A stretch of 59,960 nt of DNA from a virus (taxonomy: Duplodnaviria; Caudoviricetes). The translations under genes were made by a program, and so were the position numbers. Location of the stretch: positions 1 to 59,960 of the IMG/VR virus record IMGVR_UViG_3300021133_000004; one strand, given 5' to 3'. Below are positions 1 to 59,960 of this stretch, one piece after another (the first letter of the stretch is position 1; each line of letters starts with the position of its first letter). The notes beneath the pieces were generated by a model. That model had not been told where the DNA came from. It saw only the letters and a program-made list of their open reading frames with translations, and ran no database searches.

Positions 1-99
1 GCCAGTAAACGGCGCGACCTTGGCCGACTGCGTAGGCCCCATGAACGAAAGCCCGTGGACATCGACCACCGTCCCGGCTGGTGCTACTATTGGTACTGC
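1..99. repeat. Terminal direct repeat, identical to 59862-59960 (circular assembly overlap)
   Basis: Bases 1-99 match 59862-59960 exactly. An ORF reads through the junction, so the contig is a closed circle of about 59,861 bp. Confidence 0.95.
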
Positions 100-177
100 A
101 GCCCCCGAGGGCTTCCCGAACCCCGTGGGCGGCAATTTCCCGTAGACCGGCCCGCAGAAAGACAAAGGACTTAGAAC

Positions 178-267
178 ATGGCGACTACCTTTGTGCAGGT
201 TGCCCCCGTGATCGCGGAAATTCAGAAGCAGGCCGCGCCGCAGGTGGAGAAGCCAGCCGCGCAATGA
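178..267 (+). CDS. 29-aa peptide, partial second copy of the small gene at 59324-59467 (possibly a remnant)
   Basis: Translates MATTFVQVAPVIAEIQKQAAPQVEKPAAQ. AAGGA lies upstream, and its TGA overlaps the ATG at 264. Confidence 0.45.
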   Translation: MATTFVQVAPVIAEIQKQAAPQVEKPAAQ

Positions 268-2132
268 TCCCAAACATCATCCATATGATGTGGTTCACAG
301 GCCCGAAGTCCCGCGACTTCGGGTTTTTGAACTATTTGGCGGTAAAGATTGCTGCTGAAGTCCAGAAACCGGATCATTATTATTTCTATTATAATGCCGA
401 ACCGGCCAATAACCCGCACTGGGAGGCCATCAAGCCATATGTCACCATGGTCCAGATCGACCCGCCCACGGAGATCGGCGGGGTCAGTCTGGACTACCCG
501 CAGTACCAATCGGACGTTGTGCGGCTTCAAAAATTGCTGGATCGCGGCGGCATTTACTTAGACACCGACATTTTGCTGCTAAAGCCCCTCACCCCCCTGA
601 TGGACAATACCTGTGTTCTGGGGGGCGATCGCTATATTGATGACCAGGTTGGTCTTCGTACTACCGATCCCGACAAAATTGCGTCTGTAGCTAATGGGGT
701 GATTCTGGCTGAAAAGGGCAATCTCTTCATTGGTCAATGGCTTGATGCCATTCCCGCCGCAATCAAATCAGATGTCTGGGCCAACCATGCCGTGGTCTTG
801 CCGTTCCAGATGTGGCTGAAAGACACCAGCCTGTTTGCTTTAAAGGATGTTGAAACCTTTATCCCGTTTGGTTTTATGGATAAATTCATATTCAGTAATG
901 ACGACAAAGACTTGGCACGGCTGGACGGGTCTTATAGTGTCCATATGTGGGACACGATTTGGTCCGAAGACATTCGTAAAATCGACAATAACTACCTTAG
1001 AAACGAACGTAACCTATTCACTAAGCTATTCAGGAAATATGCCGTGCAAGACAAGAAGCTAAAAATATGCGTCTATGCGATCAGCAAAAACGAAGAAGCG
1101 TTTGTAAAACGCTTTGCTGCATCTGCTAAGGAGGCTGATTATGTACTCATTGCTGATACCGGTAGCACGGACAACACTGTTGCCACCGCTCAAGCTGCTG
1201 GCTGTATTGTTCATAGTATTTGCATCTCTCCTTGGCGCTTTGATCTGGCTCGGAACGCCGCTCTGGCGCTTATTCCGTCTGATGTGGACGTTTGTATCTC
1301 GCTTGATCTTGACGAAATCTTAGAGCCCGGCTGGCGCGAAGACCTTGAGCGTGTCTGGCAACCGGATACGACCCGACTGCGTTACTACTTCGACTGGGGC
1401 TGCGGCATCCGGTACAAGTACGAAAAGATCCATCACCGCAAAGGGTATATGTGGCACCACCCGTGCCATGAATATCCCAAGCCCGATCCCCGGACGGTAG
1501 AAGTCTGGGCCGACACCGACATGCTGCTGGTCAGCCACCACCCGGACCCCACCAAGAGCCGGGGGCAGTATCTGGATCTTCTGGCGGTGTCGGTGAAGGA
1601 GGATCCGCGCTGCCCCCGCAATGCCTTCTACTATGCCCGTGAATTGTCGTTCTACAGCCGGTGGCAGGAGTCGATCGACGCCTGCAAACGGTATTTGGAC
1701 CTTCCGGGCGCTACCTGGCCCAACGAACGCTGCTACGCCATGCGTATTTTGGGCAAGTGTTTCAGTGAGTTAGGCAATATCGGGGAAGCCGAAAAATGGT
1801 TCCAGATGGCGGCTGTAGAAGCCCCCTACACCCGCGAGCCATGGTGCAATCTGGCGATGATGATGTACCAGCAGGCTCGGTGGCCGGAATGTTATGCCGC
1901 CTGCATGCGGGCGCTGGCTGTAAAAAATCGTGAATTAGTATATACTTGCGATCCAGAGGTTTGGGGGCATTTGCCCCACGATCTCGCCAGCATTGCCGCA
2001 TGGCACATGGGGCTGAAGGAGGTGTCCATTGAACAGGCCGAATTGGCTGTCCAATGCTCCCCGGACGACCAGCGCCTGCGGGCAAATCTGCGCTTCGTAA
2101 CGGGGCAGGATAAGGAAGAGGAAGCCGCGTAA
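264..2132 (+). CDS. Fused glycosyltransferase: N-terminal GT32-like (DxD) domain, GT2 domain, C-terminal TPR-like region
   Basis: GT32-type motifs MIPNIIH..W, SDVVRL..L...GGIYLDTD. GT2-type motifs KICVYAISKNE, IADTGSTDNT, SLDLDE. Helical TPR-like tail. Start placed at ATG 264 rather than 81. Confidence 0.85.
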   Translation: MIPNIIHMMWFTGPKSRDFGFLNYLAVKIAAEVQKPDHYYFYYNAEPANNPHWEAIKPYVTMVQIDPPTEIGGVSLDYPQYQSDVVRLQKLLDRGGIYLDTDILLLKPLTPLMDNTCVLGGDRYIDDQVGLRTTDPDKIASVANGVILAEKGNLFIGQWLDAIPAAIKSDVWANHAVVLPFQMWLKDTSLFALKDVETFIPFGFMDKFIFSNDDKDLARLDGSYSVHMWDTIWSEDIRKIDNNYLRNERNLFTKLFRKYAVQDKKLKICVYAISKNEEAFVKRFAASAKEADYVLIADTGSTDNTVATAQAAGCIVHSICISPWRFDLARNAALALIPSDVDVCISLDLDEILEPGWREDLERVWQPDTTRLRYYFDWGCGIRYKYEKIHHRKGYMWHHPCHEYPKPDPRTVEVWADTDMLLVSHHPDPTKSRGQYLDLLAVSVKEDPRCPRNAFYYARELSFYSRWQESIDACKRYLDLPGATWPNERCYAMRILGKCFSELGNIGEAEKWFQMAAVEAPYTREPWCNLAMMMYQQARWPECYAACMRALAVKNRELVYTCDPEVWGHLPHDLASIAAWHMGLKEVSIEQAELAVQCSPDDQRLRANLRFVTGQDKEEEAA

Positions 2133-2908
2133 TGACTACCCCGAACACCACCCCGCTGACCTATAACGGCTATGTCACCCAGATAGCGACTATGGCCGTC
2201 GTCAATACCCAGACAGTCAGCGGCGTGGTTCAGGGGGTTGACGCAGCTTTTAACGCCATCATCCCCCAGATGCTGAATTACGCCGAACTGCGGATTCAGC
2301 GGGATCTGGATCTTCTGCCGCTGGAAACCAGCAATACCTACACCCTGACCAGCGGGTCCAATATCCTGCAAATCTCGGTCAACGATTTTGTGACCATTCA
2401 GACTATTTCGGTCAATAACAGCGGCGTAAATACCCCCCTGTTGCCAGCCACCAAAGAGTTCCTTCAGAACGTCTGGGGAAACTCGACCACAACCGGTGTA
2501 CCCCAATATTTCGCCATGTACGGCGGCGATCTGTCCACGGGCGGCAACACCTACAACAACATCATCTTTGGACCCTATTCCAGCGGCAATTACCCCGTCA
2601 CCGTGACCGGCACGATCCGTATGCCGACCCTGTATAATCAGGCCACCGCCACCAACGCCGCCACCGGCACGACCTTCATCAGTACCTATCTGCCTGACAT
2701 GCTGATTATGGCCAGCATGATCTATATCAGCGCCTACCAGCGTAACTTTGGCCGTATGAGTGACGATCCTGCCATGGCCCAAAGTTACGAAGGCCAATAT
2801 CAGTCTCTGCTGCGCGGTGCGACTGTCGAAGAGTATCGCAAGAAGTTTGAGGCGTCGGCTTGGTCTTCCAAGTCGCCTGCGCCGCCCGCCACCCCTATCA
2901 GGACGTAA
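2132..2908 (+). CDS. Head-tail adaptor / tail tubular-type virion protein
   Basis: 258 aa, immediately before the nozzle-like gene. AELRIQRDL and G.P.YFA motifs are typical of podovirus adaptors. Confidence 0.6.
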   Translation: MTTPNTTPLTYNGYVTQIATMAVVNTQTVSGVVQGVDAAFNAIIPQMLNYAELRIQRDLDLLPLETSNTYTLTSGSNILQISVNDFVTIQTISVNNSGVNTPLLPATKEFLQNVWGNSTTTGVPQYFAMYGGDLSTGGNTYNNIIFGPYSSGNYPVTVTGTIRMPTLYNQATATNAATGTTFISTYLPDMLIMASMIYISAYQRNFGRMSDDPAMAQSYEGQYQSLLRGATVEEYRKKFEASAWSSKSPAPPATPIRT

Positions 2909-2911
2909 CCT

Positions 2912-5017
2912 GTGCCACACGCATCCGTAAAAATCATACCGGGCGTGAACCAGAACGAAACCCCAGCCTTAAACGAGGCGGGGATTTCGACCACTAATCT
3001 TGTCCGGTTTATCCCTGACCCCAAGCTGGGCGCTTTGGTACAGAAGCTGGGCGGCTGGGCCAAGTTTTACCCTAACACCATCGCGGCAATCCCCCGTGCA
3101 TTATGGGCGTGGGAAGACACCAATTCGGTGTCTCATTTGGCCGTTGGAACAGAAAATATTGTTAGTTCTACACAATCTCAACTTAGTGTAATCACTAACG
3201 GCACCCAGACCGTTATCACGCCCCGTTCCACTACCGACAACATCACGCCCGCCGCCTCCACCACCAGCGGCAGTTCGGTCGTGACAATCACGGACGCTAC
3301 CACAACCGGCATTACGTCTTACGATACGGTCTATATTGAAACCCACATGGCCGTTGGCGGATTGGTCCTGTTCGGCTTGTACCCCTGTATTTTGCAGGGT
3401 TCGACGACCTATCAGATCATCGCGCTGGACGCTCTGGGCAACCCGCTTGCCGCCACCTCTACCTCCACCACCACGACCGTAGCGTCCTTTGCCACCACGA
3501 ATACGTCCAGCACCGTAACGGTGACGCTGACAAATCACGGTTATGCCGTAGGAAGTACCTATCCGGTGCTTGTATCTACTTCTGTTGGGGGTATAACACT
3601 TTACGGCAATTATATTGTTCAAAGTGTTCCAACCGCTAATACATTTACTATTAATGCCCCTCAAACAGCCACTTCTACAACCACTGGCTCTATCAACGGC
3701 GGCAACGCGCGCCTGCTGTATAGCTTTGGTATTGGCGCGATCCCTGCCGGTACTGGTTATGGCATTGGTGGTTACGGATCGGGCGGTTATGGAACTGGTA
3801 CAGCTATCGTCCCAAGCACTGGTACGCCAATCTCGGCCACAGATTGGACGCTGGACAACTGGGGTCAAGTCCTCATCAGTGTCCCGATCAATAGTTCGCT
3901 TTTCCAGCCCATCTATCAATATGACCCGACTTCTGGAAACCCGATTGCCACAGTCATCCCTCAAGCCCCGCCTGTTAATGACGGTGCCTTCGTGGCTATG
4001 CCGCAGCGCCAGATCATCGCTTGGGGATCAACTTTCACGGGTATCCAAGATCCGCTTCTGATCCGCTGGTGCGATGTAAATAATTACAACGCCTGGATTG
4101 GAACAGTCATAAATCAGGCCGGTTCCTACCGCATCCCGAAGGGGTCAAAGATCATCGGCTGCATCCAGTCTTCGCAGCAGGGCCTGATCTGGACCGATCT
4201 GGGCCTGTGGTCGATGCAGTATATCGGCCCGCCCTATGTCTATTCGTTCAACGAAGTCGGTACATCTTGCGGTCTGATTGCCCGTAAGGCTGCGGCTTCG
4301 GTTAATGGCGAAGTAATGTGGATGGGTTCTTCGCAATTTTTCAACTTGTCTGCCAATGGTGTTCAACCAGTTCCCTGCCCGATCTGGGACGTTATATTTC
4401 AAGATCTGGATCAAACAAATCTGTCCAAGATTCGCGTGGCGGTTAATTCGCGGTTTGGCGAAATCGCCTGGTACTATCCCACCGTCAGCAGCGGTGGAGA
4501 AGTCACCAATTATATCAAGTACAATATCAATCTTGGGGTCTGGGATTACGGCACTCTTGGCCGGTCGGCTTGGATCGACCAGTCCGTTCTGGGTTCGCCC
4601 ATCGGCGCTGATCCCAGCACTCGTTATTTGCAACAGCATGACGGCACCAATCCCACTACCGGATTGCCGGTGACTGATGCCGATGGCGCTGCCATGCCGT
4701 CCAACTTTCAGACTGGTTACTTCGCGCTGTCAGAAGCAGATGTTAAAAGCTTCATTGACGAAGTTTGGCCCGACATGAAATGGGGCTACTACGGTGGAAC
4801 CCAGAACGCCACCGTGAACCTTACGTTCTACGCGGCGGATTTCCCCGGCCAGACGCCGACTACTTATGGCCCCTACGCTCTGACGCAGAATACGACCTTT
4901 ATCAGCCCGCGCATCCGTGGCCGGTTGGTGTCCATCAATGTTGGCAGCACGGACGTAGGCAGTTTCTGGCGTATTGGTAATATTCGTTATCGCGTCCAGC
5001 AGGATGGTAAATACTAA
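2912..5017 (+). CDS. Tail nozzle / packaged-DNA stabilisation protein (P22 gp10-like)
   Basis: 701 aa, beta-rich, W-rich repeats (WTLDNWG, IRWCD, LIWTD), Thr-rich insertion, position before the ejection genes. Confidence 0.65.
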   Translation: MPHASVKIIPGVNQNETPALNEAGISTTNLVRFIPDPKLGALVQKLGGWAKFYPNTIAAIPRALWAWEDTNSVSHLAVGTENIVSSTQSQLSVITNGTQTVITPRSTTDNITPAASTTSGSSVVTITDATTTGITSYDTVYIETHMAVGGLVLFGLYPCILQGSTTYQIIALDALGNPLAATSTSTTTTVASFATTNTSSTVTVTLTNHGYAVGSTYPVLVSTSVGGITLYGNYIVQSVPTANTFTINAPQTATSTTTGSINGGNARLLYSFGIGAIPAGTGYGIGGYGSGGYGTGTAIVPSTGTPISATDWTLDNWGQVLISVPINSSLFQPIYQYDPTSGNPIATVIPQAPPVNDGAFVAMPQRQIIAWGSTFTGIQDPLLIRWCDVNNYNAWIGTVINQAGSYRIPKGSKIIGCIQSSQQGLIWTDLGLWSMQYIGPPYVYSFNEVGTSCGLIARKAAASVNGEVMWMGSSQFFNLSANGVQPVPCPIWDVIFQDLDQTNLSKIRVAVNSRFGEIAWYYPTVSSGGEVTNYIKYNINLGVWDYGTLGRSAWIDQSVLGSPIGADPSTRYLQQHDGTNPTTGLPVTDADGAAMPSNFQTGYFALSEADVKSFIDEVWPDMKWGYYGGTQNATVNLTFYAADFPGQTPTTYGPYALTQNTTFISPRIRGRLVSINVGSTDVGSFWRIGNIRYRVQQDGKY

Positions 5018-5358
5018 TGAGTTCACTATCTGACATCCTGACAGCAGCAAAAAACATCGTCACAGCGATCAACGGTGCCGCGCAGACGTATTTGAATGTT
5101 CAGGGGGCGCAAGATGCAGTCAACATATCATCTGCAACGCTTGTCAAATCGGGTGCTGGCCGCGTTGCCATCGTCAGCGTTACGACAGCGGGAAGCACCA
5201 CGGGGTCCATATACGACACGAACTCAGCATCTTCTACGACTGGCAAGATATATGTCATCCCAAACACAGTTGGCGTAACAGTCGTTAACATGCCCGTCTC
5301 CTTCGGAATCGTCGTGGCTCCCGGTTCTAGCCAAGTCGTTTCCATCAGTTATTCGTGA
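5017..5358 (+). CDS. Small virion structural protein
   Basis: 113 aa, beta-rich, translationally coupled in the tail operon. Confidence 0.55.
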   Translation: MSSLSDILTAAKNIVTAINGAAQTYLNVQGAQDAVNISSATLVKSGAGRVAIVSVTTAGSTTGSIYDTNSASSTTGKIYVIPNTVGVTVVNMPVSFGIVVAPGSSQVVSISYS

Positions 5359-5365
5359 GGTAGCC

Positions 5366-5965
5366 ATGCCGCTTTCCAAAGGTAAAAGTCAGGAAGTCAT
5401 TTCGCATAATATTTCTGAAATGATTCACGCGGGACACCCCAAAGATCAGGCCATTGCGGCGGCTCTCAATACGGCGCGCGAAAGCCATGCTTACGGCATG
5501 AAGGTTCCCAAAGCGCCCAAACCTTACAAGAAAAAATCTGGCCATTTGCATGTCGGGCCAATCCATAGCCCGGTGGCCGGCCGTACAGATCATCTGCCCA
5601 TGCATGTTCCCAGCGGATCCTATGTCATTCCCGCTGACATTGTGTCAGCCATGGGAGAAGGCAATACGATCGCGGGTTTCAAGCATATGCGCCGGATGTT
5701 CGGCGGCGCTCCTTACGGCGGCAGCGGCATGCCCTACGGGCAGGGGTCCGGTCCCTACGGCGAACATCTGGCGGCCGGCGGCGAAGCCGACGCGGTCCCG
5801 ATTGTGGCTGCCGGCGGCGAATATGTTCTTTCCCCGGACCAGGTACGTCAGGCCGGCGGCGGAGATCTGGAAATGGGTCACCGGGTGCTGGATGAGTTCA
5901 TCAAGCGCAAGCGGTCCGAAACAGTCAAAACTTTGAAAAATCTCCCCGGACCTAAAAAGGATTAA
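5366..5965 (+). CDS. Virion protein with two copies of a GP..G..D.(L/V)P.....G.YV motif
   Basis: GPIHSPVAGRTDHLPMHVPSGSYVIPADIV and GGEADAVPIVAAGGEYVLSPDQV. GAGG RBS upstream. Confidence 0.6.
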   Translation: MPLSKGKSQEVISHNISEMIHAGHPKDQAIAAALNTARESHAYGMKVPKAPKPYKKKSGHLHVGPIHSPVAGRTDHLPMHVPSGSYVIPADIVSAMGEGNTIAGFKHMRRMFGGAPYGGSGMPYGQGSGPYGEHLAAGGEADAVPIVAAGGEYVLSPDQVRQAGGGDLEMGHRVLDEFIKRKRSETVKTLKNLPGPKKD

Positions 5966-5966
5966 A

Positions 5967-6461
5967 ATGACCAATTCTGAAGACCTGAAAATCCGTCTCG
6001 CTACCGTCGAAGATCTCGACGAAATGATGCAATTGGCCATGTCGGCTTGCGAAGAAAACGGTTTTTTGAACCCTAACCCTATAAAATTGCTTCAGGATAT
6101 TTGGCCGGCGCTGAACCGGGATCATGGCCTGTGTGCCGTCATCGGGAAGCCGGGCGGTATCATTGAAGGGGCTATCCTTCTGCGTATCGGCCAAATGTGG
6201 TATTCCGACGATCAGACGATCGAAGAAAAGGCCATCTTTATCCATCCCGATTATCGGGGGGCTAGAGGCGGAAGGGCTAGAAAGCTATGCGAGTTCAGTA
6301 AGATGGTAGCTGACACGCTTGGACTTCCACTGGTAATCGGTGTATTGTCCAATAGCCGCACCGAGGCAAAAATTCGGATGTACGAACGCCAGTTCGGGAA
6401 ACCGAGCGGGGCGTTTTTCCTGTATGGAGCGAAAACTGGGCAGTTTTCCAAGGGGCATTAA
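5967..6461 (+). CDS. Putative GNAT-fold protein preceding the internal virion proteins
   Basis: IRLATVEDL N-terminus and FIHPDYRG motif. Same position as T7 gp13-like genes. Confidence 0.6.
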   Translation: MTNSEDLKIRLATVEDLDEMMQLAMSACEENGFLNPNPIKLLQDIWPALNRDHGLCAVIGKPGGIIEGAILLRIGQMWYSDDQTIEEKAIFIHPDYRGARGGRARKLCEFSKMVADTLGLPLVIGVLSNSRTEAKIRMYERQFGKPSGAFFLYGAKTGQFSKGH

Positions 6462-9400
6462 ATGAGCGGCGGCAAATCTCAACAGAGTTCACAACAGGTT
6501 ACTATCCCGCCGGATGTTTTGGCGCGGTACAACTCTGTCAACGCTCAAGCCCAGCAGGCCGCCTCCCAGCCCTTCCAGCAGTATTCGACTGACCCCAACG
6601 CCTTCGTTGCCCCCCTTACCACTACTCAGCAAGCGGGTATTGCCAACACCAATATGGCGGCCGGTCAGGCCCAGCCTTATTTCAATGCCGCAACGCAGCA
6701 ACTGACCGGGGCGCAGCAGGCTGCGACCCCGTTCATCTATGGTGCCGCGCAGGGCACTCAAGAGGCCCTACAGCAGGGCACCACGGCCAATCAGCAGGCC
6801 GCTGGTCTGTATGGTGCCGGCCTTGCAGCAGGCGCTCCCATGATCGCCGCATCGGGCGCTGCGGCCGATGCCGCGCCGATCACCGGCCAGACCATCGGCC
6901 AGTATATGGACCCCTATCTTTCCAGCGTCGTGGGTAACACCGCCGCGCTTCAAAACCAGCAGAACCAGCAGGCGATGGCCGGTCAAACCGGCAATGCCAT
7001 TCGTCAGGGCGCTTTTGGCGGCGACCGCGCGAGCATCGCTGCGTCCAATCTTCAGGGTCAGCAGGATCTTGCCACTGGAAACTTGCTTTCCGGTCTTCTC
7101 AGTCAGGGCTATGGGCAGGCGCTTTCGACCGCCCAGCAGCAGCAGGGCGTCAATCTGGGCGCGCAGCAGGCCAATCTGGCTCGCTTGGGGCAGGCTGGTC
7201 AGGGACTTTCCAGTCTTTACGGCGGCACGGCGGCCGGCCTTGGCGGCCTAGGCCAGCAGCAATACGCGCAGGGCGCGGGCGCGGCCCAGCAGTTGGCCGG
7301 TCTGGGCAACCAGCTTTACGGCATGGGCGCTGGTACTTCGCAGGCTCTTGCTGGTCTTGGCGCTGGAGCGCAGGGCGCTGCTTTGCAGGGCGCGCAGGCC
7401 CAGCTTGCCGCAGGTCAGGCTGCACAGCAGACCCAGCAGGCCGGTCAGACCGCGCTGTACAACCAGTTCCTCCAGCAGCAGTCCTACCCGTTCCAGGTGG
7501 CTCAGTTTCTCGCGAACATCGCGGAAGGCACGGGTGCGCTGTCTGGTTCTACTACCACGACGACCCAGCCCGGCGGCTTCTTTTCCGACGAGCGGCTCAA
7601 GGAAGATATCGAACCGATCGGCAAGACCTTCGATGGTCAGAACATCGTCAAGTTCCGGTACAAGGGCGAGCCACGCAAACAGATCGGCCTTATCGCGCAG
7701 GATGTTGAAAAGCATCATCCTGACGCAGTCGGATTGGCGTCTGGCTACAAGACGGTTGATTACGACAAGGCTACCGAAGATGCCGCCGATCGCGGCCGCT
7801 TCTATCGCGGTGGTTTGGTGCCTTCGAGCGAAGGCGGCGCGGTAACGACCGCGCATCTGGGAGAAGGCTTTGCTGGTGGCGGTCCCGCGCTTCCCAATGC
7901 GACTGACATGGCCGCTTTGCTGGCCGCCCAGGCTCAAATGTTTGGTCCGTTCTCGCAGAGCGGTCTATACGGCGGCGAAAGCGGTGGTGTTCCCGGCGGC
8001 GGTTCGGGGCGCGTTCCGGCTGCCAACCTGCCTGTCAGCCATCTTGCTGTGGCGGGGGGGTTGCCGAAGGCGACTAGTACGGCCGAACAAATGGCTCAGA
8101 TCGCTTCAGCCGGCGAAAATATTAATAAACTTGGTCAGGACGCTGGACTTTGGAAAGGCAACCCACCTTCTAATACTGCTCCTGCCGCCACTGTAAGTCA
8201 TGACGAAGTCGATAGTAGAACTGCCGCACAAAGAGCGGCCGCAGTTGGTTTGGGTGCGGGGAACGGTTATCCCATTCCGGATGCAAATGATTCAGATCAA
8301 GCCGGAAACTCGGCCCGTGGCGGCGTAGCCGGCGGTCGCAGACATTATGAAGACGGCGGTATGCCGTATTCTGAACAAACCAGCGGTCCAACTAAACGCG
8401 ATATTCCTGACGAGCAAAAGGAAGCGCCGAAACTTGCGACTGCTGGGCCTTTGCCTTCCGGCGGAGGTGGCGGTGGGATAATCGGCGGAATCTCGCAATT
8501 AGCGGGCATGGGCAGCAGCCTTGCTGGTCTTGGAAGTAGCCTTGGTCTGTTTGGAGGCGCTGCGGGCGCTGCCGGTGCGGCTGGCGCTGCGGGCGCTGCC
8601 GGTGCGGCTGGCGCTGCCGGTGCCGCCGGAAGCGGGATCATGGCCGCTTTGCCTTTCCTCGCTGCTTTTTCTACCGGAGGTGTTGCCGGTGGGCGTAAGG
8701 GATATGCTGGTCGCGGTGCTGTAAATAATGACGACGGTTCTGTCAGCATGGATATGTCTGATGGTTCAGATATTCCTGCCGATATGTCCGCCGATAGCAC
8801 TGGGACACCTCATGTTCTTGATGATAGAGGCCCAGTTGTCAGGAAAGATATTCCTGCCGATATGTTCGCCGATAGCACTGGGACACCTCATGTTCTTGAT
8901 GATAGAGGCCCAGTTGTCAGGAAAGATATTCCTTCTGGATTCCTCGACAGTGAAACCAGGGTTGCTCCTCCTTTGCCAAAGTTTTTGTCTCCGAAAGAAC
9001 AGGTTGCCGATATTCCCCAATTCAATATCGCACCCGATACTTCGACGCAGGCCCCCGCTCCTGTTGCACCGCCTGTTAAAACTGGCGTTGTTGCTGCCGC
9101 GCCTGTTGCTACTCCTGCCGCCGCGCCTGATTTCAATTCTGCGTTCAACCAGACGATGCGCTTTGAGGGTGGAAACGCTCTCAATCCTTCCGAAGGTTCA
9201 AGGTTTGGTGTTGTTCCCAGCGCCCATCCCGGTGTTGATGTAGCTAATCTCACCAGAGAGGGTGCCGCCGATATTTACAGAAACGAATATTGGAACCCGA
9301 TTGGCGCTGATAAAATGTCGCCGCAACTTGCACCGATCGCTGCTGACACTGCTTACAATCTTGGTGTCGGACGCACTAAGCAGCTTCTTGAGCAGGCTGG

Positions 9401-11333
9401 CGGCGATCCCAACAAATTGTTGGATCTGCGTCAGCAGTATTACAATGATCTTGCTTCCAATGACCCCGAAAAATACGGCCGCAATATAAATGGTTGGACC
9501 AACCGCGTTAATCAGTTGCGCGCTACGCTGCCTCCTGCGGCCGCTCCTGCGGGCGGCGTAGTTCCCGCTGCCGCTCCTGCGGCCCAGCCCCCTGCGGTTC
9601 AGGCCGGCGTCACAGGCGGACAGCCCAGCCCGGCAGAACAGGCTCTTATTGCCGGTGCCCAGCGTGGCGTTGTCCCGCAGGGCGATATTCGTCAAATTTT
9701 GGCCCAAGAAAAGCAGCCGTCTACGGACATTTTGCGGGAGCGTTATGACGCCATGATCGGCCAGAAAGGCCGTCAGGGTGACGGCGAGCAGCCTGACATG
9801 ATTGACCGCGTTCTGCATCGCATTGCCCCACAGGGTGGTTATCTTGATCGGTTAACCAGTGGTGATGCTGATACGCTTATTCCTTTCCTGACTGGTCTTG
9901 CTGCCATGGGAACTGCTCCCACCCGTAATTTGGGCGTGGCGCTGGCCAGCGGCGTTGGTGCTGGTGCTAAGTCATCTCAAGCTATGCGCGAGTTTGATCT
10001 CAGGCGTCAGCAGATGGCATTTAATGTTGCAAGCAGCATGTTTGGTCCCGCACAGCGTGGCGTTCTTGTTGGGCGCGATCCAAGCCATAATTACTTCCTG
10101 AATAACAGATCTGGTCAGTTGGTTTCAGACGACGAACGCGCTGCCGTTATAAATAACATATACAAGGCATATGGCATTCCTTCGTTTGGCGATGTAGCCG
10201 CAAATATAGGACAAGATAGTTCTAGCGAAACTAATTTGCCGCGGCCTCCGCAAACTACCGCACCGTTGCCTAGTGCGATGCCTGCTCCGCAGGCACCTAA
10301 AGCTCCGCAGGCACCGCAAGCCGCTCCCACGGCCGGCAGCAAAGATTTTGGAATCAATGTTAATGGCAAAACTGAAGCTGCACCTCAGAACGAAGTTTTT
10401 GAAATGACCGATCAGGGCATTCAAGATTATGTTCTGCATAACTACGATTGGAGCAAAAGCGCGCAAGATCCTAATAGGCTGATTGCAGAGGCCGAAGCAG
10501 AAGAAAGGCTTGCGTCCCAGCCTAATCAGGATCCTGCAACTGCACAAAATACTTTGGCACATGCCAGAGAATTGCGTAATACTGCTAGTGCCGAAGTTGC
10601 AAGAGCGGCTGCGCCTTATATCGAAGGCAAAAATCGCATGGCTCAAGAATCTCAAACTTATGCCGAGCGTAAGTCTTCAGAATTTCTTTATAACGGCCTG
10701 GCAAATATTCTTGAAAAATTCCAATCTGGCAGATTTGCAGGAACTGGTGCTGATCTTGATGCCTGGTATTCTTCCATTACTGGCGGCAAACATTTGCCTG
10801 CCGACCTTGCTCGCGGTCAAATTAGTGCCGATAATGCTGAATCATTCATCAAGGAACAGATGAACCTTGTCTACAAGCAGTTGAATACGCTTAAGGGAAG
10901 GATCTTGGACAAAGAAATCCAAGGTATGACAATGGCGTCTCCAGAAACAACAAAACAGCCAGCGGCCAACAGGACCATCCTTGGACAGTTCAAGGGAGCG
11001 TTTGATTACGCAAACGCAAAATATGAAGCCGAAAGAGATTACACTCACAGGTATGGCGGCTTGTTTAATGAAACGGCTTTCAATCGCGAATGGTTTAGCA
11101 ATCCCGAAAACAGAGTTCAGAACTTTGTAGACAAAGCCACAAAATCTATAGCGGTTCGAGGCGGGACACCAGATGATGTCAACCAATTGGTAAAGGGCCA
11201 AGCTTATATTATTGAGCCCCCCAGCAATGTCTATGGAAAGTCAAACTTTACGCCAACTGTAAAGAGTCCGACTAAATTTATATTTGAAAGATACGATCCC
11301 AAGACAAAAGAAATGCTTTGGAGGCGTGGATAA
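6462..11333 (+). CDS. Large internal virion / DNA-ejection protein with an internal S74-type chaperone domain and a GH108-like lysozyme domain
   Basis: Q/A/G-rich N-terminus. FSDERLKEDIEPIG...QIGLIAQDVE...VDY at ~7580-7770. MRFEGG...YWNPIGADKM...DTAYNLG...GWTNRV at ~9130-9520. Confidence 0.75.
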   Translation: MSGGKSQQSSQQVTIPPDVLARYNSVNAQAQQAASQPFQQYSTDPNAFVAPLTTTQQAGIANTNMAAGQAQPYFNAATQQLTGAQQAATPFIYGAAQGTQEALQQGTTANQQAAGLYGAGLAAGAPMIAASGAAADAAPITGQTIGQYMDPYLSSVVGNTAALQNQQNQQAMAGQTGNAIRQGAFGGDRASIAASNLQGQQDLATGNLLSGLLSQGYGQALSTAQQQQGVNLGAQQANLARLGQAGQGLSSLYGGTAAGLGGLGQQQYAQGAGAAQQLAGLGNQLYGMGAGTSQALAGLGAGAQGAALQGAQAQLAAGQAAQQTQQAGQTALYNQFLQQQSYPFQVAQFLANIAEGTGALSGSTTTTTQPGGFFSDERLKEDIEPIGKTFDGQNIVKFRYKGEPRKQIGLIAQDVEKHHPDAVGLASGYKTVDYDKATEDAADRGRFYRGGLVPSSEGGAVTTAHLGEGFAGGGPALPNATDMAALLAAQAQMFGPFSQSGLYGGESGGVPGGGSGRVPAANLPVSHLAVAGGLPKATSTAEQMAQIASAGENINKLGQDAGLWKGNPPSNTAPAATVSHDEVDSRTAAQRAAAVGLGAGNGYPIPDANDSDQAGNSARGGVAGGRRHYEDGGMPYSEQTSGPTKRDIPDEQKEAPKLATAGPLPSGGGGGGIIGGISQLAGMGSSLAGLGSSLGLFGGAAGAAGAAGAAGAAGAAGAAGAAGSGIMAALPFLAAFSTGGVAGGRKGYAGRGAVNNDDGSVSMDMSDGSDIPADMSADSTGTPHVLDDRGPVVRKDIPADMFADSTGTPHVLDDRGPVVRKDIPSGFLDSETRVAPPLPKFLSPKEQVADIPQFNIAPDTSTQAPAPVAPPVKTGVVAAAPVATPAAAPDFNSAFNQTMRFEGGNALNPSEGSRFGVVPSAHPGVDVANLTREGAADIYRNEYWNPIGADKMSPQLAPIAADTAYNLGVGRTKQLLEQAGGDPNKLLDLRQQYYNDLASNDPEKYGRNINGWTNRVNQLRATLPPAAAPAGGVVPAAAPAAQPPAVQAGVTGGQPSPAEQALIAGAQRGVVPQGDIRQILAQEKQPSTDILRERYDAMIGQKGRQGDGEQPDMIDRVLHRIAPQGGYLDRLTSGDADTLIPFLTGLAAMGTAPTRNLGVALASGVGAGAKSSQAMREFDLRRQQMAFNVASSMFGPAQRGVLVGRDPSHNYFLNNRSGQLVSDDERAAVINNIYKAYGIPSFGDVAANIGQDSSSETNLPRPPQTTAPLPSAMPAPQAPKAPQAPQAAPTAGSKDFGINVNGKTEAAPQNEVFEMTDQGIQDYVLHNYDWSKSAQDPNRLIAEAEAEERLASQPNQDPATAQNTLAHARELRNTASAEVARAAAPYIEGKNRMAQESQTYAERKSSEFLYNGLANILEKFQSGRFAGTGADLDAWYSSITGGKHLPADLARGQISADNAESFIKEQMNLVYKQLNTLKGRILDKEIQGMTMASPETTKQPAANRTILGQFKGAFDYANAKYEAERDYTHRYGGLFNETAFNREWFSNPENRVQNFVDKATKSIAVRGGTPDDVNQLVKGQAYIIEPPSNVYGKSNFTPTVKSPTKFIFERYDPKTKEMLWRRG
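8769..8933 (+). repeat. 78-bp in-frame tandem duplication (26 aa x2)
   Basis: Copies start at 8769 and 8847 with one mismatch (DIPADM[S/F]ADSTGTPHVLDDRGPVVRK). A third copy starts at 8925 and breaks off after 9 bp. Confidence 0.95.
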
Positions 11334-13324
11334 TGGTTGGCCAAGAAGATACCGGAGAACAAGAAGATACCGGAGAAATAGTTAGGGTTCCTGCGCCGCA
11401 GGAATACGAACCGCCAGAGTCTCATGATAACGAAACAGTTGGCGTTAAGATTGATCCTAATAACCCGGATCCATCGCGCGAACAGGCTGCTTACGAAGCA
11501 GTAACTGGTAAGGGTGCTGGAACACCTTACCCTGCCGATGAATTTGTTCAAAAAGTAACAAAAAATTTTGGTCCTTCGATCGGGGAAGAATTGTCAGCGT
11601 TTGGTCATGCCGTTTCTGATTTCCCAACAACTTTGCACACCATGTGGGAACTTGGAAGTGGCGCTTTATCAAAAGGTAATGCCCTTATAGCAGGAGGCTT
11701 GGAAAAGGTCGGGGTTCCAGGTTCCGTTGTAGAAAAATTAAATAATCCTTTTAAGTTTGGATATTCTTTGAATACTGAAGATCGCTCTAAACAAGAGGCA
11801 GTTTTAAATGCATTGATATCTAGGGAAGCGCCCAAATTTAGTTCTCTTGCAAATGCTGAAAGAGCCTTTGCGGAAGATCCGGCCGATTTTCTTTCTACTG
11901 CAACTATTCCTTTTACTGGCGGTGAAACTGCCTTGGGCAAGGTTCCAGGACTTGTTGGAAAAACAGCCAGGATCGTGGGCAAAGTTGGATATTTAGACCC
12001 GGCACAATCTGCGCTTGGACTTGCTCGCGTTGGTTATGGCGGCATAAGTGGCATGGCCCGTGCGGGACAGTCATTAGTTTCAGGTTCTCCTTGGAGGGCG
12101 TTGAAGACCGCTGAAGACACAATTGCAAATGCTAGCCCTACAAATGCTTGGTCATTTGTAAAACAATACACTGGGATGGGCGATCATTACGAGATAGTAA
12201 ATTCGCTAAAAGAAGCTTTAAAAAAATATACAGCAGAACAGTATGCTAATTGGAACACAATGAGGACAAAGGCTTTTGGCAACAATCCTCCCCCGCTTAG
12301 TTTCAATGAGCCTGGGACAAGCATAGATGATGCTTTGAACCGTGCAGTAACGGCTACTTCTGGCCCTGCTGGCGTTGGATCACCAGGATTTAGGACTGCG
12401 TTAAATAACGCAGTTCATGGTCCTAACGGACTAGTTGATCTTGTAAATTCTTTTAAAAAAAACCCTGCTTGGAACACCATGGAAGGATTTGATGCACTTC
12501 GTGAAAATGTAGGTAATTTCCTTAATGATGCGGATCCAAAAGTAAGAGAATATGCTGGAGGAATTTATGGTGCCGTTCGCGGCACTATGACTAAAATGTC
12601 TCCTGAGTATTCTCAAGTTTTGCAAAGTATTAGCGAAGCGAGAAATAAAATTAATGATTTGAGCCAAACGCTTATTGGTGGGAAGAACGCTACAGCTACT
12701 AAAAGCATTGAAGCGTCACTAAAAGCTTTGAAAACTAATAAAGGTAATGATCTTCTTAACGATCTTGCAAAACATGATTCAAGAATACCTTACATGCTTT
12801 CCGGTGCCGCTCTTAATGAATGGTTGCCAAGCAATGTGGGGAAAGTTGTTGATTTGGCGGGTGCTTTAGGAAGCGGCGCTGGAATTTACATGCAGCCACA
12901 TTTGTGGCCCCAAATTTTGGGAAGTGCCGCGACAACCTTGGCTAGTACATCTCCTAAACTTGCTGGCTTCATGAACATGATGTCTGGTGCGTTTAAACGC
13001 GCAACTACTCCGTTCTCCAGCCCGACCGGTGTCAAGGCCACTACCCAAATAGGGCACGAACAAAAACGGCAAGATATTGAGCAAGGCAAAGAAAAAATAG
13101 ATCCAACTCAATATGGCGATTTGGAAAAGCGTAATTCCAGTGATCGCACCGGGCGCGCCAGCGGCGGCAAGGTTGACGCCGACATGCACGAAAAGCTGGT
13201 CAATCGCCTTATGAATATGGCCAAGCAGGCCAAGAAAGTATCGGACAAGACAACGGAACCGCTTCTGAACGCGCCGGACGAAGCCATTGTGAAGGCTCTT
13301 GGCGTGGCCCAAGAAGCGATTTAG
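11333..13324 (+). CDS. Internal virion / ejection protein
   Basis: Helical, AT-richer gene. ATG 11333 overlaps the upstream TAA. The C-terminus contains GRASGGKV. Confidence 0.6.
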   Translation: MVGQEDTGEQEDTGEIVRVPAPQEYEPPESHDNETVGVKIDPNNPDPSREQAAYEAVTGKGAGTPYPADEFVQKVTKNFGPSIGEELSAFGHAVSDFPTTLHTMWELGSGALSKGNALIAGGLEKVGVPGSVVEKLNNPFKFGYSLNTEDRSKQEAVLNALISREAPKFSSLANAERAFAEDPADFLSTATIPFTGGETALGKVPGLVGKTARIVGKVGYLDPAQSALGLARVGYGGISGMARAGQSLVSGSPWRALKTAEDTIANASPTNAWSFVKQYTGMGDHYEIVNSLKEALKKYTAEQYANWNTMRTKAFGNNPPPLSFNEPGTSIDDALNRAVTATSGPAGVGSPGFRTALNNAVHGPNGLVDLVNSFKKNPAWNTMEGFDALRENVGNFLNDADPKVREYAGGIYGAVRGTMTKMSPEYSQVLQSISEARNKINDLSQTLIGGKNATATKSIEASLKALKTNKGNDLLNDLAKHDSRIPYMLSGAALNEWLPSNVGKVVDLAGALGSGAGIYMQPHLWPQILGSAATTLASTSPKLAGFMNMMSGAFKRATTPFSSPTGVKATTQIGHEQKRQDIEQGKEKIDPTQYGDLEKRNSSDRTGRASGGKVDADMHEKLVNRLMNMAKQAKKVSDKTTEPLLNAPDEAIVKALGVAQEAI

Positions 13325-13333
13325 GAGACGTAA

Positions 13334-14443
13334 ATGACCAGTTCGTACACAACCAATAAGAGCATCGAAAAACCCGGCAACGGCGACTATGTGAACACTT
13401 GGTCAAGCCCGGTTAATACTGACTGGGATATTGTTGATACTTGCTTTGGCGGCACCACTACCCTGACTTCCACAAGCGGTAGCACCACGCTTTCTACGGC
13501 CCAGTACCGCACTCCCATCATCAATTGCACCGGCACTCTTACCGGTAACGTCACCTACACCATTCCGTCCGGTATTGGCGGCTTGTGGACTGTAGCTAAC
13601 GCGACCAGTGGATCATACACGGTCACGTTTGCCTCTGGCGGCGGCGGTACCTCTATTATGGTGACACAGGGTACTCGCGCTTTCCTTTTGTCGGACGGCA
13701 CGAACATCTCTTATTGCAGCACTCAGCCCGTCACACCGGCTGGCAGCGACACCCAGATCCAGTTCAATAACAGTGGATCTCTGGGTGCGTCTTCCAACTT
13801 CGTGTGGACTGGATCTGCCGTTGGTATTGGCACGTCGTCCCCCGGTTACACTCTTGCCGTAAACGGCACGATTGGGGCCGGTGCCATTTCTTGCAGCAGC
13901 GTCACCAATTCCGGTGCCCTGTCTTGCGCCAGCGCCTCCATCAGCGGCGCGGCCACTGTTGGAACCACGCTGGGTGTCAGCGGGTCTGCCACTGTGGGCG
14001 GCAACCTCACGGTCAGCGGCACCATTTCCGGCTCGTTCGGCGCGATCTCTTGCAGCAGCCTTAGTGTCAGCGGTTCAGCATCCCTATCGTCTGGCTTGAC
14101 CGTCAGCGGCGTTATTACTGCAACTGGCAACGTAATTGCTTATTACTCTGACATCCGGCTGAAAGATGTTCAGGGACCGATCACGGGCGCTTTGGATAAG
14201 GTTAGCAACCTGAACGGCTTCTACTACCGCGCCAACGCCACTGCGAAGGCGCTGGGCTATACCGACGAACTTCAGGTTGGCCTGTCGGCGCAGGATGTCG
14301 AAGCCGTCATGCCGGAAGTTATCCATCCGGCTCCAATTGATAAGCAATATAAGACCCTGAATTATGGACATCTGGTGCCGCTTCTGATAGAAGCCATCAA
14401 AGAACTGCGGCAGGAAGTCGAGACGCTGAAGGCTGGCAAATGA
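13334..14443 (+). CDS. Tail fibre/spike with C-terminal S74 intramolecular chaperone
   Basis: S/T/G-rich body. YYSDIRLK...VGLSAQDV...LNY..LVPLLIEAIKEL at the C-terminus. Confidence 0.85.
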   Translation: MTSSYTTNKSIEKPGNGDYVNTWSSPVNTDWDIVDTCFGGTTTLTSTSGSTTLSTAQYRTPIINCTGTLTGNVTYTIPSGIGGLWTVANATSGSYTVTFASGGGGTSIMVTQGTRAFLLSDGTNISYCSTQPVTPAGSDTQIQFNNSGSLGASSNFVWTGSAVGIGTSSPGYTLAVNGTIGAGAISCSSVTNSGALSCASASISGAATVGTTLGVSGSATVGGNLTVSGTISGSFGAISCSSLSVSGSASLSSGLTVSGVITATGNVIAYYSDIRLKDVQGPITGALDKVSNLNGFYYRANATAKALGYTDELQVGLSAQDVEAVMPEVIHPAPIDKQYKTLNYGHLVPLLIEAIKELRQEVETLKAGK

Positions 14444-15207
14444 CCCTTCCTTCCCCCGGCGTACCGCTTTCACTAAACGACATTAAGGGCGAGTTTGGCG
14501 GTCCCGCCTCACCATCACTTGGCAATTATTATGCCGGTGGCGGCTATGTGCCTGCTGGAACATCTGGAACTTATGGCGCGGTTCCGCCTAACGGTACTAT
14601 CAGCATTCAGAACTTCTACGGCACATCCAATACTCCGCCATTCACCCCCATAACAAACACCTACGGTGCAGGTTCTGGCAGCGAAACTGTCCCCACGGGC
14701 GCTACCAGCCTGACGATCACCGCTTACGGTACGGGCGGATCTGGCGGCTATGGCTATGATGCCAGCAATACTGGCGACGGACCATTCTACGGCGGTGGTG
14801 GTGGCGGTAGCGGCGCGTTGGTGGTCAAAACCATCAGCATTTCGTCCGGTGATTACGGCGGTGCAATTTCATGGACAGTGCCTGCTGCTGGATACGGCTT
14901 CCGTGGCAATACCACTGCGACAGGCTCCCTGACGGCAGGCAGCATTTCGGTGTCGGCTGGTGGCGGTGGTGGCGGTGGTGGCGGTTACCCGACCGGCGGC
15001 ACCGGCGGCCCAGGCGGTACTGCATCGGGAGGCACATCCAATACCAACGGCAATAATGGCGGCTATGGCGGTTACTATTCTGCCGGCAGCGGCGCTCCGC
15101 CGGTCGGCGGATACGGTTATCCGGGCGTCGGCGGTTCAGGTAACACCGATCCTGGTGCCTACGGCAGCGACGGATACGTCGGTCAAATCACATTTGCGTG
15201 GAGTTAG
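14440..15207 (+). CDS. Glycine-rich tail fibre tip / adhesin-like protein
   Basis: LSLNDIKGEFGG...SLGNYY...GTISIQNFYG N-terminal motif, poly-Gly tracts, follows the fibre gene. Confidence 0.7.
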   Translation: MTLPSPGVPLSLNDIKGEFGGPASPSLGNYYAGGGYVPAGTSGTYGAVPPNGTISIQNFYGTSNTPPFTPITNTYGAGSGSETVPTGATSLTITAYGTGGSGGYGYDASNTGDGPFYGGGGGGSGALVVKTISISSGDYGGAISWTVPAAGYGFRGNTTATGSLTAGSISVSAGGGGGGGGGYPTGGTGGPGGTASGGTSNTNGNNGGYGGYYSAGSGAPPVGGYGYPGVGGSGNTDPGAYGSDGYVGQITFAWS

Positions 15208-15209
15208 AC

Positions 15210-15407
15210 ATGAGCGAAAAAGACTATCCCCATGGCCTATCAGATGCGGCGATAGATATTATCGCTGAACGCGCCGCCGAAAAAGCGATTCAGAAGGTTT
15301 ACGAGCAAATTGGAAAGTCTGTCGCCCAGAAGATTTTCTGGTTCGTTGGCGTAGCAGTTGTCGGCGTCATGATGGTGATGGCCGGTAACGGCATTTTAAA
15401 GCAATAG
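15210..15407 (+). CDS. Small membrane protein (possible holin/antiholin)
   Basis: One C-terminal transmembrane segment, at the start of the lysis cluster. Confidence 0.55.
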   Translation: MSEKDYPHGLSDAAIDIIAERAAEKAIQKVYEQIGKSVAQKIFWFVGVAVVGVMMVMAGNGILKQ

Positions 15408-15414
15408 GTGACAA

Positions 15415-15825
15415 ATGGCGTTTGATCCTGTTTCAGCCGCGCTAGACATTGGCGGCAAAGTAATCGACCGTGTTTGGCCCGATCCTGCCCAAAAGGATGC
15501 GGCAAAACTGGAATTGATGAAACTGTATCAGAACGGCGATCTGGCTGAACTTGCTGCTCAAACAGATTTGGCAAAGGGTGCTGCCGATATTGTGAAGACT
15601 GAAGCTGCTTCCGGTAACTTTCTGACCGCGTCGTGGCGTCCAATCACCATGTTGGTGTTTGTGGTGCTTATCACTGCTCGCTGGTTTGGTTGGGCGGCTC
15701 CTAACTTGCAGCAGGCCGAATACCTAAAGCTTTGGGACATAGTGCAGGTTGGTCTTGGCGGGTACGTGATTGGCCGCAGCGTCGAGAAGATCGTGCCGTC
15801 TGTAGCTGATGCGCTAAAGAAGTAG
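15415..15825 (+). CDS. Holin (3TM / GTA-holin-like)
   Basis: IDRVWPDP, SWRP and LGGYVIGRSVEK motifs, with hydrophobic segments. Confidence 0.8.
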   Translation: MAFDPVSAALDIGGKVIDRVWPDPAQKDAAKLELMKLYQNGDLAELAAQTDLAKGAADIVKTEAASGNFLTASWRPITMLVFVVLITARWFGWAAPNLQQAEYLKLWDIVQVGLGGYVIGRSVEKIVPSVADALKK

Positions 15826-15832
15826 GTGGGTC

Positions 15833-16090
15833 ATGGCTTGGTCTGACGTTCTCAAGGCAGTCATTCCGATCATCGTAGCAGCACTCGCGTGGCTGCTGGG
15901 TCAGGTGTCGTCTGCCAATGAACGTCTGGTAAAGATCGAAAGCGCCATGCCTGCACTTATTACCAAGGAAGGCGTTCCCACGGACAGTCCTATTTCGGCT
16001 GGAAAACGTATGGATATGAAAGAAGAACTAAATCGCGAGATCAACGATCTTCATGTTCGTGTCATGCTATTGGAACAGAAAAGCAAATGA
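15833..16090 (+). CDS. Membrane-anchored coiled-coil lysis-region protein
   Basis: N-terminal transmembrane helix. Lies between the holin and the endolysin. Confidence 0.5.
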   Translation: MAWSDVLKAVIPIIVAALAWLLGQVSSANERLVKIESAMPALITKEGVPTDSPISAGKRMDMKEELNREINDLHVRVMLLEQKSK

Positions 16091-16602
16091 ATACTACATT
16101 TGAAAAATCGATTGTCATGCTGCTGAAGCATGAAGGTGGTTTTGTGCATGACAAGCTGGATAAAGGCGGCATGACAAATCTTGGCGTGACGCAGGCTGTT
16201 TGGGAAAATTATGTCGGAAAGCCTTGTTCAGAAACTGAAATGCGGGCTCTTACGCCAGAAATGGTTGCTCCGCTTTACAAGAAAAATTACTGGGACAGGA
16301 TACGCGGCGACGAATTACCGGCAGGCGTTGATCACTGCGTTTTTGATTGTGCTGTCAATTCTGGTGTTGGCCGCGCAGTAGATATGTTGCAGTCATGTGT
16401 TAACGTGCCGGCTGACGGCAAGATCGGTCCTGTTACGATCGCGGCCATTAAGGCCATGGACGTTAACGATTTAATTGATCAGTACACGACATTTCGCTTT
16501 TCTTTCCTGAAAAGACTGTCAAATTTTAATCACTTTGGTGCTGGGTGGACTTCTCGCGTTAAGAGCGTCTCTCAGGAGTCAAAAACATTAGCTAACGGAT
16601 AA
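16087..16602 (+). CDS. Endolysin, glycoside hydrolase family 108 with peptidoglycan-binding region
   Basis: HEGGFV..K.DKGGMTNLGVT, YWD, FDCAVNSG, DGKIGPVT and FGAGWTSRV motifs. Confidence 0.9.
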   Translation: MNTTFEKSIVMLLKHEGGFVHDKLDKGGMTNLGVTQAVWENYVGKPCSETEMRALTPEMVAPLYKKNYWDRIRGDELPAGVDHCVFDCAVNSGVGRAVDMLQSCVNVPADGKIGPVTIAAIKAMDVNDLIDQYTTFRFSFLKRLSNFNHFGAGWTSRVKSVSQESKTLANG

Positions 16603-16608
16603 CATCAC

Positions 16609-17664
16609 ATGGCTAATCCCGGCGTATCGGACGAAGAACTTTTACATTGCTTGAAAATATATGAGCGTTTTGGCGGCAATCAGGTCCAGGCTGGCAACTT
16701 TCTGGGACTCAAACGTCGCACACTGGCCAACCGCATTGCTACGGCAAAAAGCAAGATAGCGGATGGCGTATTGCGCCGTGACAAACCGTTTTCCGTAGAA
16801 CATACAGGCGATCCCCAGGCTGATGCACAAGAACTGCTTGAACGCCGAAAGAAAGATTTTGAACGGGTCAAGCGCGCCAAGGACAGCAAAAAGTTAATAA
16901 ACGTAGATGTCAAAATAGATGGCCCTATAGGCATCGTGCATTTTGGCGACCCTCATGTTGACGATGACGGCACTGACATCGGCCTGATCGAAGAACACAT
17001 AAAGATCGTCAACAAGACCGAAGGCCTGTTTGGGGCCAATTTGGGCGACATCCAAAACAACTGGATTGGCCGACTTGCCCGGCTTTATGCAGAACAGTCC
17101 ACTTCCCATTCCGACGCCTGGGTGCTGACCGAATGGATGGTCAGTTCGGTCAACTGGCTGTATCTCGTAGCTGGCAATCATGACGCCTGGTCGGGCGTTG
17201 GTGACCCTCTGAAATGGATTGCCAAGCAGTCTGGAAACATTCTTGACTACCATGGCTGCCGGCTGAACCTGTCCTTTCCGAACAAAAGAGGCATCAGGAT
17301 CAACGCCCGGCATGACTTTTCCGGACATAGCATGTGGAACCCCGCCCACGGGCCTATGAAGGCCGTACAGGGCGGTTGGCGGGATCACATACTCACCTGC
17401 GGCCACAAGCACGTTTCCTTCTTGGCAGGGCCTCTAAAGGATCCTGCGTCGGGCCTGCTGTCTTGGGCCATCCGGTGCGCCGGCTACAAGACCTATGACC
17501 GCTATGCTGAAGAGCGCGGCCTGCCAGACCAGAACGCCTTTGCGGCCTGCGTGACTATCATAGATCCGCAGTATGCCGACGATGACGCCAGGCTGATAAC
17601 GGTGATACCAGATGTTCAGGAAGGGGCAGAGTTCCTGAAGTTCAAACGGCGCAAGAGCAAATAA
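16609..17664 (+). CDS. Calcineurin-like metallophosphoesterase with N-terminal HTH
   Basis: GDPH, GD..NN, GNHD and GHKH motifs. N-terminal GGNQVQAG..LGLKRRTL is HTH-like. Confidence 0.8.
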   Translation: MANPGVSDEELLHCLKIYERFGGNQVQAGNFLGLKRRTLANRIATAKSKIADGVLRRDKPFSVEHTGDPQADAQELLERRKKDFERVKRAKDSKKLINVDVKIDGPIGIVHFGDPHVDDDGTDIGLIEEHIKIVNKTEGLFGANLGDIQNNWIGRLARLYAEQSTSHSDAWVLTEWMVSSVNWLYLVAGNHDAWSGVGDPLKWIAKQSGNILDYHGCRLNLSFPNKRGIRINARHDFSGHSMWNPAHGPMKAVQGGWRDHILTCGHKHVSFLAGPLKDPASGLLSWAIRCAGYKTYDRYAEERGLPDQNAFAACVTIIDPQYADDDARLITVIPDVQEGAEFLKFKRRKSK

Positions 17665-18042
17665 ATGACCTTGCGACTTCGACCGGATAGACACTTGGTC
17701 GGGGCATATAATTACCTGTGCCACACTGAACCCTTCTGGGGTATGCGGCCTAAGCTTCTGGATGCAGATGATGTCAGCTTCCAGGTCATCAGAGATCGCA
17801 GGACAAGCGGCTATTTCCTGCCGCCATTGCCCAGCAATAAATTTCCTACGATCTCCATATCTTCCGCTTGCGTGGGTTCAACACATATGTTGATGGAAAT
17901 CATGGCCCACGAAATGATACATTTGTATCAATGGCTTTCAAAAACAGAAACCTCAAATACTGGACACAATGCCGCGTTCTTTGAGATTTCTAAAAAAGTA
18001 TGCAAAGCCCACGTTTTCGACATAAAATCGTTTGCGGGATAG
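17665..18042 (+). CDS. SprT-like zinc metallopeptidase
   Basis: HEMIH (HExxH) followed by GHNAAF. Confidence 0.7.
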   Translation: MTLRLRPDRHLVGAYNYLCHTEPFWGMRPKLLDADDVSFQVIRDRRTSGYFLPPLPSNKFPTISISSACVGSTHMLMEIMAHEMIHLYQWLSKTETSNTGHNAAFFEISKKVCKAHVFDIKSFAG

Positions 18043-18053
18043 AAGTATTCTAA

Positions 18054-18221
18054 TTACTCGCCAGATCTGATGCGAACCAGCTTTACTTTTACTTCTTCGC
18101 TATCAACTTCAAAATTGGCGATGTCTTCGGCAATGACCATCGCCCGCCGAAAATCATCGGGGTCAGCGCGGTCGTAGGGAATTGATAGGTCTACAGTCAC
18201 TACGACCGCCGCTGTTTTCAT
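18054..18221 (-). CDS. Hypothetical protein, 55 aa (not in the ORF track)
   Basis: MKTAAVVVTVDLSIPYD...RIRSGE. Its ATG overlaps the stop of the upstream ORF. Confidence 0.5.
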   Translation of the reverse strand: MKTAAVVVTVDLSIPYDRADPDDFRRAMVIAEDIANFEVDSEEVKVKLVRIRSGE

Positions 18222-18434
18222 TTTCTTACGAGCCTAACGCTTTGCGGCTTTTCTTCAGCCGCGCGATCCTTTGCACTGCGATACGGCCAGCCGTCCGACG
18301 CCTTCGGGTCCGGATTCGGATAACGCAGCCGCCAGATGGTGTCTACATACGATTCGACGCTTCCCGACTGCTCCATGATTTCTGAAAGTTTCTCACGCGC
18401 TTCTATAGGATCATGCATATCATTCATCTCCTGG

Positions 18435-18713
18435 TTAATCTTCGTCTTTACGACTCTTGCCTTCATTGACGGTATAAATCTGAACCTTGCCAATGATGGT
18501 TGCGTTCAGCATCACGGGGCCTTTGTAACGCCATTCGCGCACCGGATTACTTTCTGTGTCACGCAAATGATAATACTGATCAACAATGATAAAATCATTT
18601 TCATCAAGTACGTTTTTGAGCCTGTTAAGATCCGGTGCAGGATGATCACCGATGATCTGCTGGATCGGCTGATGCTTGAAGGACGCCATGTTCAAAGTAA
18701 ATAAAAATCTCAT
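18435..18713 (-). CDS. Hypothetical protein
   Basis: 92-aa ORF among small coupled genes downstream of the primase. Neighbours at 18218-~18424 and ~18646-18870. Confidence 0.55.
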   Translation of the reverse strand: MRFLFTLNMASFKHQPIQQIIGDHPAPDLNRLKNVLDENDFIIVDQYYHLRDTESNPVREWRYKGPVMLNATIIGKVQIYTVNEGKSRKDED

Positions 18714-18856
18714 CGTCGTTACCTTTTGAAGCAGAAAATTCCTGTTTGGTTATTTCCTGTTTAACCGCTGGGTGTTTCGTATGCAAGGAAGCTACTTTTG
18801 ACTGTAATTTCCCTATTTCATCTATGGCGCAATCATGATGATCCCGCCAGCATTCT

Positions 18857-21499
18857 TCATAGTGTTCCATTATCGTTATCCTCTTCTATAAATTCTCTAT
18901 GTACATACGCGGAACGCTTGCGACCGGCCTTTCTTTTGCCGAATGCGACATCATCAACCCAGACGACATCGCCTCCATCAATGATGGCTTGCATGACATC
19001 TTTCAATTCGCGCTCTGGCAAACGACCAGGCGGCGAGCGGCGAAGTTCATAATGCGCCAATCCGCGCGGGCCGGCGGCATGCACCAGTTTCTTTGCCGCC
19101 TTCATTTTCTGCTCAAAATTGGTATCCGCGATCTCGTCCTTGGCGCTGGCTTCCATCGCGGTGATAGTCACGCGGGACAGTTCGCAAGCCCAGCGCATTA
19201 TGTCACCCGTCACCACCAGCGTGGTGGTATCGATTTGGCGCTTGCCTTCTTCGACGAGGGCCGGGGCAGAACAGGCCGCAACCAAAGCGAATTTCAAAGC
19301 GTTTTCACGGGCGCGGACGTACAGAGAATCGGTACCGCGTTCGCGCGCCGCAACCTTTTTGGCATGCATTTCCAGTTCAAAATCTTTGGCGACGTTCATG
19401 GCCTCATCGGTCATGGGCACCTTGATCGGGCGGATAACCTGGTCGCCGCCCACCAGTTCTATGGGGTTCGGATTTAGCGGCCGCTCGTTCCAGGCACGCA
19501 GCCAGTCGATGACTTCTTCGGGCGGGTCCATTTCCACCGGCATGGAGCCAATGGGGTCATGGTCACCGGCTGAAAACAGCGTGAAGCGGCTCAGAAGGCC
19601 GTTGGTGACATCTTTGGTGGACAGGGCAGAGAATAGGCCGGCCGGGGTGGACGCGCCCATGACGCAAACACAGGGCTGGTCAACAGTCTTGATCTTCTCA
19701 CTATCGGCGTAGGATTTGCCCTTAAAAACGGTGCGGCTGGAAGAGTACAGCTTCAGCAGTGTAGAAACGATGTTTACAACGTGAACACCGGCATTCCGAT
19801 TATTGGTAGACGAAAATAGGAATGAAATTTCGTCCAAAAGGCAGATCTGGTTCGGCTGCCTGATAACGCAATTTGTCAGGCCCGCATCGCTGGCCATTTC
19901 CTCGACACCGATCAGGACATCGAATAGGCCGGCCGCCTTGGCGGTCTGCTTGACCGCAGACAGAAGGCGCTCCTTGCCGGCACCAGAATGGGCCACCGCA
20001 AGGGCGTAAATGTTAGCCCTAACCCCAGATACCTCCAATTCGGCCTTCCGGCCTATGGCAGACCCGAAAAATGTCAGGACAGATGCCAGCGCTAGGGCCG
20101 GCTGGGGCTTGGGGGAGGTTGCTACGATAAAGTTATGCATATCCCGCATAACCCCAGGAAGATTACTGTACAATGATGGGGAGATATTCGAGTTCTTCTC
20201 AGCAGCCACATAGAAGGCCACAGGCGTCGATTTGCGGGTTGGCTGGTGTACCAGACCGGACAGGTCCACAAGGGGCGGCGCTGGCGTCAGGAAGGCTTCT
20301 GAGGACAGGTCTGAGACTTCCAGAACCCCGTTGGCCAGCAGGGCGCGCAGGTGGTCCAGCCGGTCATGGCCAGCGCAGCCCGCATGCATGCAGTTTATGA
20401 CAAAACCAGACTTCACGGACGGCAGGGAGGCCATCGGCAGATCCGAAGCGTTTACGGCGTAGGTTCCGCCGGTATCCTCCCCGGCCGTCACATGGTCCCC
20501 GGCGTTCGGGCACCGGATATGCCGTTTCACCCCGTTTACCCGGCTGGTGAACATCTTTGGAGCCTTAGCCTGGAGCGCCTTCACCACCTCGAACCGGGAG
20601 GCGTATTGGGCCGCCCATTCGGTCAGGTCGATAAATTCCCCGTCCTTGGACACCGCATGCTTGTGATCGGGCTTTACAGCCTTCAGGTGAGGCGCTGGGG
20701 CAGCGGCCGCAAATAGGGGTGCCTCGGCAGCCGGGGCATCGGGAAGGTCGAACAGCGGGCACGGCAAGCCCTCCAGCGATCGATATTCAAACGGGGCCTC
20801 CTTGTTCTTGATCCGGGGCAGATAAAACAGGCGGCTGGTGTCCACGCAGGACTGGTCGTTGTTCAGCCCCAAGGCGTGTGCAAGTGCAGCAATTCTCTCC
20901 CGCCACCGGGTGTTGGCCGATAGCTGGCTCTCAAAATTCTCGGCCACCCACGGTTCGGCCAACTTCAGAATAATTCTAAATTTGGGGCACGGGGCATGCT
21001 CCACGACAAGGTTGCGGGCGCTGCCCTCGCTGACCTCGTCAATGATCTTGGCCCCCTTGATCACGCGGGGCAGATAACCCTTCTTTTCGGCAAGGTATTC
21101 CTCGACCCCCTTGCCAGTATTGTCCGCCCGCCACTTTTCGAACGCAGCCTCTGAAATCTGGGTCTGGTTCGTCATATGGCTATGGGTCGAATGAATAACC
21201 GCCCGCCAGCCCTTGGCCGTGATAGAATCGGCGATTTCGCCCAAGCTGTAACCGCAGTCTGCATCCAGAACGACAACATCGATCCGGGCAGTCTGATCCA
21301 TGCGGCGGGCAGTGCCCGTAAAAATGGCCGGCGTATAGCAAGGACCATCCTTGATTCCGACGCCAGGCTTGCGAAGAAGATCAGCAAAATCGTCAAACGT
21401 CATGCTGCGGCGATCGGACCACCGCACTTCAGAACGCGACTTGCCAAAAGTTAAAGATATTTCCTGCTGCTCTGCCATATCGGGATCATTATCAATCAT
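18857..21499 (-). CDS. Primase-like protein fused to a DUF3987-type P-loop helicase
   Basis: N-terminal VVLDAD / HSTHSH / PKFRII / SRLFYLP motifs, a central Cys/His cluster, Walker A AHSGAGKE and Walker B LLDEI. Confidence 0.75.
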   Translation of the reverse strand: MIDNDPDMAEQQEISLTFGKSRSEVRWSDRRSMTFDDFADLLRKPGVGIKDGPCYTPAIFTGTARRMDQTARIDVVVLDADCGYSLGEIADSITAKGWRAVIHSTHSHMTNQTQISEAAFEKWRADNTGKGVEEYLAEKKGYLPRVIKGAKIIDEVSEGSARNLVVEHAPCPKFRIILKLAEPWVAENFESQLSANTRWRERIAALAHALGLNNDQSCVDTSRLFYLPRIKNKEAPFEYRSLEGLPCPLFDLPDAPAAEAPLFAAAAPAPHLKAVKPDHKHAVSKDGEFIDLTEWAAQYASRFEVVKALQAKAPKMFTSRVNGVKRHIRCPNAGDHVTAGEDTGGTYAVNASDLPMASLPSVKSGFVINCMHAGCAGHDRLDHLRALLANGVLEVSDLSSEAFLTPAPPLVDLSGLVHQPTRKSTPVAFYVAAEKNSNISPSLYSNLPGVMRDMHNFIVATSPKPQPALALASVLTFFGSAIGRKAELEVSGVRANIYALAVAHSGAGKERLLSAVKQTAKAAGLFDVLIGVEEMASDAGLTNCVIRQPNQICLLDEISFLFSSTNNRNAGVHVVNIVSTLLKLYSSSRTVFKGKSYADSEKIKTVDQPCVCVMGASTPAGLFSALSTKDVTNGLLSRFTLFSAGDHDPIGSMPVEMDPPEEVIDWLRAWNERPLNPNPIELVGGDQVIRPIKVPMTDEAMNVAKDFELEMHAKKVAARERGTDSLYVRARENALKFALVAACSAPALVEEGKRQIDTTTLVVTGDIMRWACELSRVTITAMEASAKDEIADTNFEQKMKAAKKLVHAAGPRGLAHYELRRSPPGRLPERELKDVMQAIIDGGDVVWVDDVAFGKRKAGRKRSAYVHREFIEEDNDNGTL

Positions 21500-21708
21500 T
21501 AAAAAGGAACTGCTCTGGTCATATATTGACGAATGACGATGGCAAGGAAATTCATCCACTCTTCGGATGTCATATCGTCAAAATTTTTGAACCCCATATT
21601 TTCCAGATAACAGCCGGCTGCATCGCTGGCATCATACAAAGCTTCAATTTCATAATCTTCAAATTTCCGATATTCAGAAACATCTATATTACCCAACATT
21701 CTGTTCAT
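21499..21708 (-). CDS. Small protein between helicase and primase (DUF6511-like)
   Basis: AAGCYLE..G..FDDMTSEEW..F motif. Coupled to both neighbours. Confidence 0.55.
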   Translation of the reverse strand: MNRMLGNIDVSEYRKFEDYEIEALYDASDAAGCYLENMGFKNFDDMTSEEWMNFLAIVIRQYMTRAVPF

Positions 21709-23288
21709 GGCAGCATGTACCCCATAATTTCGGTGTACTTTCCATTAGGACGCACCCGGATCTTCTTGGGAACTTCCAGAAACGCTGATCTCTTGACGGC
21801 TTCATTAGTATCGCGCGGCACTGGTGCAGTTTCCATAGTTCTATTGATCCACCATTTCACCGCTTTTTCGCCGGCATACCCAACATGCTCAAAGCATATC
21901 CATTCGCGGTACTGAACCAAACCACACTGATAGGTAACACACATGGACGGCGGCTTGCCGGGCTTGAAGTGGGCCGCATAGGTAACCTTGTCTACTTCTA
22001 CCCATTCGTTATTTATCTGGCTGGAAAGTAATGCATCGGTTGATGCCACCTTACTGATCTTGATTTCGCGTGGTGGGAACTCAAAACCGCAGTTTTTGCA
22101 TCTCAACGTACCCGCAGCGCATATCATTGCACATTTTGGGCAAACCTTGACTGGGGCCTCTCCTGGTTCCTCGTTGTCATCCTTTTTCTTAGATCCGCGA
22201 ACTGTGTCTACGGGACCGTGCCGGCGCGTGTTCCCCGCGAAGTCTAGAACCAGACAATCATCCTTGCCGTTGGCCAACCGCGTTCCACGACCCAGCATCT
22301 GCACATAAAGACCCTGAGACTTGGTCGGCCGCAGCATGCCGATCATGTCCACGCCAGGGGCATCGAAGCCGGTGGTCAGAACATTCATATTGGTGATGCA
22401 GCGGATATTGCCTTCCTTGAACTCGCGCAGAATCCTGTCGCGCTCCGGTGCCGGCGTATCGCCAGACACTGTTTCGCAAGTCAGACCTGCCGCCTTGATC
22501 AGATCCCGAACGTGCTTTGCGTGAGAGACACCAGCGCAGAAGACCAGCCATGAGCCCCTGTCCTGCCCGTGCTTTATCATTTCCGCGACTGCGGCGACAT
22601 TGGCTTCTTCCGTATCGACCGCCCTCTCAAGTTCGCCCGCAATAAATTCGCCGCCGCGCGTATGAACCCCGGTAACGTCCAGCGTCATGCTCGTTTGCTT
22701 CGGGATAAGTGGGACCAGATATCCCTGCTCAATCATGTCGAGCATATCTGCTTCGTAACAGATATCGGTAAACAGCGCGTCAACGCCGCTGGTAAGCATG
22801 CCCTGATCCATGCGGTAGGGCGTAGCAGTCAGGCCGATGATCTTCAGATCAGGATTAATATCTTTCAGGTCGCGCAGAAAGTTCCGATACATGCCGTTAT
22901 CGGACTTCTGCATCAGGTGCGCCTCGTCGATCATGACAAGGTCGCATTTCTGCACTTCATAGGCGCGGCGATGTATCGACTGAATGCCAGCAAACAGGAT
23001 CTGGCTGTCCATCTCGCGCTTGCCAAGGCCCGCGCTGTAGATGCCGGCCGGGGCTTCGGGCCAGGCGCGCAAGGCTGCGTTGAAGTTCTGCTGGATCAAT
23101 TCCTTCACATGGGTCAGGACAATGACGCGCGTATCGCGCCATGTGCCAAGTGACTCTTGCAAAAACTTCGCCAGCACCACGCTCTTGCCGGTGCCTGTAG
23201 GTAATACGATTAGTGGATTGCCGTCGTCTGACCGAAAGTATTCGTATATCGAATCAATCGCTTCCCGCTGGTACTTTCTTAGTTCCAT
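21705..23288 (-). CDS. SF2 DEAH helicase (YejH/RadD-like) with C-terminal zinc finger
   Basis: LRKYQ, PTGTGKS, DEAH, TAT, TGFD, QMLGRGTR, CPKC..CKNC. Start placed at MELRKYQ. Confidence 0.92.
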   Translation of the reverse strand: MELRKYQREAIDSIYEYFRSDDGNPLIVLPTGTGKSVVLAKFLQESLGTWRDTRVIVLTHVKELIQQNFNAALRAWPEAPAGIYSAGLGKREMDSQILFAGIQSIHRRAYEVQKCDLVMIDEAHLMQKSDNGMYRNFLRDLKDINPDLKIIGLTATPYRMDQGMLTSGVDALFTDICYEADMLDMIEQGYLVPLIPKQTSMTLDVTGVHTRGGEFIAGELERAVDTEEANVAAVAEMIKHGQDRGSWLVFCAGVSHAKHVRDLIKAAGLTCETVSGDTPAPERDRILREFKEGNIRCITNMNVLTTGFDAPGVDMIGMLRPTKSQGLYVQMLGRGTRLANGKDDCLVLDFAGNTRRHGPVDTVRGSKKKDDNEEPGEAPVKVCPKCAMICAAGTLRCKNCGFEFPPREIKISKVASTDALLSSQINNEWVEVDKVTYAAHFKPGKPPSMCVTYQCGLVQYREWICFEHVGYAGEKAVKWWINRTMETAPVPRDTNEAVKRSAFLEVPKKIRVRPNGKYTEIMGYMLP

Positions 23289-24012
23289 GACATGTTTCTC
23301 TATAGTTGCACCATTTACACGCAAACCAATTAGGGTCGTTTGATGTCTTCGCCAGCGGATACTTGGCTTCCAAAATGCGGCGGGCCTTGTCCTTGATGGC
23401 TTCAAAATCTTCGGGCACAAATTCTGTGCGGCAAGCGTCCCAGTCACGACCGCCGGGTGTTCCAACGGTCAGAAAGTGACGCTTCATTCCAGAATAGCCC
23501 ATGTAGCACTGCGCCTGGGCGTAGTAGACCGGATCCCATTCCTTCAGCGTTTTCTTTTCGCCGTTCTTCTGCTTGATGCTCTGGAACTTGGCGTATTTCT
23601 TTTCGTTGACGCACTTGCCTTCCCAGACATGCCAGGTGGCCGGCGCTTGGATCAGGCCTTTGATAATGCCGTCCATGTGGCCTTTGAACTTGCCATCAAA
23701 ATCCACGACTTCGAACTGGCGGCCGGTTTCAGGGTCCAGCGTCATGAACGTAATGCCCGGTATCAGGCGCAAACGCTCGCCCATCAAATCTTCTGTCCTG
23801 TGGCCGTCCGCGAACCGGCGCAGCGTAGCGGCGTCGAAGTTCTCAGGTTCAGGCTGGTGATAGCTGTACCAAAGCTTACGCGAGCATTCGTTGCCGATAG
23901 CCGACATGCCAAGATATTGGCGGCGCGGAGCGCGGGCTTCGCGCTCAACCATGGCTACATCTACTGCGGCAAGGTTTGGATCTTGAACTGGCGGTTGTGG
24001 AATAGCGACCAT
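23254..24012 (-). CDS. Cas4-like PD-(D/E)XK exonuclease
   Basis: MSAIGNECSRKLWY, GHMDG, WEGK, YAQAQCY and CKWC.Y...C, giving four Cys in a Cas4-type arrangement. Confidence 0.8.
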   Translation of the reverse strand: MVAIPQPPVQDPNLAAVDVAMVEREARAPRRQYLGMSAIGNECSRKLWYSYHQPEPENFDAATLRRFADGHRTEDLMGERLRLIPGITFMTLDPETGRQFEVVDFDGKFKGHMDGIIKGLIQAPATWHVWEGKCVNEKKYAKFQSIKQKNGEKKTLKEWDPVYYAQAQCYMGYSGMKRHFLTVGTPGGRDWDACRTEFVPEDFEAIKDKARRILEAKYPLAKTSNDPNWFACKWCNYRETCHGTKKVPAGSD

Positions 24013-24024
24013 GTGTTCCCCTAT

Positions 24025-24058
24025 AAAAAAGGGCCGGCTGTTACGCCGGCCCAATTTC
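24025..24058 (-). terminator. Intrinsic terminator after the DUF669 gene
   Basis: GGGCCGGC/GCCGGCCC stem followed by T6 on the - strand. Confidence 0.6.
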
Positions 24059-24544
24059 TTACGAACGCCTCCAGGGCGGCGCGCTGCTGGCTGCGGGAGC
24101 AGAAGGTGCCGAAGCGGCCGGCGCAGAACCACGCAAGGACTTGTAGCCCTTGATCTCGTTTTGGGCATCGCGATCGATACCGTTCTTATCGGGACCGGCC
24201 GGGCGAACCTTCAAACTGATGGTGAACTCTTTGAAGTAAAGCTGTTCAGTTTCCTTAATCTTTAGAACACCACAGGCGCGGCTGATCGAAGACATGGTCC
24301 TGAATGCGATATCAACGGCAGTGGGATTGCTGTTTTCGATGTTCAAACGCTCGAACAGCTTGCGGCCGCGATACTGGCCATCCGTGATTTCGATTTCCAT
24401 CCAGATGTAACGGCCAGACCCCGACTTGGTGTCGCGCCATTCGCTATTGATGATCTGGGCCGGGTAATCACCAGGCGGTATGGGTTCATAAGAACTGTTG
24501 GGTTCGATAGCTTCTGCGTCGAACATTGTGCTGAGTTGTACCAT
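24059..24544 (-). CDS. DUF669-family ssDNA-binding protein
   Basis: YEPIPPGDY, G.YRGRK.FERLN, NEIKGY and an A/P-rich tail ending PPW. Adjacent to Sak4. Confidence 0.8.
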   Translation of the reverse strand: MVQLSTMFDAEAIEPNSSYEPIPPGDYPAQIINSEWRDTKSGSGRYIWMEIEITDGQYRGRKLFERLNIENSNPTAVDIAFRTMSSISRACGVLKIKETEQLYFKEFTISLKVRPAGPDKNGIDRDAQNEIKGYKSLRGSAPAASAPSAPAASSAPPWRRS

Positions 24545-24546
24545 TT

Positions 24547-25320
24547 TCAGACTGCCTTCTTTTCAGTTTTGGGTTTTGCGTAGAACGGAATGCCAGAAGC
24601 GTAGGTATCCCAATCCATGGGAATCATGGGTTCAAGATTGAAACGCTGCTTGGCAAGGAATGCGGGGCGCTCTTCAGTGTACAACACGCGGTCGCCGCCC
24701 CCGACTGCCCGCGTGATCTTCTTGCCGAATCCCGCATCGGACTTGATGGTCGAAATGCGGTAGTTGGCAAACAAGACATTGTCCATGGCTTCCTGCAACA
24801 GGGCAGAAGCGCCTTTGTGGATCTTCGGAGTATACCGATCATAGGGCTCACTGTCGGGAGCCTCGAACCGGCTGATCTGGGAATGCGCGATCAGAATGAC
24901 AGACATCTTCTTGTCATCGCGCAGGGCGCGCAAACCATCGATCATGGCCCGCCACATATCCAGCGCAGCGACATAGCCCTTGCCGTATCCAGGTGCTTCG
25001 ATGTTGGCCCAACCGTTGTCCTTACAGGCTTGCGCCCAGACCAGCGGCTCCAGATGGTCCACGCTGTCCAGAACCAGCGTTTCATACTTGTGATCTTCCG
25101 AATAAAGAGATCCGATCGACTGCATGACCTCATCAAAGGTCCGAAGCATGCCGAAAGTATCGCGATCGATCAGACCCAGACCGTCTTCAGTCTGGAGAAA
25201 GATCGGCTTTGGTGCGCTGGCGGCGAAACTGGTCTTGCCGACGCCGTGTGGGCCGTAAATCATTCCCATGGGCGGCTTATTTGTCGCCCCTGATTTTACG
25301 TTAGCTAGAGAGATTGCCAT
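24547..25320 (-). CDS. sak4: Sak4-like single-strand annealing ATPase (AAA_24)
   Basis: YGPHGVGKT, TEDG, LVLDS, GYGKGY, ILIAH, YDRY and AKQR motifs. Confidence 0.85.
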   Translation of the reverse strand: MAISLANVKSGATNKPPMGMIYGPHGVGKTSFAASAPKPIFLQTEDGLGLIDRDTFGMLRTFDEVMQSIGSLYSEDHKYETLVLDSVDHLEPLVWAQACKDNGWANIEAPGYGKGYVAALDMWRAMIDGLRALRDDKKMSVILIAHSQISRFEAPDSEPYDRYTPKIHKGASALLQEAMDNVLFANYRISTIKSDAGFGKKITRAVGGGDRVLYTEERPAFLAKQRFNLEPMIPMDWDTYASGIPFYAKPKTEKKAV

Positions 25321-25791
25321 CTACTTTCCTTTCTCGATTTTGAACGTGGGTTTCTTTGTGTTGACAGTGCGCGCAGGGTCAAAAATTGCTTTGATGCTTT
25401 GCGGCCATGCTTTGTACTTGCTCTCAGGTACGCTGTATTTGATTGTGACGTAATCCTCCACTGGTTCGTTCATGGCTGCAATAGCCGTCGCAGCGCGCCT
25501 CAGTGCGCCCTGGTCCCAATCGACATCCTTGGCCAGATCGGCGGTGACTACATATCCGTCTACCTCAATCCGCACTGATCCAGTGTCCTTGCCGGCAGCG
25601 CCGCGAAGCTTATCAGCTTCATCACTGAACCTAGACACCAGAAGGTTGTGCAGAAAGCCATCATACTTTTTGGTCAAAGCTTTTAATTCAGACAATTCAT
25701 CGACCAAAAGAACAATCTGTTCGATCGGCATCTTGGCGGTCTTGGAAGCTGACAACGATTCCAGATCAGACAAAGTAATGCTGTTTTTCAT
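25321..25791 (-). CDS. Conserved phage protein upstream of Sak4
   Basis: 156 aa with V.WDQ and VPESKYKAWP motifs. GAGG RBS. Confidence 0.65.
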   Translation of the reverse strand: MKNSITLSDLESLSASKTAKMPIEQIVLLVDELSELKALTKKYDGFLHNLLVSRFSDEADKLRGAAGKDTGSVRIEVDGYVVTADLAKDVDWDQGALRRAATAIAAMNEPVEDYVTIKYSVPESKYKAWPQSIKAIFDPARTVNTKKPTFKIEKGK

Positions 25792-25825
25792 AGTTTCCTC
25801 GTTAGCGAATAGATTTATATCGTCT

Positions 25826-25856
25826 ATATGATAGCAGAATGCGGATAGGTCAAGCC
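25826..25856 (-). promoter_or_regulatory. Sigma70-like promoter for the recombination/replication operon
   Basis: - strand reads GGCTTGACCTATCCGCATTCTGCTATCATAT, i.e. CTTGAC...CTAT as in alphaproteobacterial promoters. Confidence 0.55.
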
Positions 25857-26026
25857 TTGTGGCGGACCATCATTTCAAAAAGTTTGTAAGCACTTTTGGG
25901 TATTCTGGTATCCCCAGCGATCCAACGGTACCAGGTGGCAATGTGTATGCCGGCCATGTCAGCCGCTTCCACATATGTCAGGTTCAACCGCTTCGCCATG
26001 TCAGCCAGCTTTTCACCTTCAGTCAT
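25850..26026 (-). CDS. Small XRE-type HTH regulator
   Basis: LTYVEAADMAGIHIATWYRWIAG...IP. Confidence 0.7.
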   Translation of the reverse strand: MTEGEKLADMAKRLNLTYVEAADMAGIHIATWYRWIAGDTRIPKSAYKLFEMMVRHKA

Positions 26027-26214
26027 AAAACGAACCCACAATAGATGCCAACATCAAAACAACAATTCCAATTATTGTAATACCCAGAGCAGCAGATATA
26101 CCGCTCAACACACGTTCCCCAATACTAGGTTTCTTCGGTGGCTCTGCGTACATTTTGGGCGGAACGCCCCAGTTTCTTTGATTCACTTTTCACCCTCCGT
26201 TATATGTTTATTAT

Positions 26215-26541
26215 TCATACTTTCATAACCCCATTGGCTTTCAGCTTTTTATTTGCCCAGGACCAAAGGTCATTTTCCCAATGCGTCCATTCCGAATCAT
26301 CATCAGGAAGGCGTTCGTCCATAATGTGAAGCGCGACTTCGCGCGTGACATCCTTGCTAATGCCATTAGCAAGATCGACAAAAATTATTGACTGCACACC
26401 TTCCCACTGCCCAGACGAAATGTTGTCCAGCACAGACTTCATGTCCTGCAATTCACTCAGCGGAAATTCAGAAATGTACGGCCCAGGATATTTAGGGGAA
26501 TACGGTCCATCCATCACCGCAATATAAAACGTACTAAGCAT
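26215..26541 (-). CDS. Hypothetical protein
   Basis: 108-aa ORF coupled to the 73-aa ORF at 26534-26755. Confidence 0.55.
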   Translation of the reverse strand: MLSTFYIAVMDGPYSPKYPGPYISEFPLSELQDMKSVLDNISSGQWEGVQSIIFVDLANGISKDVTREVALHIMDERLPDDDSEWTHWENDLWSWANKKLKANGVMKV

Positions 26542-26770
26542 TATATTCCTCCACCGTGATCTTGTAGTCCTTGCCGTTCATGTCCTTCACAAAGACCGTC
26601 TTGGCCGGCGAGATCAGCCAGCCGCCCCGGTCCAGATCCGAACACATAGGTCCGACCTGTTCGATCAGGCTAGAATCGTGCAAGCCGGCAATGATGCGTG
26701 TGGCGATGTAGTCCGTCAGGACCAGGGGCTTTATAGCCTTAAAATGAATTGCCATTTATCTATCCTTGAT

Positions 26771-26813
26771 TAGCGATTTGCGATGTATAGCGAAATGCGA
26801 TCGGAGGGTCAAA
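26771..26813 (-). promoter_or_regulatory. Promoter overlapped by a 14-bp direct repeat
   Basis: - strand TTGACC...CTATAC. + strand TAGCGATTTGCGAT (26771) and TAGCGAAATGCGAT (26788). Confidence 0.55.
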
Positions 26814-26830
26814 TGTCTTTTGGGGCTCCT

Positions 26831-27070
26831 TTACTTGACGCTGATAGGATCAGAAGGTTTCGGTGGCATCAGGTCATTGATCCCAACCGCTGACGGCTTG
26901 CCGCCAACTTCCCGGCCATACCACTTCTCGCGTTTGGCGACGATTACCTCATAGGTAGCGAGACAGTCGCAAAGATATTCAGCCAGCATCCAGTCTGGCG
27001 TATCGCTGCCGTTCTCCATGCTGTGTGCGTTAATGAGATTGGTAAGCGCGTCTTGGAATGATATGGCCAT
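26831..27070 (-). CDS. Hypothetical phage protein, co-oriented with the resolvase-like gene
   Basis: LIN.HS.ENGSDTPDW.LAEYL motif. AAGGAG RBS. Confidence 0.65.
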   Translation of the reverse strand: MAISFQDALTNLINAHSMENGSDTPDWMLAEYLCDCLATYEVIVAKREKWYGREVGGKPSAVGINDLMPPKPSDPISVK

Positions 27071-27082
27071 GGTGTTGCTCCT

Positions 27083-27625
27083 TTACTTAGGTCTGCGGCC
27101 CGCAGGAACATCCCGCTTGCCTAATACTTTGTAAGCTGTTGCAGGACGCCATCCGGGCATCAGGTCTATGGCCTCGGCCACGCTGAACTTAGGATTGCGC
27201 CAGATGATAGTAGCCTCACGGTTGCCCATCACGCCGTTATCCTTGCGCCGCTTCTCAGCCTTCTGGCGGGCAAGTTCGGCCATGTATTCCTTGGAGGGCT
27301 TTGGGGGATCAATGGCCGCGTTCAGCATCTGGACGCCATGTGTACGGCTATCTATTAGCGTTTCAACGTCCAGCACGGTAGCGCCCCACTCATGCACCAG
27401 CTTGACGGCTGCGCCCATCGCTCTGCGCCCCGGCCCGAAAGCCAGCAGCCCGTCCACGACACCCAGCGCCTCGCCCTGCCGCATCTTGAACTTGCCCAGC
27501 GTCTGCCCCTTGTCGGCGCGGTAAATCTGCCGAGGCGTCAAGCCAAAGGCTACAAGGCGCTCCGCATCCTTCTCGTGGCGGGCATAGCCTCTAATGACGT
27601 TTGGGACGAGTTTGGCGCTTTTCAT
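27083..27625 (-). CDS. Degenerate small serine recombinase (resolvase/invertase) homolog lacking catalytic residues, with C-terminal HTH
   Basis: By-eye alignment to Tn3/gamma-delta resolvase. IRGYAR is kept but the following VS is missing. QIY..DK is present. GEALGVVDGLLAFG replaces GD.(L/I).V..LDRLGR. The C-terminal RPATAYKVL resembles RSTVYKVI. Confidence 0.6.
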   Translation of the reverse strand: MKSAKLVPNVIRGYARHEKDAERLVAFGLTPRQIYRADKGQTLGKFKMRQGEALGVVDGLLAFGPGRRAMGAAVKLVHEWGATVLDVETLIDSRTHGVQMLNAAIDPPKPSKEYMAELARQKAEKRRKDNGVMGNREATIIWRNPKFSVAEAIDLMPGWRPATAYKVLGKRDVPAGRRPK

Positions 27626-27641
27626 GGAATATTTCTACTCG

Positions 27642-27672
27642 CATTGACAACCGTAGTCAATGGGTCTATTTA
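27642..27672 (+). promoter_or_regulatory. Promoter with an operator-like palindrome between the resolvase-like gene and the ORF array
   Basis: CATTGAC-N7-GTCAATG (27642-27662) overlaps TTGACA at 27644. CTATTT lies at 27666. Confidence 0.65.
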
Positions 27673-27700
27673 GAGGGCAAGAATTGAAGGAAGGGCCGCC

Positions 27701-28138
27701 ATGCGCCGCTTTAGTGTTTCCGCCCCATACGATCCCGCTTTGGACATTTACAATTCCAAAGAGGGGCGGAAAATGCTGGCGATATTCCAAAACGCGCCTA
27801 AATGGAAAAAGGAACTATGGCTTTCCAAGGCTCATACGACACGGAAGAAAAACAGCGCATCTGCTGTGAAGAAGGCAGACGCGATACGGCAAGCGCGCGA
27901 AGACGCAGAGAGGGATGCGGCGGAAACAGTCATTCTAGCCGTTTCGGCAATACAACACGCGCTGATGGCGTTGCAGGATACCCCCGCGCCGAATAATTTC
28001 AGAAAAAGTCTAAGCCCCCACGCGGTCCATAACGCCGTTTATGTACTGCGGAACAAGTGCGGTATCACGTTCCCCCCAGACGAGGAATTTTCGCGGCCCA
28101 TTAAGCTGGATCGCGTCCATCTATCAACTGAACAATAA
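27701..28138 (+). CDS. Hypothetical protein, array ORF 1
   Basis: 145 aa. Preceded by AAGGGCC. Ends STEQ* inside the junction motif. Confidence 0.6.
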   Translation: MRRFSVSAPYDPALDIYNSKEGRKMLAIFQNAPKWKKELWLSKAHTTRKKNSASAVKKADAIRQAREDAERDAAETVILAVSAIQHALMALQDTPAPNNFRKSLSPHAVHNAVYVLRNKCGITFPPDEEFSRPIKLDRVHLSTEQ

Positions 28139-28174
28139 GGGCCCCTTTCCCGCGAAACAATTCAAGGAAAATTT

Positions 28175-28480
28175 ATGTCGGAAAATATTCCTAAGTGGAG
28201 TGATGTTAAATTGCCTAAGTCAAGTGCAATGGCGATAGACATCAATGGATGGAAGTCCCAAATCTTTCTTGAAACAGAAGAACTAAAATCACAAGAAATA
28301 ATTGTTAATGCTATCAAAGTGTTTTTGGCAGAAATAAAGGCCGCAATAAATCATTCAACAATGTTCAACGATGAGTTAGCAGAGTATTCCGAAGGTGTAG
28401 TTAAATTGTTTCCTGATATGAATGAATGGAAACGCAGGTCTGTGTTCCCTAAAGGAAAGCAAAGCTGGCGGGATGACTAA
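28175..28480 (+). CDS. Hypothetical protein, array ORF 2 (AT-rich)
   Basis: 101 aa with an AAGGA RBS. Confidence 0.55.
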   Translation: MSENIPKWSDVKLPKSSAMAIDINGWKSQIFLETEELKSQEIIVNAIKVFLAEIKAAINHSTMFNDELAEYSEGVVKLFPDMNEWKRRSVFPKGKQSWRDD

Positions 28481-28526
28481 GAGTAACTTGTGTGTTATCT
28501 AGTCCGGGCCGATAGCAGGCCGACAG

Positions 28527-28751
28527 ATGACAACGTATGGCTTTGGGAAAGACGCCCCGTTGGGTAACTCGACGGCTATTGATCTTGTGGAGCGCTTGGT
28601 CGCTGCGATAGATGCTCAGAGAGCGCTTGATGCCGCCAAGGCCGCAGTTCCAAACTACACGGCGCAGTGGAGCGAGAAAGATTATTACCAGAACGAACTG
28701 CACGACAGGAATTTGGCCGCTGCTGAATTGCTGGCGATGTTGAAACTCTAA
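28527..28751 (+). CDS. Hypothetical protein, array ORF 3
   Basis: 74 aa. Its stop lies in the junction motif. Confidence 0.6.
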   Translation: MTTYGFGKDAPLGNSTAIDLVERLVAAIDAQRALDAAKAAVPNYTAQWSEKDYYQNELHDRNLAAAELLAMLKL

Positions 28752-28767
28752 TAAGGGCCGATTGACA

Positions 28768-29154
28768 ATGAACCGCGCAGAAGCCGAGAAAACAATTGAC
28801 GACTATGAAGCGTTGACCGCGAAGGCTGTTGAAATTCTCAACGGAGAGGGACCGCCTTGGGGCTACGTTGGAAACGCCGAATGGGCCCATCTGACGTTCG
28901 ACGGTGATGATGCAGTAGTCAGTCACCCTGACGCTGGAACTTATTACGACAGCATTACAATCGACACTGATACCGAGAGGTTTCCTGCCGCGCTACTATT
29001 CATGCCGGACGCCGAACTGAAAGCATGGAAGGTGGCGGCAAGGAAGTCTTATGACGAAGAACAGGAGCGCGATAGGCTCGCAAGGATAGCGGCGACTGAT
29101 GCCGCAGAGCGAGCGACTTTTGAAGCTTTAAAGCGCAAGTTTGAAACTGTTTAA
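28768..29154 (+). CDS. Hypothetical protein, array ORF 4
   Basis: 128 aa with C-terminal AERATFEALKRKF. Its stop lies in the junction motif. Confidence 0.65.
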   Translation: MNRAEAEKTIDDYEALTAKAVEILNGEGPPWGYVGNAEWAHLTFDGDDAVVSHPDAGTYYDSITIDTDTERFPAALLFMPDAELKAWKVAARKSYDEEQERDRLARIAATDAAERATFEALKRKFETV

Positions 29155-29167
29155 AAAGGGCCGCAAA

Positions 29168-29479
29168 GTGACCGAACATGCCATAAACCCGATAGATGAA
29201 GCTGAGTACGAAAATCTGCCATGGCTACATGTATATCCGCAGTACGCTTATCACAGCGAACTCAAGATCATCGGCAATGCTGTGGCGCTTCTGCATCTTG
29301 CGGACGCCCTGCGCGCAGCGGCGGAAACCGGAGCGGGAAAATCGTCTGGCATTACCAGCGACGGCGAGGGATTCCCCATTGAAATCTTGCGTACCAACAC
29401 AACCGGGTTGCGTTATACCTCTCTGCCATACACCGCAGAATGGGCGCGCGATCTGAACACAAACCCAACTGAACAATAA
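29168..29479 (+). CDS. Hypothetical protein, array ORF 5
   Basis: GTG start directly after the motif. LHVYPQ...H...IIGN..AL..L and SDGEG motifs. Ends PTEQ*. Confidence 0.6.
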   Translation: MTEHAINPIDEAEYENLPWLHVYPQYAYHSELKIIGNAVALLHLADALRAAAETGAGKSSGITSDGEGFPIEILRTNTTGLRYTSLPYTAEWARDLNTNPTEQ

Positions 29480-29489
29480 AGGCCACAAG

Positions 29490-29660
29490 ATGACTTTCAT
29501 TGAAATGCTTTTGTCTTTCACGCCTACATTATCGGCAACAGTAGAGAAAGATTGCAGCATCATTCGCATAGAGTTTGGTGGCAAAGACGCCACCAAGCAG
29601 ATGAACGCTACATGGAACGCTCTGCATGATGAGATTGAAGCCGAAGCAAACGAACAATAA
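29490..29660 (+). CDS. Hypothetical protein, array ORF 6 (56 aa, not in the ORF track)
   Basis: MTFIEMLLSFTPTL...EAEANEQ* fills the space between two motif copies exactly. Confidence 0.6.
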   Translation: MTFIEMLLSFTPTLSATVEKDCSIIRIEFGGKDATKQMNATWNALHDEIEAEANEQ

Positions 29661-29670
29661 GGGCCACAAG

Positions 29671-29877
29671 ATGCTATTTGTCAGCCTCATTCGCGGATTG
29701 GTGTTCTACGTCGTGCTGTTGGCGCTCGGAACGGGGCTTGGCTGGCTGGTGCTGCCCTGGCGCTACGACATGTCTGTCGGGTCGCCTCACATGATGATGG
29801 CAATGATAGGCGGAGGTGTGACGCTGATCCTGGCTGTCGTTGTTGTTCTCTCATTCGCCACCACAAACATTCACTAA
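29671..29877 (+). CDS. Small two-TM membrane protein, array ORF 7
   Basis: MLFVSLIRGLVFY..., two hydrophobic helices, bounded by motif copies. Confidence 0.6.
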   Translation: MLFVSLIRGLVFYVVLLALGTGLGWLVLPWRYDMSVGSPHMMMAMIGGGVTLILAVVVVLSFATTNIH

Positions 29878-29888
29878 GGGCCAAGCAG

Positions 29889-30077
29889 ATGACCACACCA
29901 CGCGCCTGCAACACGCCCGAATGCGGCGAAGAAGCAACCGGCGATTTGTGCGACGGCTGCCGGGATAACCTGCTGGCGCCGGCAGAAGAAGCCATAGACG
30001 ACCCGATAGGTCGTGCCCTGGACAACGCCAGAGACAGGCACGAAGAAGAAAGCTTGTGGCAGGAGTTCGGTCAGTGA
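29889..30077 (+). CDS. Small Cys4 zinc-finger-like protein, array ORF 8
   Basis: CNTPEC...CDGC with an acidic tail. Confidence 0.55.
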   Translation: MTTPRACNTPECGEEATGDLCDGCRDNLLAPAEEAIDDPIGRALDNARDRHEEESLWQEFGQ

Positions 30078-30131
30078 GTGTCGTAAAAAGCAGCGATTGC
30101 CCACAATGACTATGCCGGATACAATTCTTAT

Positions 30132-30293
30132 GAGAGAGCGGCGCGGAAAGCAGACGCGCAAGATGCCGGGTAGCGACTGTAGCTCATCGGGGCGGCGAAA
30201 GCCGGAGAGCAGGTCGGCCAGTCTACGGTTCAACTCCGTAGGTCGTCCGGAACAAAGGCCGAAAGTGGGGGTCGCGTCCCACCTCTCTCACCA
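30132..30293 (+). ncRNA. Non-canonical tRNA-like RNA with a second tRNA-like fold in place of the anticodon arm
   Basis: Acceptor GAGAGAG/CTCTCTC followed by A-CCA. D arm GCGC-GGAAAGCAGAC-GCGC. T-like arm GTGGG-GGTCGCGT-CCCAC. Inner element 30173-30246 has TAGCTCA...GAGC and TACGG-TTCAACT-CCGTA. Confidence 0.65.
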
Positions 30294-30318
30294 CCTCCCA
30301 CAATAAAGCGAGCGCCTG

Positions 30319-30414
30319 ATGCCTGATTTCTGGACCGACGACCGTATAGCCACGCTGAAATAGATGCGCCAGAACGGTTGCAGTGCCACTCGCTCAACAT
30401 CTTCATCCGTGTAA
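30319..30414 (+). pseudogene. gcrA: GcrA-like N-terminal remnant with an in-frame TAG
   Basis: MPDFWTDDRIATLK*MRQNGCSA resembles the GcrA start (WTDERV..LK.LW..G.SA). Similarity ends near 30388. Confidence 0.55.
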
Positions 30415-30415
30415 G

Positions 30416-30679
30416 TCATTTTTCCTCCAGCGCGGCGTCGATCATTTTTTCCCACGCGGCCTTTGCCGCCATGTCGCCAATGGTTTTTGTCCCATACGGC
30501 TTGTAGTCCTTGTCAGCCAAATGGGCAGATGGGGAGACATCCCCCCCGGCCATATACATGGCACCCGTAGGCTCCCGCATGGCGGCAATGGCGGCGCGGG
30601 CTAGACTTTTGGGATTATAATAACCGGGTTCGTAAACGTCATTGATAGCCTTCGCCACCCGTTCGATCATGTTGGTCAT
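30416..30679 (-). CDS. Hypothetical phage protein
   Basis: MIERVAKAI...ARAAIAAMREPT..M...W..MIDAAL, a motif typical of alphaproteobacterial phages. Confidence 0.7.
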   Translation of the reverse strand: MTNMIERVAKAINDVYEPGYYNPKSLARAAIAAMREPTGAMYMAGGDVSPSAHLADKDYKPYGTKTIGDMAAKAAWEKMIDAALEEK

Positions 30680-31143
30680 ATCTTCGCTCCATACGCCGCG
30701 ATCAAAGCGGCATCGCTCCTGCCGTCGTCTTTTTTACGCTGAAACAATTCTGCCCGCGCCGGGAACATCTGCATCGCCCGCTCGCGCGATCCGTCCTTGC
30801 CATCACGCACCTGCATGGCCTTCTGCCAAGTTTGCGGCGTGATGATGGTGACAGGAATATTGAATGCCGCCAGCACACCTTCCAGGATGCCGGTAGAACG
30901 CCCAAACGAAAACACACTGGTCACGCCCTGACCCGGCATCGCATTCACGCGCTCCAAGTAAGCGTGTGAGACCTGCCTTCCTGCCACGATCGTGCTTACT
31001 CCGCTGGCGCAGACTTCGCGCTTGGATTTCTTGTTCCTCACAACATCCACCGTGGGCATGTCGTAAACCACCAAAGTCTTTTCGATGGTGTTATAGAACG
31101 CAAACGCGCCGTTCAGGCCGGGATCTATTCCTAGAATTATCAT
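30676..31143 (-). CDS. ruvC: RuvC-like Holliday junction resolvase
   Basis: ILGIDPG, YLERV..MPGQGV.S.FSFG, PQTWQK and DGRSDAALIA motifs. Confidence 0.85.
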   Translation of the reverse strand: MIILGIDPGLNGAFAFYNTIEKTLVVYDMPTVDVVRNKKSKREVCASGVSTIVAGRQVSHAYLERVNAMPGQGVTSVFSFGRSTGILEGVLAAFNIPVTIITPQTWQKAMQVRDGKDGSRERAMQMFPARAELFQRKKDDGRSDAALIAAYGAKI

Positions 31144-31445
31144 TTCTGACATTCCCTGATGCAAGCGGCATAGCCGGCGATATCAATCGCCGAATCCTGA
31201 TGATCTGGCGTTTCCATAAGCCGGGCAAGCTTTAAAGCAGTCATGCACATCGCCACCTGAACCGGCGTGACCGGATGCTCCAGCAGCGTAGACCACAACG
31301 CCGCGATGCGCTCATGGTTTTTCAGGATTGGGCCATAGTGCCGGCCGCGCTCCGCTATCGTTCCAAAAGCGTCCAAGAGCATTGACGCACCCGGTTTCAA
31401 TTCCTCATGCACCCCGTGATGGTGCGACACCGCCATCTTTTTCAT
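31140..31445 (-). CDS. DUF6378-like protein
   Basis: ERG..YG, RIA.LWS, K.AR and DS..DIAGYA motifs. Confidence 0.75.
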   Translation of the reverse strand: MKKMAVSHHHGVHEELKPGASMLLDAFGTIAERGRHYGPILKNHERIAALWSTLLEHPVTPVQVAMCMTALKLARLMETPDHQDSAIDIAGYAACIRECQK

Positions 31446-32700
31446 GGCCGCGCCTTGCGGGATAAAGCGGCAAGGAAGCAAAGCCCCTGCGATGCCATTT
31501 CGGATTCGGTCTGCCGGGCATGTGCTATGCCCATTTCATAACCGTTCCTGTACGCCTGGCCAACATCAAGGGCGCGGGCATTCAGGTTATGTACGAACAA
31601 CGCTCCCGCCAGACAAAAGCCTATGCCGGCACCAAATAACAATCTGATCATCACTTTTCCTTCCGGCCCTCTAGCAGAGCGCGTTCCATTAGCCGGTAAA
31701 TCAGCGCGCGTTCTGGCCCGCTAAATCCGGTCCACATGGTATCACTGATTTCTTCGGCCGCAATCTTGTTGACCAGCAGCCATTGCCGCTCATTTTCCAG
31801 ATTGGATTTAATTCCCCAGAACATTGAATATATCCTGACCGCCTGCGAAGCGTTTCAATTGTTTTTCCATACTAGATACCTTCCTGCCGAAAGGTTCATT
31901 CTTGCTCTTATGCAGCGTCAAGGCATATGTCGCGCCGTCTTCGCGCTGGAATACAAGCTTGTAGTGCTTGCTTCGATCTTCCAGCCCTAGGCATTTCAGC
32001 CCGTGCCTTTCGCCAAAACTTCGCAACTCCCTTTCGATCTTCATTTTATTCCGGCCTTCTTATTCCATTCATCGCGCGTTGGCGTGTAATGATAGATGGC
32101 ATGCAACAGGTTATCTATGTCACCACGCACCACTTCGCTCATGCACTGCACATCTTGCAACCTCGAAACAAAGTGGAGCATTTCAGTGTAAAATATTTCC
32201 TGCGCGCGTTCTTCCCGCAGCCGCTGGTAACGGTCTATCTCAGGTTCCGGCTCGCAGCCTGGAAAATATTCAATTGATCCCATGATCACCGCTCCGCGCG
32301 AAACAGCACCGCTTTAACGTGCAGCTTTGCATTCGCCAGCCGGTGTTTGTTCTCTTCCGTCTCCGGTACACCCATCCATGCATAGGCCTCGGACAATGCA
32401 ACGGCCAGCCAATGGCAATCGATGCAACCCTCGGGTTCCGGTTCATCCATCATCTTACTTAGCATTGCACAATCCTTTCGCAGCCTTCAGCACGTTTCGC
32501 GCCTGTGTCAGTGTTTCGTTGAAATAGGTTTCATACTCATGCCCATAGAAATCGCGCGGATCGCATTCCACCGCCGCCAGCATTTCATCCAGCGCCTTGT
32601 AAAGGTCCGCCGCCTGGCGCTCCAGAACGTAGGCATACTTATTCAAATTATGAATATCCATTTCGTAAGTCTCCACGATGTTATCGAATGCACTGATCAT
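31442..32700 (-). other. Run of small hypothetical genes (31442-31654, 31808-32044, 32041-32289, 32455-32700)
   Basis: Short, co-oriented, mostly coupled ORFs with no recognisable domain. Confidence 0.5.
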
Positions 32701-32701
32701 T

Positions 32702-33283
32702 TTACTTTCCCCATTGTTCGGCCATCGCTTCTGCAATGCCGGTAAATGTTGTTGACCTGATTTTCCACCTGTCTTCGCTGGGCGGCAAATTGTACCATTT
32801 GGGCAAGCTGCGGCCGCTCTTCGTAATGTGCCGCTCCCCCTTGCCAACGACATTGGTCGGCACAAGATGCGGCAAGTTTTTCAACCAAAGGCACGTTGTC
32901 TTTGTCGCCTCCTGCCCGAACATCCACGGTTGAATAATCTGGTCGGGCTTCCTGATCCTGCTGCTGATAATGCTGACAGGATTTTCCAGCGCAATGCGCG
33001 GAATAGGTTCATCAAGTAATGCGCGCACAAAATCTAGTGCTTCCTCTTGTTGCTGCTTTTTATCTTTAAACCAGCGCGCGCCGCTTACAGCCAGATGGGT
33101 GCAAGGCGGGTGGCATATCATCATGTCCCAGCCCTGATTTAGAAGCGGCAGGACATCGCCCTGAATATGGTTTGGGCTTCCATCATCGGCCGGCAGCAAA
33201 TCGCACGACCAAACGTCATGGCCCCTCGCGGCAAATGCGCGCCGCGAGGTTCCAGAATATTCGCATGCAATCAAGATACGCAT
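32702..33283 (-). CDS. Short phage C5 cytosine methyltransferase-like protein
   Basis: ILIACEYSG, WSCDL, HPPCT (catalytic PC), ENP, QPW.FG...K.TCLW and RS.TF.GIA.AMA.QW motifs. Confidence 0.8.
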   Translation of the reverse strand: MRILIACEYSGTSRRAFAARGHDVWSCDLLPADDGSPNHIQGDVLPLLNQGWDMMICHPPCTHLAVSGARWFKDKKQQQEEALDFVRALLDEPIPRIALENPVSIISSRIRKPDQIIQPWMFGQEATKTTCLWLKNLPHLVPTNVVGKGERHITKSGRSLPKWYNLPPSEDRWKIRSTTFTGIAEAMAEQWGK

Positions 33284-33600
33284 TAGCGGCACGCCATCGC
33301 TTCGTCGTGCAGCCGGTAACGCGCGATTTCGATCTCTTCGCGCACAAGGTCCACCACAATCGGATCATGGCCGCCGATGTTCCAAGTCCGCACCTGATAG
33401 AGCGGCTCGCTGCGCTTCCAGTCATAAACTGTTGCGATGGTGCCGCCGAAATCGATCACCCAGTTCGCGCGCGTCTTGCCATCATGTCCGCGCTGGGCGA
33501 TGCCGAATGCTTCGCGCACCTCTTCGTAAGTGGCTCGAACGTATCCCTTCAAGCTGGTGCCGTTGGCGGCATCAAAAGTATCTTTGACTTCAAAATGCAT
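33283..33600 (-). CDS. Hypothetical phage protein
   Basis: GTSLKG...ATY..., DGKT..NW, ATVYDWK and WNIGG motifs. Confidence 0.65.
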   Translation of the reverse strand: MHFEVKDTFDAANGTSLKGYVRATYEEVREAFGIAQRGHDGKTRANWVIDFGGTIATVYDWKRSEPLYQVRTWNIGGHDPIVVDLVREEIEIARYRLHDEAMACR

Positions 33601-33898
33601 AGTTATTACCTTTCCATTAATAAATCGATTTGCGGACACTACGCACAATGCGAAGAGCGCGCAAGAGGGTCCAGGCGGGCGCCAGGCGGCACCTGTCCGG
33701 GGGTGAAAAAACAAGGAAACAAGGGCGCGGGCCTGACCGCGCCCCTGTCAGGTCATGCCGCGCTATACAATTTCAGTGGCGATTGTATACTTGACTACAC
33801 GGAGAAAAAGATGAATAAAATCAACGGACAGGCCGACACTCCCGCTGATTCGCGCAAGAAATTCGCCAAGGCGATTTCTGGAAACGAGGAACGAAAAC

Positions 33899-34648
33899 CT
33901 ATTTCTGCGCCATCTTTGCCTTGGCCGCCGCAATCCGTGCGTCACGCCGCTGCCGTTTTGAAAGCTGAGTTTTGCCCTCTAGTGGACCGCGCCGTGCTTT
34001 CATCTGCTGGCGCTTCAGTTGCTGCTGCTGACGACGATCATTTTGGGAACGGGATAGCGGGACAGATCCGCGCGCAAAGGATTTCAGCCGTGGCATTTGC
34101 GGCCATCCTTGAGGCGATTTGTCCGACAGTGCCTGCAAAGCAAATTCGCCGTAGTAAAAAAGCACAGTGAGGTCTCCCAATAGGTGCCGGTGAAACTGGC
34201 GTATCTTGGGATTTCGCATTCTCTCGGCGCTTTGTGGTTTGCTTTTAACGGGGTCAACCACAAGGTTCACAACGTTGAATAACAGATTGATGGCGTGAGA
34301 CATTGGAGTATGGGCGATGTCGTTCCTATTGGGCGCGTGTGCGGCCATGACCGCCATAATCCATTCCAATGCCTCTGCTGACTTAGGATTTGCGCGGTCG
34401 CAATTCTCTAGAACTGCTTGGAGCATGTCACGCTGACCTGCATCGGACGCGATGGAATGCCAGATGGCGCGTCCCAGCCCTAGATCATCTGGCGTGGCGA
34501 GCCTGCAAAACGCTTCCCCTAAAATTCCATGGAGGCGATTCCATGCCCAGATCAAAGTTCCAACGTTTGTGTTATAACCCTTCACCAGTTTGGTGATCAT
34601 CGGGTGGAAACGCCGCGATAAGACCGCTTTACGCTTGGAGCCTGCCAT
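33899..34648 (-). CDS. IS passenger, helical hypothetical protein (possible HEPN-like Rx4H)
   Basis: Contains RNDIAH. The start may be 34600. Confidence 0.55.
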   Translation of the reverse strand: MAGSKRKAVLSRRFHPMITKLVKGYNTNVGTLIWAWNRLHGILGEAFCRLATPDDLGLGRAIWHSIASDAGQRDMLQAVLENCDRANPKSAEALEWIMAVMAAHAPNRNDIAHTPMSHAINLLFNVVNLVVDPVKSKPQSAERMRNPKIRQFHRHLLGDLTVLFYYGEFALQALSDKSPQGWPQMPRLKSFARGSVPLSRSQNDRRQQQQLKRQQMKARRGPLEGKTQLSKRQRRDARIAAAKAKMAQK

Positions 34649-34811
34649 GACGAAATCTCCCGATCCGACAAAAGACCCGGAATTTCAGGGTGTCATTCAA
34701 CACTTCCTGAAAACACCGCCTAAGCCCTTCACGCCGCCCGTGAAGGCAAAGAAAGGTAAGGCGAGTCCCAAGCCTGCCAAAGCCCGGATTCAGCGCCATC
34801 AGGGCCGCTAG
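34647..34811 (+). CDS. IS passenger, small basic protein
   Basis: MTKSPDPTKDPEF...FLKTPPKP with a GGAG RBS. Confidence 0.5.
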   Translation: MTKSPDPTKDPEFQGVIQHFLKTPPKPFTPPVKAKKGKASPKPAKARIQRHQGR

Positions 34812-34860
34812 CGCGACCGAGAGTTAAGGCGTAGGCTTGGCCTTTAACGGGGAGGCTTAC

Positions 34861-35211
34861 ATGATTAAGCGCACCGCCATTTTTATCCTCTTAGCCGCCA
34901 TCGGGGCTGCATCCGCCCAGACCATTTATCAAGGCGCTGGCACCTATTCCACTTATGGCAATCAGACTTATGGGCCGGGTGGAACGCAACAGACATATGG
35001 CCAGCAGACATATACACCGGGCGGCACATATTCGACGTACGGAAATCAGACGTACGGCCCAAACGGTCAGACCTTTTCCACTTACGGAAACACGACATAC
35101 GGAACCAATGGCACAACATCGCAGACGTTCGGAAATCAGACCTACATTTATGGTCCGAACGGCGAAAACCACACCTGCTCGCACTACGGTAATCAGACCT
35201 ACTGTAACTGA
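34861..35211 (+). CDS. IS passenger, secreted protein made of TYGNQTYGP-type repeats
   Basis: Signal peptide ending ASA-Q, about 6 repeats, two C-terminal Cys. Confidence 0.7.
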   Translation: MIKRTAIFILLAAIGAASAQTIYQGAGTYSTYGNQTYGPGGTQQTYGQQTYTPGGTYSTYGNQTYGPNGQTFSTYGNTTYGTNGTTSQTFGNQTYIYGPNGENHTCSHYGNQTYCN

Positions 35212-35217
35212 TGCACA

Positions 35218-35505
35218 ATGTTCACGTTTAACGGGATAGGAACCCGGCTCTATGGGCACGCGGTACAACCTGATGGCAGCTACATTGCTACCAAATGGGC
35301 GGTGATATTATTCGTCCCAATCTTCCCGCTGGAATCTCATCGCGTCATTATCAAGGAACCAACTTACGGGACTCCGTTGATCAATAGCACCACGTCTTAT
35401 TTTTCGCAGGCCATTCCGCTTGATCATGGTCAAGTGCTTCGGACCTACGCAGTAACAGCGGCAATCATCGGTGGACTCGCTTGGGTAATTGCGAATAGCC
35501 ACTGA
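35218..35505 (+). CDS. IS passenger, small membrane protein
   Basis: NGIGTRLYG...TKW..ILFVPIFPL motif and a C-terminal TM segment. Confidence 0.65.
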   Translation: MFTFNGIGTRLYGHAVQPDGSYIATKWAVILFVPIFPLESHRVIIKEPTYGTPLINSTTSYFSQAIPLDHGQVLRTYAVTAAIIGGLAWVIANSH

Positions 35506-35614
35506 CTAATATCAGTGCTTTCGCCAAGCCTTCTTCCCCCAAAACACACGCTTACGCTTGGCAACGGGATGGCCCTTCGCCTTGCGCCAACGGATGAATG
35601 CTGCGGCTTGCTGC

Positions 35615-36568
35615 TTAAGCGTTAGCGGCTTTACTAGTCCGCCGATAAGTCAGGCGCTTTCCGGCGATGCCAGCAAGAGCCTTTTCGGCGCGCATCGCAT
35701 CATCAATGCCGAACGCGGATCGGGTGTTAGCGCGAAAATCAAACTCAGCAAGGTAGCGGTCAAGATGCTGTTCGCCACAATGTTGATACGTCCCAACCAT
35801 GCCGCGCTTAAACACGCTGAAAAATCCTTCCAACGTATTAGTGTGAACCTTGCGGCCAGCCTTACCTTCGCGGACGTATTCCTTGTTGTGGTCAACCGCT
35901 TCATGGATGCGGACGAGGCCGGTACGGGTATAAAGACCCGAACCATCCGTATGCAGGATGCTAGCGGGATGAACGTTAGCGGCGAGAATGTCTTTGATGG
36001 TGATCTTGGTGGCGTCTTTGACGCGCTTGGAGCGAACCTTGCCGTCACGTTCCACAAGGCTAACAATCTTCATCTTGTGGCCCATGCCGCCCCAAGGCTT
36101 CCTGCCGCGCTGGTTGTCGGCCTTACCGATGTAAGTTTCATCGGCTTCAACAATTTTGCCTTCGCCGCCAAGCGGGCCAGCATCGGTACCCGTGGGCTTC
36201 ATGCCTTCGCGGATACGGTGGGCCATGAACCAAGCGGTTTTGTAAGTGACGCCCAACATGCGGCTTAGCTGGTGGCTGGAAATGCCTTTCTTGGACGAGC
36301 AAAGCAGGTGAGTGGCAAACAGCCACTTGCTGATCGGAACATGGCTGCGCTCGTACAGGGTGCCAACGCGGACGGTGAACTTCTTGCGGCAGTCGCCACA
36401 GTGGTACCAGCCAGCCCCCAGCGCGCCCGTGGCGGCCAGGGCCTTGGCTTCCCCAATCTGGCCGCAGAACGGGCAAATGACCCCATCCGGCCAGCGCTGG
36501 GCTTCCAGATAGGCGCGGGCCTTATCTTCGTCTTGAAAGAGGGGGTTTTGAGCGGTTCCAGCGGCCAT
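35615..36568 (-). CDS. IS1595-family (ISXO2-like) DDE transposase
   Basis: RWPDG..CP.C zinc ribbon, YKTAW..HRIR, VEADETY, HTD, HTNT.EG and YL.EF.FR.N motifs. Confidence 0.96.
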   Translation of the reverse strand: MAAGTAQNPLFQDEDKARAYLEAQRWPDGVICPFCGQIGEAKALAATGALGAGWYHCGDCRKKFTVRVGTLYERSHVPISKWLFATHLLCSSKKGISSHQLSRMLGVTYKTAWFMAHRIREGMKPTGTDAGPLGGEGKIVEADETYIGKADNQRGRKPWGGMGHKMKIVSLVERDGKVRSKRVKDATKITIKDILAANVHPASILHTDGSGLYTRTGLVRIHEAVDHNKEYVREGKAGRKVHTNTLEGFFSVFKRGMVGTYQHCGEQHLDRYLAEFDFRANTRSAFGIDDAMRAEKALAGIAGKRLTYRRTSKAANA

Positions 36569-36614
36569 GACTATTCTCCTATGGGCTGGAATATAGGCGA
36601 ATCGGCCTGTGTAG

Positions 36615-37082
36615 TCAAGTATACAATCGCCATTTCAGTGCCTCGGGTTCCGGCATCAAATTCAGAATGGCAACCGCAGCCGCCAGCGCGGGCACCTTGT
36701 CCCGCTTCGCGAGCAAGTCCGCCACCGTGCCAGACTTTGGCTTGATGGTGTACAAATGCCCGTCCGCCTTTTTGAACAAAACCGCGCGCTTGATTGCGCG
36801 CCGATAGTCCGCCGCAACAAGGTGCTTCAAGAAAATATCATCAATCACGATATCCGCGTCTTGCTCCAAGGTGCTGCCATAACCTTCGAGCGGCGGCAGC
36901 GTTTTTGCGTAGGCGTTCAAGCGGTCTTCAAGTTCTCGCGGGTGATATGAATTGCAACCGCCGTAACCTTCATTGCTGACAGTGCCGGCGCGCTTGCCGT
37001 CAATGTAAACTGTTGCTTCGAAACAATTCGTTTCCTGCGAAGCGAACGCCGCATGCTTCACGTTTTTCAATTCAATGAACAT
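36615..37082 (-). CDS. Hypothetical phage protein whose last codons were replaced by the IS
   Basis: SQETNCF.A..YIDGK....N.G.GG motif. Now ends LKWRLYT*. The empty site would read LKLYSAA*. Confidence 0.7.
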   Translation of the reverse strand: MFIELKNVKHAAFASQETNCFEATVYIDGKRAGTVSNEGYGGCNSYHPRELEDRLNAYAKTLPPLEGYGSTLEQDADIVIDDIFLKHLVAADYRRAIKRAVLFKKADGHLYTIKPKSGTVADLLAKRDKVPALAAAVAILNLMPEPEALKWRLYT

Positions 37083-37282
37083 TTGCTGTTTCCCTTTCCT
37101 TTGTTATTTTCAATGCAATCTTTTTTGCTGCGTTAACGTCTTTGCGAGACATTCTAAACCCGTTTGCAATTAAGCTGGATATGCTAACCATCATGTCTTT
37201 TGTATGTTCCGTTGGTGCCATGATGGCGAATGCCAGCGTTTCGCCCAAGTATTGGACCAATTCTTCTTTTGTTTTTCCCATA

Positions 37283-37552
37283 TCAAGACCCAACGCTGGC
37301 ATAATATCCGGCCGCGCATATCTGGTAGCGTTTGCGGCCGTCTTTTTCCGTATCACCAATAGGCCATGCGTCCGCTCTGCATCCAGCAACAAAGATTATG
37401 GCCTCCAAAACGTCATCAAGTTCCGCCGGCGTGAGCCAAAGCTTTTTGTTGATCCTGCTTTTCCAGTTTTTGGGCGCGACAGTACGGAACGCTGCGCGCA
37501 ATTGTTCGGCCCGCTCAGGCGTGGGCAGCCAGTCTTCTATTGTCATGTTCAA
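37283..37552 (-). CDS. Hypothetical protein
   Basis: F..VAPKNWK..I and A.GYY motifs. A further small ORF lies at 37072-37281. Confidence 0.6.
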   Translation of the reverse strand: MNMTIEDWLPTPERAEQLRAAFRTVAPKNWKSRINKKLWLTPAELDDVLEAIIFVAGCRADAWPIGDTEKDGRKRYQICAAGYYASVGS

Positions 37553-37907
37553 TTTCCTTCTGTTGCTTTGGCGATTGCAGCGCGGGCTTTTGCCAAGGCA
37601 TCGGCGTCATCTTCCCCCCAGCAGTAATAATCCTTCGCGAGAAAACAGCCCCAAAGTAAGTCCATAACGCCTTCAGCCTTTTTTAAAGCCTCCAGCAATT
37701 CAGGCGCGGCCGCGATAAGGCGGGCATTTGCGCGTTGCTCGCTGTGATCGTTTGCAATTACCGTTAAAGGCAATGACGTTTTGTCTGCGCGCGTTATGCG
37801 GTAATCGTGCGCATGGTTGCTAGTGTAGGTGCAGCCCCATGGGCCGGGGGTGTGTTGCGTTTTCATTGTTCAATTTCCTTCTGTTGCTTTGGCGATTGCA
37901 GCGCGGG
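37546..37907. repeat. 41-bp perfect direct repeat flanking one gene
   Basis: TGTTCAATTTCCTTCTGTTGCTTTGGCGATTGCAGCGCGGG at 37546-37586 and 37867-37907. Confidence 0.92.
37549..37866 (-). CDS. Hypothetical phage protein of the HTPGPW...ANARLIAAAPELLEAL type
   Basis: HTPGPW, ANARLIAAAPELLEAL and ARAAIAKA motifs. Confidence 0.75.
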   Translation of the reverse strand: MKTQHTPGPWGCTYTSNHAHDYRITRADKTSLPLTVIANDHSEQRANARLIAAAPELLEALKKAEGVMDLLWGCFLAKDYYCWGEDDADALAKARAAIAKATEGN

Positions 37908-37955
37908 AAGCCCGCATATGTTGACGTTTATGTTTTTTGGCATGGTTTTTCCCTG

Positions 37956-38276
37956 TTAACGTGCGCGGGGATGGTTAGCGCAAAAGGTTTTAAAGTGTTC
38001 GGGCTCCATCTTCATTACTCGCTCAAGTTCTGCCCATTGTTCGCGGGATGGTCCGAAATATCCGCCTTGCGGGTTTTCTGCATGGCGGTCCAATACCACG
38101 CGCTTTTTTGTATCGTCCAAAATAAACAGTCCGTTATGCTCGGGCCCGATTAGTCCGAACGCGTTATAAGCACCGGCAATGCCAATAATATAATCGCGCT
38201 TGCCAATGCGGCGACGGCGGGCCGCGCCGTCCGCATGCATATAATTCCCGATGCGGTTTTGGATACCTTGAGACAT
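37956..38276 (-). CDS. Hypothetical protein
   Basis: 106-aa ORF with an AGGGG RBS. Confidence 0.6.
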   Translation of the reverse strand: MSQGIQNRIGNYMHADGAARRRRIGKRDYIIGIAGAYNAFGLIGPEHNGLFILDDTKKRVVLDRHAENPQGGYFGPSREQWAELERVMKMEPEHFKTFCANHPRAR

Positions 38277-38290
38277 GTTTTCCCCTTTCC

Positions 38291-38962
38291 TTAGTTCGAA
38301 ACAATGTTGGACACTTTACGCTTGCTAGTACCATGGGCCGGGAAGCCTATGATGCTTTTCCGGCCCGCTTCCGCGCACAAGCCGCAAGATGCGCATTGCA
38401 CGTTATCTGAAATGGTGGCGGGACAAATCGCAACATGACGGCCCGCCGGGGTTTTAAGCGCGGTTGTTTGATCGCTTGGCAGAACAACCGCAACCGGCGC
38501 GCCGGTTTCCGCCAATTCGTCCGCCTCCGCCAGATTATCGGCCGACAAATTGACCGTGAAACCCTCGCGCAAAGCAACGCGGACCATTGTCAGGTTCGCA
38601 AGCGTCATGGGCTTGTGAGTGTAGGTGAAACCGCGCCGGCCGCGATTGGCTTTTACAAGTTCGCCAAACGCAACCGGATCAATATCGTTTCCCTCGCCGG
38701 GCAAATCGCCGGCTTGGTTATGTCGCCACAGTGTTCCCTTTGGCAAAGCGGCAATGGCGCGCATTGCGTCCGCCCATGCCAAGCCCGCCTTGTGCGCGCT
38801 AACCTTTTTCCAGAACATGCCAAGCGGGCCCGTTTCCGCATAACAGCCTGTCCCCTTGAGCGGGCAAGCCGGGGGACATGTTTCCGCGCTAGTGGTGGTG
38901 ACGGGGATCGGGCCGGTTTTGGCATTGGCCGATACTCGGGTAAAAGCGATGTGTGGGCGCAT
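38291..38962 (-). CDS. Cys-rich protein (DUF7227 / Gp88-like, degenerate radical-SAM-like)
   Basis: NAKTG, TCP..CP....CYA, RHNQAGD, FTYTH, VNLSA and CP...C..C.LC...F.AHG motifs. Confidence 0.65.
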   Translation of the reverse strand: MRPHIAFTRVSANAKTGPIPVTTTSAETCPPACPLKGTGCYAETGPLGMFWKKVSAHKAGLAWADAMRAIAALPKGTLWRHNQAGDLPGEGNDIDPVAFGELVKANRGRRGFTYTHKPMTLANLTMVRVALREGFTVNLSADNLAEADELAETGAPVAVVLPSDQTTALKTPAGRHVAICPATISDNVQCASCGLCAEAGRKSIIGFPAHGTSKRKVSNIVSN

Positions 38963-39072
38963 GGGTTATCCCTTTTGTTAGCAAATCAATGCCCGCACCT
39001 TATCGCGTAACGCGAACGGGGCGAAGCAATATCTTTTAGAATTGTTCTAAATTACCAGGCGGCCGGCCGGGC

Positions 39073-39098
39073 AAAAAAGCCCCTTTTGGGGCTTTTTT
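39073..39098. terminator. Bidirectional intrinsic terminator
   Basis: AAAAAAGCCCC-TTTT-GGGGCTTTTTT. Confidence 0.75.
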
Positions 39099-39123
39099 CC
39101 GGCTTGTGGGGCTTTTGTGGGGC

Positions 39124-39384
39124 TTAAACGTAGGCGGCTTCGATTTGGTTGCAGCAATGGTCGCAATACAAGGCGGCATCTTCCCAATTAATGTCGGCCC
39201 CTTCTGGATGCCAGCCGCTTCTGGTGTCATGCGACAAGGCCGCGCCGACAATGCTGCGCCATTGGGATTTGACACAAGCGGGGCAAAGACGGCCGCCGTC
39301 TGTGGTGACAATGTACATGGGATACCCACCCGGCCATGCGTAAACATCGCGGGCGACATTTTTGGCGGCTTGCAGGTTTTTCAT
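39124..39384 (-). CDS. Small Cys-rich phage protein, first gene of the leftward arm
   Basis: YAWPGGYP...DG..LC..C and NWE...LYCD.C...I..AY motifs. Confidence 0.7.
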   Translation of the reverse strand: MKNLQAAKNVARDVYAWPGGYPMYIVTTDGGRLCPACVKSQWRSIVGAALSHDTRSGWHPEGADINWEDAALYCDHCCNQIEAAYV

Positions 39385-39894
39385 GGCAGGGCTTCCTTTG
39401 GCGGTTTCGGGCAGTCAGTCTTCCCGTGTTATATGTCGCATATTGCGAGGGGTGAAGCAAACCTATTTCCTGCATTCTCGGTTAATTCTTGCATTACTTG
39501 AGACTGGTTATTAACTAGGGTTAAAGCTTTGTTTTATAAGGAATAATAGTAATATATATATAAAGATTATATATTTTTACATTCTTTCACTATATCAGTT
39601 TCACCCCCTTCCCCTCCCCCCTCCCCCTCCCCCTTTAGATAGCCCGATTGCTGAGAATGCAGTTTTTCGCGCTGCAACATGGTTTTTTGTGTTAGTTTCC
39701 AGGCGGTTACAGGCAAATCAATTCTCGCATGCTGCAATGGCGAAAATGTAGGAATATTGAAATCATTGAATAATCCCTTGCGGGAATAGAAAACTACCGC
39801 AAGTGCGAAGGGAAGTGGCCGGCTTGGCCGGGCTTGTATCCCGAGCCCGATGTTTCACTCTTTGGCTAGTGTAAAACCCGCCAAAGGCGATTTG

Positions 39895-40536
39895 ATGCCC
39901 GAACCAGATCCCGAACAGCCCGAGCCTTTTGACGTTTGCCCGCCCGACAAGCCCGTTCACCAAACGCGCGATGCAGTTAACGTGCGCGAAAAACTGGAAG
40001 CGGTGCAACCGCTAATCTATGGCTTGCCGCTTGCGGCTTACGGATTGCCAATGCCTCCGCCGCGCGTTCCTACAATTCAGGGTCAAAAAGGAAAAGGCGG
40101 CAAAGGCGGCCGCGCACCTTTCAAGCCAAGCGATGAACAGCGCGCGGCGGTTTATCAATATGCGGCCGTTGGTGTGCCACAAGAGATCATCGGAAAGCTT
40201 TTAGGCTTTTCGCTTGATACGCTCGAAAAGTATTTTCGCGATGAATTGGACATGGCCGGGCCTGACGCAACGGCGCGCGTTGCGGGCACGTTATGGAAAA
40301 AGGCGATGGATGGCGACACGGCAAGCGCAATCTTCTGGATGAAAACGCGCGGCGGATGGCGCGATGTTTCGCGTACTGAGATAACCGGGCCTGACGGCCG
40401 GCCGATACAAACGCAATCGCAAGTGGTTCACCTCGACACAAGCGCGCTTGATGTTGAAGCGCGCGATGCCTTGCAACAGGCGTTGCTCTCTGCGCGCGGC
40501 GATATCATTGACACCGATGCGACCGATGTTGAATGA
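39895..40536 (+). CDS. terS: Terminase small subunit (putative)
   Basis: HTH GVPQEII..LLG.S.DTL.KYF..EL and AM.GD..S.IFW.KTRGGW...EITG.DG.PI motifs. Upstream of TerL. Start uncertain. Confidence 0.7.
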   Translation: MPEPDPEQPEPFDVCPPDKPVHQTRDAVNVREKLEAVQPLIYGLPLAAYGLPMPPPRVPTIQGQKGKGGKGGRAPFKPSDEQRAAVYQYAAVGVPQEIIGKLLGFSLDTLEKYFRDELDMAGPDATARVAGTLWKKAMDGDTASAIFWMKTRGGWRDVSRTEITGPDGRPIQTQSQVVHLDTSALDVEARDALQQALLSARGDIIDTDATDVE

Positions 40537-40557
40537 CGCGCGCGCCTGGCGCTATTA

Positions 40558-40720
40558 GTCCGCGCACTGATCAATCGCCAGCCGGCGCCTGGGCGAATTA
40601 ATCCGCACACGGACAAAGCAATCTGCACACGGACGAACTGATCAGCACACGGATCAATTGCTCCGCACACTGATCATCCTCGCACGGATAATCAGCACAC
40701 TGACCATCCGCACACGGACA
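40558..40720 (+). repeat. Array of about 8 copies of a 14-bp motif ATC(C/A)GCACAC(G/T)GA(C/T)
   Basis: Copies at 40558, 40601, 40621, 40641, 40661, 40676, 40691 and 40706. Confidence 0.85.
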
Positions 40721-40899
40721 ATAAGTCCCTCCCCGCCCCGCCCCCGGAGAATCCCAGCAGATACTCTCAGGTACCAGTGAAACCCCGCAAAACCGAAACG
40801 CGCCAAAAAATAAATTGACCGCGGTTTCTCAAAAAGCGAATCCCATAAAATAATTAAAGTACCCCCAGGGGGGTACCCCCAAAAATTTCAAGGTACCAT

Positions 40900-41238
40900 C
40901 TAGCGCCCGGCCATCAGCCTAGCCAGCGACGGCGGCCGGATGGTGCTGGTGGGGTCTGTGCTGACCGGCAGCACGGCTTTCTTTTGGGGCGGCAGCTTGA
41001 AATTTCCCGGCCTGCCCGGCACCCGCATCAGTTCGCCGCTTTTGACCATGAGGGCCAGGACGTTGCCGCACCCGGTCTTGCTGATCGGCAGGTCTTTGAC
41101 TTCGGGCAGCGTGTGGTGGACTTCGTGGAAGCTGACCGACTCGACGTTTGAGAGCATGGCCATGACAACTTCGGTGATCAGCGCCCGGCGGCGGGCGGCA
41201 TCGACTTGAACTTTGTGCGGCTTGAACAGCGGATCCAT
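40900..41238 (-). CDS. Hypothetical protein (possible winged helix) between terS and terL
   Basis: 112-aa ORF with an AAGGA RBS, opposite in direction to the packaging genes. Confidence 0.5.
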   Translation of the reverse strand: MDPLFKPHKVQVDAARRRALITEVVMAMLSNVESVSFHEVHHTLPEVKDLPISKTGCGNVLALMVKSGELMRVPGRPGNFKLPPQKKAVLPVSTDPTSTIRPPSLARLMAGR

Positions 41239-41353
41239 GGAATTTCCTTTAGTTGGTGCCGGACCCTACCGGGGTGGCCGAAGTCTTGTCTAGACTTGTA
41301 AACGGGCGTAGCGTCCCGATGTTAGCAGCATCGCATTTTGTGATCAGGGGCTT

Positions 41354-43129
41354 ATGGGCAAGAAGTTTATGTTTGGCGGCAAGGAGTACGACCTTGACGC
41401 GACGTTGATCGATCTGGAGCGGAACAAGTGCGAAGAGGACTTGTACGAGTTCATGGTCGCTGCGTGGAAGTATATTGACCCAAACCCGTTTGTGCATGGC
41501 TGGCCGCTCGAGGCGGTGAGCGAGGCTTTGATGGCTGTCGCGGACGGCGATATCCGCCGGCTGATTGTGAACATCCCGCCGCGCTGTTCCAAGAGTACGC
41601 TGTGCAGCGTGGCGTTTCCGGCCTGGGTCTGGGCGCAGCGCAAGAAGTCTGCGACTTGCGGGCCGGGTGTGCAGTTTCTGACGGCGTCGTTTGCCCAGCA
41701 GTTGAGTTTGCGTGACAGCGTGAAGACGCGCCGCTTGCTGGACAGTAGCTGGTACAAGGAGCGGTGGGGCGATCGGTTTATGCTGACGAGCGACCAGAAC
41801 ACGAAGGGTCGTTATGACAATGACCAGGGCGGGAGCCGTCTGGCGACTTCGGTGGGTTCGGCGCTGACTGGTGAAGGCGGCAATATCATTATTGTTGACG
41901 ACCCGAACGCGGCGCAGGAGGCGTTCAGCGAGGCGACGATCGCGACGACGATCGATTGGTGGGACAGCGCGCTTAGTACGCGATTGAACGATGCCAAGAG
42001 GGGCGCGTTTATTATCATTCAGCAGAGGCTGGCTGAGAATGATTTGACCGGCCACATTCTGGAAAAGCAGGTTGGCGACTGGCACCATTTGTGTTTGCCG
42101 ATGAAGTACGAGTGGGAGCGGCACAGTTATCTGGTTACGGGCTGGCAGGATCCAAGGGGTTTGGATGATGAGGGCGAGCCGCTGGTTTATGTTGACGAGA
42201 GCGGACGGCGGATACCTAGGGATTCGGCGGCGCAGAAGGTTTTGACGGAGGAGCGGCAGAACATGCTGCTTTGGCCTGACCGGTTCGGCGAGACTGAAGT
42301 GCGGTTGCTGGAGCAGCAGTTGGGTCCGTTTGCGGCGGCTGGTCAGTTGCAGCAGCGGCCGGATCCGGCTGACGGCGGCGTGATCAAGAAGGAATGGTGG
42401 CAGCCATGGGATTTGGATTCGTTCCCGCCGTTTGATTATGTGATTGCGGCTTTGGACACGGCGTACACGACCAAGACGGAAAATGATTTTAGCGCGCTGA
42501 GTGTCTGGGGCATTTTTAGCGCGACGGTGGCTAATTCGCCGTCGAACTATGTTGGCCGGAACAATGAGCGGGCGAGCCAGAGCGAACGCGAGGACATATT
42601 CGACGAGGCGATGCGGATCAGGAATAAGCTTGAGACTGGATTTGGCGAGCAGTCGCCGAAGGTGATGCTGATTCATGCGTGGCAGGAGCGGCTGGAACTG
42701 CATGAACTGGTTGAGAAAGTTGCCAAGACGGCAAAGCAGTACAAGGTTGACAAGCTGATTGTCGAAAACAAGGCGGCCGGCCACTCGGTGGCGCAGGAAA
42801 TCCGCCGGCTGTACAACTCGTCCAGCTTTGCCTGCCAGTTGGTGGATCCGAAGTCTCAAGACAAGCTGGCCCGGCTGTATTCGGTTCAGCATCTGTTTGC
42901 CGAAGGCATGGTACATGCGCCCGATCGGCAGTGGGCGGACATGGTGATCCAGCAGGTTGGGCAGTTTCCGAAGGGAAAGCATGACGATTTGGTGGATACG
43001 GTGTCTATGGCGCTGCGGCATTTGCGGGAAATGGGGATGCTGACCCGGTTTGCGGAGCGCACGGAAGAGATTGAGGATATGAAACGGTACATCGGGAAAA
43101 GCTATTCGCAGCCTTTGTACCCAGCTTGA
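41354..43129 (+). CDS. terL: Terminase large subunit
   Basis: NIPPRCSKST (Walker A), IIVDDP (Walker B), QQR, DTA, IVENKAAG and FPKGKHDDLVD motifs. Confidence 0.95.
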   Translation: MGKKFMFGGKEYDLDATLIDLERNKCEEDLYEFMVAAWKYIDPNPFVHGWPLEAVSEALMAVADGDIRRLIVNIPPRCSKSTLCSVAFPAWVWAQRKKSATCGPGVQFLTASFAQQLSLRDSVKTRRLLDSSWYKERWGDRFMLTSDQNTKGRYDNDQGGSRLATSVGSALTGEGGNIIIVDDPNAAQEAFSEATIATTIDWWDSALSTRLNDAKRGAFIIIQQRLAENDLTGHILEKQVGDWHHLCLPMKYEWERHSYLVTGWQDPRGLDDEGEPLVYVDESGRRIPRDSAAQKVLTEERQNMLLWPDRFGETEVRLLEQQLGPFAAAGQLQQRPDPADGGVIKKEWWQPWDLDSFPPFDYVIAALDTAYTTKTENDFSALSVWGIFSATVANSPSNYVGRNNERASQSEREDIFDEAMRIRNKLETGFGEQSPKVMLIHAWQERLELHELVEKVAKTAKQYKVDKLIVENKAAGHSVAQEIRRLYNSSSFACQLVDPKSQDKLARLYSVQHLFAEGMVHAPDRQWADMVIQQVGQFPKGKHDDLVDTVSMALRHLREMGMLTRFAERTEEIEDMKRYIGKSYSQPLYPA

Positions 43130-43323
43130 TGGTGAAATGTCATGTCAAATCAAGGACATATAGAAAATTGCGGCCGGCATGGCGGCATTCGGAAGATTCC
43201 GAAAGGCGAGGGAATGCGGAAGTTCGGGCGGTTTCTGCCCGGATGCCCGAAATGTTTGAAAGAATGGGTAAATCAGGGGTTCCATGCCAGTTGGATGGAC
43301 GAAGATTTCAAGGGGAATGATCA

Positions 43324-43545
43324 GTGAGTGAGAGTGGGCGTGTTCTGGCGAGTGCCACCGTGGACGAGATTCGCGGGGGGCCGGTGCCGTTGTGGGAGGT
43401 AAAGGTCTGGGGCCAGCCGCCTTATGACCACACCCGAACCTATACTATTGAGGCAAAAACTGATAATTTGGCGGCGCAGGAAGGCATTGATCTCTTTGTG
43501 GAAGAGATGCTGTGCTTGCATGACGACGCCATAAGGAAGAATTGA
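43324..43545 (+). CDS. Hypothetical protein between terL and portal
   Basis: 73-aa ORF coupled to the portal. A further small ORF lies at 43142-43327. Confidence 0.55.
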   Translation: MSESGRVLASATVDEIRGGPVPLWEVKVWGQPPYDHTRTYTIEAKTDNLAAQEGIDLFVEEMLCLHDDAIRKN

Positions 43546-43546
43546 T

Positions 43547-45871
43547 ATGTCCGCACCCGGACTCGTTCCGTACAACATTCGTCAACCTGGTCAGCAGGAT
43601 CAGGATCAGCCTGACGCGCAGGACGTTATCGTCGAGATGACCGATGAAGGGGCTGATGTTCCTGACATCGATGAAAAGGGCAACATCCTCAAGATTGAAC
43701 ATGGCGATGGCTCGGTCACGGTATCTCTGGACGGCCGGCCGCTTGAGGAAGCCGGCAAGAAGGGACCGTCTGGCTGGTTTGACAATCTGGTCGATGACAT
43801 TGATCAGGATGAATTGAGCCGCATCAGCGGCGAACTTATGCGCGGTATTGAAAACGATATCGATAGCCGCAAGGACTGGATTGAAGATCGCACTCTGGGT
43901 GTGAAGCTTTTGGGCTTGAAGATCGAAGTGCCCGGTCTTCAGGGTGCCTCGGACGGTGCGCCGGTTGAGGGCATGAGCAAGGTTCGGCATCCTCTCCTCC
44001 TCGAAGCGGTCCTGCGTTTCCAAGCCAACGCCAGGTCTGAACTTCTCCCCACCGACGGCCCCGTTAAAATCCGCAACGACAACAACAATGCGGATCTTCG
44101 CGAAGACCAGTTGGCCAACGCGCTGGAGCGCGACCTGAACCATTACCTGACTTCGGTGGCGACTGAATATTATCCCGATACCGATCGCATGCTGTTGCAG
44201 CTTGGCTTTGGCGGCACGGCGTTCAAGAAGGTTTACTTCTGCCCGCTGCGTAACCGCCCGGTGTCTGAGACGGTGGATGCTGATGATCTGATCGTTAACA
44301 ATTCGGCGACTGATCTTAGCAACGCCAAAAGAATTACGCATCGCGTCATGATGCGGCCTTCGACCGTAAAGCGGTTGCAAATCCTAGGAGTGTACAGAGA
44401 TGTTGAACTTGGACAGCCGGATGCTCAAAAGCTGGATAGTCTTCAGCGTGAAGAAAAGTCTCAGCAGGGTATCCAGCCGGATTCGTTTCGCTATGAAGAC
44501 CGCGATCGCGAAATCTATGAGTGCTATTGCGAACTTAACATCAAGGGTTTTGAGCATAAGCACAAAGGCAAGGAAAGCGGTCTTGAAATTCCTTATCGGG
44601 TAACGATCGACGTTACGTCCAAGGAGATCCTGTCGGTTGTCAGGAATTACGCTGAAGACGATCAGGAACTGCCGGAAGCCAAGCCCAACTTCGTCAAGTA
44701 TACGTTTGTGCCTGGCTTTGGTTTCTATGACATTGGCCTGCTGCACATTCTGGGCAACACGACCAACGCCATCACGGCGGCGTGGCGCGAACTACTGGAT
44801 GCCGGCATGTACGCCAACTTTCCCGGCTTTCTGTTTTCCGACTCTGGCGGCCGGCAGAACACGAACATTTTCCGCGTTCCTCCGGGCGGTGGCGCATTGA
44901 TCAAAACGGGTGGCGCGGCCATCCGTGATGCCATCATGCCGCTTCCGTACAAGGAACCGTCTGGTGCCCTGATGACCCTTGTGGAGAACATGGCCCAGAC
45001 TGGTATGCGCGTTGGCGGCACCAGCGAGATGCAGGTCGGCGAAGGCCGGGCTGACGCGCCGGTTGGCACAACGCTGGCCATGATTGAGCAGGCTGCCAAG
45101 ATCCTGAACTCCGTTCACAAGCGCATGCATGCCGCCCAGGCTGAAGAGTTTCGGCTGCTGGTCGAGTGCTTCAAGGAGCATCCTGAATCGTTCTGGCAGC
45201 GCAAGGGCAAGGCGGCTTATCAGTGGGATGAGCAGACGTTCTTGCAGGCTTTGCAGGACTGCGAACTGACCCCGCAGGCGGACCCGAACACCGCTTCGCA
45301 TGCCCAGCGCGTCATGAAGATCATGGCTTTGAAACAGTTGCAGGCGGCGCAGCCCAGCCTGTACGACCCTATTGCGATCGACACTGCGGCTTTGCAGGCG
45401 ATCGGTTGGTCCAATCCCAGCCAGTTCATGGCACCGGCCAGCGCGCAAGCGTCGCCGCCGCCGGAACTGCAAAAGATTATTGCGGATACAAAGATCAAGC
45501 AGCAGAAGGCCGACGCCGATACGACCAAGGCCAATGCCGACGCGGCCGAAGTTCGGGCCAAGATCCAGCAGGGCGCTTTTGCCCCGCGTCCGCAAAACGG
45601 CGGCGGTCTGGGTGCCGGCTCTACTCAGGTCGATACCGAAGTAGACAAGATGATGGCCCAGGCCAAGCTGATGGACGCCCGCACCAAGGCGCGCGATATC
45701 GATGTCAAGCATCACGATGTGCTGCTTGAGAACCAGAACCGCGATCTGGACCGCCACAGCCGCGAGAAGGCGCAGGTGCTGGAACTGGCGCGGGACATCA
45801 TCGCGCACCCGGAAGAAAAGAACGAAGTGCCAAAGGCGGTTAAATCAGCCAAGAAAGATGTCGAGTCGTGA
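43547..45871 (+). CDS. Portal protein
   Basis: 774 aa after TerL. HPLLLEA..FQA.A..EL.P..GPVK, GTAFKKVY and APVGTTLA..E motifs, with a coiled-coil C-terminus. Confidence 0.9.
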   Translation: MSAPGLVPYNIRQPGQQDQDQPDAQDVIVEMTDEGADVPDIDEKGNILKIEHGDGSVTVSLDGRPLEEAGKKGPSGWFDNLVDDIDQDELSRISGELMRGIENDIDSRKDWIEDRTLGVKLLGLKIEVPGLQGASDGAPVEGMSKVRHPLLLEAVLRFQANARSELLPTDGPVKIRNDNNNADLREDQLANALERDLNHYLTSVATEYYPDTDRMLLQLGFGGTAFKKVYFCPLRNRPVSETVDADDLIVNNSATDLSNAKRITHRVMMRPSTVKRLQILGVYRDVELGQPDAQKLDSLQREEKSQQGIQPDSFRYEDRDREIYECYCELNIKGFEHKHKGKESGLEIPYRVTIDVTSKEILSVVRNYAEDDQELPEAKPNFVKYTFVPGFGFYDIGLLHILGNTTNAITAAWRELLDAGMYANFPGFLFSDSGGRQNTNIFRVPPGGGALIKTGGAAIRDAIMPLPYKEPSGALMTLVENMAQTGMRVGGTSEMQVGEGRADAPVGTTLAMIEQAAKILNSVHKRMHAAQAEEFRLLVECFKEHPESFWQRKGKAAYQWDEQTFLQALQDCELTPQADPNTASHAQRVMKIMALKQLQAAQPSLYDPIAIDTAALQAIGWSNPSQFMAPASAQASPPPELQKIIADTKIKQQKADADTTKANADAAEVRAKIQQGAFAPRPQNGGGLGAGSTQVDTEVDKMMAQAKLMDARTKARDIDVKHHDVLLENQNRDLDRHSREKAQVLELARDIIAHPEEKNEVPKAVKSAKKDVES

Positions 45872-46527
45872 AAGATCCGAAGGCTATCCAGAAAGCTTTG
45901 ATGGCCGCCAAGTCAATTGGCGACAGCATTGGTCTGGGGCGTAGGGATGTTTTGGACCAGCCTCAGAGGTATGCCACCGGCGGCTACATCCATAAAGCCA
46001 AAGGAGGCCACATTCATGACCACGCCAAGGCTGTCCGTCAGGCCCTGATGGCGGCGAAGGACGCTCCTATCCCAGAGAGCGCAAAAACCCTTAAGACGCA
46101 GCAGGGCATGTTCTTGGCCGGCAAGCGCAAGGCGATGCTTTACACCCACCAGGAGCCAGCCCTGCCCCAAGGTGCTGCCAGGCTTGTGACCCAGCATGGT
46201 GTTTTTCACTACAACCCTGCTTTGATTGACAAAAAAGCTATTGAGGCCGCCGTTGCCAACGGCCGTGTGAACGAAATTCTGGGTTTGGGGCCGTATTCCA
46301 AGACCGACGTTTTGTACCGTGTGGCCAAGGGTGAGCCTTTGGTTGGCGTTATAGGCCGGGATGCCGGCGGCCATGAAGCACTTTCTGCCGTTGGAACGCC
46401 CAGCACTGCGGCCGAACAGGCTATTGCCATAGGCCGCCAGTTGCCGGCGGGCGGTAACGTCGGGGTCGAGCATCCTGCAAAGGTTCTTATGGAACGCGCC
46501 TCGTCTAGGGGCTCCGAACCACAATGA
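45868..46527 (+). CDS. Hypothetical virion-associated protein with a GG-motif leader
   Basis: N-terminal KAxxxALMAAK twice, plus RYATGG and KAKGG, followed by a globular domain. Confidence 0.6.
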   Translation: MKDPKAIQKALMAAKSIGDSIGLGRRDVLDQPQRYATGGYIHKAKGGHIHDHAKAVRQALMAAKDAPIPESAKTLKTQQGMFLAGKRKAMLYTHQEPALPQGAARLVTQHGVFHYNPALIDKKAIEAAVANGRVNEILGLGPYSKTDVLYRVAKGEPLVGVIGRDAGGHEALSAVGTPSTAAEQAIAIGRQLPAGGNVGVEHPAKVLMERASSRGSEPQ

Positions 46528-46629
46528 CTTCAGTATTTTCCAAAATTCGGACTATCACTGCCTATGTCCGTGCTATAATTATGGCAGCACTCGCCGGGAC
46601 GCCGGTTCTAACCTCCATGGAGTACAACA

Positions 46630-48183
46630 ATGTCTGAACGTGCCAAAGAGGCAAGAAAGGCGATGCGCGCCAAGATTGCCCGTATTACGAAGCCCGAAGG
46701 CGATAACAGCAAGAATCAGATTGATGCCTCTGATTTTGTTGGCTACCCGGATCTGGAAACCACTGCCAAGACCGGTGCGCGCCCGATTTCGCGCCGCCAG
46801 TTTAAGCGCGGCGGCAAGATCGTTAAGGCTGAAGGCCACAAGGCCAAACATCACATGGGTCGTAAGGCCCGCAAAAGCGGAGGCAAGGCGCTGACCGCTG
46901 ACAGCCTGATCAACCGCAACGTCCGCGAAGCCAACGAAAATCGCGATGGCGTCAAGCACGTTGGCGCGTTCAAAAAGGGTGGCGCGGTCAAACGCAAGCA
47001 TAAGATGGACGGCGGTGATCTTGAGGGCAGCGGCACGACTTGGCCCGGTGGCGGCAATCCCCAGTCAGGTCTGGTTTTTCCTGCTTCTGCTGCCCAGAAG
47101 GCCGAGGCGGCAAAGGAGGCTGCGGCCCGCGCTGCGGATGATGCCAAGGAACGCGCCCGCGAAGACGAAATGTTCCGGTCCTATCGCTCGACCGGTAAGA
47201 AGCACGGCGGCAGTGCCCACCATAAGTCTCACCGCAAGCACAAGATGGACGGCGGTTCGTTTGTGCCGACCAGCCGCATGGCGTTCTCCGGTGGCGAATC
47301 CCGCATGTCGAAGGCGGCTGGCCTGAAGAAGGGCGGCCGGGCGCGTAAGGCTATTGGCGGAGCGGAAATGAACCCGGACGAAATGGAGGCCGCTAACCGC
47401 GTCATGCGCGTTTCTAACGCGAAGGGACGGTTGACTCCTCCAGATGCTATCGATGAACAGATTTTCGATAAATCTGCTCGCGAAAAGTATATGAACAAAA
47501 AGTACAACGAGTATCAGGACAGCAAGCCGCTTGATCTGACCAAGGAAATGATGGTCAAGAATCCCCGTAAGGGCCTCAAGGGTCTTTTCCGCAAGCGCGG
47601 CGGTTCTGCTCATAGCGACATCGCCGAAGACAAGAAGCTGATCAAGAAGGCTTTCCGTCAGCATGAAAACGCCGAACACGGCGGCAAGCATGCCGAACTG
47701 CACCTGAAGAAGGGTGGCTACGCCAAGAAGAAGCATGGCGGATCCATGAGCGTTTCGGATGGTGAGTATGAGGGTACCCGTCCGACCGGCGGTCGCCTGG
47801 CCCGCAGGCGCGGCGGTGCCGCTAAGGGCAAGATGAACGTCAACATCATCATCGCCCAGAAGCCCACCGATGGTTCGCATATGATGCCTCCGGGTGCTGG
47901 TCCGGCTCCGGCCCGTCCGGTTCCCGTGCCCCCGGCCCCGCCTCCGGGCGGCGCTCCGATGGGTGCCGGCGCTCCGATGCCCATGCCTATGCCGATGCCC
48001 CCCGCTGGCGGCGGCGCTCCGATGCCCCCGCCCCCGATGGGCCGTAAGCACGGTGGTAAGGTTGGTCACCGCAGCTACAAGTTCGTTAAGGACATGGACG
48101 CGGGCGCGGGTGGCGGCGAAGGTCGCCGCGAGAAGGTCAAGATCTATGGCCTGAAGCCGTCGCAGACCACGAAGAACTACTAA
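46630..48183 (+). CDS. Highly basic low-complexity protein with more than 12 (K/R)xxGG motifs and a Pro-rich tract
   Basis: FKRGG, RKSGG, FKKGG, KMDGG, KKHGG, LKKGG, RKRGG, RRRGG and RKHGG. Confidence 0.7.
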   Translation: MSERAKEARKAMRAKIARITKPEGDNSKNQIDASDFVGYPDLETTAKTGARPISRRQFKRGGKIVKAEGHKAKHHMGRKARKSGGKALTADSLINRNVREANENRDGVKHVGAFKKGGAVKRKHKMDGGDLEGSGTTWPGGGNPQSGLVFPASAAQKAEAAKEAAARAADDAKERAREDEMFRSYRSTGKKHGGSAHHKSHRKHKMDGGSFVPTSRMAFSGGESRMSKAAGLKKGGRARKAIGGAEMNPDEMEAANRVMRVSNAKGRLTPPDAIDEQIFDKSAREKYMNKKYNEYQDSKPLDLTKEMMVKNPRKGLKGLFRKRGGSAHSDIAEDKKLIKKAFRQHENAEHGGKHAELHLKKGGYAKKKHGGSMSVSDGEYEGTRPTGGRLARRRGGAAKGKMNVNIIIAQKPTDGSHMMPPGAGPAPARPVPVPPAPPPGGAPMGAGAPMPMPMPMPPAGGGAPMPPPPMGRKHGGKVGHRSYKFVKDMDAGAGGGEGRREKVKIYGLKPSQTTKNY

Positions 48184-48187
48184 CATT

Positions 48188-48216
48188 GAGGGGGCGGTGT
48201 AACAGCCGCCCCTTTC
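48188..48216 (+). terminator. Intrinsic terminator
   Basis: GGGGCGG/CCGCCCC stem followed by TTT. Confidence 0.65.
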
Positions 48217-48235
48217 AATCAACAAAGAGGAGAAA

Positions 48236-48436
48236 ATGTTTAATTACAATAACTTATTTGAAAGCGAATTAAGAAAATCAGTAGAAGAAGAAATAGACAG
48301 GCTAAAAGATAATCTTTCCAACGGACTAAGCGTCGTTGATTATCCCGAATACAAACACCAAGTAGGTAAAATTGCCGGTCTTCGTACAGTGTTGGAACTG
48401 TGCGACGAAGTTCAATCCAAGTTGTCTAAAAAATAA
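48236..48436 (+). CDS. Small coiled-coil head-region protein
   Basis: L.NG...DY.EYK..VG.I.GL motif with a GAGGAG RBS. Confidence 0.7.
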   Translation: MFNYNNLFESELRKSVEEEIDRLKDNLSNGLSVVDYPEYKHQVGKIAGLRTVLELCDEVQSKLSKK

Positions 48437-48450
48437 ACGGAGATTGTTTA

Positions 48451-48843
48451 ATGCCGTACATGGTTATGACTCACGAAAATGATCCTAAAGAACTGTTAAA
48501 GAAAGAAATTGGAGATCTCAGCCAGATTGAGATTTTCAACACTCAGATTCTTTGCGCCGTTTATATCCGACCCCAGAAGACAAAAAGTGGCCTTTATCTT
48601 CCCGACTCTACTGTCGCCGAAGATCAGCATCAGTCCAAAGTTGGTCTTGTCGTGAAGATGGGGGCTGATGCTTTCATTGATGATACCGGCAAATGGTTCA
48701 AAGACGGCAAGATTGAACTTGATGATTGGGTGGTTTTTCGCCCGTCAGATGGCTGGAGCATCACTGTGAACGGCGTTCTGTGCCGTATTCTTGATGATAC
48801 CAATGTCCGTGGACGCATTCAGCAGCCAGATCAGGTCTGGTAA
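48451..48843 (+). CDS. groES: GroES-like co-chaperonin
   Basis: KTKSGLYLPD mobile loop, VGLVVKMG.DA, DWVVF and RILDD motifs. Confidence 0.8.
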   Translation: MPYMVMTHENDPKELLKKEIGDLSQIEIFNTQILCAVYIRPQKTKSGLYLPDSTVAEDQHQSKVGLVVKMGADAFIDDTGKWFKDGKIELDDWVVFRPSDGWSITVNGVLCRILDDTNVRGRIQQPDQVW

Positions 48844-48852
48844 GGAGATTTT

Positions 48853-49755
48853 ATGTCTAAAGAACCGGAACAAATTGAAATTGAATTGGAAGAAGTCGAA
48901 AAGAAGCCGGAAGCGGCTGAAATTGAAGTCGTAAAGGCCGAAGAAAAACAGGAAAATCCTGAACTGAAGGTTTTGGAACCCGAAGAAGGCTTGGAAAAGC
49001 TGAAAGCTGATCTGGAACGCGAGCGCAATGGCCGTTTGGAGGCTGAAAAGCGTGAGCGGGAAGCCCGTCAGACCGCATTTAAGGCCCAAAACGAAGTGCA
49101 GGACACTAATCTGCACCTGGTTACCAATGCCATTGAAACCGTTAAGCAGACTGCGGACGTTTTGAAGGCTAATTACCGCGAAGCCATGTCAATGGGCGAC
49201 TTTGACCGGGCTGCGGAGGTGCAGCAGGCCATGGCAACCAACGCTGCAAAGATGTTGCAGCTTGAACAGGGCAAGCAGGCGCTGGAATCCCAGCCCAAGC
49301 AGAAGGCCCCGGAACAGTACCGGTCTTCGGATCCTGTCGAAGCCTTGGCCAGTCAGCTTTCGCCCCGTTCGGCCGATTGGGTTCGCCGTAATCCGCAGTG
49401 CGTGACCGACCCGCGCCTATACCAGAAGATGGTTGCGGCCCATAACTTGGCTGTTGCAGACGGTTATGAGCCGGATTCGGACGATTATTTTGATCAGATT
49501 GAAACCACGCTCAAAATGAACCGCCGCGAAGCCCCGGTTCAGGACGACGCCATGGCGGAGGCTGCCAAGCCTGTGCAGCGCCGTTCTTCGCCGCCGGCAG
49601 CGCCTGTCACCCGTAGCGGTAACGGCACCGGTACCAACCCAAATCGCGTTCGCCTGTCTTCGCAAGAACGTGAGATGGCCCAGATGATGGGTATGACCGA
49701 CCAGGAGTATGCGAAGAACAAACTTCTCTTGCAAAGAGAGGGGAAAATAAATTGA
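48853..49755 (+). CDS. Capsid scaffolding protein (putative)
   Basis: Acidic coiled-coil body with C-terminal VRLS...EMA..MGMT..EYAK. Confidence 0.7.
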   Translation: MSKEPEQIEIELEEVEKKPEAAEIEVVKAEEKQENPELKVLEPEEGLEKLKADLERERNGRLEAEKREREARQTAFKAQNEVQDTNLHLVTNAIETVKQTADVLKANYREAMSMGDFDRAAEVQQAMATNAAKMLQLEQGKQALESQPKQKAPEQYRSSDPVEALASQLSPRSADWVRRNPQCVTDPRLYQKMVAAHNLAVADGYEPDSDDYFDQIETTLKMNRREAPVQDDAMAEAAKPVQRRSSPPAAPVTRSGNGTGTNPNRVRLSSQEREMAQMMGMTDQEYAKNKLLLQREGKIN

Positions 49756-50264
49756 AAAAGTTATTTTATGTTTACGAGCATTGGAGACCAGACACCAACC
49801 AATGCATTTATGTTGGTAAAGGTTCTGGAAACAGGGCTAGAAATATGAACCGCGATAGATGCAATCAACATCGCGGGATTATAAAAGATTTAGAAGAAAG
49901 AGGGCTTTGCATTGAAGTCAAAATTTTCATTGGTGGGTTAACTGAGCCTGAAGCTTTTGAAAGGGAAAGATCGCGCATTAAATTTATGCTCGATTCTGGA
50001 GAACCAATAGTAAATATTTTGAATGTCCCTGAGTACAATAAAAGATTCGGAAACCCAAAAGAAAAGCATCCCTTATGGGGGAAAAAACATTCGGAAGAAT
50101 CAAAAAAGAAAATGAAAGAGTCTGCTAAGAACAGGCCAAAAAGAAAACACACGCAAGAAACAAAAGAAAAGATGCAAAAATCGGCGTTAGAAAGACCAGA
50201 TTTTCAACAAAATATGGAAAAAATGTGGTCTTTAAATTCTTTGAAACATAAGGAGTTGAACTAG
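49752..50264 (+). CDS. Free-standing GIY-YIG homing endonuclease with NUMOD3 repeats
   Basis: FYVYEH...YVGKG...R, KHSEESKKKM and KHTQETKEKM motifs. AT-rich. Confidence 0.8.
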   Translation: MKKLFYVYEHWRPDTNQCIYVGKGSGNRARNMNRDRCNQHRGIIKDLEERGLCIEVKIFIGGLTEPEAFERERSRIKFMLDSGEPIVNILNVPEYNKRFGNPKEKHPLWGKKHSEESKKKMKESAKNRPKRKHTQETKEKMQKSALERPDFQQNMEKMWSLNSLKHKELN

Positions 50265-50265
50265 C

Positions 50266-50868
50266 ATGGAAAACGAAGCCCCCAAGCGCATGGGACGCCC
50301 GCGCAAGCCGCGCGCTGCCCCTGTTACTATCGAAGCCACTGCCGCCGTTGTTCCGGCGGAGGAAGGCACGTCCATCCCCCGCCCCGATATGCGCCCTGAA
50401 AAGCGCGCTGAAGACCCCCGCGCCCGTGCTGCCAAGCGCGCCGCTGAGATCAGGGGCCATCTGGGCGACATGGACGAAGGCGTGGACGATTTCCGCGCCC
50501 CGGAAGCGCCTCCCGGCTGGAATTACGAATGGAAGCGCAAGACCCTGCTGGGTGCCGAAGATCCGGCCTATGCCGTCAGCCTGGCCCGTACCGGCTGGGA
50601 GCCTGTGCCGGCCGATCGCCACCCGTCTTACATGCCCACAGGCAATAAACATGCCACGATTGAGCGGAAGGGCATGATCCTGATGGAACGCCCGCAGGAA
50701 CTGACCGACGAAGCCCGCGAAATTGAGCGTAAAAAGGCCCGTAATCAGGTCCGCCAGAAGGAAGCCCAGCTTAACGCGGCCCCTGAAGGCCAGTTTGGTC
50801 GCGATCACGACCAGGTTAAAGCCAAGATTAACAAGACCTATGAGGCCATGCCTATTCCCAAAGACTAA
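50266..50868 (+). CDS. Conserved head-region hypothetical protein
   Basis: PPGW.YEW.R, GWEPV and G.ILM..P motifs. Confidence 0.7.
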   Translation: MENEAPKRMGRPRKPRAAPVTIEATAAVVPAEEGTSIPRPDMRPEKRAEDPRARAAKRAAEIRGHLGDMDEGVDDFRAPEAPPGWNYEWKRKTLLGAEDPAYAVSLARTGWEPVPADRHPSYMPTGNKHATIERKGMILMERPQELTDEAREIERKKARNQVRQKEAQLNAAPEGQFGRDHDQVKAKINKTYEAMPIPKD

Positions 50869-50876
50869 ATACACTA

Positions 50877-50908
50877 AGGGGCGGGTAGAAATATCCGCCC
50901 CTTTGTTT
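50877..50908 (+). terminator. Intrinsic terminator
   Basis: AGGGGCGG/CCGCCCCT stem followed by TTGTTT. Confidence 0.7.
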
Positions 50909-50914
50909 GTACTG

Positions 50915-51013
50915 TTGACATGATGTGAAATGGGGCGTATTTCTTGCGACACAGCCCCTCCCCCGGCGTGGAGGGTTAATTTATCCCCGGTCTAAGTCGC
51001 CCCGGCGTGCGAT
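50915..51013 (+). promoter_or_regulatory. Capsid-operon promoter and structured leader
   Basis: TTGACA at 50915 and TATTT 17 bp later. Two hairpins share the identical loop CCCGGCGT. Confidence 0.55.
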
Positions 51014-51042
51014 GATGGCCTCCTAGAAAAGGAGAACCCGTC

Positions 51043-51639
51043 ATGGCGAATACTTTCGCGCCTTTCGGTTTTAGTCAGTACGGTGGTACCGGCTCTGCTC
51101 CCACTTATGAGCAGGTCGCGTCCTTCTGCGCCTACAACACTGCCGCCATGTATTATGGCGATCCCATCTACCGCAATGGCACCACTGGTGGCGTGTATCC
51201 CACGACCCCCGGCACTGGTATTCTTGCGGGCGTCTTCGTTGGTTGCAAGTACCTGTCGGTTTCGCAGAAGCGTACCGTCTGGAGCAACTTCTGGGGCGCT
51301 TCTGACGTTGCCAGCGGCAACAACCCCGAAGTGTATATCGTGAATGACCCCAACGCCCGTTTCTTGGCGCAGGTCGGCGGTTCCACTTCGACCGGTCTGG
51401 CTGCTGCCGACATCGGCGCGAACGTGCAGTTCAATTACGGCACCCCCAATACCTCCAGCGGTATTTCGGGCGCGTACATTGACATCACTGTCACCCCCAC
51501 CACCACTGCCACTCTGCCCTTTAAGGTTGTCAGCCTTCCGGCTGACCCGCCGGGTGCGAATGGCACGTCGTCTGGCGCTTACAACTATGCGGTTGTGGCG
51601 ATCAACAACGTCGAAACCAAGACCCTCACGGGCGTCTAA
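51043..51639 (+). CDS. Capsid decoration / cement-type protein
   Basis: MAN..APFGF, GVFVGC.Y and V.DP motifs. Directly upstream of the major capsid gene, strong RBS. Confidence 0.65.
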   Translation: MANTFAPFGFSQYGGTGSAPTYEQVASFCAYNTAAMYYGDPIYRNGTTGGVYPTTPGTGILAGVFVGCKYLSVSQKRTVWSNFWGASDVASGNNPEVYIVNDPNARFLAQVGGSTSTGLAAADIGANVQFNYGTPNTSSGISGAYIDITVTPTTTATLPFKVVSLPADPPGANGTSSGAYNYAVVAINNVETKTLTGV

Positions 51640-51652
51640 GGAGTAAGGACCA

Positions 51653-52588
51653 ATGGCTGTTAATCTTTCAGCAATCAAAGACCTTCTCCTCCCCGGCCTC
51701 CGTGGGGTTGAAGGCAAGTACGAGATGATCCCGTCTCAGTACGACAAGATCTTCACCAAGCATGATTCCAAGCTGGCTCTCGAACGTACCGCTGAAATGC
51801 GTTACCTCGGTCTGGCCCAGTTGAAGACGGAAGGCGCTCAGACTTCCTTCGACAACAACGCTGGTGAGCGTTACGTCTACAATCAGGAACACAATGAAAT
51901 TGCGCTGGGCTATGCCATCACGCGCAAAGCCATTGACGACAACCTGTACAAGACGCAGTTCCACCCGTCGAACCTCGGTCTGATTGAATCTTTCCAGCAG
52001 ACCAAGGAAATCTACGGCTCGAACATCCTGAACAGTTCCACGACCTACAACGCCAATATCGGCGGTGACGGCGTGTCCCTGTTGGGCTACAATTCGTCGG
52101 GCACTCTTGTGAACCATCCCATTGATGGTGGCACGGTTGCGAATACCCCGGCGACTCAGGTTGATCTGAACGAAGCTACGCTGCTGAACGCGATGATCGC
52201 GATCCGCACGAACTTTAAGGATCAGGCTGGCCTGAAGGTGTTCGCCCGTGGTCGTAAGCTGATCGTTCCTCCGCAGTTGGAGCCGGTTGCGATTCGTCTG
52301 ACGAAGACGGAACTGCGTCCGGGTACTGCGGACAACGACGTGAACGCGATCATCTCGACGGCTGGCGGTCTGCCCGAAGGCTACATGGTCAACGACTTCT
52401 TGACCTCTGCCTACGCGTGGTTCCTGCTGACCAACATCGATGGTCTGTCGTACATGAGCCGCGTGGCCTTTGAGACGGACATGCAGGTGGACTTCGTGAC
52501 GGACAACCTGCTTGTGAAGGGCTACGAGCGTTACAGCTTCGGCTACTACAACTGGCGTTCGATCTACGGTTCGACCCCCACCTCGTAA
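51653..52588 (+). CDS. Major capsid protein
   Basis: 311 aa. LLPGL, K.EG, ALGYAIT..AI.DNLY, KLIVPP.L, DNDVN and K..ERYSFG motifs. Confidence 0.9.
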   Translation: MAVNLSAIKDLLLPGLRGVEGKYEMIPSQYDKIFTKHDSKLALERTAEMRYLGLAQLKTEGAQTSFDNNAGERYVYNQEHNEIALGYAITRKAIDDNLYKTQFHPSNLGLIESFQQTKEIYGSNILNSSTTYNANIGGDGVSLLGYNSSGTLVNHPIDGGTVANTPATQVDLNEATLLNAMIAIRTNFKDQAGLKVFARGRKLIVPPQLEPVAIRLTKTELRPGTADNDVNAIISTAGGLPEGYMVNDFLTSAYAWFLLTNIDGLSYMSRVAFETDMQVDFVTDNLLVKGYERYSFGYYNWRSIYGSTPTS

Positions 52589-52641
52589 TCGGAAATTTCT
52601 CCTCCCAGTAAAATGGGAGGGGAATCCCCAAAGGAGACAAC

Positions 52642-53151
52642 ATGTCTAGTACAGTCTTTACGGGTCCGGTTCTGGCGGGCAATGTTCTCAACAGCGACGG
52701 CACGGGTAATCTGGCCGGAGTTGGTGGCAGCAACGGTCAGCAGAATGTGGGCTTTTGTCAGATGGCGCAGTCTGCGGCCATCACGCAGGCTACCAATGGT
52801 TCGGTGGCCGGTGTTTACACGACGACTATCGTTATTCCGGCGCAGAGCCAGATTACCGATATTTACTTGATGGTCACTGCTGGTTGGTCTGGCGCTGCCA
52901 AGACCATCGGCATTGGCACCACGGTTTCCGCGACGGCTCTTACCGCCGCTGCTGCTGTGGACGCGACCAATGTTGGTCAGATCACGATCACCCCCGGCAC
53001 CAATGCCACGGCGATCTCGAACTGGAACAACACTGGCACCACCGACATCGAAATCGTCGTCACTTCCACCAACACCGGAACGGGTGCGGGCGTTCTGACC
53101 GTTTGCTACTTGCAGGCGATCAACGGCTTCACCAACGGCCAGTACACTTAA
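52642..53151 (+). CDS. Virion structural / decoration protein
   Basis: T.FTGPV..G and IPA.SQI.DI motifs. Follows the hairpin at ~52596-52627. Confidence 0.65.
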   Translation: MSSTVFTGPVLAGNVLNSDGTGNLAGVGGSNGQQNVGFCQMAQSAAITQATNGSVAGVYTTTIVIPAQSQITDIYLMVTAGWSGAAKTIGIGTTVSATALTAAAAVDATNVGQITITPGTNATAISNWNNTGTTDIEIVVTSTNTGTGAGVLTVCYLQAINGFTNGQYT

Positions 53152-53163
53152 TAGGAGAGATCC

Positions 53164-53517
53164 ATGAAGGGTCACAAGGCACACCACTCGCGTAAGCACC
53201 GCAACACCGGCGGCGTCAATGAGGCCGAAATGGACCTCAAGATGAAGCCGGAAGCGCGTACCAATGCCAAGAAGATCGACGCGGAGGCCGAAGAGCGCCG
53301 CCACGGCGGTCGCGCCAAGCGCAAGCACGGCGGTCACGTTTCGCATCATCACCACGGCATGGTGAAGCATGTTGGCCATGTTGAAGGCAAGCACGCTATG
53401 CACCACGCTGGCCGTAAGGCCCGCAAGTCTGGCGGTTCGTGCGAAGCCAACCCCTTCTCTTCCGCCCGTAAGGGCACGGCTGCTAAGGGCCGTAAGGAAG
53501 AGACGGAGTTCGAATAA
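53164..53517 (+). CDS. His/Lys/Arg-rich small protein with GG motifs
   Basis: RNTGG, RRHGG, RKHGG and RKSGG. Followed by a hairpin at ~53527-53553. Confidence 0.65.
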   Translation: MKGHKAHHSRKHRNTGGVNEAEMDLKMKPEARTNAKKIDAEAEERRHGGRAKRKHGGHVSHHHHGMVKHVGHVEGKHAMHHAGRKARKSGGSCEANPFSSARKGTAAKGRKEETEFE

Positions 53518-53573
53518 GATAGACAGTAGGCGGAGGCCACCACCTCCGCCTACCACCTTCTAGGAGATGCGGC

Positions 53574-53843
53574 ATGGCCGGTGCTTGGACGCGCAAAGAG
53601 GGCAAGAATCCTGCTGGCGGTCTGAATGAAAAAGGCCGTGAGTCGCTTCGTGCCGAAGGTCACCATATCAAGCGGCCAGTTTCTTCCGAAGAAGCCAAAC
53701 ACAGCCCCGCTGCCGCGCAGCGGCGCGAAAACTTCAGAACTCGTATGTGCGGCACGAAGGAAAAGCTGACTTCTGCTAAGACCGCACACGATCCCAACAG
53801 CCGGATTAATCTGGCGCTCAAGAAATGGGATGTTAAGTGCTGA
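53574..53843 (+). CDS. Basic phage protein (DUF6321-like)
   Basis: AWTRKEGKNP.GGLN.KGR, RR..F..RM and DPNSRIN.AL..W motifs. Confidence 0.7.
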   Translation: MAGAWTRKEGKNPAGGLNEKGRESLRAEGHHIKRPVSSEEAKHSPAAAQRRENFRTRMCGTKEKLTSAKTAHDPNSRINLALKKWDVKC

Positions 53844-53844
53844 C

Positions 53845-54018
53845 ATGAGCAAGAATCCTTTTTGGGAAAAATCAGCACCAAAAGACGCAGTTCACAAGCA
53901 TTTGGACCGTCATGGTGTTAAAATGGCTAAAGCCCATGCGCGGGCTGCTGGCAGGCCGTATCCCAATCTGGTTGATAATGTCGCTGCCGCCCGCGCTGGA
54001 CACACGAAAGGTAAATAA
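53845..54018 (+). CDS. Small basic phage protein
   Basis: AKA.ARAAGRPYPNLVDN motif. Confidence 0.65.
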   Translation: MSKNPFWEKSAPKDAVHKHLDRHGVKMAKAHARAAGRPYPNLVDNVAAARAGHTKGK

Positions 54019-54020
54019 CA

Positions 54021-54350
54021 ATGGCGATGCCGAGTATTGTTTTGACGCAGACTGGCGCTGGCGCTTCTACCTACGCCATCCCTGATTGGTTTCAGAACCC
54101 GTTTAACATTGGCTTACAGGCGGTTGTTACCGGCACTGTTAGCTCGTTTGCTGTTCAGTATACGCTGGATGACACGACCGCTGACGGGTATGTCGCTTCG
54201 AGCGGTAACTGGACTGCTGTGCCCAGCATGACCGGTCTTTCGGCCACTACTTGGGGCACGTTGACCGTGCCCTGCCGTGGTATCCGCATTAACGTCACCA
54301 CTGGTCCCGGCACCGTTACCCTGAACATCCAGCAGGCGGGCACTCGCTAA
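54021..54350 (+). CDS. Small beta-rich virion protein
   Basis: VQYTLDD...W and P..GIR.NVT.G.GTV....QAG motifs. Confidence 0.65.
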   Translation: MAMPSIVLTQTGAGASTYAIPDWFQNPFNIGLQAVVTGTVSSFAVQYTLDDTTADGYVASSGNWTAVPSMTGLSATTWGTLTVPCRGIRINVTTGPGTVTLNIQQAGTR

Positions 54351-54360
54351 GGAGTGACCT

Positions 54361-55050
54361 ATGACGACTAGCGGTACTTGGAACTTTAACCCCGGACTGG
54401 GCGAAGCGACTATCTACGCTTTCAACCTGTGCGGCGTTCGCGGCACGGAGATTCTTCAGGAACACATGGAATCGGCCCGTATGGCCGCAAACATGATGCT
54501 GGGTCGCTGGAGCAGCGAAGGCGTTAATCTTTGGGCGGTTGATCTACAATCCATTCCGCTGGTTCAAGGCGTTTCAACCTATTCGGTGCCGTCCAACACC
54601 ATTGTCATGCTGGATTCGTATGTGGTCGTTAGCAGCGGTGGCGTAACCACGAACCGCCTGATCCTGCCGATCAGCCGCACAGAATATGCGTCGTATCCCA
54701 ATCCCAGCCAGCAGGGCTTTCCGACCACCTATTGGTTTGACCGCCTTCTGTCGCCCACGGTGACGCTCTGGCCGACACCGGATGGCAACGAAACATCGTT
54801 TAACTATTATCGCGTTCGGCAGTTGCAGGATTCCGAATTTACTAACGGCCAGACAGTAGAAATTCCCTATTATTTCCTAGAAGCCTTCGCCTATGGCTTG
54901 GCGCAGCGTCTTGCCATGATCTGGGCACCGGAAAAGGTCGCCATGCTGAAGCCGTTGGCTGATGAAGCCTACAACATTGCGGTGCAGCAGAACGTCGAAA
55001 CAGCGCAGCAGTATATTTCCCCGCAAATTTCTTCGTACTTTCGGCCATGA
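54361..55050 (+). CDS. Head-tail adaptor-type protein
   Basis: MTTSGT..F, W...GVNLW, ISR.EY...PN...QG.P and LWPTPD motifs. Confidence 0.7.
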   Translation: MTTSGTWNFNPGLGEATIYAFNLCGVRGTEILQEHMESARMAANMMLGRWSSEGVNLWAVDLQSIPLVQGVSTYSVPSNTIVMLDSYVVVSSGGVTTNRLILPISRTEYASYPNPSQQGFPTTYWFDRLLSPTVTLWPTPDGNETSFNYYRVRQLQDSEFTNGQTVEIPYYFLEAFAYGLAQRLAMIWAPEKVAMLKPLADEAYNIAVQQNVETAQQYISPQISSYFRP

Positions 55051-55604
55051 TTAATATTATCGTAAAAAAATGTAATGGTTGCGGAGAAGAAAAGCCAATC
55101 GATGCATTTGGCGCAGTAAAACCGGGTCGCGGAGATCGCCATAATCGTGCGTCTAGGTGTAAAATTTGTCGTTCTGCTCGCAATTTAGAATGGCATAAAA
55201 ATAATTTTTCCCGTGCTAAAAATAATAGGAGAAATTTTTACGTCAAAAACAAGATTAAAGAAATTGCTTACGCAAAAGAATGGCGCGAGAACAATTTAGA
55301 TCGTCATAATAAAAATTATAGTAATTGGGCTAAAAATAATCGTCCTAAACTGACGGCAAAGCAAAATGCTCGCAGATCTTTAAAGATTTCGGCAACACCG
55401 GAATGGCTTAATTTTTTACATAAAACTAAAATTGAAGAATTTTACGATGTTGCAGCAGCGGTTTCTGTTCAAACTGGTGTTAAACATCATGTAGACCATA
55501 TAATTCCGTTGCAGGGGGAATTTGTTTGCGGACTAAATGTTCCATGGAACCTTCAAGTAATATCCGCATCAATTAACTGTTCAAAGAAAAACAGGGTAGC
55601 ATAA
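55047..55604 (+). CDS. Free-standing HNH endonuclease
   Basis: CxxC..CxxC, ATP.W and HVDHIIPL.G..VCGL.VPWNLQVI....N..K.N motifs. AT-rich. Confidence 0.85.
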   Translation: MINIIVKKCNGCGEEKPIDAFGAVKPGRGDRHNRASRCKICRSARNLEWHKNNFSRAKNNRRNFYVKNKIKEIAYAKEWRENNLDRHNKNYSNWAKNNRPKLTAKQNARRSLKISATPEWLNFLHKTKIEEFYDVAAAVSVQTGVKHHVDHIIPLQGEFVCGLNVPWNLQVISASINCSKKNRVA

Positions 55605-56338
55605 TGGCTTATGCATCACGCTCTGGTCGCGCTAGAACAAATGCGTCTTCCCCATCTGCACACGCTATATGCGATAGGTGCGGATTTCGATGGAATTTTT
55701 CGGATTTAAAATTTCAGTATGACTGGCGTGGTGCGGCTCTTCAAAATTTGCGTATTCTAGTTTGCCCGACTTGCTACGATACGCCGCAAGAACAGCTTCG
55801 CGCTATTGTGGTGCCCGCTGATCCTACGCCGATCATCAATGCCCGTCCTGAACAGTATGTCAGTGACGAAACCAACTATCGCACTACGTCTGCGCCTACG
55901 GTTTATGACCAGAACACCGGCATCCCGATCCCTGGCAATAACGTCCGCGTTACGCAGGACGGTAGTACCCGCACACCCCAGCCGATCGGCCCGCCCACTG
56001 GCCTGACGCAGGACGCCCAGTCTCCCATGTTTGAAGGCCAGGCTTATAACGTCCTGCTGCCAGTTCTATCCATCAATGCCAACGGAACCGACCAGATTAC
56101 GGTCACCTGTTCGGCTGCTCATGGTCTAATTACGGGGTCGCAGATTTCGGTCGCAGGCGTCCCCAATAAGGAGGCGGCGGGTTTCTACAGCGTGACCGTC
56201 ACCACGGGTACAGCGTTTACCTATCAAACGAATATTGCTATACCGTCTGGGAGCCTACTTGGCTCTACGACCAGGGTGGCGACGGCGCTTGTGGGCGTGC
56301 CGTATAATTACTCACAAATTCCGCAGACTGGGATTTAA
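55604..56338 (+). CDS. Zinc-finger virion-region protein fused to a beta-rich domain
   Basis: CDRCG...CPTC.D..QEQL at the N-terminus and [16 protein letters not shown] at the C-terminus. Confidence 0.65.
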
Positions 56339-56340
56339 CT

Positions 56341-59001
56341 ATGGCGAATACGACGATCCCGAATCTCCCTTTGGCAACGTCCATTACGGGCGGGGAGCAA
56401 CTTGAGGCTGTTCAAAGCGGTACTTCGGTTCGTCTGACGGCATCGCAAATTTCCGGTCTGACTCCCGGACCTACGGGTCCGGCTGGAAAGCCCGGATCTA
56501 CTGGTGCCACCGGCCCTACAGGCCCCACGGGGCCTACAGGTGCCGTAGGACAGGCTGGTCCACAGGGTGTCACCGGACCTACTGGCCCCACCGGCCCGAC
56601 CGGGCCAACCGGACCAACTGGATCTACAGGGCCGCAGGGCGCACAGGGTATTACTGGTCCAACTGGCCCAACTGGTCCCACCGGTTCAACTGGTTTGCAG
56701 GGAGCGCAGGGTGCGACTGGCTCAACGGGTTCCACAGGGCCTACAGGGCCTACAGGGCCTACAGGGCCTACAGGGCCTACAGGGCCTACAGGGCCGACTG
56801 GCCCTGTATCTACTACTCCCGGCCCGACTGGCCCCACGGGCGCTCAGGGGCCTGCTGGTGGCCCTACTGGCCCAACTGGGCCTACTGGGCCAACTGGCGC
56901 AACCGGCGCTTCGTCTACAATTCCCGGTCCCACTGGCCCAACTGGGCCTACTGGCTCTACGGGTGCAACTGGCCTTACAGGTGCCACCGGCCCCACCGGC
57001 CCGACAGGTCCAACTGGGGCGCAGGGCATCCAAGGTATTACTGGTCCCACCGGCCCTACGGGCCCAACTGGGGCGCAGGGCGTTCAGGGCATCACCGGCC
57101 CCACCGGTCCGACTGGCCCCACAGGTCCGACTGGCCCGACCGGTCCAACTGGTTCAACTGGTTCAACTGGCGCAACTGGTCCCACCGGTCCCACAGGCCC
57201 CACTGGCAGCACAGGCGCGGCTGGCCCCAGCACGATCACGGCTAACAGCACGGCGACGAGCGGGTTCAGTGCGGGTCAGTTGCTTTATAGTGATGGCGCC
57301 AAAGTTCAGGCCGCTGGTAACGCCATTGCGACCTCTCTTGCTCTTGGCGGTGCCACCATCGGCACTAACGCTCTGGCTGTGACTGGAACGAGTACGTTTA
57401 GCAGTACCGTAACCCACTCAGGAGCTACTACCCTTTCCGGTGCTTTAACTTACGGCGGCGTGACGCTCTCCAACAGCGTCACCGGCACCGGCAGCATGGT
57501 GCTGTCTGCCAGCCCCACAACTACCGGCACCCTGACCGGCGCTGCGGCTAATTTTAGCTCCACGATCACGACACCACAAGTTTCGTTCACGGGTGCCGGT
57601 GCTTCTAACGTACAGGCAACGATCAATACAGCCCAGACTACCGGCCACATTCGTCACGAACTCATCAACACCAGCGGACGCCTATTCCTTGGTATCGAAA
57701 GTTCTGCTGGCGGCACATTGGCGACAGGATCGTCGGCGTACGCGACGGTTTTTGGTTCCGTTACCGCAACGTCCACGCAGATAATTACCAGCGACACGGT
57801 TCGCCTGACGATTGATAGCGGTGGCAATGTCGGCATCGGCATGACGCCCGTCCGCACACTCGATGTTACCGGCACCTTCGGCGTGACAGGTGCGTCTACG
57901 CTTGGCGGTGCCCTCACTTACGGCGGCGTGACGCTCTCCAACAGCGTCACAGGCACCGGGAGCATGGTGTTGAGTGCCAGCCCGACATTCACGGGAAATC
58001 CGATTATTTCCGGGGCGAGCGGATACCTTCAATTCCTAAATGGGACAGCCGCAGCCGCAATTGGTTATTCGGGTTCCGCTGGGTCTTTGTTAACGAGCGG
58101 TGCGATTGGCGATCTTGTCATTCGTGCGGAAAATAATCTGCGTTTCAGTATCGGGGCCAATCTTGCTGCCAGTGTCGGCTCTGACGGCAGCTTCCTTGTC
58201 GGCACCACGACGAATGCGGGTGCGGGCTGCGTGTCTATAAACGGCGCGGCAAATAGCAACGTCTTTAAAATAACCGGATCGGCTTCTGCCAATGCGCTTT
58301 TTACCTGCACAAATGCTAATGGCGGTTATATAAACTTTAGTTATGGCGGCACCGGAGCAAATCTTGGTTATATTGGAAATTCGCTTGCCATTGTTGCTGG
58401 CGGCGCAAATTTAGAATTTATAGTTTCGGCGCAAGCCGGTCCAGTTGCTTTTTCAACTGGCGGAACAATTATTTGGAGAATGAACAGTTCTGGTCATTTA
58501 GTTCCTGCTGTTAATAATACATATGACATTGGGACATCTGGCGTCGGTGTACGCAATATCTATTCCAATAACGCTCTTAACATTGTGTCGGACGCGCGGT
58601 TGAAGACTGACGTAACTGATATCGACAGTTTTGCCACGAAATTTGTTATGGCCCTAAAGCCTAAAAGTTATAAATTTATTATTGGCGATAATGCACCTGT
58701 CCGTGACGCCAATGGTCAGCAAGTTGTAGAAGAAATTAACGGTGAAAAAGTACCAAAGTATATTACTCGCCCCGGCACCCGCACTCATCTTGGCTTTCTT
58801 TCGCAAGACATAAAGCTGGCTGCTGATGCCGCCGGAGTAACTAATTACGCGGGCTGGGGGCTTGCCGACAAAGATGACCCAGACAGCATGCAATCAATTC
58901 GTATGGGCATGTTATTGCCGGTTGTCACCAGCGTAGTCCAAAAACACGAAGCGGTTATTGCCGCGCTTGAAGCCCGTTTAACCGCACTGGAGAATAAATA
59001 A
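56341..59001 (+). CDS. Collagen-like tail fibre with C-terminal S74 chaperone
   Basis: Long G-X-Y tract dominated by GPT (~56465-57225), an internal 27-aa duplication, and VSDARLK...HLGFLSQD at the C-terminus. Confidence 0.88.
56734..56795 (+). repeat. Perfect 9-bp tandem repeat ACAGGGCCT x6 plus a partial copy
   Basis: Identical units inside otherwise codon-diverged GPT repeats. Confidence 0.9.
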
Positions 59002-59324
59002 TGACCACCACATACACATGGCTCGTCGAATATATGTCCTGCTACCCACAGGCTGAAGGCGAGACGGATGTTGTCTTTAACGTGGGCTGGCGTTGTAACG
59101 CCACGGACGGCACCTACTATGCCACCCAGTACGGCACCGTGGGCGTCCCCTACGTCGCGGGTGACCCCTACACCCCGTATGCCGATCTGACACAGGCTCA
59201 GGTACAGGGCTGGGTCTGGGCCAACGGCGTCGATCAGGCTGCTGTTGAGGCGGCTCTTGACACCAACATTGCCAAGCAGGTCAATCCCCCTGTCGTAAAC
59301 CCGCCTCTTCCGTGGAGCAACTAA
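59001..59324 (+). CDS. Small fibre-associated protein
   Basis: YTW.V, DVV..V.W, PYADLT..QV.GWV and PLPW motifs. Coupled to the fibre gene. Confidence 0.7.
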   Translation: MTTTYTWLVEYMSCYPQAEGETDVVFNVGWRCNATDGTYYATQYGTVGVPYVAGDPYTPYADLTQAQVQGWVWANGVDQAAVEAALDTNIAKQVNPPVVNPPLPWSN

Positions 59325-59467
59325 TGACCCTCGACCTTACCCTTGAGCAGATCAACGTCATCATGCAGGCGCTGGGCAATGCCCCGTATATTCAGGTCGC
59401 CCCGGTGATTGCCGAAATCCAGAAGCAGGCCGCGCCGCAGGTTAACCCGGCCCCGGAAGCTGTATGA
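59324..59467 (+). CDS. 47-aa helical protein (not in the ORF track)
   Basis: MTLDLTLEQINVIMQALGNAPYIQVAPVIAEIQKQAAPQV... Overlaps both neighbours. Confidence 0.65.
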   Translation: MTLDLTLEQINVIMQALGNAPYIQVAPVIAEIQKQAAPQVNPAPEAV

Positions 59468-59960
59468 AGAAGACCCTTATTGTCCTAGCCCTTCTCGCCG
59501 CGACCCCGGCTGACGCCTCGCCGTCCCTTGCCATCTGCCACACGCCCTATGCCCTCTGCGCCTCCAGCGCGACGGTGGCGGTACCCGGTAAGACCGTAAA
59601 GGTTAACGGCAACACGTTCCCTATGGGTATCTCAGTATGCCCAGTCCTCAAGGGTGCCAGCATTGCCGACCTGAGCCTGATGAACGGCTCCTGTAAGGCC
59701 CCCAAGGGCAAAGTCTGGTCCTTGTTCAGTAACGCCACAACCTACCCCGTCGCTCCGACGTGGGCACCCACCGCCGTCGTGGTCCGCACCTTTACCAGCA
59801 CGTCTAAGCCGGGCGGCGGGTTCTCCAACATGTGGTCCATGCCCTGCACGGTACGCCCCAAGCCAGTAAACGGCGCGACCTTGGCCGACTGCGTAGGCCC
59901 CATGAACGAAAGCCCGTGGACATCGACCACCGTCCCGGCTGGTGCTACTATTGGTACTGC
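59464..59960 (+). CDS. Secreted Cys-containing protein, 180 aa, continuing across the circular junction to TAG at 143-145
   Basis: Signal peptide MKKTLIVLALLAATPADA, six Cys, open frame through the overlap ending ...NPVGGNFP*. Confidence 0.75.
   Translation, partial: MKKTLIVLALLAATPADASPSLAICHTPYALCASSATVAVPGKTVKVNGNTFPMGISVCPVLKGASIADLSLMNGSCKAPKGKVWSLFSNATTYPVAPTWAPTAVVVRTFTSTSKPGGGFSNMWSMPCTVRPKPVNGATLADCVGPMNESPWTSTTVPAGATIGT

What the first reader, a model, noticed from the sequence alone, without database searches (positions are those of the whole stretch)
27083..30293. Candidate new system: dead serine-resolvase homolog, divergent promoter, motif-joined gene-cassette array and terminal structured RNA
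Seen in sequence: eight small unrelated ORFs run opposite to the surrounding early arm. Nearly every junction carries the same motif, which usually contains the upstream stop codon and leads into the next start. Copies are AATTGAAGGAAGGGCC (27682), CAACTGAACAATAAGGGCC (28125), a weak CCGGGCC (28504), AACTCTAATAAGGGCC (28744), AACTGTTTAAAAAGGGCC (29145), CAACTGAACAATAAAGGCCACAAGATG (29466), AACGAACAATAAGGGCCACAAGATG (29649) and AACATTCACTAAGGGCC (29866). As a result three unrelated proteins end in STEQ*, PTEQ* and ANEQ*. The rest of the genome uses ordinary AGGAG-type ribosome-binding sites. The array sits behind one promoter facing away from a resolvase-fold gene, which is the layout of an integron (recombinase, promoter, cassettes) but without IntI or attC hairpins. 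Inference: these are exchangeable single-gene cassettes. They could be shuffled by a recombinase acting in trans or now lost, or by Sak4-mediated annealing at the short repeat.
Basis: partly seen in the sequence, partly recalled or inferred. Interest (0 to 1): 0.88.

Follow-up and report, generated by a model that had tools for sequence, protein, structure and literature searches.

The report
Phage gene-cassette array with linker motif
A lake phage carries a row of small, unrelated genes joined by one short repeated stop-and-start signal beside a disabled recombinase-like regulator, and related phages in nature differ from it exactly at those joints.

Summary
The window is a complete 59,960-bp phage genome. 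Eight small + strand ORFs (27701-30077) lie between - strand early genes. Seven of their eight junctions carry (stop)+AAGGGCC/AAAGGCC, followed 2-8 nt later by the next start; the eighth is a weak CCGGGCC. The divergent 180-aa gene has a small-serine-recombinase fold. It lacks the nucleophile Ser (0 of 65 homologs keep it) and D67/R68/R71, so it is a DNA-binding protein, most likely the operon's regulator.

The motif recurs in arrays next to homologs of this regulator in freshwater, soil and marine phages that otherwise share no genes: 64 junction motifs in 31.7 kb on the coding strand, against 3 on the opposite strand. Breakpoints fall on it. A 99.9%-identical contig has one extra 74-aa cassette bounded by a direct repeat of the motif. 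In contigs of four lake metagenomes, 8 of 11 breakpoints lie within 3 nt of a motif core.

My reading is that this is a Shine-Dalgarno-containing start-associated sequence that also acts as the short-homology linker for cassette gain, loss and replacement. No integrase, attC site or active resolvase is present. The 'terminal structured RNA' is not supported. It is a new variant of known kinds (PeSL shuffling, SAS, boundary sequences).

The parts
27083..27625 (-). 180-aa protein with a small-serine-recombinase (resolvase) fold: catalytic-domain-like N-terminal part, long helix and C-terminal three-helix HTH. It is catalytically dead and is the likely regulator of the divergent promoter.
   Evidence: AF2 model pLDDT 86. 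The top Foldseek hits are all gamma-delta, Tn3, Sin or Gin recombinases (E 6e-6, prob 1.0). hhalign against gamma-delta resolvase gives E 3.3e-4. GYAR is kept, the Ser10 stretch is replaced or shortened, and D67/R68/R71 align to L/A/P. 0 of 65 homologs have Ser in register. No Pfam or PHROG hit.
27642..27672 (+). Divergent control region. It holds the palindrome CATTGAC-N7-GTCAATG (27642-27662), which overlaps a sigma-70-like promoter: TTGACA 27644-27649, 17-nt spacer, TATTTA 27667-27672.
   Evidence: The sequence is. The palindrome was reported as a stem. The same layout (TTGACA/TAGACA/TTGTAA, then GTCAAGG or GCAAGGGG, then TATAT) is seen in most related loci by eye. The scan tool itself did not call this promoter.
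27691..27697 (+). Motif copy M1 (AAGGGCC), 3 nt before the ORF1 ATG at 27701.
   Evidence: Homology to L016/L017/L021 ends at 27698. An X4 contig joins a different upstream cassette here.
27701..28138 (+). Cassette ORF1, 145 aa, ends in STEQ. A long-helix protein of unknown function.
   Evidence: 62 homolog representatives. AF2 pLDDT 87.5. No Pfam hit and no PDB fold match.
28137..28143 (+). Motif copy M2, containing the ORF1 stop. No start follows at the usual spacing.
   Evidence: In L015 a 240-bp unit (a 74-aa ORF plus one motif copy) sits exactly here between two AAGGGCC copies. Contigs of X2, X3, X4 and X6 end or diverge at 28140-28145.
28175..28480 (+). Cassette ORF2, 101 aa, GC 37% against 54% for the genome. 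It has its own leader with an ordinary AAGGA site.
   Evidence: Its 99%-identical homolog cluster is seen on 31 contigs.
28504..28510 (+). Weak motif copy M3 (CCGGGCC), upstream of the ORF3 ATG at 28527.
   Evidence: X3 and X4 contigs diverge after 28513.
28527..28751 (+). Cassette ORF3, 74 aa.
28753..28759 (+). Motif copy M4, 2 nt before TTG 28762 and 8 nt before ATG 28768.
   Evidence: X2, X3 and X6 contigs end at 28759. X2 has a joint 28759->29474 with 191 other letters between.
28768..29154 (+). Cassette ORF4, 128 aa (130 aa from TTG 28762).
   Evidence: Four homolog clusters at 56-62% identity.
29156..29162 (+). Motif copy M5, 5 nt before GTG 29168.
   Evidence: X2 and X3 contigs carry other sequence up to 29156.
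29168..29479 (+). Cassette ORF5, 103 aa, ends in PTEQ.
   Evidence: In an X2 contig it stands as a unit from 29156 to 29484 between other sequences.
29478..29484 (+). Motif copy M6 (AAAGGCC), 5 nt before ATG 29490. It is part of a 27-nt repeat shared with M7.
29490..29660 (+). Cassette ORF6, 56 aa, ends in ANEQ.
29659..29665 (+). Motif copy M7, 5 nt before ATG 29671.
   Evidence: X2, X3 and X6 contigs end at 29665. X2 has a joint 29665->30381.
29671..29877 (+). Cassette ORF7, 68 aa, hydrophobic and probably a membrane protein.
   Evidence: 'Membrane' is my reading of the sequence.
29876..29882 (+). Motif copy M8, 6 nt before ATG 29889.
29889..30077 (+). Cassette ORF8, 62 aa, Cys-rich N-terminus.
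30078..30380 (.). No RNA gene is supported. The right border of the variable block is at 30381.
   Evidence: Contigs of X3 and X4 carry other sequence up to 30381.

Best explanation
This is a regulated, hypervariable accessory-gene operon of a freshwater phage. A catalytically dead protein with a small-serine-recombinase fold (27083-27625) sits back to back with a conserved sigma-70-type promoter and a palindrome. I infer that it is the repressor or autoregulator of that promoter, as Tn3/gamma-delta resolvase is at res (recalled). The promoter drives eight small, unrelated single-gene cassettes.

Each cassette ends in a short motif, (T)RRGGCC(G), here mostly TAAGGGCC. The motif holds the cassette's stop codon and a Shine-Dalgarno-like RRGG, and it lies 2-8 nt before the next start. 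It is therefore a start-associated sequence that couples translation of neighbouring cassettes (function inferred).

Because the motif is the only sequence that neighbouring cassettes share, it is also where crossovers happen. Cassettes are gained, lost and replaced by short-homology recombination or replication slippage within the motif, possibly helped by the phage's own Sak4 annealing protein and DUF669 single-strand-binding protein.

Shown here: the motif's local and lineage-wide enrichment, its strand bias and its spacing to starts, and the position of natural breakpoints on it. Inferred: the role in translation, the enzyme or process that makes the crossovers, and the repressor role.
For: Fold and dead active site. 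No serine or tyrosine recombinase domain is found anywhere in the complete genome (PF00239 and PF00589: 0 matches).

The motif is local to the array in the window and in the complete genome G001.

Across 29 arrays (the window plus 28 loci, 31.7 kb), there are 64 RRGGCC-N2-9-start junction motifs on the coding strand against 3 on the other strand. The far side of the regulator gene has 12 and 6 in 44 kb. The rest of the window has 15 and 15 in 56.6 kb. Eighty unrelated viral loci have 0.15 per kb against 2.0 per kb in the arrays.

An unbiased count of hexamer strand asymmetry ranks AAGGGC (50 against 7), AGGGCC (44 against 6) and GAGGCC (29 against 4) among the top hexamers.

Of 62 distinct junction motifs, 49 precede ATG. 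Spacing is 2-8 nt with a mode of 4. In 43, the stop of an upstream ORF lies within 9 nt, often fused to the motif as TAA-G, TAG-G or TGA-GG.

Breakpoints. L015 is 99.9% identical up to the end of M2, then has a 240-bp one-ORF unit, then rejoins the window at a second AAGGGCC. L016/L017 and L021 are 100% identical up to the end of a motif copy and unrelated after it. Homology between the window and L016 ends at M1, and homology between L036 and L039/L040 ends at a motif copy. In contigs of four lake metagenomes from four studies, 8 of 11 distinct breakpoints are within 3 nt of a motif core and 10 of 11 within 6 nt. These include a replacement of ORF4+ORF5 between M4 and M6, and ORF1 and ORF5 found in other contexts joined at M1, M5 and M6.

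The extended junction repeats of 17-27 nt give unrelated proteins the same C-terminal residues, as expected if crossovers recur inside a linker. Cassette GC ranges from 37 to 61%, which points to mixed origins. Sak4 and the DUF669 SSB are encoded 2-3 kb away.
Against: The conserved core is only 6-7 nt (up to 11 with CAATAA), which is short for efficient homologous recombination.

If breakpoints are assumed to be confined to non-coding junction bases, the excess at the motif is modest: 8 of 11 against 37% expected, P = 0.017. Selection for intact genes explains part of the coincidence. BLAST alignments also run through any shared motif, so a crossover can be placed only to within the motif.

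The metagenome evidence comes from contigs, not reads, and the output tables were cut (27 loose ends and 64 pieces were not shown).

L009 has an 85%-identical regulator but only one junction motif, and 5 of 29 arrays have none, so the motif is not obligatory for the module.

The CC after RRGG is not explained by pairing to the canonical anti-Shine-Dalgarno sequence (recalled), and the host and its 16S rRNA are unknown. The scan tool did not call the promoter. Nothing here was tested experimentally.
Confidence: 0.55

Rival explanations
1. The motif is only a local variant of a stop-plus-ribosome-binding-site signal for translational coupling. It plays no part in recombination. Cassettes are exchanged by random illegitimate recombination, and only joints at gene boundaries survive selection.
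For: RRGG sits where a Shine-Dalgarno site would be, 2-8 nt before mostly ATG starts. The phage's other genes use the related AAGGAG or AAGGA. Junctions are so tight that the motif fills much of the non-coding space: 80 of 217 junction bases lie within 3 nt of a core, and under that null P is only 0.017. A published view holds that most phage mosaic joints lack boundary sequences and arise by illegitimate recombination (PMC3029335, introduction passage read).
Against: All joints examined keep exactly one clean motif copy with no scars. In the two long junctions (28139-28174 and 28481-28526), the breakpoints still fall at or within 3 nt of the motif, apart from 28176. The L015 indel is bounded by a direct repeat. 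Extended 17-27-nt identity reaches into the last codons of unrelated ORFs. This view also does not explain why GGCC is kept in arrays of phages that share nothing else.
Confidence: 0.2
2. The motif is a DNA (or RNA) binding site of the dead resolvase-like protein. It would be a set of one-orientation sites through the operon, like the 'stoperators' of mycobacteriophage L5, that let the regulator silence the whole array.
For: The regulator is the only gene shared by all these loci, and the motif travels with it. The conserved promoter spacer carries a similar CAAGGGG or CAAGGGCC element (in L010 it is an exact AAGGGCC). The motif is strictly one-stranded.
Against: The tight 2-8-nt spacing to start codons and the ATG preference point to translation. 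The authors of the Cluster K paper argued the same for SAS against stoperators (PMC3203893, passages read). L009, with an 85%-identical regulator, has one junction motif. Soil-type arrays use TGAGGCC while their promoter element stays CAAGGG or CAAGAG, so the two do not co-vary. Resolvase-type proteins bind inverted repeats as dimers (recalled). The junction motif is not an inverted repeat, whereas the promoter palindrome is.
Confidence: 0.12
3. This is a true site-specific cassette system, a functional analogue of an integron. An unidentified recombinase acting in trans (from the host, a co-infecting element or a lost gene) recognises the motif and inserts or excises cassettes.
For: The layout matches: regulator or recombinase-like gene, outward promoter and one-orientation promoterless cassettes, each ending in the repeat. 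Joints are precise at the repeat. Two regulator homologs are fused to a T5orf172/MUG113 domain (precomputed Pfam labels; I recall this domain as GIY-YIG-related).
Against: No PF00239 or PF00589 domain is present in the complete genome. The resolvase-like protein lacks its nucleophile in all 65 homologs that could be scored. No conserved partner gene lies near the module. There are no attC-like inverted repeats at cassette ends. A 6-7-nt asymmetric core is smaller than known recombinase sites (recalled).
Confidence: 0.08
4. The repeats are chance or recent local duplications, with no function and no link to the regulator.
For: The window-wide count of AAGGGCC equals chance (11 against 11.3). 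A 14-base version of the motif hits at least 119 unrelated viral contigs, which is of the order expected by chance (the expectation is my estimate).
Against: The motif clusters in the array. It recurs in 24 of 29 arrays whose regulators are 41-100% identical and whose genes differ. The chance hits in unrelated contigs never cluster: at most 2 in any 3 kb across 80 loci.
Confidence: 0.02

Closest known systems
PeSL (promoter-early stem-loop) regulatory cassettes of T4-type phages (Arbiol et al. 2010, PMC2839356, abstract and outline read; Comeau et al. 2014, PMC4122927, search listing only)
   Same: Short repeated regulatory motifs lie between small non-essential ORFs in a hyperplastic region. 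The insertions, deletions and replacements that distinguish close relatives end at the motifs. The motif therefore has a gene-expression role and, secondarily, a recombination role.
   Different: A PeSL is a sigma-70 promoter plus a terminator stem-loop, so each ORF is its own transcription unit. Here the motif is a 6-11-nt stop/Shine-Dalgarno element inside one operon, with no promoter or terminator at the junctions. It is also tied to a conserved regulator gene. Mini-circles were shown for PeSLs and could not be tested here.
Start-associated sequences (SAS) of Cluster K mycobacteriophages (Pope et al. 2011, PMC3203893, passages read)
   Same: Both are asymmetric conserved words 3-7 nt upstream of mostly ATG starts, in one orientation, and confined to non-structural genes. 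Both contain a Shine-Dalgarno core plus conserved positions that rRNA pairing does not explain. The upstream stop sometimes lies inside the motif, and the motif is associated with genes of different families.
   Different: The sequence differs: 13-bp GGGATAGGAGCCC against (T)RRGGCC(G). SAS are scattered over half a genome, were not reported as recombination joints in the passages I read, and are not linked to a resolvase-like regulator. The supplementary figures of that paper were not seen.
Integron (IntI, attI, Pc, attC cassettes); features recalled, not read here
   Same: One outward promoter beside a recombinase-fold gene. Promoterless single-gene cassettes lie in one orientation, each carrying the repeat at its 3' end. 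Cassette content differs between close relatives, with joints at the repeat.
   Different: There is no tyrosine recombinase and no attC hairpins. The neighbouring gene has a serine-recombinase fold and is dead. The repeat also serves as the ribosome-binding region.
Short conserved boundary (linker) sequences proposed for lambdoid phage mosaicism (as summarised in PMC3029335, passages read; original papers not read)
   Same: Homologous recombination at short conserved sequences at gene boundaries is the proposed source of modular exchange.
   Different: That paper notes that such sequences cannot be found at most mosaic boundaries. Here one is found at 7 of 8 junctions in the window and in 24 of 29 related arrays, and it overlaps the translation signals.
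Tn3/gamma-delta resolvase acting as repressor at res between divergent tnpR and tnpA (recalled; the gamma-delta resolvase sequence was taken from F plasmid NC_002483)
   Same: The fold is the same. Both genes lie next to a divergent control region with inverted repeats.
   Different: There is no nucleophile Ser, no D67/R68/R71 and no Pfam Resolvase match. No transposase partner is linked. Repression has not been tested.
Stoperators of mycobacteriophage L5 and Cluster A (mentioned in PMC3203893; details recalled)
   Same: Many copies of a short asymmetric site lie in short intergenic spaces, in one orientation relative to transcription.
   Different: Stoperators are repressor sites with no fixed spacing to starts (recalled). 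Here the spacing is tight, and binding by the regulator is untested.

Membership tests
Small serine recombinases (resolvase/invertase) | Fold: N-terminal alpha/beta catalytic domain, long E helix and C-terminal helix-turn-helix | tested here: met
   AF2 pLDDT 86. The top Foldseek hits are all gamma-delta, Tn3, Sin, Gin or Hin-chimaera recombinases over the full length: E 6e-6 to 1e-2, prob 1.0, TM up to 0.68 on the catalytic domain.
Small serine recombinases (resolvase/invertase) | Sequence match to the Pfam Resolvase model PF00239 | tested here: not met
   No hit even at E <= 10. No PF00239 match anywhere in the genome, while the control genomes were positive. A profile search of PDB sequences found no recombinase. 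Only hhalign against gamma-delta resolvase gave E 3.3e-4, probability 38%.
Small serine recombinases (resolvase/invertase) | Nucleophile Ser (Ser10 of gamma-delta resolvase) after the GYAR motif | tested here: not met
   GYAR is followed by HEKD where gamma-delta has VSTSQQS, and the stretch is about 7 residues shorter. 0 of 65 homologs with a recognisable motif have Ser in register; 8 of the 73 could not be scored.
Small serine recombinases (resolvase/invertase) | Catalytic Asp/Arg cluster (D67, R68, R71 of gamma-delta) | tested here: not met
   In the hhalign alignment they face L61, A62 and P65 of the window protein (VVDGLLAFGP). The numbering comes from the translated F-plasmid gene. The catalytic role of these residues is recalled.
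Integron | IntI-type tyrosine recombinase next to the array | tested here: not met
   PF00589 has 0 matches in the complete genome, and all 14 control genomes were positive.
Integron | attC sites (imperfect inverted repeats that fold as hairpins) at the 3' end of each cassette | tested here: not met
   The inverted-repeat scan of 27600-30300 found 10 pairs, and no arm pair recurs at the cassette ends.
Integron | Single outward promoter with promoterless cassettes in one orientation | tested here: inconclusive
   The eight ORFs lie on one strand. A conserved sigma-70-like promoter was seen by comparison but was not called by the scan, which did list weak promoter-like sites inside the array. 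There is no transcript data.
Integron | Cassette content varies between relatives, with joints at the recombination site | tested here: met
Start-associated sequences (Cluster K mycobacteriophages) | Asymmetric conserved word a few nt upstream of start codons, one orientation, mostly ATG | tested here: met
   62 distinct junction motifs: spacing 2-8 nt, 49 before ATG, 64 on the coding strand against 3 on the other.
Start-associated sequences (Cluster K mycobacteriophages) | The 13-bp consensus GGGATAGGAGCCC | tested here: not met
   The motif here is (T)RRGGCC(G). The SAS consensus is as printed in PMC3203893.
Start-associated sequences (Cluster K mycobacteriophages) | Conserved positions that pairing with the 3' end of 16S rRNA does not explain | not testable with these tools
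   The host and its 16S rRNA are unknown. Against the canonical anti-Shine-Dalgarno sequence (recalled), RRGG can pair but the following CC cannot.
PeSL regulatory cassettes (T4-type phages) | Composite early promoter plus terminator stem-loop | tested here: not met
   No terminator-like site at any junction. The promoter-like hits in the array are weak and do not coincide with the motif, except one overlapping 28740-28769.
PeSL regulatory cassettes (T4-type phages) | Indels and replacements between close relatives that end at the repeated motif | tested here: met
PeSL regulatory cassettes (T4-type phages) | Excised mini-circles carrying one cassette | not testable with these tools
   All four runs laid were contigs, not reads.

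The most novel reading that the evidence does not exclude
This may be an integrase-free phage counterpart of the integron. The portable module would be a dead-resolvase repressor plus a strong early promoter, found in otherwise unrelated freshwater, soil and marine phages. It would recruit single-gene cassettes from a shared pool. The 6-11-nt stop/Shine-Dalgarno linker would be maintained partly by gene-level selection: cassettes that carry it are the ones that can hop between arrays through short-homology annealing (Sak4-type) or slippage. The cassettes themselves would be a large untapped set of early host-takeover or counter-defence genes, findable by using the regulator and the linker as markers.
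Probability: 0.33. Interest if true: 0.85.

Novelty: new variant of a known kind. Interest (0 to 1): 0.72.

Why it matters
The idea that phage mosaicism runs through short conserved linker sequences at gene boundaries is old. It has been hard to test because such sequences are missing at most boundaries (PMC3029335, passage read). Here a linker is present at nearly every boundary, and it recurs across many uncultured phages. Natural populations also show single-gene swaps, a replacement and an insertion/deletion at it.

This makes the question directly testable by co-infection and passaging, motif recoding and Sak4 knock-outs. It also gives a practical handle: the regulator family (73 clusters, no Pfam family) together with the motif marks hypervariable early operons full of unknown small proteins. 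Finally, it is an example of a serine-recombinase fold that has lost catalysis across the whole family while keeping its place beside a divergent control region.

Tried and rejected
The terminal RNA was rejected. ARAGORN, Rfam at gathering score and at E <= 10, and folding of the whole stretch and four sub-windows gave nothing above shuffles. I considered a partial tRNA or attP reading because of a T-arm-like hairpin near 30222-30240 (my reading), but no integrase is encoded and I did not follow it further.

Restriction-site avoidance or targeting of GGCC was rejected: 448 sites observed against 502 expected.

Searches that found nothing:
- Nucleotide search of the GenBank phage collection.
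- An exact 21-mer from a junction in viral contigs.
- Close relatives of ORF4 and ORF5 in viral contigs.
- Relatives of the regulator in one-genome-per-species bacterial and archaeal contigs, so no host could be named.

The 14-base pattern scan of viral contigs gave at least 119 single hits. By my rough estimate that is of chance order, and I used those loci only as a negative control.

ORF1 was folded (pLDDT 87.5) but has no PDB fold match and no Pfam family. Pfam and PHROGs were blank for all eight cassettes. No gene is conserved on the far side of the regulator gene (in one search seven loci were dropped beforehand as duplicates, or as a weak match in the case of L014).

Literature searches for a described dead-resolvase phage regulator or for this motif system found nothing relevant: listings only; passages of PMC5744446, where the resolvase and the repressor are separate genes. 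A search for 'Sak4' in PMC3945230 found no occurrence. I did not run complex prediction, because no protein-protein binding claim is made.

In read laying, parts of the array without cover in some runs are not evidence of absence. Depth differences, such as the higher summed depth over ORF2, were not used.

Rows dropped before counts:
- L008, because it is the same contig as L009.
- L014, a 29%-identity partial match.
- In some searches, the duplicate or near-empty arrays L016, L028, L032, L039 and L041.
- The array limits (the 'ends' table) were set by eye.

Full report
WHAT THE WINDOW IS. The window is a complete virus record of 59,960 bp with a 99-bp direct terminal repeat. A nucleotide search of the GenBank phage collection found no match. 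A codon-usage model trained on its long ORFs gives 86 genes. The finding lies in the early/replication arm. On the - strand are a primase (18857-21559, DUF3987), a helicase (21705-23465), a DUF669 single-strand-binding protein (24059-24544), a Sak4-like annealing protein (24547-25320) and, past the finding, a RuvC-like resolvase (30676-31164) and a methyltransferase. No tyrosine or serine recombinase domain is detectable anywhere in the genome.

THE OBSERVATION. Eight + strand ORFs (27701-30077) are supported by the codon model and interrupt the - strand arm. AAGGGCC occurs 11 times in the window, which is the chance number (11.3), but 6 of the 11 lie in these 2.2 kb. TAAGGGCC occurs 6 times, 4 of them here, and I read the other two as lying inside ORFs. 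The 17-mer of the ORF1 junction, allowing up to 3 mismatches, occurs 3 times, all here, against 0.14 expected. The repeat finder gives families of 20-27 nt linking the junctions at 28125, 29144, 29466, 29647 and 29864. ORF1, ORF5 and ORF6 do end in STEQ, PTEQ and ANEQ.

Elsewhere the phage uses (T)AAGGAG, AAGGA or GGAG. RRGGCC lies within 17 nt of a candidate start for 6 of 8 array genes against 4 of 78 others. The junction after ORF1 is the exception that turns out to be informative: the motif is there, but ORF2 has its own 31-nt leader with an AAGGA site. ORF2 is 37% GC in a 54% GC genome.

THE TERMINAL RNA. Nothing supports it. There is no tRNA or tmRNA and no Rfam family at gathering score; at E <= 10 the best hits have E 3 and 8. 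Folding energies are no better than shuffles for either strand or for any of four sub-windows. The stretch is the variable tail between convergent units. A small - strand ORF with a GGAGG site reads 30419 down to 30288.

THE NEIGHBOURING GENE. The 180-aa protein has no Pfam or PHROG match even at E <= 10, and a profile of 34 homologs finds no recombinase among PDB sequences. Its AlphaFold model (pLDDT 86) nevertheless matches only small serine recombinases at the top of the PDB search: gamma-delta and Tn3 resolvase, Sin, Gin and a Hin chimaera, over the catalytic domain, long helix and HTH (E 6e-6, prob 1.0).

I took the gamma-delta resolvase gene from the F plasmid. Profile alignment gives E 3.3e-4. 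GYAR is conserved, but the next residues are HEKD where the enzyme has VSTSQQS. The residues facing D67, R68 and R71 are L, A and P. Among 73 homolog clusters, 65 have a recognisable GYAx motif, and none has Ser in the nucleophile position; the residues there are E 29, A 12, K 11 and others. It is a DNA-binding protein. Its place next to a divergent control region recalls resolvase acting as repressor at res (recalled).

THE CONTROL REGION. Between the two genes lies CATTGAC-N7-GTCAATG (27642-27662), overlapping TTGACA (27644-27649), a 17-nt spacer and TATTTA (27667-27672). The scan tool did not call this promoter because the second hexamer ends in A; it reported the palindrome only as a stem. 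The same arrangement is visible at the same place in most related loci: a -35-like hexamer, then GTCAAGG or GCAAGGGG, then TATAT. That conservation is my basis for calling it the array promoter. The regulator's own 5' side is also conserved and lacks a clear Shine-Dalgarno site. A leaderless transcript is possible, but that is inference only.

RELATIVES. Scans with the protein and with its alignment gave 6 viral loci and 28 metagenome loci, from freshwater, soil or rhizosphere, and marine records, with 29-100% identity to the regulator. Nucleotide homology to the window is confined to the regulator gene and promoter (27077 to about 27664 or 27698), except in L015. None of the window's other early proteins is encoded nearby in the relatives, apart from one methyltransferase in L034. 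The relatives share no gene with each other on the regulator's far side. The regulator plus promoter is therefore a portable module.

On the promoter side every locus has a run of small ORFs, and almost none are shared. The exceptions are near-identical loci, one cassette found first in L010 and second in L021 (46% identity), and an internal duplicate in L022.

THE MOTIF IN RELATIVES. The motif recurs in those arrays, in front of different genes. Counting RRGGCC followed 2-9 nt later by a start that opens at least 30 codons gives:
- 64 on the coding strand of 29 arrays (31.7 kb) against 3 on the opposite strand;
- 12 and 6 in 44 kb on the far side of the regulator;
- 15 and 15 in the other 56.6 kb of the window;
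- 0.15 per kb in 80 unrelated viral loci, against 2.0 per kb in the arrays.

24 of 29 arrays have at least one. In the complete 62.7-kb genome G001 (regulator 52% identical), all 5 forward AAGGGCC hits lie within about 4.2 kb downstream of the regulator homolog. A motif-blind count of hexamer strand asymmetry ranks AAGGGC (50 against 7), AGGGCC (44 against 6) and GAGGCC (29 against 4) among the top hexamers, so the GGCC part is real and not an effect of my pattern.

The 62 distinct junction motifs precede ATG in 49 cases, at 2-8 nt (mode 4). In 43 cases the stop of an upstream ORF lies within 9 nt and is commonly fused to the motif: TAA-G, TAG-G or, in the soil group, TGA-GG. First genes of arrays often carry the motif with no stop before it, so the motif is start-associated rather than stop-associated.

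BREAKPOINTS. L015 is 99.9% identical to the window through the regulator, promoter and ORF1, up to the last base of M2. It then has 240 bp that the window lacks (spacer, a 74-aa membrane-like ORF, stop and a second AAGGGCC), and then rejoins the window. The difference is one cassette bounded by a direct repeat of the motif. L016/L017 and L021 are identical for 288 nt, up to the end of a motif copy, and unrelated after it. Homology between the window and L016 ends at M1, and homology between L036 and L039/L040 ends at a motif copy.

Twenty-four public runs hold part of the array. I laid four lake and freshwater runs from four studies, all kept as contigs. Their contigs break, or are joined to other sequence, at these places:
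- 27691: ORF1 is preceded by the last cassette of the L026-type array.
- 28140, 28143 and 28145: at M2.
- 28513: 3 nt after the weak M3.
- 28759: at the end of M4. In X2 this is joined to 29474 with 191 other letters in between, so ORF4+ORF5 are replaced.
- 29156: at the start of M5.
- 29474 and 29484: at M6. ORF5 stands as a unit from M5 to M6 between other sequences.
- 29653 and 29665: at M7. In X2, 29665 is joined to 30381.
- 28176: the one breakpoint away from a motif copy of the window.

Eight of 11 distinct breakpoints are within 3 nt of a core and 10 of 11 within 6 nt. P is about 2e-9 if breakpoints could fall anywhere in the array, and 0.017 if they could fall only on non-coding junction bases.

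Four cautions apply. These are contigs, not reads. The tables were cut. Alignments run through any shared motif. Selection for whole genes pushes joints into the junctions regardless.

HOW IT MOST LIKELY WORKS. The tight spacing to starts, the ATG preference, the RRGG core and the fused stop codons indicate a translation signal. I read it as a start-associated sequence giving termination-reinitiation coupling along one operon (inferred). Its closest parallel is the SAS of Cluster K mycobacteriophages, whose authors reached the same tentative reading and also could not explain the flanking conserved bases.

The clean, scar-free joints, the direct-repeat indel and the 17-27-nt junction identities that reach into the last codons of unrelated proteins suggest that the motif is also where crossovers occur. 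The process could be replication slippage for deletions, or short-homology annealing between co-infecting genomes for swaps. Sak4 and an SSB are encoded close by and are natural candidates, but nothing here shows that they act. This two-in-one logic, an expression signal that doubles as a recombination linker, is what was shown for PeSLs in T4-type phages. It is also the old boundary-sequence idea.

The dead resolvase cannot be the recombinase. I take it to be the switch of the operon. Why GGCC is kept is unexplained. Possible reasons are a factor that reads it (the regulator, a host protein or an RNase) or gene-level selection on cassettes that can recombine.

RIVALS. The rival readings are selection only (0.20), an operator or stoperator-like site of the regulator (0.12), a true site-specific system with an unknown enzyme (0.08) and chance (0.02). 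Their evidence is set out in the Rival explanations section.

WHAT THE CASSETTES ARE. Their function is unknown. ORF1 has 62 homolog representatives and a confident long-helix model, but no fold or family match. ORF4 has four homolog clusters. The near-identical ORF2 cluster is on 31 contigs. Pfam and PHROGs are blank for all eight. Their position (early, behind a strong regulated promoter, hypervariable) fits host-takeover or counter-defence genes, by analogy with anti-CRISPR operons and their Aca repressors (recalled). This is a guess.

NOVELTY AND VERDICT. The layout resembles an integron but fails its defining features. The protein has the resolvase fold but fails the catalytic features. 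The motif behaves like an SAS and like a PeSL but is neither in sequence nor in composition. My two literature searches and one follow-up reading found no description of this module, and the family has no Pfam model. I rate it a new variant of a known kind, with interest 0.72.

Noticed in passing
window 35615-36568 (-): An IS1595-family transposase gene (DDE_Tnp_IS1595 plus zinc ribbon, E 4e-30) sits inside the phage genome. It may be an insertion sequence resident in a phage.
   Followed up: no
L026 1327-1473 and L028 948-1127 (locus coordinates): Downstream of a full regulator gene only 48% identical to the window's, these contigs carry a second, partial copy that is 94-95% identical to the C-terminal part of the window's regulator. 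It looks like a remnant left when the regulator-promoter module was replaced.
   Followed up: partly
homolog proteins P0051 (283 aa) and P0073: Two regulator homologs carry precomputed Pfam labels PF10544/PF13455 (T5orf172/MUG113) at the C-terminus. This would fuse the dead-resolvase DNA-binding module to a putative nuclease-type domain.
   Followed up: no
window 28175-28480: ORF2 is 37% GC in a 54% GC genome, has its own leader with an ordinary ribosome-binding site, and its 99%-identical cluster is seen on 31 contigs, one of them 52 kb. In other lake contigs its start is preceded by a GAGGCC-type motif instead (loose ends at 28176).
   Followed up: partly
window 30288-30419 (-), border at 30381: A small - strand ORF (43 aa from the ATG at 30419, GGAGG 5 nt upstream, start overlapping the stop of the 30416-30679 gene) changes sequence at 30381 in contigs of other samples. 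The window's copy may be a hybrid made by the event that set the right border of the variable block.
   Followed up: partly
window 27626-27640 and the same place in L009-L042: The 5' side of the regulator gene (GTAGAAA..TTCCATG in gene orientation) is conserved across relatives and has no clear Shine-Dalgarno site. A -35/-10-like pair on the - strand would start the transcript at or near the ATG (my reading), so the mRNA may be leaderless.
   Followed up: no
window 24024-24055 (+): One AAGGGCC outside the array is part of a G+C-rich hairpin (GGGCCGGC...GCCGGCCC) and is not at a gene start. It is unrelated to the junction motif.
   Followed up: no
window 32045-32065, upstream of the - strand gene 31808-32044: An AAGGCCGGAA word lies just upstream of this early - strand gene's ATG. 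It is one of only 4 of 78 non-array genes with an RRGGCC word near a start.
   Followed up: no
L022 array 94-345 and 459-665 (array coordinates): Two cassettes of one array are 64% identical paralogs, which points to cassette duplication within an array.
   Followed up: no
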